From the NCBI RefSeq assembly GCF_964204645.1, contig NC_134034.1, forward strand, positions 10,056,962 to 10,120,961: 64,000 nt of DNA. Reading direction: 5' to 3'. A program made the position numbers and the translations under genes. This document shows positions 1 to 64,000 of the stretch, piece by piece. Source of the DNA: Tubulanus polymorphus. Lineage: Eukaryota; Animalia; Nemertea. Below the pieces are notes generated by a model. The model was given only the letters and a program-made list of their open reading frames with translations, had not been told where the DNA came from and did not search any database. How positions within the stretch are numbered: the first letter of the stretch is position 1; every line of letters begins with the position of its first letter.

Positions 1-36
1 ACAATTTTTCAAATATCAATCTAGAAAGACACTGAC

Positions 37-123
37 CTGAATGGACTGGATAAAGGCAAAGCGACAACCGTCGGTATCGATACGGTTCTTTTGAACATGA
101 ATCTTTCGGCCACACGCACCCAT
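37..123 (-). CDS. Possible first coding exon of a gene running off the left edge (MGACGRKIHVQKNRIDTDGCRFAFIQSIQ)
   Basis: Minus-strand exon ~220-37 is bounded by a pyrimidine-rich acceptor (ctctctccag) and donor CAG|gtcagt. ATG at 123 is open to the donor in phase 0 with an MGxC N-terminus. Another frame (MFKRTV...) is also open, so the reading frame is uncertain. A candidate upstream non-coding exon donor lies at ~1016-1021. Confidence 0.3.
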
Positions 124-2624
124 CGTGCGGCCGGATCCCGACCCGTCCTAACCAACGATTAATTCATCTGTACCCCAGGTTTCAAACGACACTTGAGACA
201 TTTCTTTTCAAAGTATGTTTCTGGAGAGAGAATTATATCATAACAACAGGGCCTATCCTCTAAAGTGGTTCAGCTGAGCCTCGACGATCTCATGGAATTA
301 CGAGCACCCAGGGCGAACTTCGGTTATCAGAGTTACGACTATTGTCGAACTAAACGAAAACGAATGTCCGTTAGTCGGTGGTCCGGAGATGGTCGACCAT
401 GCAATTGACTTAAATGATTATTGCAGTATCTATATACGGGGTACAGCAGTTTAGTAACTAAAACTAACAGATTTGTCATAAAGAGTGAGACTTAAATGAT
501 TATTTCAGTATCTTTATACGGGGTACAGCAGTTTACTAACTAAAACTAACTTTGCGCCTAATTATTCATGAGTTTGATTATTCTTACATAAATTAGCAGC
601 ATTTTTTGGTTACTCTGTCTCTGCCTACGTACGACTCTTACTCTTAGGCCATTTAGACCGAAGAGCATTCGAGATTAATCGTCACGTTTGAGCACGACTG
701 CTCTGTTGAACTGAATCATCATTCATGAACATGTAGACCGGAAATAAATCGGAGTTACGCATGCGCAACGAAGCACCGACCTGGTGTGAAAAAAAATTCG
801 CGGCTTCGCATCCAGGACTCTGAGCACTGTCTCTATTATACTCCTGACTTCTGAATGATTACTGTGGAGAAGATAAAACTACCCCGGCCCCGATTCCCAA
901 TCAAAAAGTGTTCATTCCTTCAAGTGTCGATTCTTTACACGTATTGCATTATAGCATATATCTATATATATATATATCTATATGATGCAATAGTTGGGTC
1001 CAAAAAGTTCGGCTTCCTTACTTGTACCTTCGATTTCTGTTGCAGTCGTCACATTTGCTCCCTCACCGATAATCATCTAATTTTTCTGACTTTATAAACG
1101 TCTTTCCGACCCATAATTCGGGCAGTTCGCTTAGTATTAGACACTATTACCACCAGTGGCCCACGAGAGCAGTTTGTGTGAATTTGGCGGGCATATTTTT
1201 AACCGATCGCCCGCTCCGCTAGCCATGAGGCTTGCGTGAGGGTAAAAATACTATCTATTAATATTCTGACACTCAATACACTTTTTTCCTTACACTTTCT
1301 AAACTTCCTTCCGCGAAGTGACGTCTAAGGCTGGCTTCATGTCGACGCCTAGACCAACGCAACCGGCCGGATAATCGCCGATTAGCGCCACATAACCTCA
1401 GCGTTTTAAAACTTCGATACATTTTCACACTTCAAAAGAAAAGATGCCATTGACCGTAATTCAAGAATGGCCAGTGACCTACCTGCAATACCTTTTGAAA
1501 TCATTCCCCAAAGCTTTTGTTATCGGCGATGCAACCAATCACCGGCTACGAATTTTAAGGGGGTCAGTTAAAAACTGGTGGGCGCTCCTACAAGTTGTCA
1601 TTACACTTGGAAATTCTACACGGCGAAGAAGTCTCTGTCGCTGGATATTGCTGAGATAGGACACGTTTTAGAAAAAGAGAATTTTCGTTAGATTGTAACA
1701 AACGCAGCTGAGCTGATAAACTATTTGTTATTAATACAACTGGATTTTGGCAACAGGACACGGAATTTAAAAATGACTTTAAAATTGACTCTTAAATAAA
1801 AGGATTACATTTTCAAAGTGCTGCTTCATCCGCGTAACAAGGTTGCTGTAAGGTAGGTGGAACATTTATTTAAAATTAGCGGTCGAAATTATGTTTTATA
1901 GGTTTAGATTTAGGAAAAAATAGTTGCACTTTAGGTTAGGGTTAGGTTAGGTTTGATTAACAGGTACCGATACCCAGTATTACAGCTTCATGGAAGATAC
2001 AACAGACTCGCCTTCTGATGAAAAAAAGAGCGGTCCGAATTGAATAAGGTAGGACATATTTCAGCGTGGACTTATCAACTAGAGTTGATACGTCCATGAT
2101 TTCAGTGAGAAGAAAAAGACCCCCCGGGCCACAGAAGATCGAACCCGAAGTTGAATGATGATGACAGAGTGGCTTGAAAAAATTCAGGTGCGACTTGTAT
2201 GACATGTCTAATAGTTCTTGTAGATAAATAGAATTGATAGAATTTATGTTAGTTCTAACTAGTTATTTGACCCCCCAATTAAAACATAATTTCAACTGTT
2301 AATTCTTAGGTATTTTGAATATATATCACAATTATCCAACCCCCACCCCCCCCCCCCCCCACCGTCACCCCTCCCCTTAAAACGAAACTTCCGCGATTTT
2401 GTGGGTTAAGCGTGACTTTGGTAGGATGAGGAATTGACGATTTGGACTTGACAACTTTTTTCTACATAATAGAAACTACATAAACGTTAACACATGTAGA
2501 GCTAGGTGGTTGGACTATTAACCCCCCAAAAATACGCACAGAAACAGTGATACAAATATAAAACAATAGACAAATATACACTTATATAATATTACACATT
2601 AAAATGATAGAATTAAATTTTTAA

Positions 2625-2765
2625 CGCGCCATTTTATTTTGAAGTAATCTCGCACCATTTTTTCGAAGTCTCATCTCGCGCCATTTTATTTTTCATCTAA
2701 CGCCATTTTGTTTGGAGGTAATCTCGCGCCATTTTATTTGGAGGTAATCTCGCGCCATTTTATTT
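2625..2765. repeat. Tandem ~25-27-bp repeat containing CGCCATTTT (YY1-like core)
   Basis: CGCCATTTT at ~2627, 2678, 2701, 2725 and 2752, plus a variant at ~2651. Confidence 0.75.
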
Positions 2766-2834
2766 GTCTTTTTGCGCATCCCAGATACATCACTTATTGT
2801 GTTGTTCTGTAATTTATCATATGTCAACTCACTC

Positions 2835-2980
2835 AGTTATGTATTGTAATATGTATTGTATTGTGTATTGTACCATGTATTATATTATGTATTGTATTAT
2901 GTATTGTACCATATATTGTAATATGTATTGTACCATGTATTGTATTATGTATTGTAATATGTATTGTATTATGTATATGT
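2835..2980. repeat. 12-bp minisatellite (ATGTATTGTAWT-like)
   Basis: Direct tandem atgtattgtaat/atgtattgtatt/atgtattgtacc units. This explains the spurious MYC-repeat ORF 2764..2982. Confidence 0.9.
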
Positions 2981-4783
2981 AATTACTCTTCTCACTTGGT
3001 TCTCTCTAATTAGAGTCAGTCTGCCTATAAATACTGATTAGTAGCGAAAGCTTGTGCGTCAAATAAACCTATATTGTATACTTATACTTGTCTCATTATA
3101 ATTATTCTAAACCCGGTTTATACCCCAGGCTCCTCTACGGAATAAGGGAACATCTTGTTTTAATTCCTGATTCGGACCCACTGTCGTAGCCTTCGTCAGT
3201 GGACACAGGACAACTCGGGCTGGATTCGAACCCTTGAAAGCAGCAGGCCCATTTTTCTTGGACAATGAGAAAATCTTCTAAGACTAAGATTCGATTTTCA
3301 GCCTTCTTTGACGAAGAGAACTTCGAATGTCAGTTAGTCGGAACCATAGTCCGGAAATAGTTCGGAAATAAAGCGCATTCGGTTATTAGTTCCGACCACT
3401 AGTCGACTAGATACGAGAACTGATTTGGCCCTTACTGAGGAACTAGGATTCTGACCCGGCGGACACGAACATCAGCCAGGAACAAGATAGTCCCGACCAG
3501 TCTGACCAGTGTGTGGTCGGCGGGTGAGAGAGGATTTACGTACAAGGCAAGCAACATCTGAGCCTCGCTTGGAAGATCTCAACTGAAGGCGCTGCGATGC
3601 ACTAATCTCGGTAAGTGGACTTTATTAGAATATCATGACACTGAACGCAGACGCGAATTTTCACACAAGGTCCATATTGAATGGGACAGGCAACCAGTCT
3701 AGCGCAGAATTAGACCGGCGACCAGTCTACCATATCAGGCTGATCCTCGCTTGCCACAAGTGAAATCCTCAATAGCCACAGTAGACAGCGCAGTTCTTTT
3801 GGGATTCGAACCCAAGCGAACGGAGCACCGTCTAATCTTTTCAGTTCTCTACTCTGCAGTCAGAAAATGTAAGGAATTCAACACCAGATTTTACAGCTTT
3901 TTGTGCCGTTTTCGCCGAGAAGTCGATCTTAATAGCCAGTAATTGTACGGACGTAAGTTTCGACCGCGAATTGAAATCGATTCACGGCGAACTTCTGCTG
4001 ATTGAGGCATAAATACGCGAAAATAGTCTGGGTTTAATTCGTTCAGTTATAGTAACAGCGACGTCACGTAGGCCTCAAAAAATAAACAAAAGCGGTTTCA
4101 TTTTTGTCGTAGACCGAAATTTGCTCCATTGTTTTTGAGACGGTATTTGAAATTTAGGGGATTGGTTTTGCCTCGTTTAATGAGAAATTTGATAAAGTGA
4201 AAGATATGTAAATACACAATTCTTTTTTGTTCATTGCACAAAACAACATAAACATTGAAGTTAAATTTGAAGTTTCTATTTCAACATAGCTTGATAGGAT
4301 GTCAGGTGACCAAGCTAAAGTCAGTTTTCATAGTAAATACAATGTATATCTTGTTCAGGATCGGCGCAAGTGATCCATTTTTAGGTAGGCCCTATTTGAA
4401 GGATCCATCAAAAATTCTTGGACTGACTAAAGTTTTAGCAAAATCCCTTATTATTATGTATCTTACCTTAGCTGTAATCCCTCAAATGGGGTCGTCTCAG
4501 AGAGTAGAGATATCATTTTCTTAATTAAATCAAGTTTCTTACCTTTCAAGGGTCTTAAAATCATTTTGCTTTCACAAGTCAATTTAAGCCTACAATTGCT
4601 AGGCCGTTCGAATACCCCAACGAAGCCTTCACCAATTCCCCCTGATTGACTGAACAAATTCTAGATTTAGATCTAGGCCTAGTTTTATTAGAACTTCTAA
4701 AATTTCAATTATCTCGCAAAAATTATCCCAGCGCTCAAAATTCACTTTCTGTGGCAGCCGCGACGCTGGAAGAATAAAGAAAG

Positions 4784-7700
4784 ATGGAGGCGTCGAGCGG
4801 AGGGAGCCATATTCCGAAGATCATGGTTTTTCGGCCAACGATGGACGAATTTAAAGACTTCACTAAATACATCGGTTACATCGAGTCGTGCGGTGGACAC
4901 AAAGCAGGTGTCTGTAAAGTAAGTTTTCTTTCAGGCGGGTTAAGATTAAGACCGGTTTTAACTCGAACCCTCGGGCAAAGTCAGGTCTTGGATGTAAGAG
5001 CAGTTGTAAGACCATCTTAATTCTATTGGATAGAAACATCAGGCTAGATGCTGTCTAAGACCATGGCTAATTGATTCGTAGAATAGCAGTGTTAACTGGG
5101 TTTAGAATAAATAACAAGTCGAGTAGTATTTTAAAGATTAACTATTTAGGTAAACTATTCTATAGATAGTTAACTTAGGCCTATATAGGGCTAGTACTAC
5201 TTGTCTCGTTATTCATGGCTTATCGAACAACTTAAGACCAGTTTAGGACCATCTAAAGCCCATCTAACTTAAGACCAGTCTAAACTCATTTTGGTTCTAT
5301 AACCAATCTAATATCTGTAAATCAGTCTTTAAGTTCATTTTGGTTCTTATAACCGATCCAACAACTTAAGACCAGTCTTTAGATTGAAGTCAAGACCACT
5401 TTTAGACTTGTGAACAGTTTTAAATTAACCCCTGGGGTTAAATACATTTCCAAATTGCAATTAATTTCAACCTAAGATATAGAAATTTCAAGTCAGAAGT
5501 AACTTTGATTTTTGCAGGTGATCCCGCCGAAAGAATGGAAGCCTCGACGAGAGAGATACGATAAATTGGACATGATGATCCCGGCGCCGATCTCTCAGAT
5601 GATTTCCGGAACGAAGGGTTTATATCAACAGTTCAATATACAGAAAAAACCGATACACGTTCAAGACTTCGAACAGTTGGCGTATGATATCAAGTAAGTG
5701 AAGCATCCTCTCTCCTTCACATTAACGCCCTCTGGTGTTTAAATCTGATGACATCATGAGACTCTGTTACAGTACACAGTCCTAGTAGACACATCCTCCA
5801 TCACAGGGATTTGAACCTGATGACATCGTGAGACTCTGTACATTACAGTACAAACCCCTGCCTTAGTGGACACATCCTCCCTCACAGGGATTTGAACTTG
5901 ATGACATCATGAGACTGTGTACATCACAGTACAAACCCCTGTCCTAGTAGACACATCCTCCATCGCAGGGATTTGAACTTGATGACATCATGTGACTCTG
6001 TCACAGTACAAACCCCTGTCCTAGTAGACACATCCACCATCGCAGGGATTTGAACCTGATGACGTCATGAGACTCTGACACAATACAAACCCCTGCCTTA
6101 GTAGACACATCCTCCATCACAGGGATTTGAACTTGATGACATCATGAGACTCTGTCACAGTACAAACCTCTGTCCTAGTAGACACATCCTCCCTCACAGG
6201 GATTTGAACCTGATGACATCATGAGACTTGTCACATTCTTCTCAGACAGGGATTTGAACTGAATCGCATCAGTTTAACAATTTTTCTCCTTAACTTAAAT
6301 TTAAATTTAAATTTTTAAATTTAAAAACTGTTTAAACTTAAATTTTCGTATTTGTGAATTGTTAAAGGTATATGACGCCGTATCACGACGATCAGGAGGA
6401 ACTGGAGCGCAATTACTGGAAGAATATCACGTATAACTCACCGATTTACGGTGCCGATTTATCCGGGTCACTTTACGATACCGATCAAAATATATGGAAT
6501 ATTAATAAACTAGGTATGTACTGCGGCAAGTGAGGATCCACCAGGTGTTCCTAGTATGACTGCGAAAGGTGTTAGAAACTCCTTTAATTGAGCAAAATGT
6601 CAGAAACTCCTTTGAAACATCAATTTTTAGATGCTTTGAACATGAATGGCTTCATTAGACTTATTCAGTTTATTTTGAAGCAGGAATTTTTTGTCACCTT
6701 ATTGAGCGGTTATCAAGTTAAGTGTCGTGTCAAGGAAGAATATTTGCTTATTAATCCACAAAATCGAGAGTTTACCGAGATCAGCAGGACTGATTAAGGA
6801 GGAGTCTGCTGTGATCAGGATATAAAAGTGATGCAAACGCTTCCTCGAAAACTGAAATTATCTCCTTTAAAACTCCTTGAAATGAAAACTCTTCATAACC
6901 AGGAATGACTGATCTGTAGGGGACCCTGTAATGATTGATCTGTAGGGACCCTGTATATCCAGGAATGACTGATCTGTTGGGACCCTGTATATCCAGGAAT
7001 GACTGATCTGTTGGGACCCTGTATATCCAGGAATGACTGATCTGTTGGGACCCTGTATATCCAGGAATGACCGATCTGTAGGGACCCTGTATATCCAGGA
7101 ATGGCTGATCTGTTGGGACCCTGTATATCCAGGAATGACTGATCTGTAGGGACCCTGTATATCCAGGAATGACTGATCTGTAGGGACCCTGTATATCCAG
7201 GAATGACTGCTCTGTAGGGACCCTGTATATCCAAGAATGACTGATCTGTATAGACCTTCGCTGGGGGTAACTTGAAATTCGATGATTTTCACAAAAACTA
7301 AAAACAGTAAAACTGGGTCCAGAACTGAGGAAACAGTTCCGAATTCACGAGTTGATGATTGTTATTAATTGTTTTAGGTACGATACTGGATTTGGTTCAG
7401 GATAATTACGGAGTTAAAATCGAAGGTGTCAACACGGCGTATTTATATTTCGGAATGTGGAAGGCGACGTTCCCGTGGCACACCGAGGACATGGACCTAT
7501 ACAGCATCAACTATCTGCATTTCGGCGCGCCGAAATCGTGGTACGCGATCCCGCCTGAACACGGAAAACGCTTTGAACGTTTAGCCGCAGGTAAATGATA
7601 ATGATAATGATGATAATTATAATGATTTACTGCAGTACTGGGTCCAGTTTCACGAATAAGTTTGAGCCTAAAACGGTTAAGTTTGAATTGTTGTCCTCAT

Positions 7701-10700
7701 TGAAAACGTGAAGTAACTAATAGCGATTACACCAAAAATTTGAGTTTAACTTTTTTGTGAAACTGGGCCCTGTTCAAATCAGATATCGTAATGCATCCTC
7801 TAACTCTAAGATATGGCTACTCGCAGTCTACTGTACCATTTACAACTCTGATATCACTTAGAATCTGACGAATGATTTGAAAATATTTGCACTGTGATTT
7901 TATCAATTAGAAAATCTATTCATCGAAACGTTATTACGAATTAATGTAAATTTCAATTTTGTGTGTAGGATTTTTTCCGACGAGCGCGAAGACTTGCAGC
8001 GCTTTTTTGCGGCACAAAATGTCGATCATCTCGCCGAGTATACTGAAACAATACTCGATACCGTTTAACAAGGTTAGTTACGACGTAAGCCACTAGGGGT
8101 AGGTGGAGTGGCGATTTAAAAAAGCGAATTCTTTCATTGTAATACGAGCCTCGAAACACTTGTCCGATCGACCGGGTCAAGTTTATTCTTATAAGGACAA
8201 GTAGGCTATGATTATCACTCGTCCACCGGGTTTGTGTAGCTTTTTCCCAATCGATACTACGAATGATTGTGCCGCCAATCGGACTGCCCTTGTAGGGCTA
8301 GAGAAATTTCAGATATGCTTGACCCCCAGGCAAGACGGTGTCTTTCATTCCTTAGATCGGACCCCGTAATAGAGTATGGATTCAAAATCTTGAGAAAAAA
8401 TGTGGCCCTTGAATTTACGAATCTATATTTTCTTTTGTAGATTACGCAATATGAAAATGAATTCATGATAACATTTCCGTTTGGTTATCATTCCGGTTAC
8501 AATCACGGTTTCAATTGTGCAGAATCGACGAACTTCGCGACGCTTCGCTGGATCGAGTACGGAAAACGATGTACTATGGTACGTATTATGTATAATACTC
8601 TTTAGTCGACTACACCTTCCCAGCAGTCCCAACACGCTACCGAGTTCCCTGATTCTCAACCTGGTGAAATATTTACAGCAGTCCCAACGCTACCGAGTTC
8701 CCTGATTCTCAACTCGGTGAAATATTTACAGCAGTCTCAACACGCTACCGAGTTCCCTGATTCTCAACTCTGAAATATTTACAGCAGTCCCAACACGCTA
8801 CCGAGTTCCCTGATTCTCAACTCGGTAAAATATTTACAGCAGTCCCAACACGCTACCGAGTTCCCTGATTCTCAACTCGGTGATATATTTACAGCAGTCC
8901 CAATGCTACAGAGTTCCCTGATTCTCAACTCGGTGAAATATTTACAGCAGTCCCAACACGCTACCGAGTTCCCTGATTCTCAACCCGGTGAAATATTTAC
9001 AGCAGTCCCAACACGCTACCGAGTTCCCTGATTCTCAACCCGGTGAAATATTTACAGCAGTCCCGACACGCTACCGAGTTCCCTGATTCTCAACTCGGTG
9101 AAATATTTACAGCAGTCCCGACACGCTACCGAGTTCCCTGATTCTCAACTCGGTGAAATATTTACAGCAGTCTCAACACGCTACCGAGTTCCCTGATTCT
9201 CAACTCTGTGAAATATTCACAGTCTAGAATTAGGTGGATTCGTACCAGAATTCTATGTTTTGTTACCTAAATTCAAAAACGTGATTTGATTTCGTCGAAT
9301 TTTCAGTGTAAATGTAAGAAAGACCATGTGAATATCAGTATGGATAGTTTCGTGAAGAAGTTTCAGCCAGATTTGTACGACAGCTGGAAATCCGGCAAAG
9401 ACGTGCGCCCACATCCCGAGGACGACCAATCAAAACTTTACAAGAAGAATCTCGTCGCCGCTGCTGCGGCTGCTGCTGCTGCTGCAGCCATTCCTGAACA
9501 CACAGCTACCACCAGGTATGACAAATAATCGCCTGCCTTAACCCATTCAGTGCTGACTTATTGATACCTTAAAGTGCTGGGGATAATTTGAATATTTTGA
9601 AAAATTCCACCCTAGTGTTTTGAATAAAGGGAATACCACTGTAGTGGGTCTACACCGCAGTGCGGTGTATTGTTAGTTACTAATATTTCACTATGTTTGA
9701 CTGGTGCTGCCATTTTTCAAGAGAGATAATTAGTAATTACCAATTACATCAATACACCGCAGTGCGGTGTACTAATAAAATCCATCACTGATTCATACAC
9801 CGCACTGAAAGGGTTAAATCATTGTGGTGGTCGTTTACCCGGTATGGACCCTATCACAACTCCTTGAAAATATATATACTCCAGGAAACAGTGAAAGCAA
9901 GTCAAATAAAAGTTGTCCACGAACTTTTTTAACCCAACCAAAAACTGAAAACATTTCTGGGAGAAAATAGAAATTTTGTCTATTTCGATGAATTTTATTA
10001 ACTCGTATTTTCTCGTGCAGTTCGACCGCCGAAATAAAATACGAACAAACGTCGTCGTCGTCCGCCGGGAACGACAATAAAACGGGTGGACTGAAGTTGA
10101 AGATTAAAATGGACAGTTTGAAAGCCGAAGTCGTCGAATCAACCGTCGATGAATTCTCGATGACGAACAACGCGAAGAAGAAAAAGAGAAAATCCGAAAT
10201 GAAAAAGCCGAGCGGTAAGTGAGCCCTTATTACAAGTATATTTCACTGAGATCTGTTGTTACTTTGGAAATAGAGGATTCCACTTGCGGCGTGTACCTGC
10301 GCACCCGGTCTAGTGTGGAAGGGGTTCCTACCGTGCTGTGACTGTAGCAATGCCATCAGGTTCGAATCCCCGCCGATGCAGGATGGTCTTTCTTGACGTG
10401 GTGTCCGCAGTTCGGGGAAATAGGGAAAAACTCTAGAATTTTTGAATATTTGGGAATTTCGAGAAAATTTCTTCTAATCGGGGAAATATTTGGGAAATTC
10501 ATTTACATTTCATGTATTGCATTTTGCGGAGGGCAACTTTCTTCGGCAATTTCCCTTGAGAATCATCTTTATCAACCAGTCACCACTAAAATATTGACTG
10601 TAGTTGTATGTCCAATGATGGTATCTGTTTATTTTTACGAAGGCCCCCATTTTCCATTTGGGAAAATTGAAAGATCGCCTATGAAATACTTGGGAAAAAC

Positions 10701-13700
10701 TTGGTAATTGTGGGAACCATGTCTTCGATTGTCAAATCGATTATAACTATGAAAACTATCGAATTCGAATTGTTCTCTTACGTATTAATTTATTTCTAGG
10801 GAGCCTGTCTGCCGAAGAGGAGTCGATAGCGATCGACGTTTTAACGATCTCGCATGAAACCAAAACGGCAAGCAACCAATTAAAACGATTCCCGATTCAC
10901 ATACCTCGCTCGGACGAGGAATCGACGACCGGCTGCACCTGTCCGCGGATACCGGCGGCGAAGAAAAAGAGCAAGGGCAAAGTCATCGCGGCGGCGGCAG
11001 ACGGCGAGGAAACGACGACGTGCGATTATTGTCGAACAGTAAACGTCGGACGGAGCAAATCTACGGCGACGAAACGTAAATCGACCGATTCTATCAGCGC
11101 CGGAGGCGGTAATGATGATTCAAAGGTTTCGTCGAGTCCGAAAAAATCAAAACTCGTGCCGTCAGACGCGGAGAAGAAATTGAAAAAAACGGTTTCGACT
11201 GCTTCCGCGTCGTCGCCGGGAAAAAAGAAGTCGTCGGAAAATTCCGATTCGAGTCGAGACACAAAATCGTCGTCGTTATTGAAACTCGAAACGACGAATA
11301 AAAAAACGCGGAAATTAGACGATGACGTTAAAGTTCAAACGGCAGCCGTACGAACGGACTCGAAATCGGAATCCGATTTTAAGAGCGACGTGGATTTAGC
11401 GGCTCAGTACGCGACGATGTCGGCGTGGAAGAAGAACGCTCACGAGGTTACCGTGCCAACGAACTTCACGTTCGACGCCGCGCGAGTCTACGCCGGTTTA
11501 GATACGCGCGACGACCTCGACGCGATCCGCTGCGGGTACGGCGAAGTCGACGCCGCGCCGCCGACCGGTCGCGCCGTCAAGTACGAATGCTTCTACTGCG
11601 GCATCCACGTGACGCCGATGCGCGCGTTGATCACGCAGCACGTCAAGCGCCACCTATACGGCTGCGCGAGCAAGTGTCGAGTGTGCGGTTTGGCGTTCAA
11701 GAGCGATTACATCCTGGCGATGCATGTCGAGGTGGCGCATCGTATCGGCGCCGCGTCGAAACACTCGTGCGTACGGTGCCACGCCAAGTTCCGAGACGCC
11801 GCTGAACATTACAAACACCTGAAATGGTGCGCGCCGGACATCGTCGACAAATCGATCGCGGCCATCTTGGATACGTTGTACGCGAAGTGTCGTTCTTCTT
11901 CAGCGGCGGAGATCGAACATTTTACTCGAGCGCCAAATGCCAAGTCGACGTTGCGGTGTAAATATTGCGCCGTGACGAAGATGTCGCCGAAAACGATGGC
12001 GGCGCACGTCGACAAGTCTCACCGTGCGGACGGCGCGATCGCGTGTCGGATATGTGGCGTTTATTTCTCGTCGTTCGACGCCGTCGAGCGCCACGTGTTC
12101 GCCGAGCATTACGCGCGGGGCGCCGCGTGCCCGTATTGCGATCGCGACGCCGGCTTGGACTCGGCGGCGGCGTTCGCGCGGCACACGCGCGTCGGCTGCT
12201 GGCGTAAACCGATTCTGGCGCGTTTATCGCAGTGCAACGTCGCGGCCGATTTTGCGGACGGCGTCGGTTTGCGCGAGGTCGCGTTGACCGATTTATACGC
12301 CGAGTTGAAACTGTCGAAGTTGATCGAGCCGAACTCGGGCTCGAGTGGATACCTGCTCAGCGGGCGTCTGTATAAATGCCTTTATTGCGCATATCGCGTC
12401 GTGTGCAAGGAGAACATCAAGCAGCACTTGACGGTGCACACGTCGGGCCGCGCGCACGCTTGCCGCGTCTGCGGCAAACACGCGTGGACGGACGCAGATT
12501 TGAAGAAGCATATTCTCGGCGCGCACTACGGCTTCGACGTCAGCATCAAACGGTGTCGTCTGTGCAACACGGGTTTTCACGACGCGTATTCGCTGCAGCA
12601 GCATCTGAAGGCGAAGACATCGCGCGATCGCGCGTCGGATTCGCGATGCGCATTTTTCACGGCGTTCGGCGGGGAGTTCTATTGCCGCGCGTGCAAAACG
12701 AACGAGGACATACAGACGTATCACGCGCACGAGTGCGACGCGTCGTCGGACGCCGGCGACGAACGCTTCGTCTACCGCTGCCCGAACTGTTACGCCAGCT
12801 ACCGCAACGTGGCGAGCCTCGTCGGGCACTTGCGACGCGAGCGCTGTCGTCGCAAGTCGACAGCGGCGGCGCGCGTGCGTTTAAATGAGGCGTCGGCGCG
12901 ATGGAAACTGAAGTGCATCGCGTGCAAGCAGATATTCGTGCGTCTGGCCGACTTTCTGAAACATGGGCACGCGCGCGCGCTCCGTGACAACGGACTCGAG
13001 GCGTTGGCGTCGACGCCGCCTGACGGCAAGGAATCGCCGGTCGTGTCGATCATGCGCGCTGTGCGCTGCGACGTGTGCGCACGTTCGTTCCAGTCGAAGT
13101 ACCAGCTAGGCGTGCACGTCGCGTATAGGCACAGGGCAACCGCGCACACGGCCGCAGCCGCGTTTAAATGCGATCACTGCGGGAACTTGTTTGCGCGCGA
13201 ACACCTACTGAAAATGCACGCCTCGTTGCGCCATAGCGGTACCGCGACTATACGCCACCGGCGCCATCGATGCCGCGTTTGTTACAAGGATTTCGCGTCG
13301 CGCGGTCAACTCGTCTCGCATGAGAATCTCAACTCGCTCTGTGGGCAGTTCGTCTGCGGCAAGTGCTACAAGGTGTTCGCGGCTAAACGCGCGCTCGAGC
13401 GCCACCTGTTGACCGCACACAAAATGACGGCGCACCGTTGCGCTGCGTGTCGCAAGGCGTTCACGTCGACGAAGATATTCATGCGCCATCAGAGATTGTG
13501 CGACAAGTCGACGAGAACGGCGGCGGGCAAGAAGGTCGCGGCGCCGCCGACGGCCGAAGTCAAGGTCGAATCGGAAATCGGAACGATCATCAAAGTCGAA
13601 CCCGGAAAATCGTCGTCGTCGGACGAATCGGGAAAACCGTTCGTTTGCGACGTCTGTTCGAAGTCGTTCGCGAAAAAGTATTACCTGAAGCGACATCGGA

Positions 13701-13849
13701 TTCGAGTGCACGACGTATCGTCATCGGACGCCATGACAACCGCGGCGAACTCGTCACCGGTCGAGTGTCGCGTCTGCCGCAAAACGTACAAAGGATCGAA
13801 GAACCTGGCGAAACACCAGCGGAAACATCACCCGGAATCGGTGTCCTAA
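4784..13849 (+). CDS. KDM4: Lysine-specific demethylase 4 (KDM4/JMJD2 family) with C-terminal C2H2 zinc-finger array, ~1454 aa
   Basis: Nine GT-AG coding exons with consistent phases: 4784-4918, 5518-5693, 6368-6513, 7378-7590, 7969-8072, 8441-8578, 9307-9515, 10021-10214, 10800-13849 (4365 nt). JmjN: [38 protein letters not shown]. JmjC: [40 protein letters not shown] and [25 protein letters not shown]4 Zn site: CSAFLRHK...CKC. The last exon is in frame with ORF 11156..13849. Confidence 0.92.
5738..6262. repeat. ~77-bp minisatellite (~6-7 copies) in KDM4 intron 2
   Basis: Unit acagggatttgaacctgatgacatcatgagactctgtcacagtacaaacccctgtcctagtagacacatcctccatc. Period 77 between 6104 and 6181. Confidence 0.92.
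6897..7255. repeat. 34-bp minisatellite (~10 copies) in KDM4 intron 3
   Basis: Unit ccaggaatgactgatctgtagggaccctgtatat. Explains repetitive ORFs 6867..7292 and 6893..7234. Confidence 0.95.
7636..7772. mobile_element. Short MITE-like repeat (second copy ~50068-50162)
   Basis: Inverted termini (ctgggtccagtttcacgaa ... ttgtgaaactgggccc). Internal sequence cctaaaacggttaagtttgaattgttgtcctcatt is shared with 50097-50131. Confidence 0.7.
8160..8365. mobile_element. MITE-like dispersed repeat (second copy ~43900-44160)
   Basis: Shared ggacaagt...attatcactcgtccacc...atgcttg...ctttcattccttagatcggacccc. The 43.9-kb copy has inverted ends ggtccgatctaag/cttagatcggacc. Confidence 0.65.
8618..9222. repeat. 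55-bp minisatellite (~11 copies) in KDM4 intron 6
   Basis: Unit agcagtcccaacacgctaccgagttccctgattctcaactcggtgaaatatttac. Period 55 (8946 to 9001). Confidence 0.95.
9538..9817. mobile_element. piggyBac-like MITE (TTAA-flanked, TIR CCCTTTCAGTGC)
   Basis: ttaa|cccattcagtgc ... gcactgaaaggg|ttaa. Closely similar to copies at 29108, 30260 and 41706. Confidence 0.8.
10290..10390 (+). mobile_element. tRNA-derived SINE-like head (B box GGTTCGAATCCC)
   Basis: ggtctagtgtgg...caggttcgaatccccgccgatgcaggatgg. No cloverleaf is evident. Confidence 0.45.
11575..13830 (+). other. Array of ~19 C2H2/C2HC zinc fingers in the terminal KDM4 exon
   Basis: Repeated CxxC-x12-H-x3-4-H/C motifs, e.g. [95 protein letters not shown]. 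Several fingers are degenerate. Confidence 0.9.
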
Positions 13850-16144
13850 TAGCGGCCGCCGTTAACCCTTAACCTCTGCGGCTTATCGACGTTAGCAGAC
13901 TGTTTTCAGAATTTTTCAGTCGAGTTCGAAGAATTAACGAATATATTGAAAGCGACTGTTTGGACCCTCGGTCTGTTACAACCCCTTTCAGTGCTGACTA
14001 ATAAACTAGGTCCCGAGTGTTTAATTGTATTTTCAGTATTTATCGCGATGGAACGTATATCCCCTCGGTTCTAGTAGCGTTTATACGTTAAGCGTTTGAG
14101 TGGTAGCTACCGATATACGGAATATTTATTGCTTTGAAATTTGTTTTTTTCGTTCGTATATATATATAAATGATGTTTTACACGCGTGAGTTGTTTTATT
14201 TTAGATTTCTGAAAAATCATGTAGAGAGCGGGTTATTTTTTTGTAGCTAGACAGAACGATGATTATGGGAAGCGATTTGACCGGGCTTCGATAAAGGCGC
14301 GGGTTAGATTCAGAAAAATCCGGAAAAATGGATGTCAATGAAAACTATAAAGAAATGCACAAAAAAATCTGTGAAAAATCATGAAAGTTTGTCTAAATAT
14401 TTTGATCACCTTTTCATGCCATGTGCTGTGCGTAACTCGGACTTAATGCGTGAGCTGGGTTAATAAAAAGAGATTTTATTCTAATCTGTTCGCATAGGTG
14501 GCCCCAGGAATTTTCATAGGGGGTTCGAATAAGCGTCAATCCAGTATCCATGCACAATGTCGGATGTTCGGTGGGCCTCCCCAAAAAAACTTTTTAAAAA
14601 TTGGAGGCTTTAGAGACGTTTTCCAGGCTCTAAATGAATCATTTAGTTAAAAGACTGGTGAAATTGGCAAGAAAAATCTTGAACATTGAATACATATCAA
14701 CTTGAGGAGTAAACTATCTCGAAAAGGGGTTGCGTCCGCTACCCCCGCACCCCCCCTGTGGGGACGCCTATGGTTCAGGTCGTGATCCTTGTGACCCTTA
14801 ATGTTATTGTACTTCGACATGTTCGACACGAAAAAAGGTACGAGAAAATTGTAGAAAAATCCTGGTATTTCGTCGCGATTGAATGTAAACAAAAAGGCGA
14901 TTGTCGGGATGTGAAAAAATGTGTTAAATTCCACATTTCGTCACTTAACTTGTCACTATTTTTCAAGTGTTAATTTGTATTTCTGATTCATTTATACGAA
15001 GCGCAAGTCATCATTTGGATAAGTCCTCTATATAGGGCCAACTACGGCGACTTACTTGCGAAAATGACCCCCCCCCCCCCACTAATAACCCCCCTCTCCT
15101 TTAACAACTATACCTCAGTCGATGACGTCAGTTCTTGCTGCTGCTGCTGCTGCTGCTGCTGTTTATTGAGCGCTCCTATCGTTTTCTGTGTATAATGCTA
15201 TTATTTAATATATTTATATCGATATGCAACTGATCAGATATATGTACGTGCAGGGTTCTTATGGGTTTTGGAAATTTTTTCGTTATCGCTATGGAAATGT
15301 GGAAAATCAGAAAATGCTCTCAAAGTAGAATTTTCTTTTTGTTTTGAATTCAAGGCTATATACTTAGATGTCTCAAAGCCATAAACAATGCGAAAACACT
15401 TGGCCGATGATATTGATAATTGGCACATATTTACTTTGATTGGGCCTATATTACCTGTTGTAGGTTGGTGATGTGTAACTCAGGGGTACCGGTATGGAAA
15501 ATTTATAATCTCGGGTGTGGAAAAAATTATGGAAAACGAAATCGGAAAACCCATAAGAACTTTGTCTGTAATGATAATTGTAAATATTGTTTCGCGAATG
15601 ATGTAGAGTTATTTCTTTGTGTTTCATCACGAATTGCATTTTGCGGTTTTTCCACGCCTGTCACGCGGTTCCACAGTTATGAGTTATCAATCAGGGTCCA
15701 GGGGATTCTCTGTGTATCGTCACAATAATGACATAACGTTTCACAAATGTCAGTGCAATTGCGTACTACTACTGTAATGCTTAATTTATATGAAAAAATG
15801 GCCGATTTTGCGTACAGGGAGGGGGTGAACAGTCAAAATTCATGCGTACGTAATGAATGAATGAACCCAGATTGTTTTTGCTCCGATTATGAAATTGTGT
15901 GTAAATTGAAAAGTCGTTAGTTGAAATATCTAATAATGTATACAAATACGTAGTGTGTGTGTATATTATAATAATCATCAGTTATTGATTAATGAGTTAT
16001 TGATTAATTATTATTACTAATTATCATATTAAATGCATGATTCCTCAGCTCTATACAGATATAGTCGTTTTCTCGATTCCTTCTCGGGCGCTGTTGATTC
16101 CTCATCGTAAATTGATCAAATTTTCAGATTTTAGACCGATTACA

Positions 16145-16652
16145 ATACGCCGGAACCTCGTTTACAAACTAACAAACTTTGATATAACATCCCAAATAAG
16201 ACAACTTGATTAATTTCATACTGGATATAACAAACTATCAGTTATAACGAACAGATTTTCTGGTCTCCTGAAGTTCGTTGTATCGAGGTTCTGCCATATA
16301 TAGAACTATCGGTTATAACAAACAGATTTTCTGGTCTCCTGAAGTTCGTTGTAACGAGGTTCCGCTGTATATAGAACTATCAGTTATAACGAACAGATTT
16401 TCTGGTCTCCAGAAGTTCGTTGTAACGAAGTTCCGCTGTGTATAGAACTATCAGTTATAACAGATTTTCTGATGCCCTGAAGTTCGTTGTAACAAGGGTC
16501 CGCTGTATATAGAACTATCGGTTATAACGAACAGATTTTCTGATGCCCTGAAGTTCGTTGTAACGAGGTTCTGCCATATATATAGAACTACCGGTTATAA
16601 CGAACAGATTTTCTGGTGCCCTGAAGTTCATTGTACGAGGTCCCGCTGTATA
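16145..16652. repeat. Tc1/pogo-like MITE whose right end is expanded into a ~71-bp tandem array (~6 copies)
   Basis: Left end acgccggaacctcgtt. Units tcagttataacgaacagattttctggtctcctgaagttcgttgtaacgaggttccgctgtata. A single-copy monomer occurs at ~40510-40577. Confidence 0.75.
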
Positions 16653-17508
16653 AGGTATGCTCTGTGGAGGCTGTTTCTTATGGGGAGAGGTTCCGTAAAA
16701 ATTCGAATTCCGAATTCCCTGCGGCATTTTTCCTGGCCCATGGATCCATCTTAAGAGACGGGAGTGCTGAAATTCCTGCTGGGTTGGGACCAATGGACAA
16801 CTGAGTTGTTGCAAGTGATACGCAATCAGCTTAATAATGTTCTCCCAAAAAATTTAAAAAAATAAACAATAGAATGTATGGTTTTGTACATGAATTCAGA
16901 AGCCGGTTTATTTGGCACTGATTAAATCTATTTCGCTAGAAATGACATCTATACAATAATGACCGATGATTGAAGATACAAATCTCGAGTACGTAAAGAA
17001 ATATTGCTGTAAAAATGAAATCAGGATTATCAGGGTTCAAAGGTGGCTTAGGAAATTTAGGGCCATTTTCTCAGCTCATGGTTCTCACAGTTACATGAAT
17101 TAAAAATTCCCGAGTATTTCATGGGTGATTATTCAATTTTGTCAAATGGAAAATGGGGGCCTTGGTAAATAGGGAAAAAAAGATCAGATACCTGTTACCA
17201 TCATAATACAGTCAATAGTGGTGACTGGTTGATAAAGGTGAAGCACTTTCGGAAATTAATAAGTCAGCACTGAAAGGATTAAGTTTCACTGTAATGTATT
17301 AAATCTGAGCTACAAAATATCTACAAAGCGAAAATTATGCAATTCCCGACCCCCTTAGGACATATTTTGAGTATAACGCACACAAAATCTGCTAACAATT
17401 AAAGTAGCATATTTCTACGGGTAGCAAATTCATCTAGTTCAGAATAACTTTCTTATTAACAAAAAAAATGCATAAAATTAATCGTCCGTCGAACTGCAAC
17501 GTAGAAAT

Positions 17509-20500
17509 TTACTTCTTTTTCGAAGCTGAAAAAAAAAACATTGAAATGAATTTGAAGCAATCTCTAGAGAAACTAGCGAAAACAACGCACTAACGAATTT
17601 TGTTCTTACCCGCGACGCCGAAACATTTATCCCCTTGACGAAGTTTACTGTGTAAAAGAAAATATATGCCGTTTAAAATGTATCTAGACCCTTAAAGAAA
17701 AGATACGTGTCCCTAAACAAAATCCCCCTATGACGTCATCAAATTGTTTAAGTAATTTGATAGTTCCATTAAATTCCCTCAACGACATCACCGCGCTATG
17801 TTTATTCTCATTGGAGTGATTATAGGCTAGAATACTTACGCTCCAACCGGGAGTTCTTTATAGCTGACTTGCTTGCGATTTCTAGACGAGCGTTTGCCCT
17901 CCGGAGCGCTGCCACCATCATCCGAGCTATCGGAAAAATATAGACAACAATTTTTTCACAGGGTGGCTACTTTCATTTGAACGAAATTCCTCGACTTTTC
18001 TCTGATTTCCAGGTTAAAAACCCACCCTCATTTCCATCATTTATGCATTTTAGGATCATTTCAGAGAAGAACTTGACGAAATTCAGACCCATCACTCACC
18101 CGGCTAGCGAGACAATTGATGTTTTTCGACGCAGGGGGAACGACGTTTCCAACTCCTCCTGTTTTTCTGTATTTTCTTCCTGTGAAACCGCGCGACGAAA
18201 CGATGAAAAAGAAAAAAAAGAACATTTTTCAAATATCTTCTTTTAAGTTGCATTCGCTAATTTTCAAGTGCAGCGTTGTATCAATCATCGATTACTTGGC
18301 TGTCGTGTACCTGATTTTCGATTTCTGGTGCGATATTTTCCACTTCGTCCATATCTAACTGTTTTTCCACTTTAACCTTCGTCGTGCGTCGAGACGACGT
18401 CGTTTTCTTGGCCGCCGCGCTTTTCTTGGTCGTCGATTTTTTCATTTTCGTCGGTGGTGGCGCCACGAACTCGTCGTACGAGTCGCGGTCCGCGTTCCTC
18501 GCCGATAAATCCGTTTTGCTCGTACGTTTACGAGATATTGTCGATTTCGATCGTTTTTTCGTCGCGTCGTTGTCCGCTGTCATCGTCGTCTGTTCCCCGA
18601 CGACGTCTGCTGTTCTCCGTCGGCTCGTCGTCTGCTCTTCCTCCTCGTCGTCGTCGGAAACGACTACACGACGATTCGTCAGGTGGCGCTTGCGTTGCAC
18701 TGGTACGACTGGTGAATCGTCGCGTTCGTCCGACGACGATTTCGTCGCCGTTTTGCGCCAGTGGCTTTCGCGGCGCTTTTCCGCAACGTTGCTACTAGCG
18801 CCACCTTCGATCCGTTTCAATAATTTCTGAGTTTCGTCCTCGCCGTTCCCATCATCACTCTTTTCGCCGATTATTGCACTTTCCTCCTTCCTAGTTTTTG
18901 TTCGTCTGGCGTTTGATTTCTTGCTATTACCCATTTCTTCATTGCCCAAAATTCGTTCCTCCTCCAAATCATCCTCAACTTCATCCTCCTCCTTTACCTT
19001 CCTCTTTTGCACCTTTTCCTTCACCTCCGCGTCATCATCGCTACCACAAACCACCTCCTTTTCTTTCTTTTTTCGCTCATTTTTCACACCCTTCGAATCA
19101 TCATTTACTTTCTTGCTATTACCAATTTCATCTCCAATTTCTTGATCGCCCAAAATCTGTTCCTCCTTCAAATCATCCTCAACTTCATTCACCTCCTTTA
19201 CCTTTCTCTTTTGCACCTTTTTCTTCCTCTCTCTGTCATCATCACTCCCATGAACAACCTCCTTTTCTTTCTTAATTCGCTCATTTTTCGTTTCCTTCAA
19301 ATCATCATTAGATTTCTTGCTATTACCATTTATTACCATTATTTTGTCATTGCCCAAAATTTGTTCCTCCTTCAAATCATCCTCAACTTCATCCACCTCC
19401 TTTACCTTCCTCTTTTGTACCGATTTCTTCCCGTCCGCGTCATCCTCGCTACCATGAACGACCTCCTTTTCTTTCTTCTTTCGTTCCTTTTTCCTTCGCT
19501 TCAAATCATCACAATCTTCATCAACTTTTTCTGCCATTTTTTGTGCCTTACAGATTACATCTTCCTTTTGCTCCTTAACTTTGGACTTTTCATCGAGACA
19601 ATCTTCCGCGAATACCATTCGGACATCCTCTACCGCTGCAGCTCCTTTTTCCGTCGGCGCAAAATCTGAATAATCGCCGACTTGTTTCGCCATTTTGCTT
19701 TTACTTTTCGTAGCGACTTTATTCCGCGTTTCCTCCTTATTTTCATCGTCCAAAATATCCCCCTCATCATCGGAAGGTAATTTCGCCTTTTTGCGCAAAA
19801 CTTTCGTCCGCGTGGAAATTTTCTTTTTCGCGACTTCTTTCTTCGGTTTCGTCGCCGCGTCGATGGCAGCAGCAGCGTCCGTCTGCTTCGATTCATCCGC
19901 CGAATCCGGAACTTTCCTCTTCTCAACGCGAGCATTTACCACCTTTTCATCATCGGCATCTTTCTCGTCGTTATCATCTTCATTTATCAAGGCGTCGTCG
20001 TCTTTATCGTACGTCGTATTCAGAACTGATTGCTTTCGATGGGAATCCGCGGCCACCTTGTCGCCGCCGACGACGACCGTCTCGTCCGCCATGTTATACT
20101 CCCCGCTGCCGGCGGGTGGCGTTGCTTTCTCGGTTGAAACGGCTGCCACGTCTGAGGCTTTGTTATTCTCGCGGAACTGATTCAGCGTGATCATCGGTTT
20201 ACGTACGGACTCGTTCGCCGACATGTCGAAAACCGTCAGATTTGCATTGGCAGCCGCTTTATCCGGAGTGAAGCCTCGGAAATCGAATTTCGACGACGAA
20301 TCCAGTTTCGAGTCCGCTGCTACCGCTGCCGCAACACGGGTTTTCGTTTTTGTCTTCTTCTTCGGCAGCGGCGCGTCTTTCTTCGCGATCGTGACCGACG
20401 CGACCGTTTTCGAGAAATCGCGTCGACCGGCTTTGAATCCGAATTTGCCCGGTTTGTTGACAGTCAAATGAAACTGTTTCAGTTTATTTACCGCCGCCCC

Positions 20501-23500
20501 CGACGACGAAGACTCGTCCGACGAAGCAGACGTCGACGACGACTCCGTTTTCTGTTTCGTCGGCGCCATTTCGATCTTACCGCTCTCGTTGACGGCCGCT
20601 TTCCGCGCTCGAACGCCCGGCGGTTTCAAACGCGATTCGTGCGTCACCAACGACAACTGACGACGTTCGATTTGATTATCGACGACGTCGGCAGACGGCG
20701 CCACGTGCGCTTGCTCCGAATCCGACTCCAATTCGGGCATCACTTCGTTTTCGAGCAGGTCGAGGTCGTCGACGTGGGGTAGCTCGATATCGATCGCTAA
20801 CGTAGCAGTCATGTCCATCGGACTGTTCGGGAACGTCGTTTTCTCGAACGCCTGCGCCGGACTTTTAGTCGGACTCAACGAATACGTCCGACGTTTTCGC
20901 GCCGTTCTAGATTTATCGTCGTCATCGCCGTTGACGACGATCGACGGAACTTTCGCGGCAGCGCCATTGTTGCTATCGCTTGCCCTCGATGGCTTACTAC
21001 CTCCGGATTTCGATTTTTTCCGCGTGGAAAGTCGTTTCGCGCCGAGCGACGTTTTCGGAGGCGAACACGCGATGAACGTGTACGAAAACGGCCGATCCGC
21101 ATTTTCCGGGGTAGCGCTATCGCTCGTATTCGTAATGCCGGAACCGGACTCGGCGGCGGCGCACATCTTTTTAACGAGCGTCGGTATCGGACGATCGTCC
21201 GGATTGACGAACGGTTTGCAACTATTTTCCGCGGTGCCCGACTCGCCGTTGTTATCTACCGGCTCGTCTGCTGCCGCCGCCGTTGCTAAGGTCGCTGTCA
21301 TCTCTTCGCAGTCGCTCGGTATGTTCGAATGTCGGATTTTTTTCGATTTTTGGAACGCGGCGGCCGTTTCGTAATCCGTCGGCGCGTCGCTACCCGCTCG
21401 TTCGTTATTCCCAGTGTCGCCGTCGTCTTGGTTTGGTCGGGTTACGACCGACAGCCGGTCGACCAGTGCCTGAGCGATCGAACCACGCTCCAGTAACCCC
21501 GAACGACGACTGTTGCAGCTGCTACGACTGGAGTTACGTCGAGACAACGCCTCGTCATCCTCATTTACTGAAACAAGAAACCAGATTCTTAATACAGACT
21601 TTCAAGATTTTACTGCATTGAATGTTTTGAAAGTTCAGGGCCTGGTTTCATAGACTGAGTATCAAAGTTATCCCTAGGGGTAAATCCTCAATCTGGGTGA
21701 CAACCACCATAGTTACAATGAGAAACCATGGTTATAACTGACAAATTTTAAAATGTTCCCAGGGACTATTTCTCTTCCACATCTATGAAACCTAGCCCAG
21801 AAGAGAAACTCAGTGACCTCTAAGGTTAGCACTATCTATCGCTATATAGGTAAACTATTTATTTGACGCATGAGCTTTCGCTACTAATGTAATATATAGA
21901 AGCTTCATCAGGTGATTGAGTGATGAAGCTTCTATACATTAGAAGCGAAAGCTTGTGCGTCAAATAAATAGTTAACCTCCACGAGCGAATAAATCAGAAA
22001 AAATATCTTGGTTTAAAATCTAACAATTCCTTCATTTCTCATTGAACCACTGATAGAGAAATGTGTGGTCAATAGCATTATCTGACTTTCCCGAGTTCTC
22101 CAGGTTTTCGGAAAAATTCGTCAAATTCCTTTAGTTTTTCCAGATTTTTTTCTAGATTTGTCTGATTGTCTGAGTTTTCCAGATCAGTGGCTATGTGAAA
22201 CTACACCAAGAATTTAAGTTGAACATTTTCAACATCGTATGTGCTTGAAACATTGTTTTTACCTGTCGACATGTTGTGAGCGGGAGCGTCCGCGTATAAC
22301 GATATGTTGTTCAATTCGTCCAATAGCACTGATTTTTCCACGATCAATGACAGATCAGATGGCGCCGCTGTCGGCTGATCAGCAACCGGCACGCGAGCGG
22401 CAACTTTGTTCAAACAACGTCGTTTCAGTGGTACACTTGAAAAAAAACAAACAAATTCTATAGAAGTTTTTTGTGACATACCGGCATATTTTTCACTGAT
22501 CGGATTTGAGCGGAGTCTACTGTATCATCCAACTCAGATATATCACTCTCAAGTCAAAAGATCAGACTTGAGCCGAGTCTACTGTACCATCCAACTCAGA
22601 TATCACTGTCAAGTCAAAAGATCCGACTTGAGCGCAGTCTACTGTACCATCCAACACAGATATCACTCTCAAGTCAAAAGATCTGACTCGAGCGGAGTCT
22701 ACTGTATCATCCAACTCAGATATCACTTTCTAGTCAAAAGATCGGACTTTAGCGCAGTCTACTGTATCATCCAACTCAGATATATCACTCTCAAGTCAAA
22801 AGATCAGACTTGAGCGGAGTCTACTGTACCATCCAACTCAGATATCACTGTCAAGTCAAAAGATCAGACTTGAGCGGAGTCTACTGTACCATCCAACTCA
22901 GATATCACTGTCAAGTCAAAAGATCTGACTTTCAGCGGAGTCTACTGTACCATCCAACTCAGATATCACTCTCAAGTCAAAAGATCCGACTTGAGCGCAG
23001 TCTACTGTACCATCCAACACAGATATCACTGTCAAGTCAAAAGATCCGACTTGAGCGGAGTCTACAGTACCATCCAACTCAAATATCACTCTCAAGTCAA
23101 AAGATCAGACTTGAGCGCAGTCTACTGTATCATCCAACTCAGATATCACTGTCAAGTCAAAAGATCCGACTTGAGCGGAGTCTACTGTACCATCCAACTC
23201 GGATATCACTGTCAAGTCAAAAGATCAGACTTGAGCGCAGTCTACTGTACCATCCAACTCAGATATCACTTTTTACTCAAAAGATCCAACTTGAGCGGAG
23301 TCTGCTGTATCATCCAACTCAGATATATCACTCTCAAGTCAAAAGATCAGACTTGAGCCGAGTCTACTGTACCATCCAACTCAGATATCACTGTCAAGTC
23401 AAAAGATCCGACTTGAGCGCAGTCTACTGTACCATCCAACACAGATATCACTCTCAAGTCAAAAGATCTGACTCGAGCGGAGTCTACTGTATCATCCAAC

Positions 23501-24717
23501 TCAGATATCACTTTCTAGTCAAAAGATCGGACTTTAGCGCAGTCTACTGTATCATCCAACTCAGATATATCACTCTCAAGTCAAAAGATCAGACTTGAGC
23601 GGAGTCTACTGTACCATCCAACTCAGATATCACTGTCAAGTCAAAAGATCAGACTTGAGCGGAGTCTACTGTACCATCCAACTCAGATATCACTGTCAAG
23701 TCAAAAGATCTGACTTTCAGCGGAGTCTACTGTACCATCCAACTCAGATATCACTCTCAAGTCAAAAGATCCGACTTGAGCGCAGTCTACTGTACCATCC
23801 AACACAGATATCACTGTCAAGTCAAAAGATCCGACTTGAGCGGAGTCTACAGTACCATCCAACTCAAATATCACTCTCAAGTCAAAAGATCAGACTTGAG
23901 CGCAGTCTACTGTATCATCCAACTCAGATATCACTGTCAAGTCAAAAGATCCGACTTGAGCGGAGTCTACTGTACCATCCAACTCGGATATCACTGTCAA
24001 GTCAAAAGATCAGACTTGAGCGCAGTCTACTGTACCATCCAACTCAGATATCACTTTCTAGTCAAAAGATCTGACTCGAGCGCAGTCTACTGTATCATCC
24101 AACTCAGATATATCACTCTCAAGTCAAAAGATCAGACTTGAGCGCAGTCTACTGTACCATCCAACTCAGATATCACTTTTTACTCAAAAGATCCAACTTG
24201 AGCGGAGTCTGCTGTATCATCCAACTCAGATATATCACTCTCAAGTCAAAAGATCCGACTTGAGCCGAGTCTACTGTACCATCCAACTCAGATATCACTG
24301 TCAAGCCAAAAGATCTGACTTGAGCAGAGTCTACTGTACCATCCAACTCAGATATCACTCTCAAGTCAAAAGATCTGACTCGAGCGGAGTCTACTGTACC
24401 ATCCAACTCAGATATCACTGTCAAGTCAGATATTGTTGCTGTATTTTCTTACTCACGTGTTCGTTGTTTTGGCGTCGATCTCGTTCTCTTTATCACTCGA
24501 CTCACCGGCCGGTGGTGCAAGCGATAGTTCGTTGTGCCCACCATCGTTGCCGACCATGTCCATCGCTTCACAAGTCAGTGAACCGATGTTCCGCAATACG
24601 GCGCGCAACTTTTCATTCACCACCTTACAATGAAAATATTTTAGATAAAACGGTTAAAATCTTAACCCAAAACTAGCTGGCAGTACACTCCAGTAATGCA
24701 AGTTCAGGTTAGTTTGT

Positions 24718-24809
<92 letters not shown>

Positions 24810-26939
24810 CATAGTATATGCATTATTTTATTTTCTCCAAAAAGATTGTTAAAAGGAAGGAGAGGGAAGGACCAAGAACTGGGGAGTCTAGAGGGAGGGA
24901 GGAAAAGGATGGGAGAGGGAGTGAGAGGTGACAGGGAGGTGGGGAGTGAGTAGTGAGACCTAGAGCAGATAGCGGGGATGAGGTGAGGGGGAAAGAGGAT
25001 AAGGAAAAGAGGGAGTGCGAGGTCGCGCCATCTATCACGGCGTACCTGCATTCGCCGCTCAACTTCGATTTCGATCTCTTCGTTTTTCAGGTTCGTCAGT
25101 TTTTCCATCGTGACCAGACGTTCGTGTAAATCCTGTTTCTCTTGCTCCATCTTCAACAGCGCCACCTGCATTTTGTTCAACTCTTCTTTATATTGCGTCA
25201 GCGCCTTGGCCAACGCGCGATTGTTCACTTGCAAAGTACGCTTGACCATCGATACTGAATTATAAGAAAAATATTTTCGTAGCTAAACCAGAATTTTCTC
25301 CGATGAGCAGACGCTGAAAATAGCGAGTCAATTCGAAGCCACCCACTATACAAAAAGGGTGGCTCCAAATGTGCTTATCATGATATTCTCAGCATCATCC
25401 TCTAGAAAAAAAGGGATAATGCTGAATTCTGCGATGAAGATATTCCCGGAGCCACCCACTATACAAAAGGGTGGCTCCAAATTATGTTGCAACCACAGAG
25501 CAACGCTCTAAGAGATAATAGGACCGAATTCTGCGACAAGGATATTCTAGGAGCCACCCACTAGATTATGGGATGGTTCCGAATGAGTAAATAAGGAGGA
25601 TTCAAAATTTGAAACTGATCGATACGAACCATTCAGACTGGTGTTCAATTTTCTTGAACGCGACCCCGTGCTCGCGTTCATCTTTTTCTTCTGTCTTAAA
25701 ACCATTTTCAAGACCTTCTTTCGAGGAGGCTCTTGCCTGACGGCGACCGGAGGCTACAAGATAGAAGAGAGAGGAAAAACCTTTTTAATATTTTTTTCAA
25801 TTTCAGCCTGGAAACTTTTTTTTGTGAAATCGTTTTACCAAAATGTTTAATTCTGAGGAAAAAAACCTGCCAAATGCTGAACTTCTGATGATTCAAACAC
25901 TTCATTACATTTTTGGACCCCTCCAAGAAGCCCAACCTTGGCCTAATGTCTATTTATTAATGGATGAGACCTGTTCTTCTGGGATATTTTGCTTACTTTT
26001 TGGGATACATACCTCTTTTATGTCTTAACAGAATGCCAAAAGTCGCGGACAACAACTGAATATCCGATATATTTCCAGTTCTGTACCAATTAGATGGATT
26101 GGCAAAAAGACTCCTTAAGTCCAGTTTAATGAGAGAGAAAATCCTCCATTTTGTGAAATTTCTTGAATTTTTACATTGTCACCACGCCTACAAAATGAAG
26201 TTATTTTTCTTGTGGGGTCTCAACAACTAAATCAGGGTGGCGTAGGCATGGTAACAATGTTCAAATCCAAGAAATTTCACAAAATGGAGGATTTTCTCTC
26301 TCATTCAACTGGACTTAAGGAGTCTTTTTGCCAATCCATCTAATCGGTACAGAACTGGAATAATATCGGATATTCAGTTGTTGTCCACGATTTTTGGCAT
26401 TCTGTTAAGACATAAATGAGGTATGTTCCCCAAAAAATAAGCAAAATATCCCAGAAAAACAGGTCTCATCCATTAATAAATAGACATTAGTCAGTAACCT
26501 GGCTGTGGTTTAGTTTCACGATCGGATATTTTCATGTTGGTATAAGCCCATCCGATTATAAAAAGCTTACCACCAACGATTAGGTAACTAACTAAACCTG
26601 GCCTAGCCCAACAAGCCAAGGAAGGCCTGCTGGGGCCAGCCTTCTATTCCATCCGCCCGGTGTCTCGTAAAAGAATTAATTTCTGCACAGCCTAGGGAAT
26701 CAAAATGAATAGCTTTTCACCCAAATATTTCATTCTTTTTAGGCCAATTTCGAATCCTTAACACGTCACAGGCCTCTTTAAAAATAGAGATTCTCAACAA
26801 GATTTCCATCCATCCAGAATGAATTTTTTCTTTCGATCGCAATCATTCTCACTCAAATGCACGAAAATTATACTACGATATTCTCGTTTTATTAAATTGC
26901 CAAATTTCATGAAAAGCTCGAATTTATTACCGTCTCCAT
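17509..26939 (-). CDS. SGO1: Shugoshin (centromeric cohesion protector), ~1386 aa
   Basis: Ten coding exons, phases consistent: 26939-26931, 25753-25630, 25254-25046, 24623-24457, 22435-22263, 21567-18311, 18179-18100, 17926-17840, 17647-17610, 17525-17509 (4161 nt). N-terminal coiled coil KLNTSLN..VKRTLQVNNRALAKAL (shugoshin PP2A-binding type). C-terminal basic SGO motif RNRKQVSYKELPVGAKLRQGDKCF. KEN box in exon 4. The SGO1/SGO2 label is not resolvable. Confidence 0.9.
18905..19510 (-). repeat. Coding tandem repeat, 3 x 204 nt (68 aa), in the shugoshin giant exon
   Basis: ERKKKEKEVVHGS.DD....K.VQKRKVKEV.EVEDDLKEEQILG recurs with exact 204-nt spacing (19452, 19248, 19044). Confidence 0.9.
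21636..21800. mobile_element. MITE-like repeat (second copy ~43002-43168)
   Basis: Inverted ends gggcctggtttcataga / tctatgaaacctagccc. Internal sequence is nearly identical to the 43.0-kb copy. Confidence 0.75.
21848..21978. mobile_element. Palindromic Penelope-type relic with minimal hammerhead motifs in both arms
   Basis: Minus strand: cac-CTGATGA-a-gcttcta..tagtagc-GAAA-GC-TC. Plus strand: (g)TGATGA-a-gcttcta-tacat-tagaagc-GAAA-GC-TT-gtgc then AATAAA. A fragment also occurs at ~3034-3068. Confidence 0.6.
22503..24428. repeat. 60-bp satellite (~32 copies) with 785-bp higher-order repeat, in shugoshin intron 4
   Basis: Monomer cttgagcggagtctactgtaccatccaactcagatatcactgtcaagtcaaaagatcaga. 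Diagnostic variants recur at 785-nt spacing (22536/23321, 22810/23595, 22991/23776). Confidence 0.97.
24720..24805. repeat. (TA)n microsatellite
   Basis: About 42 TA units. Confidence 0.97.
25943..26490. mobile_element. Foldback/long-TIR non-autonomous element in shugoshin intron 1
   Basis: ~245-bp arms that are highly similar reverse complements (ctaatgtctatttattaatggatgagacctg ... caggtctcatccattaataaatagacattag) around a ~50-bp spacer. Confidence 0.85.
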
Positions 26940-27480
26940 TTTAAGGCGCAGATCTCAGCGAAATTTAGACGTCATAAAATCTTCCCCGAAATGAAAATTT
27001 TCAAATCCGCCGCTTCGACTTCCGTGTCAAATCAATTCAATCAACCGCATTTATTGAAGAACAAATTTGACCGCGATCATAGAACTATGCCGCGATCAAG
27101 CTAGGTCTAGATCGATATCAAGACTCCAGGAACCATGGGTGAAAATTCCTTATTGGGAAAAGAGTCGACAATTTTTTACAGCAGTAAATTTTGAAACTGC
27201 GTACGATATAAAGTTAATTGAATTTGTACAGTCCGTTCGTTAATCATTTGTTCCGCATTTTGTTCCGCGTGTGTCCGTGACAGCGTTCCCTTTGTTCCGC
27301 GTGTGTCCGTGACAGCGTTGATTTGTTTTGACAAGAAAGAAGAGGAGGGAAATGAATGAAAAAGTTTTTTGACGTTTCATTAATGATTGCCGACAGCTTT
27401 CCGAATTGTAGCCGATATGTCAGTTTAGTTTGTCAGTGTCACGCGAAAAAAAGAAGTTTCGACTGTTTTTGGTGGTAAGT
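26940..27480. promoter_or_regulatory. Putative bidirectional promoter (shugoshin / + strand uncharacterised gene) with CDE-CHR-like element
   Basis: Shugoshin ATG at 26939 (-) and a + strand first-exon donor GGTG|gtaagt at ~27474. The minus strand reads AAGCGG-CGGA-TTTGAA at ~27015-27000. A 29-bp direct repeat lies at ~27260/27291. Confidence 0.55.
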
Positions 27481-29107
27481 ACTGAACTTTTTGAAGACCA
27501 AACAATTTTTCAGTTTTTGAAATTCTGAAAATAATGGAAATCAAATTCCCCAAAAAAACTTTCGCTCCAAATCCTTATTCTGTGCTGTTGACAAGTTACT
27601 CTTTTGACTTTGGCCTTGCTCTTTATTTTCACTGTCTCTAACCGGACTGCTTTTCTTAAAATGAAAAATGTTGACTGTGGTGGACTGTGTCCCATTATTG
27701 TTGGTGGTCCGCAATGAGCTTACCAACGCTACTCTTAGGCATGCACGTTCATTGCAAGCTATTTCTGATTGCCACGGTCATCAATTGCTAATTTTTGACA
27801 GGTGCTAATATGTTGCCGCAGCAAATTTATTTCAATTTTGTAAAAAAATGGTAAATTTAAAAAATGTCATTCAGGGAATTATTGCATGCATTCGCTACCA
27901 ATAGTTCCAGCGCCATTGGGCGGGGGGCTTATGGATGACAAGAGCTAGTAAAACTAAAACAAAAAAAAAGTAGTGAAAAAAGTAACGCTTCTAAAATATG
28001 CTTTCTAGGCCTATTGACTAATTTTCAGTTCACAGGCCTAATTAATTATTAAATGTAGTTTGTGACAATAATCCGATCATGAAAATAAACCACTGACAGA
28101 TTGATGACTAGGCCTACCCCGCACTGGACCAAGAAGTGCTTACGTCAGAAACCTTATTATTGGTAGTATTTCAGTAACCAAACTGTATGGTTCAAATGTG
28201 GTTTAGTTTCCTGATTGGATACAACACAGGTCTATGGGTAGCCTAGTCTGAATACTAGTGATCACGGCTAGGTACTAGACTATGGGTAGCCCTGTCCCTT
28301 TCCGATAGGCCTAAGAGTAAACAAGAAGTTGTGCTAGACCCTAGGTGAGGCGGGAGGGGGTTAGCAAGGGTGTCAAATTTATATTTTCAGTTCTGCGCGT
28401 GCTTTCAGTTGATACACATAGACCTGAGCGTGACCTATTGGAAATAGTCGTTAACTAATCAATTCAGATCAATTAGTAATCATCTATCAGTTCTATAGAA
28501 ACGAATAATTATCTGCCTAATCAATCAATAATTAATTAGTAATTAGCGCCTGACCTGCCTCTATATGTATCGAGGTATTTGGTCAGCATATTCACTTCAG
28601 CTTATTGGAATATTTCTACAAGGTTTGACATACCGTGTAGATAAGTAGAAATTAGTTTTTCTTTTCTGATTACCCGTAGGTATTTCACCCTATAGGCCTT
28701 AGGCTATTTAGAGTAGTTGGATTTTAGCGATCCTGGAGCCAGTCACTCGAAAGTTTCCTGGCAGATAAACGTCATATTGACAAATTGAAATTGCATTAGT
28801 GGCGTTTGTTCTAGCAACTTTTGAGCGAATCCTAGATCTAGTTCCATAGTTGTGCGTTAAATAGTTAAAACCTGAGTTCAGAATCAGTTCATTTTTGTTA
28901 CATTTCGATATAAAAATGAGAAAACCAAAGAATAGGGCCTATTGTAAAAACTAAAGTGAATGTCTTTCTGACAGTCAGAAAGTTGATTGATATTTTACAA
29001 GGACGTTCATTGAGATCTAATGAATACAAATTACCGTTTGAGGAATTTCGACTTAACTTTTTGTTTTAGTTTAGTCAATAGATTTTGAAACTTTAAGTTT
29101 TTCATCA

Positions 29108-29396
29108 TTAACCCTTTCAGTGCGTCTACACCGCAGTGCAGTGTATGAATCGGTGATGGATTTTGCTAGTACACCGCACTGCGGTGTATTGATGTAATTA
29201 GTAATTATCTCCCTTGAAAGATGGCAGCACCTGTCAAACATAGTGAAATATTAGTAACTAACAATACACCGCACCGCAGTGTAGACACACTATAGTGGTA
29301 TTCCCGTTATTCAACACACTAGGGTGGAATTTTTCAAAATTTTCAAATTATCTCCAGCACTATAGGTTATTGATTAGTCGGCACTGAAAGGGTTAA
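29108..29396. mobile_element. piggyBac-like MITE (TTAA TSD)
   Basis: ttaa|ccctttcagtgc ... gcactgaaaggg|ttaa. Confidence 0.85.
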
Positions 29397-29671
29397 CATG
29401 CAACAAGTTTATCGTCGTATTATGTACGATAAAGAATTTCTCGGTGTTTTCGCTACTTTACAAAGTAAAACGTTCGCCATGAATGTAGCCTCTCCGCAAA
29501 TTTTCATTGAATATCTTAACTCACAGAACCAAACCTTAACGCAGAGAACTGCTCAACCGGATCCGCGATCATCATCTAGACCTTATCCCGTGTTTCGATA
29601 TTTTTCTTTCAGGCATAATTGGAGAGTCGCGATCGTCCGACTTCTCTCAATTCGAGTGAAAATTCGTAAAT

Positions 29672-32600
29672 ATGTCCGTTTCGAAGAAGGATATGAAAGA
29701 TGTGGCCGACATGGTTAAACATAAATTGTAAGTTAGGTTTTTTTTTGATACAGCTCTTCGATAAAAATGATTTTCGATGAAGAAAAAATGATGAATATAT
29801 CGTAACATTTTAAACCGGGAAGAATTTAAATGATTTGCTCAGGGGTAATTTTTTGCGTTATAACATGGACAAATCAGGTAAAAGTCAGGGAATTGCTCAA
29901 AGGTTTGTTTGAGTTAACCAGTGGATAGTTGACATAGTGGCAATTAAAAGTTCATTGTTACTATGGCATCTATCCACTGGTTATCTTCAACCAACTTTCG
30001 AGCAACTGACCCCAGGGAATTTGTAAATCAGCGGAAAATGGCCACCCTGATGATGCGATATGGCGTAAAAGATTTAAAATTGTTCGTGAAGTTTTTTTGT
30101 TTTTCCATAATCAGGGAACTGTATTTCAACGAAGAAGTGCGAGCCGGCCGTTTTCATTCCAAGGGCAAATTTGTCACCACTCCTCGCATGGTAAGTAAGG
30201 GAAACATGAAACCATCTCTAGAAAGAGTAGAAACGATGATTTATTGTCGTATAAAGTGGTCAACCCTTTCAGTGCGTCTATACCGCAGTGCTGTGTATGA
30301 ATCGGTGATGGATTTTGCGAGTACTCCGCACTGCGGTGTATTGATTTAATTAGTAATTAGTAATTATCTCTCTTGAAAAGTACTAGTAACTAATGATACA
30401 CTGCGCTGCGGTGCAGACGTATTATAGTGGTATTCCCATTATTCAACACACTGGGGTGGAATTTTTAAAAATTTTCAAATTATCTCCAGCACTAAAGGGT
30501 ATTGATTAGTCAGCACTGAAAGGGTAAAGCGTGATGAACTTTGCTCGTACACTGCATCACGGTAACTAGCAGCTAGTTTTTATCTCTGCTCATCTCTCAA
30601 GATGGCAGCACTTTCAATCCTTGTAAAATATTGCAAACTAGTGATACACCGCTCTGCAGGGTAGATGCACTAAAGTGATATGTCCGTTCTTTCATCGCAC
30701 TGCAGTGGAATTTTCCGAAATTTTCAAATCATCCCCAACACTCATAAGGTAGTCGGCACTGAAAGGGTTAATAACGTTCGAGGGCCTCATCAACGCAAGC
30801 GTTCGTTTGAGGTTTTTGGTTTTTTTACGCGGTTGCGTTTCGTTGTTTTGCAGCATCAGTACGATTTCGTGTATAAAGTCATCGAGCGAACCGAATTAGA
30901 AAACGTTCATCACCTGAAACGTCGTAAACTGAAACAGCAACGAGAAGAAGAGGAGAAGGCGAAAACTCATTCTCAAAATGGCAAAAGGTAAAGATTTCGA
31001 ATTAGACCGAAGCCTGCAGTCTTTTAATCGATTCGCAAAGATTTTTGTTGATTTCGCGTCCTTACAGGGTTCTTACAAACCAGGGCAATCAGGAATTCTG
31101 GACTAGGGATTGCTTACACAGGAAAAAGTCTAGGAATTTGAATTTTTGGTGTCTTGTTGTTCTTGCTGGTGACGAGTACCACAATGAACCTCTTGATAAG
31201 AAACAGCCCATACTGAGGATATCTTAATAATTGATAAATCCGGGAATTCTCAAGTCAGGGAATTTTTGGTGTCTTGTTGTTCTTGCTGGTGACAAGTGGC
31301 ACGAGGAGCTCTTAATAAGAAACAGCCCTCACTGAGGATAATATGATTTGATAAGGGAATTTGAATTTTTGGTGTCATGTTGTTCTTGCTGGTGAGGAGT
31401 ACCACAATGAACCTCTTGATAAAAAAAACAGCCCTCACTGAGGATATCTTATAATTTAATCAGGGAATTATAGATCATAATGGTCAGGAAAATATCGCGG
31501 AATTTCGGATTCCCTGACCTGTTAGTACCCTGAAGTCACTATTCTAGATTTGATCCAAGTCCGAGGATGTTGTGGTCGTTTATATTCACAATTAGATTCC
31601 TCAGGAAGTTTCTCTAAATGTTCCCTCAATCAAACGGTCGGGATTTCAATCAAAACTTTGCGATTATTTTCTCTTATTGAGTCTATTTGTCTGTAATTCA
31701 GAAATGCGTCTGTCGCCGCCGTCACTCCGTCTGTGAAGAAAAAACCGGATCGAATCGCGTTACAAAGAGACGTCGACAGACTGACCGAACAAGCAAATCA
31801 ATACATCGTAAGCATTTTACCACGTCCTTTCGTAAAATATGCCTGCCTTCATAAATAACCCTACGACATCATCAAATTGTCTACGAGTGATTTTATGTTA
31901 GACTCGTCCAAAAACGATCGCTGCCTCTAAAAATCCCCCATATGAGATCAATGATATCCGAATTGAATTGGAATTCAAGCAGATTCAGGGGCGAAATATC
32001 AAATGGATACCTAAAAGAGTTAAGATTCTTCAGCTTCCAAAAAAGATGTGTTTATGTTCTGCGATGAATTTTTTTTTCGGGGTGCCCTTTTATTATATGA
32101 TATGCCCTATTAAGGTGGTGTACCACTCCCTGAATCAGATCCTAGATTCGTTTATTTCGATAAATTATACGATATATTGTTAAATAAATTGAAAGACCGA
32201 AAATATCCCTTGACTTCTCGAGCGAGTTACTATAGGCGTATAAACGTGTTTTCGAAGTATAATGTATTTTACGATCTCCCGATGTTTTTTCCGTAGAGCG
32301 AAATACCGTTGAAACGTCTGCAGATTCTACACCGTTACCGACCGACTCGCGAGTGCGACGATACCGTTTCGAACGGCAAAGTTCACAACTACGTTCGCCA
32401 CGTCGGGTGTTCGTTGAACACCGATAAATACATCGAGTTCTACATGAAAGAAGGTCAGTCGGAGTTCATTTGATTTCGCCTTTTGAGCTGTGATCTCCTA
32501 AAATGAAAAAAAAATTTAAATTCTTACGTTGCTCTTCCATAAGAGATGCTCCCTCCTAAATTCCCAGTTGACGTTATCAATTGATCTATAGACACTTAGA

Positions 32601-33745
32601 TGGCTTTGATCCATGATTATTGCTAAAATAACCTATGACATCATCATGATGTAATTGAATTTGAAAAGAAAATCGTCGGTATTTTATAGGTCTTGGAACA
32701 GGGAATCCTAGTAAAAGTGGACGCCTACAAAGACTACAAAATCCATCGAAGGTTCGTCCATCATCTTTGATGATCCTTTCGGACATGCATGTCTGTCTTT
32801 ATTTTCATGCTGTGTCTTGCTTGTTTTCCAGAGTGCCACCAGTCCTAGACAACAACAGAAACCACCTGTTGATAAAAAACCACCGCATTTCGTCAAGTAA
32901 GTTTCATTTGTTGCGTGTTTTTTCAAATGGAAAGATGGTGGTACGAAAGTTGCTGGATAGTGTAGAATTATGTAACCTATGCTTACGAATACTTCGCAAA
33001 AGTCTCTGCCCTTATTTAATGTTGCTATCGAAAGAAATCCTAATAGTACAATAACCACAACGTGGTGAACCGATAACAAGATAAAAACCCACTAAGTACG
33101 AATTAAAATCGAGAATTTATTTATTCAAAAATTCTAAATAAAAAGACACGACATTTTGATCTCACACCTGACGATGATGTCCAGGTTTCGTTGTATAAAA
33201 CAACTCCCTAGGTCTACATAACTTAAATATGTTAAGACCATTATCATTTACGTTGCACAGAATTAAGAACGTTTCATCATCTCGTTCGGGCTAGAATTCG
33301 AGATTATGATTTATAGAATTGTAAGTTTGATTATCAAACTTTATTTATCTATACGAAGGCTTCATTTGATACTTACAGGTCACTGACTAGCGAAGATCTG
33401 AAGAGTAACGCGTCGAAAGAGATGACTAGTCCGCGTTCGAGGAAAAGCAGCGTCCAATCAAACCACCAGACCGAAACGGCGGTTAAAAGCGACGACGCGG
33501 CATGCCACGAAGCCGACGTTCCCGAAACCGCTGAGACGGATTCGACGGAGCGTGAGGATACTCAGGAATCCGGCGAACAAGAAGTATCCGCCGAGAGTCG
33601 AAAAGTGGACGTCGTGTTAGGGGTTGAGCGTGATCCTCCGATGAAGGGCGACGACGCAAATTCAGTCACCTCAAAGCGTAGTGACGTTGAGATAAGCGTC
33701 GAAAGTTCCGGAAATTCTGTGAAATCTGGTGACAAAAATCAGGTC

Positions 33746-33798
<53 letters not shown>

Positions 33799-36700
33799 CA
33801 GTGTGCCTGAAGTAGAAGAAAAAGCAGAAGAACGCGTTATAGAAGTCACGATCACTAGTCGGGAGAGATCCCAAAGTTCCGCATCGGACGCATCCGCGAA
33901 AAAAGGAGAAATGAAAGACAAGGTCGAGAAGGAAAATTCGGGGCGAGCGAAGAGACATAAATCGCGGAAGATCAGCCAATATTCGACGAGTTCTTCGTCA
34001 TCGTCGAGTCGGAGAAATTCCGATCGAAGAAAATCGTCTCCGATCGGAGAGAATGACGTGAAGAGAAATTCCGTTTTAAAGACCGTTGAGAACGACGCGA
34101 TCAGCGATGATGGGCATGTTTTCCACGCGTCGACACGAGAGGGCGAAGATGCGATCATCGCGATCGCCGACGGACGATCGGTGAAGAGTCGCTCGGACTC
34201 ATCGTCGAAGTTGTTGGAGTCGAGCGTTTTTTCGGATGACGAATGGTCCGCGGGCGACGAATCAACGGAGAAGACCGACGGAGAACGACAGCCGCGATCC
34301 GTCGTTAAAATCGTCGATATTTCGAACGACGGAAAAGTTTCCGCCAACGAAAAAGAAAAGGATTCGGCCGCCAGTTCTTCGGCGATGGACCGATCTTCTT
34401 TGGGCGTCGAAGCGGAGATGTCGCAGACCACGGTCGCTGAAGTCCATCCCGTTCGAATCGAGGAAGACAAGGACAACTCCGATGCAGAGTCAGTCGCGTC
34501 ATCGCGGAGCAATCGGTCGTCCGTTTCGTGGAAAAGCACGACAAGTATTTCATCGAAATCATCCTCGTCATCGTCGTCGTCTGAGGCATCAACGGAACCG
34601 CTTTTGTTTCCGCGTCGCCAACTGTCTTTGTTGGTCGATAACGATCGCGCGACGAACGACGACGCCAGTTCGACAGTTGCGAAGGTCGTCGGTGATACAG
34701 GCGAAACGAATGAGCGTGATAAAAATGATGGAGATACAGTCGTTAAAAAGGACGTTGAAATAGTTGAGGAGAAAGATGAAAATGATGAGGAAGCAGTGGT
34801 AAAAAATAATGAAGAAATAGTCGAAGAAAAGGAAAGAATCGTTGAAAAGGATGAATTGATAGAAGAGGATATTCTTACTTTGGAACACGTCGCGCCCGAA
34901 AGGAGTGAGGTTAAAGATGGAAACTACATGGATCAGTTGGATGTCGAATGCGCTGTCGAACTGGATTCGTTATTTGATGAAAATGATCGCGATCATGATG
35001 ATAAAATTCTTGAAGATACAACTGTGACTAATCGTATTGATGATGATGCGGCGATTGTAGGTTGTATCGATGAAGATGCTGGAAGTCCAGACGCGAGCGA
35101 TCGCGGACAACCCAATGCGAAGATAGAATTTTCGCTCGGTGTGTCTGTCGGTATGGACGACGATGGTCGAATTCCGCATTCAACGCTGTCTTCATCCAGC
35201 GACGATAATTCTGAATATAGCAGCGACGAGTCGAGCGTAATCGAAGAAAAGCTGCAAGAACCAACGATCGAAGCTACTGGTGACCGAGAAAATAGCGAAC
35301 TCGTAGTTCCAAATTACAGCGATGAAGCTTCAATCGAGATTCGAGAAAACTTTGAAGAACCAATAATAGAGGCTCCAGATATTCCAGGAAAAAGTGAACT
35401 CGCAGCTCTGAATTATAGCGATGAAACTTCAATCGAGATTCGAGAAAGCTTTGAAGAACCAATAATTGAGGCTCCAGATACTCCAAAAGAAAGTGAACTT
35501 GCAGCTCTGAATTATAGCAATGAAACTTCGATTGAGATTGAAGAAAAGCTTGAAAGTCCTACGATCGCTGCTTGTGTCAGTGATGATTCCGATGATAAAG
35601 ATAATTTCAATGCTCCAATTTATAGCAATGAAACTGCAATTGAAGAAAAGTTGGAAGGTCCAACACTCAGTACTTCGGTAAATGAGGATTACCAAGAGAG
35701 TCGGCTTATTGCTCCAACTTATGGCAACGAGACTTCGAATGAAATTGAAGAAAAGTTGGAAGGCTCTTTTACTGCTACTGTGACTGATGGGTCCCAAGCA
35801 AGTCGGCTTGTTGCGCCAACTTACAGCAATGAAACTACAATTGAAGGGGAACCGCAAGAACGACGATCTGTACCTGCTCCTACTTACGATAATGATATAG
35901 AAACTCATGGTGAACTTGTTGCTCCAAGCTACAGCAATGAGCCTAACAAAGAACATGGAGAAAATTTCGATAAACCGATGCTCACAACTGTTTCCGATTC
36001 TAATGAAGTTGTAATTTCAGTTCGTGGAGACTCAAAAACTGTTGAAGGAAAGCAATCGGAATCGAACCTTGTCGCTCCAGTTTACGATAACAGTCGTGCT
36101 GACGACTTGAACACTTTCTCGAGAATACCCGAAGAAAAGGATTCCGATGTTCTGACGTCGGACACGAGTTCTTATGTGTCTTCGAATTCCGATTCAGAAA
36201 CTACGAAGCCGCCATCAGTGCAGCTTGAAATCTCGGGCATGGAAGACCGTGAAAAGGAAAGCGAGAAGGAAACTAATGACGAAGAGGTTGAGAGAAGAAG
36301 GTTGAGAGAAGAAACCGAAAGAAAGCACGAACAGTACGGATTCGGACGGATGAGATTCAGGGGTGAGGCAACGCTGATTCCGGCTAGAAAAGAAGACTCG
36401 GAAACTGATAAAGCGGGAGATGTAAATGTTGAGACAAAGCTCGTTGAAACGAAGGTGGAAAATGTAGAAGAGAAAGATAACGCGGAACCGGTGTCGTCCG
36501 GTGCGCGATTAGATGAAGAAAGCGGAAATCTAGAACTGGATAGAAAAGAAGGAGTTGAAGTTGTTACAGGTTTTGGCGTCGATGCCGGAGTAGAAATTAA
36601 CGTTAACAAAGAGGAATATAATGGAAACGAAGCTAATTTCGAGTATCGACAGCCGAGTCAATGCCCGACGGGGGAAATCGAGCAGAATTGGCAAGTCAAG

Positions 36701-37411
36701 ACCAGCGATGACCAGGAATTTCCTCAAGAAGACTCGAAGATATTCAGCGAAGAAGAAAAAGATGTCAACGGATTAGACGACGGGGAACGAGTGGAAGAAG
36801 ATGGAAAATTGATCGAACATTCGGAAAACGGTGACGAATTCGACGACAGGAATCATCACAGGACGCGCGGATTCTTTCGCGACGACTCGTCGTTGAGCAG
36901 TCAGTCGACTCTAACGGTCAGCAGTAAGATGAGCGATATAAGCGATGAGGATGATAGCGAAGATGACAACAAATCGGTTGATTTCGATGTGCCGCGAATG
37001 TACGAAGCGCGCGATGATGACGAAGAGAAGCGAAGCGATTCGTCGCCGACGTCGTCACCTCCTCAGATTTCATCGTTTTCCGTCGTTAGCGATGAAATCG
37101 TTCATAGAAATGCCGGCCCGCCGACGCGAACTCCAGTCAGTCCGCCTACCCCACCTCCGGTCCCCGGCGAAAATCATACGCGCCAATATCGATTGCCAGC
37201 GCCTCAACCACCGCGAGCGCCAGGTGCCCCGCCGCCTCAAATGCCCACGCCGACCCCATCGAGCATTGGTGGTGCGCCCAGTCCACCGCCATCGCCCAGA
37301 GATTCACCACCGCGCGTACCGACTCCATCCTCGAGCCCATCCCCGCCACCGAGCTCGGCTGATCTCGAAATCAAAGCGGCCACCATGCTGGAGAGTATGT
37401 ACGCTAATTAG
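29672..37411 (+). CDS. Uncharacterised large acidic/Ser-rich protein, ~1562 aa (~180-aa possibly folded N-terminus, disordered body, Pro-rich C-terminus)
   Basis: Eight GT-AG coding exons with consistent phases: 29672-29727, 30115-30190, 30854-30987, 31702-31807, 32297-32453, 32690-32751, 32832-32896, 33379-37411 (4689 nt). The last exon is in frame with ORF 33422..37411. Probable 5' UTR exon ends ~27474. No family recognised. Confidence 0.8.
30260..30771. mobile_element. Two adjacent copies of the piggyBac-like MITE (one near-intact, one decayed)
   Basis: ccctttcagtgcgtcta...gcactgaaaggg (30264-30524), then a diverged copy ending gcactgaaagggttaa at 30771. Confidence 0.75.
31065..31532. mobile_element. 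CAGGG-terminated MITE carrying 3 tandem ~120-bp internal units (related copy 37468-37826 with 2 units)
   Basis: Ends cagggttcttac / gttagtaccctg. Internal unit gggaatttgaatttttggtgtcttgttgttcttgctggtga...aacctcttgataagaaacagccctcactgaggatat is repeated, and also occurs in the 3' region of the same gene. Confidence 0.65.
33749..33796 (+). repeat. (AGC)n coding microsatellite, poly-Ser
   Basis: About 16 AGC codons in frame. Confidence 0.9.
35210..35960 (+). repeat. Coding tandem repeat of ~33 aa (99 nt) with YS[DN]E core
   Basis: YSDEASIEIRENFEEPIIEAPDIPGKSELAALN-type units with 99-nt spacing (35315/35414), decaying distally. Confidence 0.8.
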
Positions 37412-38205
37412 ATGCCTTTGAAGGACAGCTCATTAAGTGGCTATGATCGCGCACATATTCCAATTTCCAGGGTTCCTGACTGCAGGTCACGGAAAATCAA
37501 GGAAGTATGGTTTGATTTTTCGTGGAATTCTTGTAACAATTCTTGACTTCACGGATGTGATGAGTGGCACAAGGAACCTCTTGATAAGAAACAGCGCTCA
37601 CTGAGGATATCCGATAATTTGATCAGGGAATTTGAATTTTTTTATTTGAATTTTCGGTGTCTTGTTATTCTGGCTGGTGATGAGTGTCACAAGGAACCTC
37701 TCGATAAGAAACTACTCTCACTGAGGATATCTTGAAATTCAATCAGGCAATTTTTGGTCAAAGGGTCAGGGAAAATCAGGGGGTAATTTCGGGGAATTTT
37801 GGTTTCACTGATCTGTTAGAATCCTGAACTTCAGATATGGCACAAGATGTATTTTATCATGTCATTTCGGATGTACGTCCACATCGTATTTGTGATTTTA
37901 AAAGGTTGTGATTTTTGTGATATATTTTGCTCACAGGAGTGCGTGCGTGTACTTGCTCTGCGTGTTTGCTCAAGAACGATAATGGAGTCTATGCAAACTT
38001 TTTTATTGTACTCGTATACAATGTTCACGTGAATTCATTAAAATTGAATGTGCTCCCATTGTTTCTATAACCACAGTTCCACGGTTGCCTTTTCTAATTC
38101 GACTCTCTTAAAAGCCCGACGCGCGTGCGACAAAACGTCTGTTTCATCAAAGAATGACATAACACGTTTTTCACGAAACGTTTTGCATAAAAGTTTTACC
38201 CGCAA

Positions 38206-38368
38206 GGGATCATTCATTTATTACGTACGCATAAAATTTGAATTTTTCAACCCCCCTCCCCCTATGTACGCAAAATCGGCCATTTTTTCATATACATTAA
38301 GCATAACAGTACGAAATTGCACTGACCCCTCCCCCTCCCCTAATGCGTACGTAATAAATGAATGACCC
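38206..38368. mobile_element. ~160-bp Tourist/Harbinger-like MITE (other copies ~42382-42540, ~50902-51067, partial ~15780-15868)
   Basis: TIR gggatcattcatttattacgtacgcat / atgcgtacgtaataaatgaatgaccc with shared internal sequence. Superfamily assignment is tentative. Confidence 0.75.
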
Positions 38369-39993
38369 GCAAACGAAAATAAAAAACGTCCAACACACGG
38401 CAAAACTAAAACACATCATCCAAAACGTTTTTTCCATGCCGTGTGCGTTGAACGAAACGAAAACAGATCGAAAATGTTTTTCACAGGAAAAAAAAACATT
38501 TTCTACTGGCTTTGCACACCGCGGATTTTATTAGGTTTTTAAGTTCCGACCAAACGTTTTCTTGCTTTTATCCGACTGTGGATTTAAAATCAAGAGTCAA
38601 AGTTCGACTGGTAGTTGTGGAAATGGTTCTTTGATGGACGTGGAAACGTTGGCTTATTTATGTTTAAGTGTATACCTATTGTAGGCATGTTATCCTACGT
38701 GTAGCTTGTTATGTTGCATTTTATTTATGTATTGAGATTATTTTAATAAGTTTCTTTTTGTAAACTGTAACTGTAAACTGATTCGGTATGTGTTACTTTG
38801 AGAGTTTGTACATATGTATCTAACATACTGGATTTATAGACATATAAATCCATAAAATTAACTTTAAAATCTTTATTAGACTGCTGAGCTGAGATTGTAT
38901 GATTTATTAAGGATAATCTGAAATTATTTAAGATTCAACCCTAATGCAAATAATCTGCACGAGACATTTCTGATTGAAAATGAACTACAAACACTAGACA
39001 TTTGACATTATCAGCAGACTTTCAACAACTGATCATCCACACTTCACTCCATGAGTTCAGGACTTCACCGGAAACATTTTTAAATGAAAAAATTCCAAAA
39101 AATAGACTAGTGGTGTCTAGGCTACCGTGACCTATATTGTAATTCAAATGCCTTATATTATGTAGCCTAGGTATATTTGAAATTGTTTAATAAGGTACTG
39201 GTAGTAATAATTTTTAACGTCATTTATGTATGCAGGCTCTTTCCATTGAATCAGGAATGGATTTTTTTTTTGGGGAAATTTGGAAAGTTGCCTCACGATG
39301 AAACAGATGCCTTAATGAATGAACGATAAGTCTGTGATAATGTATGAAAAATATTGCACAGTTAAGTTTTGAGAATCAAGTTTTGATATCTTATACATGT
39401 ATTCGCTATTGTTAATCGAATTAATTACCTATTGTTTATTATGCGATAAAATTGAGAATATTCCGTCCTGAATAAGATTATTATCTTACCATTGGTTTTC
39501 GAGATGTTTTGTTTCAACAAAAATAAATTATTGATCTGCTTTCATGACAGACGATGATATAAAAATGTGATACGTTTGTTAGTCTCTTAAGGAAAACCCG
39601 TTCAAACTGTTAATCTGCGTTCGAGCCAGGGGTAGATCCAGGGCCTCATTTTGAAGAACCATGTCACGATCCCAAAAGGGCTGCACTATGATGTCGATAC
39701 AATCCCGCCAGGCCTCTCATGCATGATAAAAATCTCGAAATGAAATTTAAAAAAAAAACACGTGATGTTCAAATATTTTTTCAGCTTTTTTCGCAATTTT
39801 TATTGATTGATAAATATCAAAGCTACAGCAGTTTAATAGTTTAATACATGATTGTTGCCACGCGAGCCGGCGACAGATTCCACAAGGTTAACTAATGATA
39901 TTAATGATGATCATGATGATCGCGACCTTACTCACAAGTTCTTCTTAACTTCAACTTAAAACAGATTTAAACACTCCTGATTTTGTAGGCGAC

Positions 39994-40149
39994 TACACAA
40001 AACTCCGCTTAAGTCGGATCCGATTTACTCGGAGATAACTGTTTAACTCGAGAGATGTTTGTCAAAACATTTTGATGACACTAAAATATATTGAGCTGGG
40101 AAGTCGGACAAAATCTTGCGGTCCCAAAAGCTGAGCGGAGTCTACTGTA
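39994..40149. mobile_element. Tc1/mariner-like MITE (TA-flanked) whose right end matches the 60-bp satellite monomer
   Basis: Left tacacaaaactccgcttaagtcgga, right ctgagcggagtctactgta. Confidence 0.6.
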
Positions 40150-40296
40150 TAAGGGTCAAAGGAATTAAGCAGTTCAACCATGGACTGTAAAACGATGAGT
40201 CCATCGTAGAACCACCTCAGATATTGCGATTTAATCAGTTTTTTTCAAACCTAGAATTTGGGCCGAAAAATCACTATTTTATCCTGAAAAATGAAC

Positions 40297-41008
40297 GACA
40301 CCTTATTTCTCCTAATTGGCCGGGTCACTTCCATAAACTGCTATAAAATTTGTAATCAGTTCATTTCTATAACTGCCGGGTCTGTTATCATAAGCTTGAT
40401 CATGATTTTTTTTTAAAGTTATGTACATGGCAGATAGGCGGCCGACTGGGTCAACTTCTAAACTCAGCAGAAATGAGGGAACGAGGTGTCAATTTTTCTA
40501 CAGCGCCTACCAGTTATAACGAACATATTTTCTGGTCCTCTGAAGTTTGTTGCATTAACGGGGTGGGTTCCGCTGTAGCTAAATTACAGGCTTCCACCAA
40601 TAAAGTTCTTACTAATTAGAACTTGATGGTCGAATGTAGCTATACACTAGCCCTATACATACATACATACATAAATATTCACACATGAAATTGAAGAGTT
40701 TTAAAATATTAGCTAAACATAGTGACACCTAAGTTAAGTGTAAGCCAAATTGATAACATAGACAAGTAATTCTTTACACACTCATTACCTAAACAACTAG
40801 GCTAAACAAAAATGAAACCTTGTCTCTCCGCAGCGGCCGGGTCATTTTTGTAAAATTTGATAAAATTTCTAAACAGTTCATTTCTATAGCGGCCGGGTCT
40901 GTTATGGTAAAATTGATCACGATTTTAAAAAATATTTAATGTATAGGGTAGATAGGCGGCCGGCCGGGTCAACATTTAAGTTCAGCAGAGCGGAGAAACA
41001 AGGTATCA
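40297..41008. mobile_element. Two nearby copies of a ~195-bp MITE-like repeat (third relic ~53820-53985)
   Basis: 40297-40491 and ~40815-41008 share ggccgggtca...gttcatttctata...gccgggtctgttat...gataggcggcc...ggtcaac, with ends gacacct / aggtgtc. Confidence 0.6.
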
Positions 41009-41429
41009 ATTTTTTTTAGCCTAACTAACTACTGTGCTAATTAAATCTTGGTGGTTGAAAAATAAATGTCAGAAAAAGTTCGACTCGGGGGAAGCTCTTA
41101 CTTTACCCCATGATTAGCAATTAATTACAAGACTAAAGCAATACGCAAAATCTATAGAAAATATAAAATCCCCCGAAAACAACAAAAAAGAAATTACCAG
41201 GAAATCCTTTTTTTCAGTTAAATTCTGTCGTTACTTTTATAACAGCATCCAATTGGAATATCACAAATCAGGTTCCTACAGATTGGTCGTTCCTAGATAT
41301 AAGGCTTTGTCGAGGAGTTTTAAAGGAGAAAATTTCAAATTTCGAGGAAGCGTCTGCATCACTTTCATATCCCGATTATGAAATCTATTCTAAGGAATCA
41401 AGCAGTCGAAGGGACCCACTACAAAATTT

Positions 41430-50847
<9,418 letters not shown>

Positions 50848-51239
50848 CGTCTGAAATCGGATGAAAATAATTTTCATAATTTCGCGCCAGAGCACATTAT
50901 AGGGGATCATTCATTTTTTACGTATGCATAAAATTTAAATTTTTCAACCCCCCCTCCCCCTCTGTACGCAAAATCGGCCATTTTTTCATATACATTAAGC
51001 ATTACAGTACCAATTGCACTGACCCCTCCCCATTCCCCTAATGCGTACGTAATAAATGAATAACCCCTAGGTAGATTCTGGATTTCGGGGTAGGACTTAT
51101 CTCAGTAACAAGCGGAGGCCAGTTTTGCAGAAAAGTTGGTTACAATTTACCAGTAGAAAGTTAGTTGACGAAGTGACAAATAAAAGTTCATTGTCACCAT
51201 GGTCTCTATCCAGCGGTTACCTTCGACCCACAGGGGCCT

Positions 51240-51336
51240 GACACAAAAAGTTTTTGACCCCAGTATCCTAGGTACTATATATAAAGACTTTTTATATATA
51301 GTACCTAGGATACTGAGGTCAAAAACTTATTGTGTG
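51240..51336. repeat. Near-perfect ~95-bp palindrome
   Basis: acacaaaaagtttttgaccccagtatcctaggtactatatataaa / tttatatatagtacctaggatactgaggtcaaaaacttattgtgt. Confidence 0.85.
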
Positions 51337-51397
51337 AGTTTCGGGCCGATCAAAATTTTACCATTAAAAAACATAATTTTTTGTGTTCAAAGGGTAT

Positions 51398-51588
51398 AAG
51401 TGCAGATCCGCACCTCTCCGCATAAACGGTTCAATCAATTTCATTAAATATCATTGTTTCGGATTCAATGTCATCAGCAATTCAGTACATTGGGATTGGC
51501 TAATTATAAGATATCTTCACTAGAAAGATTTTAGCCTGGATTCTGTCATTCAGCAGATTGCGTCAATCACAGGTGCGGATCTGCACTT
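51398..51588. mobile_element. MITE with 18-bp perfect TIRs
   Basis: aagtgcagatccgcacct ... aggtgcggatctgcactt. Confidence 0.7.
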
Positions 51589-51837
51589 AAACCGTTCAAA
51601 GTTATCGACTTTTATTCCCCCAGAGCCAGACCATCCTGACTTTGATTTAGAATTAGAAATAATTTGCAGATATAAATGGAATAAGGGGTGTCCAACTGAA
51701 GAAAGTGCACTAGAATCCAATTATCAATCAATTTTTTTTTGAAGATTCGGGCAATGTCAATTTTTGGGGTCATTTATATATTGGAATTCATTGAATGAAG
51801 TAGGCCTATATGTACCACCATCCCGAAATAAAGAAAA

Positions 51838-52195
51838 CGCTGTGGCTACTCGTACAGACCAGTACGGATTACTCTGGAGGCTATTCGTACGGAACTAGGA
51901 TCTGTACGCTAATAACTGTCGCTGATTGGCTGATTAACGCCGCGCATGCGCACAGAGGTGCGCGACTTAGAAAATTCAAGGAAAGTGTGGAGAATAGAGT
52001 TAGAGAAAAATAGAGCAGATCGAGCGAGACTCGAACCCGGGCCAGTAAATTACTAGCGCAGCATCGTACCACTAGACCACCGAGCTCGCTGACAGTCGAC
52101 CGAATGTTTTAACTACATATAGCCTCACCTTACCCTAACCCCCAATACCTTCCTGTACACATTATTCGTACGGGTCCGTACAAGTAGCCACTTCG
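51838..52195. mobile_element. 358-bp non-autonomous DNA transposon with 9-bp TSD, carrying a tRNA-like Pol III cassette
   Basis: TSD TAAAGAAAA at 51829-51837 and 52196-52204. ~30-bp imperfect TIRs (cgctgtggctactcgtacagacc / gggtccgtacaagtagccacttcg). Minus-strand A box TGGTCTAGTGG and B box GGTTCGAGTC at ~52020-52090. Confidence 0.8.
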
Positions 52196-54009
52196 TAAAG
52201 AAAAATATTGCAGCTGATCCAGCCACAAGTTACCTATTGAACTGGTGGAATTCTTTTATAATCGGATGGGCTTTCGATTAACTAACTTATTACCACGATA
52301 TCTGGACTGTAGTTTGTGAAAATATCCGATGAGTGAAACTAAACCACAGACAGGTTACTGACTATCCAGGGCGGTGTCTCGGTCAGTGAATCAAAATGTG
52401 GTGCGGTGGTGGTGGGTGGATGAGATTGAGGAGTTTTTTATTGGCCGGCAACCACTACCTACCGCACCGGTACCTAAAACGCTACCGTCACTGACCCCTT
52501 CCAAAATGGTGTCAAGTCAACCGTACTTAAACTTACACTCGAACAACTCGCTTAAAGTCTAATCAATCGAACATTCTCATCAGAACTCTCAGAATATTTT
52601 TGACAGCTTCCTTTCCTTTCGTAAATTAGCGAAATTCCCGCATTAAAGTCGGTCGATTTTCATCAATATTTATCCGGTTTTTATTCCAAAGGCCCAAATA
52701 AAAAAGGGTTTACAAACAAATACAATTAACCCATCCAAAATTAAATAACAAAAATATTTTCTAAACTTGGAAAAAGGCTAGAATTTTTAATCATGCTAAT
52801 AATTATCACAAAACTATTGATCAAATTGAGACCTGTTTCTTCGGGCGCCCTATTTCACGGTATCGGACTTTACACAACTAGCGCCGTATTTCACGGTATC
52901 GGACTCTGACTGTGCAGAAACGTTCGCTAGAAACGCCGGGAATCATTGGCACTTTTAACAAATCGCTGGAATATGACAACTGATTTCCATTAGAATGATT
53001 TGTTACGTTGCAGACGTTTTTATAAGAGGGATTTTATCGTAAATTTAATGAACATTGAATTTCTTTAGCAGATGTTTAGACTCAGCCATAGAGCGGAGTC
53101 TGTGACTCTGACGCCCAGGCGGCCCCGGTCCGTTTGACTCGCACCAATTCCAAAACTTTTAAGACAGTAGTAAATTTAGACTCCATTCTAGCACTATTTT
53201 CAAAACTAAGAGAATAGTGACGTTTTGACTCGATTGACCATCCTCCAAACTGAGCCGCGTTGACTAAATTCTTCACTGTTTTTTTTAAATGCTTGAACCT
53301 AACGCTCCAAAACCCGACCACACCGGTCCCGACTACCACTGAAGCTAAAGCTCGAACAGCTTTCGACTGCTAACCGATGCCGACCTGCGTCAGTTTCCGC
53401 GGATCCAAAGTCATTCATAAATCATCGCAGTTGTTTATTAAGACACGCACGTAATCTGAACCTTGCAATTCGACTGACACCTCTCGATCGAGCCACTGAG
53501 TACCTTTAATGGCCGTTAACGCGCGAGATGTACAAACGACGGGCCATCAATTTTACCCCCGTTCAAATCTCGGCGGCCGCGGTTCTCATCATCTCCGTAG
53601 CAATTTTATATATTCATCGCTGATTGAACGTGATCGACGAGCGTAGGATGGCTCCGGCGTGTATAGTAGTCGCGCGATGAACACGAGTTAAACACGCCGC
53701 CGGGATTAGCGGTAGATTAATACCGGGATCACTGGTAGCAACAGTCGCAGACGACCCGGCGCGCATCATCGATATACTCTTCTTCCACCGGTAATAAGGC
53801 TAAGCATGATTGATACATTGTTTCTCATTTTGTTGAGCTTAAAACTTGGCCCGACTGGGGCCGCTTATCTAGCCCTAAATCATGATCAAACTAACAATAA
53901 CAGACCCGGCAGTTATAGAAATGAAACTGATTACCAAGTTTTATCGCGGTTTTCAAAATTACCCTGTTGATCATGAGAAACACGTTTAGCATTAGCCTAA
54001 GTTACCAGC

Positions 54010-54220
54010 GATGAGAGAGGGAGAGAGAGGGAAATAGAGAGTGAGAGTGAGAGGATGAGAGTGAGAGGGGAGAGAGAGGGAAAGAGAGAGTGAGAGGGGA
54101 GAGAGAGAGGGGGAGAGGGTGAGAGAGTGAGACAGGGAAAGAGAGAGTGAGAAGGGAGAAAGGGAGTGAGAGTGAGAGGAGAGAGAGGGAGTGAGAGGGA
54201 GAGAGAAAGGGAGTGAGGAG

Positions 54221-54253
<33 letters not shown>

Positions 54254-54290
54254 GGAGTGAGGGAGTGAGGGAGTGAGAGGGAGAGAGCTA
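54010..54290. repeat. GA-rich polypurine low-complexity tract
   Basis: Imperfect (GA)n/GAGG run of ~280 bp. Confidence 0.9.
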
Positions 54291-54475
54291 GCACCGGGGA
54301 AAGATTGATATCACGAATGTCGTTCGGTTAAATTAATGTCAAAGTATTTCATCTCTCAGATCAAGTCGTTCACGATCCCCGCCGCGCCGTCGTCGCGTTA
54401 CGTTTTGATGTGAAGGAGACGACAGTAATCTATTTCGGCATGAATTCATCGACTGTGTATGGATGGATAGACTAC

Positions 54476-54825
54476 ACTCTCCCCCTCTCATCTCCCCCTC
54501 TTCCCTCCCCTTCCCTCTCTCGTTCTTCTCTCATACACTCTGCCTACTTTTCCCCCTCCTCTTTTTCCTTCCCTTTCTCCTCGCTTACTATCCCCTCCCA
54601 TTCTCCCTCTTCCCCTCTCTCCTCTGCCGAACACATTCCCCCTCCTTTCTCTCCCTCCCTATCCCCTTTCTCTTTCTCCCTTTCCTCTATCAACACGTCC
54701 CCCTCTCTCCCTCCCCCTCTTCTATCAAACACGCTCTCCCCACTCACAAAGTTCCCCCTTTCTCTTCCATGCACACACTCTCGACTCCCCTCTCTCACAC
54801 AATATCTCCCTCTCCCCCCCCCCAT
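54476..54825. repeat. CT-rich polypyrimidine low-complexity tract
   Basis: Imperfect (CT)n/CCCT run of ~350 bp. Confidence 0.9.
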
Positions 54826-55851
54826 TCTCAGAAAGCGATGTCCTTTATCGGCGCATTATTTTAATATAAGAGCTTCGATATTAGTCGATGAACCGTTCGG
54901 CTGCTCGTTAAACGCCTCTCGTCGGAATTCGTAAAGAGATGATAAATATGTAACTTATTTTCAGCTATTCCTCGTGCACGCTTCACACGCGATACTGACA
55001 TCAACAAGCTCAGCCGCCGTCGTGCACCGAACTGCTCCCGTTTCGCCGCCACCCGTTCTGCGCGGCGATGAGAACATTATTGCCGTCTTGTATGAATGGA
55101 ACGATTGGACTGAATTATGCATTTCGTCGTGATTTATCCTCCGATAAAATATGGATATTCTCCGAGAATATGCGCGCGGTGTGAAGAGATTCATACCTGA
55201 AACGCGTTGCTCAAATGAACGACCAGTGATTGCTTTTAGGAATTTTTAGTATGACCGCCCTTTCTCGTGGCATTCGAGCGGGCCTTAATATAGAGAATTT
55301 TTACTGCGCGAGAATTTAAACTTTTCACTTCGATGGGAAACAAATACAAACGAAACAACTAAAAAAAAGACCCCAGCCGTCTCTAGATCCACAGGGTTAC
55401 ACTGGTACTTACAGCTGGGACGTAAAACTCTACTTAACTAAACTGTTAACGGATAATGGAAGTGGATGCGGTCTGATTTTTCACACCCACGCTGACCAAA
55501 TCCTGTTCTCATTCTCACTAGGCGGACAGGTAGAGTTTGGCAGCCTCCAATCTATGTTAATTCAACACGTTAAGAAACTGTCCGTGGTCGAATTTGAAAG
55601 ACGAAAATGTTATGAACGCTCGCTGGCTGGATAAGGGAAAGGAGAATAATAATCACGAGAATAACAAAAATGTAAACCAGAAACAAAGAATAGCTCGATA
55701 ATTTTTTATTCGTCACATCGACAATGAAATTTATTCGTTAGCGATGTCTTTGTATTGTCGGCCCAACACCTCCACAGCACATCTGATTTGACTAATCAAG
55801 CACGGATGACGAAACGATTACGTATAAGCGCTCGACGACTTTTAGAACTAA

Positions 55852-56757
55852 TCAAGCACGGGCGACTAGAAAGTTTTCATTTATGACAGGTACAATCGGA
55901 AACCCGTAACATTCTACGACGTATTTGCGTATTATATCCTGTACTCGCGCTCGCATCGTTTCTGGTATTTTTCTGTGCGCGAAAAACGTCAAAATCTGGT
56001 CGCCGATTTTTTGAATTTCGACATCGCGTTCGCTAGCGTATGATTTGTCGGTTTGCAGAGCTAGGTGAACTAGGCAACCAGCGGTGTCGACCGAATGCGA
56101 TATCAACTTCCCTCTGGCTTTGGTTATGACTTCGCGAAAGCTCGCTTCGGTGTAGTACGCTAGCTCGTCAACGTTCTCAGATGCGTTCGGGTCCAGTAGT
56201 CGCCGGATTTCGTTGTTGATCTCGAGAAAAGCCGTGCTAGTCACCATTCGAATCAGAGCCCGGCCGTTTTCGGCGGTCAGTCCGTACAAACTGGACTCCA
56301 ATACACGCGCGGCGTCTTCGATATAGTAGAAAACCTGCGAGAATTCTAACAAATCGTAGAAATCTTTCGGCAACAGCGATACGCTATCGCTCGAAAACTT
56401 CCACGGATAGATCGTGAATTGGAAACCGTACATCTCGGATAGTAAACTCATACGCTTTCCTAAGTCGTCGACGACCAACGGGTTCGATTCGACGCAGTCC
56501 AAACGATCGATTTTTACGCCGTCGACGCAGACGACTCGCAAAGTTTCTTCCAGTATATCTCCGTGCCCCGGTCCGATCGATAACACTCGCAAGCCTCGTA
56601 TACTTTCGGCATTCTGGTCGCCGTCTTTCTTCAGATCGCGGTAGATATTGCGCAACTGTTCCGATAGTGTCCTCACCCCGAAAATACTTTGGGTGTGGAA
56701 TTTACTGAACGTTTGCAGTGACGAATTGTAGTCTTGGTCGTTCATGGCTGGGAACAT
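55852..56757 (-). CDS. Intronless class I SAM-dependent methyltransferase, histamine N-methyltransferase-like, ~301 aa
   Basis: Motif I LRVLSIGPGHGD, acidic beta2 end LDCVESNP, YDLLEFSQVFYYIED (cf. HNMT DFIHMIQMLYYVKD) and C-terminal ILTFF. First ATG in ORF 55852..56865 is at 56757 (alternative 56745). Confidence 0.8.
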   Translation of the reverse strand: MFPAMNDQDYNSSLQTFSKFHTQSIFGVRTLSEQLRNIYRDLKKDGDQNAESIRGLRVLSIGPGHGDILEETLRVVCVDGVKIDRLDCVESNPLVVDDLGKRMSLLSEMYGFQFTIYPWKFSSDSVSLLPKDFYDLLEFSQVFYYIEDAARVLESSLYGLTAENGRALIRMVTSTAFLEINNEIRRLLDPNASENVDELAYYTEASFREVITKARGKLISHSVDTAGCLVHLALQTDKSYASERDVEIQKIGDQILTFFAHRKIPETMRARVQDIIRKYVVECYGFPIVPVINENFLVARA

Positions 56758-56997
56758 CAGCGCGAGCACTTCGAATAGTATAGACGTGTCACGGCCGCGA
56801 TTTTTTTCACAAGAATGTTTCCACCACTTTGTTCGCAGTGCGCATGCTCTGCTGTAATTGTACACAAATGCACGGGGAATCGCTGAACACCGCCGAGAAC
56901 TGTGTCAGTGCTACGAGCAATTATCTGAATTTCAGATAATTTCTAGTAGGTCAGTGTAGTGTATGCCGTGCCAACACTGCCAAAAGACACTGTCACT

Positions 56998-57196
56998 GTC
57001 ATAACCAAAGCCAGAAGGAAGTTGATATCGCATTCGGTCGACGCCGCTTGTTGCCTAGTTCACCTAGCTCTGCAAACCGACAAATCATACGCTAGCGAAC
57101 GCGATGTCGAAATTCAAAAAAATCGGCGACCAGATTTTGTCGTTTTTCGCGCACAGAAAAATACCTGAAACGATGCGAGCGCGAATACAGGATATA
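56998..57196 (+). pseudogene. Inverted, frameshifted ~200-bp partial duplicate of the methyltransferase 3' coding region
   Basis: Matches the reverse complement of ~55933-56130 (VITKAR.KLISHSVD...ASERDVEIQK / IGDQIL.FFAHRKIPETMRAR.QDI) with a few substitutions and a +1 A in a homopolymer. Confidence 0.9.
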
Positions 57197-57769
57197 CATA
57201 CGTATGTACGGTCTACCTCTTACCCGGACTTCTTCTTATCGGATGGAAAACCTGCCTATCACAAACCCGGGCGTGAAGCATTTTCTTACTCCATCAATGT
57301 TCAAAACTTACACAGAAAAGACTTCGTTGATGAGTCTGACGAATTAGAAATTTGCCCCACAGAGATCAATATTTGAGGAATTGCACTGGTGTTATAAAAA
57401 ATTCTGTTTATTTCAAAACCACATTATCCAATGCATGCCTTTGAAGGAGGAATCGAATAGATTTCGATCTTATATTTTCAATCATACTAATTTCCATTTC
57501 AAGCACGCATGTGCGCATCACTTTTGAAAGCTTAACGACTATTTCTTTAATTGAATCCTCCAAAAGTTTATGAGTTCAAATATGAATAAAGGGCGCGTGG
57601 CAACAAATCTATTTCAAAATTTTTCATGATGTAAAATCGTAGTAATCGAAAAGATGCCCGGGTTGGCGGGTTGACACGGTGTTTTGTTGGTGTAGGTTGA
57701 TAGCCGCGAACGCTGATACTGCATTTCTGACATGGAAAGCTTATTGCCAGTCTAGGTCACTTGACAATA

Positions 57770-58297
57770 TCCAAAGTTCGACAGTTGTGTAGGTTCCAGT
57801 TCGGTTGTGTGGGTTTAATTTGACTCAGAATCCAGTTCCACAGTTGTGTGGGTTTAATCTGATTTAACTCTGAACCCAGCTCGACAGTTGTGTGGGCTTA
57901 ATTTGAATATAACTCTGGATCCAGTTCCACTGTTATGTGGGTTTGATTTGACTCTGGATCCAGTTCGGCAGTTGTGTGGGTTTGATTTGACTCTGGATCC
58001 AGTTCGACAGTTGTGTGGGTTTAATTTGTTTTAACTCTGGACCCAGCTTGACAGTTGACAGTTGTGTGGGTTTCATTGACTCTGGATCCACTTCGAGAGT
58101 TGTGTGGGTCTAATTTGACTCTGAACCCAGTCGCACAGTTGTGCAGGTTTAATTTGACTCTCGATCGACTTCGAGAGTTGCGTGGGTCTAATTTGACTCT
58201 GAACCCAGTTCCACAGTTGTGTGGGTTTTATTTGATTTAACTCTGGACCCAGCTCGACAGTTGTGTGGGTTTAATTTGACTATGGGTCCAGTTCGAT
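57770..58297. repeat. ~39-bp minisatellite (~13 copies)
   Basis: Unit cagttgtgtgggtttaatttgactctggatccagttcga. Period 39 (57969 to 58008). Confidence 0.9.
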
Positions 58298-61200
58298 AAG
58301 GTCTCTAAAATGCATTTGCACAGACATCGAAGTGCATATAATCGGAGTCGTGATGAAATGTTGATATTTTCCTCTGGCAGTCGAGATTAAATCTGCTGCT
58401 CCGGACGATGTTTTCCACATTGGGTAGGATATCTTCTGAGAGTCCATTCAAGTCAATCCCTCCCGGCGTCGAATGGATTAAAAAGCTGCTTAATTGCCAA
58501 TTAAGCGTTTAATTAACGATCAAACCATCCCCGGTCCGCCTTTTAACGGAGGCAATCAACTCACTCGCGATGATAGTTTCATCGCTAAGTTGAGACAATA
58601 TTATTCGCGAGGAGCGCCTGATTTTTTCTTATCGTTCGAGAGAGTCGAATATATCCGGCAATCCCTTCAGGTCGTATATCATCCCAGAGCCCCGTTTAGA
58701 AGGGCGGTATCTCATGAAAAAAAAATCATTTTATTCATTTACGGGTCTCCGCGGATTTCGTTCGGCAAATATATGTAATTTCTTATCGCGAGTTCCCCGA
58801 GCTAAAATGAGTCAATTTGATGCAGGTCGGGGTTGGGGTGGAAGGGAAGGGGGAGCGAGGGGCGGACTGAATAGATTGTTTATATGAATAAAAGCAAGAA
58901 GACTGGATTAGCATTCGTGGCACGGACTCGTGGAGTGCGGTTCAACCCCCGACGGGTTCTCAGTGGGCGAACGAGACATTCACTTACGAAAGGATTGCGA
59001 AATTACTGATACCGAATGAACCTGCGCGGCTTCGTCGAAAAAAGGAGGCGAGAATATTATTATTTTTTTGTTTCGCGTATTCGGGGCGCGGTTAGAAATC
59101 AAGAAAGGGATTTATACCAACGGACGAGAGTTGACTCTGGCGAGCGAAGAAAACAGATCGACTGAAAAAAGCTGGAACGATTAGATTCAGAATGGACTTG
59201 AAAAGCATTTTTCTGGTTTCATTCTTGGTAGCGACTATTTTCGGATTGTCGGAATCGAGTAAGTCGACATTATTTGATTTAGAAATTGAAAAAAAAAGTT
59301 TTGCTTCTTTTCTCATAAACTCAGCGATGCGTTAAAAGTAGGTTCGAAACATTTTCTCTTTGAGATGTGGTAGTTTATATGGTGAAAAGAAACTGTTGCC
59401 AATATATCTGCTGATTTCCTCAAATTACATATATGTTTATAACCCACTGTTAACAGAATTTAGAAGATTACGAACGAATTTTATTTCTCGGAATTTAAAT
59501 CAAGATAAACGCGACGTTTCGCGATACTTCGAATTCGAAGCGTCGTGTATTTTGATTTTAATTCTTGATTAATAAGAAATTCGTTTTTGACCTTTTAAAT
59601 CTTAATAAACTTTATTAAGGGGCGTAAACTTGTTATCTGTGCTACGTGTCCGGCCTATTCTACTTCCTCACATTTTTCATTCTATTTCCAACCAGGATGT
59701 ATGTGGATCGGTCGGTATCCGATGTGCGCGGCCAAACGATCGGACTGCTCACGACACCGGATGATCGCTAAGAAAGTTAGTTCAATAGGCGACGGTCGCC
59801 GCGCCTGCTGGACCGGTCGTAAAGTCCTCTGCTGTTCGAAGTCGATCTGGGACCACCGAAGAGATGTACGTAACCGTCACGTGCTGCCACCTAGGGACCA
59901 CCGATGAGATACATAACCGTCGTCTGAAGAGTCGTCAATTCAGATTTATGATTCCTCGAATCCGGGTCTTTCTGTTTCTTAAGTGGAAAAAAATAAAACG
60001 ACTATGATGATTATAAACGAGATACTCTCGATTTTGGTTCCTAGACATTAAAAAAGAAACAGGTCAACTCCTTTGGTTCACCGAGAACCTTCGTGTTAGC
60101 GCGACCCCTGGTGATTCATGCTAATATTAGCACTACTGCAATGAGAGCCAAAGACTTTCGCGGAACGCCTACTTCCACAGTCCGTACAATTCTTCCGGAA
60201 ACAGCCGAAAAGTCCCGACAAAAACAGACGACGTATTTGTCAACAACACGATTGTGATAAAGAACCGCAATGATATATATATTTCACGTACGTACGTATA
60301 TAATTTGAAACAGACAATAATAATTACTATCATTATAATTTTGTAATAGATAGCGTAATTATAATAATAGTAATAATAATAATGAAAACCTTAATAATAA
60401 TAATAATAATAACTAGATATTCATTTAAATGACGTAACTGCGTATAATTTCTGACCTTTCATTTCATTTATCTCGTATTCAAAGTGCGCGGTGTCAAAGT
60501 CATTCGATCACGCACGCTGTGGTGAATACGATAGTCAGACGATTAGTTACCGAAGAAGAGCAATAAATCACGTATACATTTTTAACTACATTATTCACTA
60601 AGAAGAACAAATCATAGCAGCAGTTTTTTGTATTCAACGGGCTTCCCGCAAGTTCCACCTGTGACAATCGAGGATTCGCCATGCGCGACTTCCGGAATGG
60701 CCTTGTTTCAAGGTCACTTCACAATTTCAATGCGGGCAACCATTCAACCGATTCAAGCTTGAAATTGATGCATTAAAAATTGGCCAAGCGCTTCGATTAG
60801 TCTTTTACACTATCGATTCACCTTTTCACCAGAATTTACGGTGACTCTTTTGATGATATTCGAATTGGGCAATCAGCCAGTAACAGGTTTTAACGGGAAG
60901 CCCACTAAAGGTCATACAATGGACAAAATAAGGGACTCGAACCCAAACCCAAGGAGACCGTTTTTAAGGCTATATCGTGAAAAAAATTGTTCAAATATTT
61001 TTCCGAGTTCAGCTCAAGCCTTTTTATGCCAAGAACCATACACGCAACTTTCACCGGAACCATACAGAGAATTCTGCTTCACCGGAAATTGAAAACCTCG
61101 CGTACAATGTACAAAAATACCGGGTTATTATCGAATACATTTTTTTACCTCCCGTCCATATAAGTCAACAATCCTTCTCGTTAGAAAAAGTACCTAATTT

Positions 61201-62487
61201 ACGTCCATTTTCAAACCCAATATGGCGTCAATAATAACTCAGAATATATCTTGGAACACGAACATTTTTTAATCACATTTCAAAAACGATTCGCGAGACT
61301 TATTTGCAACAAGATTTAAGGCATAATGATATTCAGAACAACTCAATCCAGGGACGTAGCCAAATTGTATAGCCCTGTAGGACCGGTCCTACACCCCTGC
61401 GGGGGCAAGTTATCATTTTTATTCTTAAAACACAACAAACTTGCTGGACGAGTTGAATTGTCTAGATTCATTTACATGTGGTATTACCCTTTGTCATCTA
61501 ATGATGAGTTGAAATGTAATTTTGACACATTACAGTGACATATGTATTCTATATTTCATTTTCTTGTGCCAATGACTCTTTAAAATCCTGGCTACGCCTC
61601 TGCAATTTCATATACTTCGTATTGAAGTTTATCTTACATTTAATGTACATTTACAAGAAGATAGGTTCATCAAACACTAAATCTTCGATTGATAGTCTAC
61701 AGCGTTCGCTTTACTTCCACGGAAGCGAAATGTTCAAATAAAGCCACTATATCGATTACGTCACTCATTAACCGCAGACGATTAACACGAAGCGACGGCG
61801 ATTGCGGGTGGCTCCGGATTATGGGATTAAGTTCGCGAAGCCTTTGCGAAAGAGAAACGGTAACATGAAGTGGCACAGCAAAACACGAAATAAAGACGAA
61901 ATTCGCAGAGAGGTGAAGTTGGCAATTTCGCTGAAATGCAATCTGTTGATGGCATCGCCTGATTGTCATTCTCTTCGACATCCTGTCATCCTGTTACGAC
62001 GCGAAACCCTCTCGTGCCGTTGCTGAGTCTAGCGTTGCCATTAGGTTCGAATCCCTGCCGGGGAGGTTGCGTGCGCGACAACTCCGGTAAAAATTGTCGA
62101 CACAATTTGCTCGACACGCGAGTGCACACAAAAACGTATGCTACATGTATTAGCGTACGATGGATATTCTCCCAGGGTAGTCGAATAAAACGCTAATCGC
62201 TAACCCTGTAGACGAATGAAGAACTCCCACGATAGAATTTCTATGATAATTAGAAAAAAATGAAACCTCCACGTTCCGGCTGTTCACTAGCCATCATCAG
62301 GCGGAATGACCAGAAACGGAAGTCACAAGCACATAAACTCACAGGAAACTTACAGAAGCTATGTGTCAGAACATTGACTCTAAATTCGATTAAGAGTCCA
62401 TGGTGAGAACTAATATGAACTAGCAATAAAAGCAACAAGGCGTAAAACCACAGGATTCTAAACGGCACTTCTGTTACTGATCAAATG

Positions 62488-62529
62488 CCGCCTGATGATG
62501 GATGTTAGTCAACAGACGAAACGTTGTGG
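62488..62529 (+). ncRNA. Minimal hammerhead-like motif (decayed inverted partner at 62269-62304, - strand)
   Basis: ccgc-CTGATGA-tggatgttagtcaacagac-GAAA-C-GTT-gtgg. The partner reads ccgcCTGATGAtggct..agccGGAACGTG on the minus strand. Confidence 0.5.
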
Positions 62530-64000
62530 TTTTAATAGATTATAATTACGGGGACGGGAATGGGGGTTGGGGTATTGACTATCAAAGGAGTAATGGGGAA
62601 CCGCAACACCAGCGCTACCCCGGGCACTCAGTCTTGCGTTATCAAAATTAGTTCATTTTCAATGAAATTTAAACTGAATTCATAGGCTCTAGAATGCATA
62701 TATCATCACAGGACCGACCAGATATTCAATAAATTCAATTTTCTACTCAGATATCGGTATTGTTTTCATTAAAAATTGATCTGTTTAAGAAATAGTTCAT
62801 CTAATCAGTTTTCATTGAAATGTCGAATGAGAAATCAAACGCGGAAGACCGAGTAGCTACTAGCGACACCTGATGGATCCTCGCCTGCCATAAGTGGAAT
62901 CCTCGATTGCCACAGGAGGTCGTAGGTTCCCGAATATCACGCAGAAGATTATTTCACCTGTCAGAGTTAGGCGTTAAGTGAAAACTATCATAATCATCGT
63001 CATCATGGTATTTCTAAAAGCTATTCAATGTGATACGTTAATCACAAAATTATCCCGACGGTAGTTAATAAATCGATAAATAGGTATAACACAACGGGAT
63101 GATAAGTATGCGCATTGATAACTGATAAGCGATAAATGATAATGCGAAAAATGGATGAGATATGTATATGGAAAATGATAACACCCTATAATAACCCCCG
63201 ATTATCTATCATATTGTGTCTACGACATTTCAACTCTAAGAGAAAACTTCGCGGAAAAACTATTTTGTGTGATTCAACAAAATGAAAGATTGATCTCAGT
63301 TCTACAGATGAGAATTAGGTTATTAAGACCAGTTCAAGTTTATTTTGGTCCCAAAATATGTTACAAGTTAAGACAGACAATATATAAACCTGTCTCTTCA
63401 GACTTAAGTCTGGAACCTGCGAGCAATCATCTCATGTTGTTAAGTTTCGCTGCAACGTCGAGATAATTGCTCGTAGTAGATGGAACCGACTCTCGGCGTA
63501 ACCGTACTATGATCGTACGATCATTCAATTTCTCGAGTTCTCTCATTGGTCGGTTCGTCTAAATACCTCGGGTATGATGGACCAATCAGATTAAGTAGTA
63601 TTTACATTTACCAGTAAAACACGGTTCTGAAAAAAGACTTTAAAATGGCCCATATTTTCACACAAAGGAATTTCAACTCCTCAAACGTATTAACAATCTT
63701 ATAATCTATCTGAGGGATTTGCGGAATATCCTCCGGATCCTGCACTTGCGATTGTACAAGCATATATACTTATTTACTTATGACACACTAAGATCTACGT
63801 TATCTATTATAATGTTTCACCTTTCCGAAGAAATCGATGATAAAACTGAACTGAGTGAGAAACTTAACTTGATATATATTAATCACAGCGCCGTTGATTC
63901 TCGCGATGCAGCCGTCGTAGTTGTGTCAAGGTCACGTCGGTGCGGCGTGTACAATTGACTCGAATCGATTGACTTAAATCGACTGTCGTTGCGGCGGAAA

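What the first reader, a model, noticed from the sequence alone, without database searches (positions are those of the whole stretch)
4784..13849. KDM4 histone demethylase fused to a ~19-finger C2H2 array: a candidate sequence-specific H3K9/H3K36 demethylase in an animal
Seen: an intact JmjN-JmjC module (HTED + distal His, Zn-binding C/H/C/C) splices in phase through two linker exons (9515 AG|T 10021; 10214 G|GG 10800) into a 3050-nt terminal exon with ~19 zinc fingers. No PHD or Tudor exons are recognisable before the convergent shugoshin 3' end. Known: animal KDM4A-C carry PHD-PHD-Tudor-Tudor readers or have short tails. JmjN/JmjC plus C2H2 fingers is the architecture of yeast Rph1/Gis1 and plant REF6/ELF6, with only 2-4 fingers, and REF6 uses them to bind DNA directly. 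Inference: this lineage independently captured a single-exon ZNF gene, creating a DNA-targeted eraser of heterochromatin marks. That is the functional opposite of KRAB-ZNF silencing and analogous in logic to PRDM9.
Basis: partly seen in the sequence, partly recalled or inferred. Interest (0 to 1): 0.92.

Follow-up and report, generated by a model that had tools for sequence, protein, structure and literature searches.

The report
Ribbon-worm KDM4 demethylase with zinc-finger tail
In the ribbon worm Tubulanus polymorphus a second copy of the histone demethylase KDM4 has swapped its usual histone-reading tail for about 17 C2H2 zinc fingers and is transcribed as one spliced mRNA, so it may be an animal demethylase steered by DNA sequence, though finger binding and enzyme activity are untested.

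Summary
Nine GT-AG exons (4784-13849, + strand) translate exactly to RefSeq protein XP_074659174.1 ("uncharacterized protein LOC141911951", Tubulanus polymorphus, 1454 aa; Pfam JmjN + JmjC + zf-C2H2).

The catalytic core is a true KDM4: E = 5.6e-161 to human KDM4C. All Fe(II), 2-oxoglutarate and Zn ligands are present, as are the KDM4A-C-type H3K36 determinants.

The genome also keeps a canonical PHD-Tudor KDM4 on another chromosome, with matching exon-boundary positions through the catalytic core. The fused gene is therefore a DNA-level duplicate.

The tail has 17 finger-like units, about 10 of them canonical. It has no TGEKP linkers and no tandem-repeat DNA. One block is collinear, at 30% identity, with a zinc-finger ORF 2.4 Mb away.

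Polymorphism indicates purifying selection (22 synonymous, 15 non-synonymous; indels in threes).

None of the 120 closest KDM4 relatives carries C2H2 fingers. None of the 150 best finger relatives carries JmjC. I found no paper describing this architecture in animals.

DNA binding, enzyme activity and the date of the duplication remain inferred or unresolved. Verdict: a real gene and a new variant of a known kind (Rph1/REF6-like architecture, arisen separately in an animal).

The parts
4784..4918 (+). Exon 1: start codon and JmjN domain
   Evidence: Pfam JmjN E 8.2e-13. The exon model equals P0001.
5518..5693 (+). Exon 2: catalytic core, carrying the IPAPI and NIQKK motifs (KDM4A Ile71, Asn86, Ile87, Gln88 equivalents)
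   Evidence: The determinants are taken from PMC3308871.
6368..6513 (+). Exon 3: catalytic core, carrying YGAD (KDM4A Tyr132 and Asp135 equivalents)
7378..7590 (+). Exon 4: N-terminal half of JmjC with the Fe(II) ligands His187 and Glu189, plus Asn197 and Lys205
   Evidence: Pfam JmjC E 1.1e-19. Residues checked.
7969..8072 (+). Exon 5: CSAFLRHK, giving Zn ligands Cys233 and His239
8441..8578 (+). Exon 6: C-terminal part of JmjC with the third Fe(II) ligand His275 and Ser-Thr of the methylammonium pocket
   Evidence: Pfam JmjC E 3.3e-10. Residues checked.
9307..9515 (+). Exon 7: CKCKKD (Zn ligands Cys305 and Cys307), the end of the conserved KDM4 core, a poly-Ala run, and a donor CAG|GTATGA
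   Evidence: The spliced contig covers 9306-9512.
10021..10214 (+). Exon 8: linker exon of 64 codons, Ser/Lys-rich, with the basic run KKKKRK at residues 426-431 (possible nuclear localisation signal)
   Evidence: Spliced on both sides in the X2 contig. No Pfam match. Basic run found.
10800..13849 (+). Exon 9: 3050-nt terminal exon. Residues 440 to about 690 are a low-complexity linker. Residues 702-1449 hold 17 C2H2/C2HC finger-like units in about six clusters, followed by the stop codon. GC is 0.59 and GC3 is 0.73.
   Evidence: Pfam zf-C2H2_4 E 8.5e-25 and zf-C2H2 E 6.7e-17. Fingers, composition. RNA contigs cover it.

Best explanation
This is a real, transcribed, selectively maintained gene of the nemertean Tubulanus polymorphus. 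It is a DNA-level duplicate of the animal KDM4 (JMJD2) histone demethylase. The ancestral C-terminal PHD-PHD-Tudor-Tudor reader module is absent. In its place are a short linker exon and one 3-kb exon encoding about 250 disordered residues and 17 C2H2/C2HC zinc fingers.

Shown here: the exon structure, the in-frame splicing in RNA, the intact catalytic, cofactor and Zn residues, the KDM4A-C-type substrate determinants, the separate canonical paralog, and purifying selection on the whole frame.

Inferred: the protein removes H3K9me3/me2 and H3K36me3/me2 as KDM4A-C do, and its fingers rather than histone-mark readers decide where it acts. The most likely mode is direct binding of particular DNA sequences by the better-formed tandem finger clusters (residues 1195-1339, 1388-1449 and 965-1014). 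That is how REF6 in plants and Rph1/Gis1 in yeast are targeted.
For: Gene model:
- The nine-exon GT-AG model equals RefSeq XP_074659174.1.
- A spliced contig from another individual joins exon 7, exon 8 and exon 9.

Enzyme:
- The core matches human KDM4C at E 5.6e-161, KDM4A at about 4e-158 and KDM4D at 6e-141.
- Equivalents of KDM4A H188, E190, H276, Y132, N198, K206, C234, H240, C306 and C308 are all present. So are the H3K36 determinants I71, N86, I87 and Q88. R309 is replaced by K (determinants from PMC3308871).

Paralogy:
- Exactly two KDM4 loci exist in the 268-Mb genome. The query ranges of the per-exon matches agree between them.
- The other copy has PHD and Tudor domains.

Selection:
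- 22 synonymous against 15 non-synonymous polymorphisms, where sites are 23% and 77% respectively. This gives pN/pS of about 0.2.
- Both indels are 3 nt long.
- No Cys or His ligand is hit.

Fingers:
- The finger clusters match solved DNA-binding arrays: ZNF568 at 1e-18, CTCF at 4e-10, PRDM9 at 3e-8.
- REF6 fingers bind DNA directly (PMC7105484, abstract seen).
Against: - The RNA support is one contig in one run of unrecorded library type. Contigs cannot show full-length molecules, so exon 1 to exon 9 continuity on a single mRNA is not shown.
- Contig depth rises from 16 at the junction contig to 40-46 over the 3' part of the finger exon. This could be 3' bias or a second, internal start.
- No finger linker is TGEKP-like. 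Most fingers are H-x4-H. About 7 of 17 units lack the canonical hydrophobic core, and five of the 17 end in Cys. Such fingers can bind protein or RNA instead of DNA.
- Neither activity nor binding was measured.
Confidence: 0.6

Rival explanations
1. The fusion protein is real, but the finger tail does not read DNA sequence. It mediates protein-protein, RNA or general chromatin contacts. The protein would then be a KDM4 with a different scaffold rather than a sequence-targeted eraser.
For: - There are no TGEKP linkers, and the fingers sit in scattered clusters separated by 42-73 residues.
- Seven of 17 units lack the canonical core, and five of the 17 end in Cys.
- The best outside relatives of the array are only 25-34% identical.
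- The closest paralog ORF also hits zf-C2H2_jaz, a double-stranded-RNA-binding finger type.
Against: - Several adjacent fingers keep the canonical 6-7-residue linker length.
- The C-terminal clusters match solved DNA-bound arrays at E 1e-18 to 1e-8.
- In the two known JmjC-C2H2 lineages the fingers bind DNA (PMC7105484; Rph1 and Gis1 papers listed).
Confidence: 0.25
2. The joined mRNA is a minor conjoined or read-through product. The main products would be a short-tailed KDM4, ending 4 codons into retained intron 7, and a stand-alone zinc-finger protein started inside exon 9 (first in-frame Met at residue 645).
For: - Reading through the exon 7 donor meets TAA after 4 codons.
- X2 contig depth is 16 at the junction contig and 40-46 further 3'.
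- X3 and X4 hold unspliced contigs 10006-10327.
- The finger exon is compositionally distinct, with GC3 of 0.73 against 0.43-0.63 elsewhere.
Against: - Both introns have strong canonical sites and are removed together in the only junction-spanning contig.
- Exon 9 has no ATG for its first 205 codons, yet it stays open and shows a synonymous excess there too, 7 synonymous against 6 non-synonymous.
- Exon 8 has no purpose other than bridging.
- RefSeq gives one product only.
- X3 and X4 may simply be DNA or pre-mRNA.
Confidence: 0.1
3. The gene is a decaying duplicate or an annotation artefact without function.
For: - The catalytic core evolves faster than the canonical copy. It is 70-78% identical to other animals' cores, against 77-85% for the canonical copy. 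Its end branch is 1.05 against 0.40.
- The array has no close ortholog in any database searched.
Against: - The 1454-codon frame is uninterrupted and every catalytic and Zn ligand is intact.
- pN/pS is about 0.2 and indels come in threes.
- The gene is expressed and spliced.
Confidence: 0.04

Closest known systems
Animal KDM4A/B/C (JMJD2A-C), including the canonical T. polymorphus paralog XP_074643622.1
   Same: The JmjN-JmjC core is 70-78% identical. It shares the Fe(II), 2-oxoglutarate and Zn ligands and the H3K36 determinants. Exon-boundary positions through the core match those of the paralog.
   Different: There is no PHD or Tudor module anywhere in the gene or the window. A 1000-residue zinc-finger tail stands in its place. 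The core evolves faster.
Yeast Rph1/Gis1 and plant REF6/ELF6 (JmjN-JmjC followed by C-terminal C2H2 fingers)
   Same: The domain order is the same. By language-model features the nearest ESM Atlas clusters are the ascomycete JmjC+C2H2 cluster (0.95) and the ELF6 cluster (0.92). In REF6 the fingers give DNA-sequence-specific targeting (PMC7105484).
   Different: It is not orthologous to them. Rph1 scores 283 bits against 539 for human KDM4C, and the core nests among spiralian KDM4s. It has 17 fingers in clusters, where REF6 has four (PMC7105484) and Rph1/Gis1, from my own recall and not checked here, two to four. REF6 acts on H3K27, whereas this core has KDM4A-C determinants.
PRDM9 and KRAB zinc-finger proteins (a chromatin-modifying or recruiting module plus a C2H2 array)
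   Same: The logic is the same: a histone-modifying activity tied to a long finger array. Finger clusters match PRDM9 and ZNF568 arrays at E 3e-8 and 1e-18.
   Different: The enzyme is an eraser, not a writer or recruiter. There are no TGEKP linkers, no minisatellite-like repeat DNA in the finger exon, and no KRAB, SET, BTB or ZAD domain.
KDM2A/KDM2B (JmjC demethylases with a CxxC finger that binds unmethylated CpG DNA); comparison from my own knowledge, not tested here
   Same: These are animal JmjC demethylases recruited by a DNA-binding zinc finger. A DNA-guided eraser is therefore not without precedent in animals.
   Different: They belong to a different JmjC subfamily and use a single CxxC domain that reads CpG rather than a multi-finger C2H2 array.

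Membership tests
KDM4/JMJD2 subfamily of JmjC histone demethylases | JmjN and JmjC domains in one chain | tested here: met
   Pfam JmjN E 3.8e-13 at residues 14-48 and JmjC E 6e-41 at residues 174-290.
KDM4/JMJD2 subfamily of JmjC histone demethylases | Fe(II) triad H-x-E...H and 2-oxoglutarate contacts (KDM4A H188, E190, H276; Y132, N198, K206) | tested here: met
   His187, Glu189, His275, Tyr131, Asn197 and Lys205 are present. The residue list comes from my knowledge of KDM4A structures; the alignment is.
KDM4/JMJD2 subfamily of JmjC histone demethylases | Structural Zn site Cys-His-Cys-Cys (KDM4A C234, H240, C306, C308) | tested here: met
   Cys233, His239, Cys305 and Cys307 are present.
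KDM4/JMJD2 subfamily of JmjC histone demethylases | Closest similarity to KDM4 rather than to KDM5 or other JmjC groups | tested here: met
   KDM4C scores 539 bits, KDM4D 473, Rph1 283 and KDM5A 145. The core nests inside spiralian KDM4s.
KDM4/JMJD2 subfamily of JmjC histone demethylases | Demethylation of H3K9me3/me2, and of H3K36me3/me2 for the A-C type | not testable with these tools
   Only the determinants could be read. The I71, N86, I87 and Q88 equivalents are conserved and R309 is replaced by K (PMC3308871).
Canonical animal KDM4A-C architecture | C-terminal double PHD plus double Tudor | tested here: not met
   P0001 has no PHD or Tudor Pfam hit, whereas the paralog P0004 has them. 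tblastn of the paralog tails against the window gives nothing below E 2.9.
Rph1/Gis1/REF6-type JmjN-JmjC-C2H2 proteins | Domain order JmjN, JmjC, then C-terminal C2H2 fingers | tested here: met
Rph1/Gis1/REF6-type JmjN-JmjC-C2H2 proteins | Common descent of the fused architecture (orthology) | tested here: not met
   The core groups with animal KDM4s and with its own canonical paralog. The architecture therefore arose separately.
Rph1/Gis1/REF6-type JmjN-JmjC-C2H2 proteins | Fingers bind specific DNA and recruit the enzyme | not testable with these tools
   Inference only.
Classical tandem DNA-binding poly-ZNF (KZFP- or PRDM9-like array) | Tandem fingers joined by TGEKP-type linkers, encoded by repeated DNA units | tested here: not met
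   No TGEKP linker is present, only some 6-7-residue linkers of other sequence. TRF finds no tandem repeat in 10800-13849.

The most novel reading that the evidence does not exclude
An animal lineage has naturally built a sequence-specific, DNA-guided eraser of H3K9me3/H3K36me3. The zinc fingers would take an active KDM4 core to defined loci and keep them free of heterochromatin. This would be a functional mirror image of KRAB-ZNF silencing, and an independent animal re-invention of the REF6/Rph1 principle with a much longer array.
Probability: 0.35. Interest if true: 0.8.

Novelty: new variant of a known kind. Interest (0 to 1): 0.6.

Why it matters
Animal KDM4 enzymes are thought to find their sites through histone-mark readers (Tudor and PHD) or partner proteins. 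Direct DNA targeting of KDM4-group enzymes is known only from fungi and plants.

A natural animal KDM4 tied to a long zinc-finger array would show that eraser enzymes, like the writer PRDM9 and the KRAB-ZNF recruiters, can be wired directly to DNA sequence in Metazoa. It would also offer a natural template for targeted removal of heterochromatin marks.

It is in addition a clean, datable example of domain replacement by exon capture, because the unmodified paralog sits in the same genome.

Its weight is limited. It is known from one species so far, the model already sits in RefSeq without a name, and the key functional steps are untested.

Tried and rejected
- a word-based search with residues 296-795, meant to rank fused proteins first, was swamped by low-complexity candidates. 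It gave only 7 hits, all canonical KDM4. It is uninformative on other fusions.
- an exhaustive HMMER search with residues 296-1454 returned only giant poly-ZNF proteins at 25-34% identity. None has a JmjC domain. It did not list the protein itself, so that library appears to lack this genome.
- exact-protein contig look-up found nothing on record.
- AU tests could not date the duplication. Holding Tubulanus canonical plus Lineus together gives p 0.37. Holding all canonical spiralian KDM4s together gives p 0.21.
- Pfam gave no shugoshin or any other domain for the downstream minus-strand gene.
- no tRNA and no long direct or inverted repeats around the finger exon. I therefore found no transposon signature flanking it.
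- literature searches found JmjC+C2H2 only in fungi and plants, and no paper on this gene.
- Runs X3 and X4 carry unspliced contigs, so they neither support nor contradict the splice.
- No structure or complex prediction was run, because it would not discriminate DNA binding from other roles.

Procedure notes:
- The spliced model was searched exon by exon by reference.
- Whole-protein searches used the database record P0001 returned.
- Exons were concatenated only inside scripts, to compare the model with P0001 and to classify SNPs.
Full report
WHAT IS THERE

The window is from chromosome-scale contig C10 (10,056,962-10,120,961) of a 268-Mb assembly. A protein search with the large open exon returned an identical RefSeq protein: XP_074659174.1, [quoted passage not shown], 1454 aa. 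Its precomputed Pfam domains are JmjN, JmjC, zf-C2H2 and zf-C2H2_4. The organism is therefore a palaeonemertean ribbon worm.

A script that searched GT/AG sites near the visible open stretches found one nine-exon model whose translation equals that protein exactly. The exons are 4784-4918, 5518-5693, 6368-6513, 7378-7590, 7969-8072, 8441-8578, 9307-9515, 10021-10214 and 10800-13849.

The first is CAG|GTATGA ... tgcag|T. The second is G|GTAAGT ... ttctag|GG. Scanned exon by exon, Pfam finds JmjN in exon 1, JmjC in exons 4 and 6, and C2H2 families in exon 9.

IS IT TRANSCRIBED AS ONE UNIT?

Four public runs of one study hold the finger exon. X1 matches the window without differences and covers the introns, so it is probably the assembly's own DNA.

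X2 comes from another sample and carries many SNPs. It has one 896-nt contig lying on 9306-9512, 10018-10213 and 10799-11121. Both skipped stretches are GT..AG, and the joints equal 9515|10021 and 10214|10800. A further 167 nt of that contig lie upstream of 9306, beyond the stretch I laid. This is direct evidence for an RNA that joins the last conserved KDM4 exon through the linker exon to the finger exon.

There are limits:
- It is one contig in one run whose library type is not on record.
- Contigs cannot prove continuity from exon 1 to the stop codon.
- X3 and X4 contain unspliced pieces (10006-10327), which may be DNA or pre-mRNA.
- X2 contig depth rises from 16 at the junction to 40-46 at the 3' end. 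This may be 3' bias or an internal start.
- The RefSeq model agrees, but it probably rests on the same reads.

THE ENZYME HALF

Residues 11-338 match human KDM4C at E 5.6e-161, KDM4B at 2.6e-160, KDM4A at about 4e-158, KDM4D at 6e-141, yeast Rph1 at 3.5e-83 and KDM5A at 3e-41.

Numbering runs one behind human KDM4A. These ligands are all present:
- Fe(II) ligands: His187, Glu189 and His275.
- 2-Oxoglutarate contacts: Tyr131, Asn197 and Lys205.
- Zn ligands: Cys233, His239, Cys305 and Cys307.

A mutagenesis study identified Ile71, Asn86, Ile87, Gln88 and Arg309 as separating the dual H3K9/H3K36 enzymes KDM4A-C from the H3K9-only KDM4D/E (PMC3308871). The equivalents here are Ile, Asn, Ile, Gln and Lys. 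Ser-Thr of the methylammonium pocket is kept. The core therefore looks like an active KDM4A-C-type enzyme. Activity itself is inferred.

THE PARALOG

The genome holds exactly two KDM4-type loci. One is this gene. The other is on contig C2 at 30.44 Mb. The query ranges of the per-exon matches agree between the two through the catalytic core.

The C2 gene encodes XP_074643622.1 ("lysine-specific demethylase 4C-like", 1753 aa), which has PHD_2, zf-HC5HC2H_2 and two Tudor_2 domains. The fused gene is therefore a DNA-level duplicate, not the species' only KDM4.

No trace of PHD or Tudor coding sequence exists in the 64-kb window. In the canonical copy, tblastn places the end of exon 7 near "...DDQRKLYK". 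Here exon 7 runs some 15 codons further, through a poly-Ala tract, to a different donor.

The fused copy's core is 78% identical to the canonical copy and 70-77% to other animals' cores. The canonical copy is 77-85% identical to those same proteins. The fused copy has evolved faster but remains strongly conserved.

WHEN DID IT ARISE?

A maximum-likelihood tree of 34 cores (LG+C20+F+G4) places the gene as sister of the Tubulanus canonical KDM4. Support is 91/73, which is below the tool's star threshold, and the branch is long at 1.05 against 0.40.

AU tests do not reject a duplication before the Tubulanus-Lineus split (p 0.37) or even before the spiralian radiation (p 0.21). The date is open. 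The only Lineus longissimus protein among the 120 best hits is canonical.

THE FINGER HALF

Exon 9 first encodes about 250 Ser/Lys/Ala/Thr-rich residues. Exon 8 carries a KKKKRK run.

From residue 702 a regex finds 17 C2H2/C2HC-like units in about six clusters. These lie at 702-782, 825-905, 965-1014, 1067-1121, 1195-1339 and 1388-1449. Nine have the canonical C-x2-C-x3-aromatic-x5-hydrophobic-x2-H core by script. A tenth, Cys731-His752, qualifies when its inner CxxC is used. Most units are H-x4-H, and five of the 17 end in Cys.

Several neighbours are 6-7 residues apart, which is the canonical linker length, but none of the linkers is TGEKP-like.

The exon contains no tandem-repeat DNA. The array is therefore old and diverged, unlike PRDM9 or young KZFP arrays.

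Clusters 1193-1339 and 961-1047 match solved DNA-bound arrays: ZNF568 at 1e-18, CTCF at 4e-10 and PRDM9 at 3e-8. This shows classical finger character. It does not show DNA binding.

ORIGIN OF THE TAIL

The genome has no close copy of the array. The best match is an ORF 2.4 Mb away on the same chromosome (locus L002). It aligns collinearly with residues 1066-1336 at 30% identity, E 9e-22, including the degenerate units. It shares the exon's unusual GC content of 0.58.

Contig C10 also carries clusters of long single-exon H-x4-H poly-ZNF genes at 3.17-3.35, 10.90-10.93 and 12.39-12.51 Mb. Exon 9 differs compositionally from exons 1-8, with GC3 of 0.73 against 0.43-0.63.

These facts fit capture of a pre-existing single-exon zinc-finger gene as a new terminal exon. 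They do not prove it. I found no flanking repeat or transposon signature.

IS IT UNDER SELECTION?

The contigs of the other individual(s) show 37 coding differences. Of these, 22 are synonymous and 15 non-synonymous, although only 23% of sites are synonymous. This gives pN/pS of about 0.2. Within the finger region the count is 9 against 8. The two indels are both 3 nt long, and no zinc ligand is changed. The frame is being maintained.

IS THE ARCHITECTURE KNOWN IN ANIMALS?

- Among the 120 closest KDM4 relatives of 800-2544 aa (molluscs, annelids, Lineus, arthropods, a bryozoan, a hemichordate, vertebrates), every tail is PHD/Tudor or domain-free. Only this protein has C2H2 motifs beyond the core.
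- The 150 best relatives of the tail in an exhaustive search of 1.84 billion representatives contain no JmjC.
- In the ESM Atlas the nearest JmjC+C2H2 clusters are ascomycete and plant (ELF6). One further cluster has unrecorded taxa. No metazoan cluster of 50 or more members appears.
- Full-text searches returned JmjC-C2H2 only for fungi and plants.

These searches have gaps. Rare cases in other animals cannot be excluded.

MECHANISM AND COMPARISON

The protein most likely works like REF6 or Rph1/Gis1, as a KDM4-group enzyme brought to chromatin by its own fingers. It is not a member of those lineages, because the core is an animal KDM4 and the fusion arose separately.

It fails the tested criteria of a KZFP- or PRDM9-type array (linkers and repeat DNA).

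From my own knowledge, KDM2A/B with their CxxC fingers already show DNA-guided JmjC demethylases in animals. The principle is therefore not unprecedented. The KDM4 plus long C2H2 array combination is.

VERDICT

The gene is real, spliced and constrained, and it is already modelled in RefSeq without a name.

I put about 0.6 on a finger-targeted active demethylase and about 0.35 on true sequence-specific DNA targeting.

It is a new variant of a known kind, of moderate to good interest.

Noticed in passing
window 9540-9820 and 10300-10650; also 13983-14002: Introns 7 and 8 are largely filled by very high-copy interspersed repeats, with summed contig word depth up to about 123,000. Many contigs jump from these places to 13983-14002 in the 3' UTR, where another copy ends. 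The intron 8 element carries a tRNA-like B box (GGTTCGAATCC near 10361), but ARAGORN calls no tRNA.
   Followed up: partly
window 5738-6235, 6930-7250, 8621-9222: There are three intronic minisatellites: 77 bp x 6.4 copies, 34 bp x 9.4 copies and 55 bp x 11 copies. Each gives long spurious ORFs on both strands.
   Followed up: no
window 18281-21547 (- strand); possible upstream exon 24707-25282 (- strand): This is a convergent neighbour gene with a 1088-aa Lys/Glu/Asp-rich ORF containing internal repeats. Pfam finds no family in it. A coiled-coil-like segment at 24707-25282 gives only weak hits (CENPU at E 0.08).
   Followed up: partly
window 4784-13849: CpG observed/expected is 1.7-1.9 in the exons of this gene but 0.63 in its introns. 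Many of the polymorphisms are CpG transitions.
   Followed up: no
G000:C10 at 3.17-3.35, 10.90-10.93 and 12.39-12.51 Mb (loci L002-L010): There are clusters of long single-exon poly-zinc-finger genes, almost all with H-x4-H spacing. They have 14-27 fingers and open frames up to 1666 aa. This appears to be a lineage-specific ZNF family concentrated on this chromosome.
   Followed up: partly
L021 4064-8104 (G000:C10:12502063-12506103): This is a 1346-aa ORF with several internal peptide repeat families and dispersed C2H2-like fingers. It lies just upstream of the closest paralog of the finger exon.
   Followed up: no
window 22400-24200: This long tandem array gives repeated ORFs on both strands (units such as ...YCTIQLRYHCQVKRSDLSGV...). 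It lies upstream of the neighbour gene.
   Followed up: no
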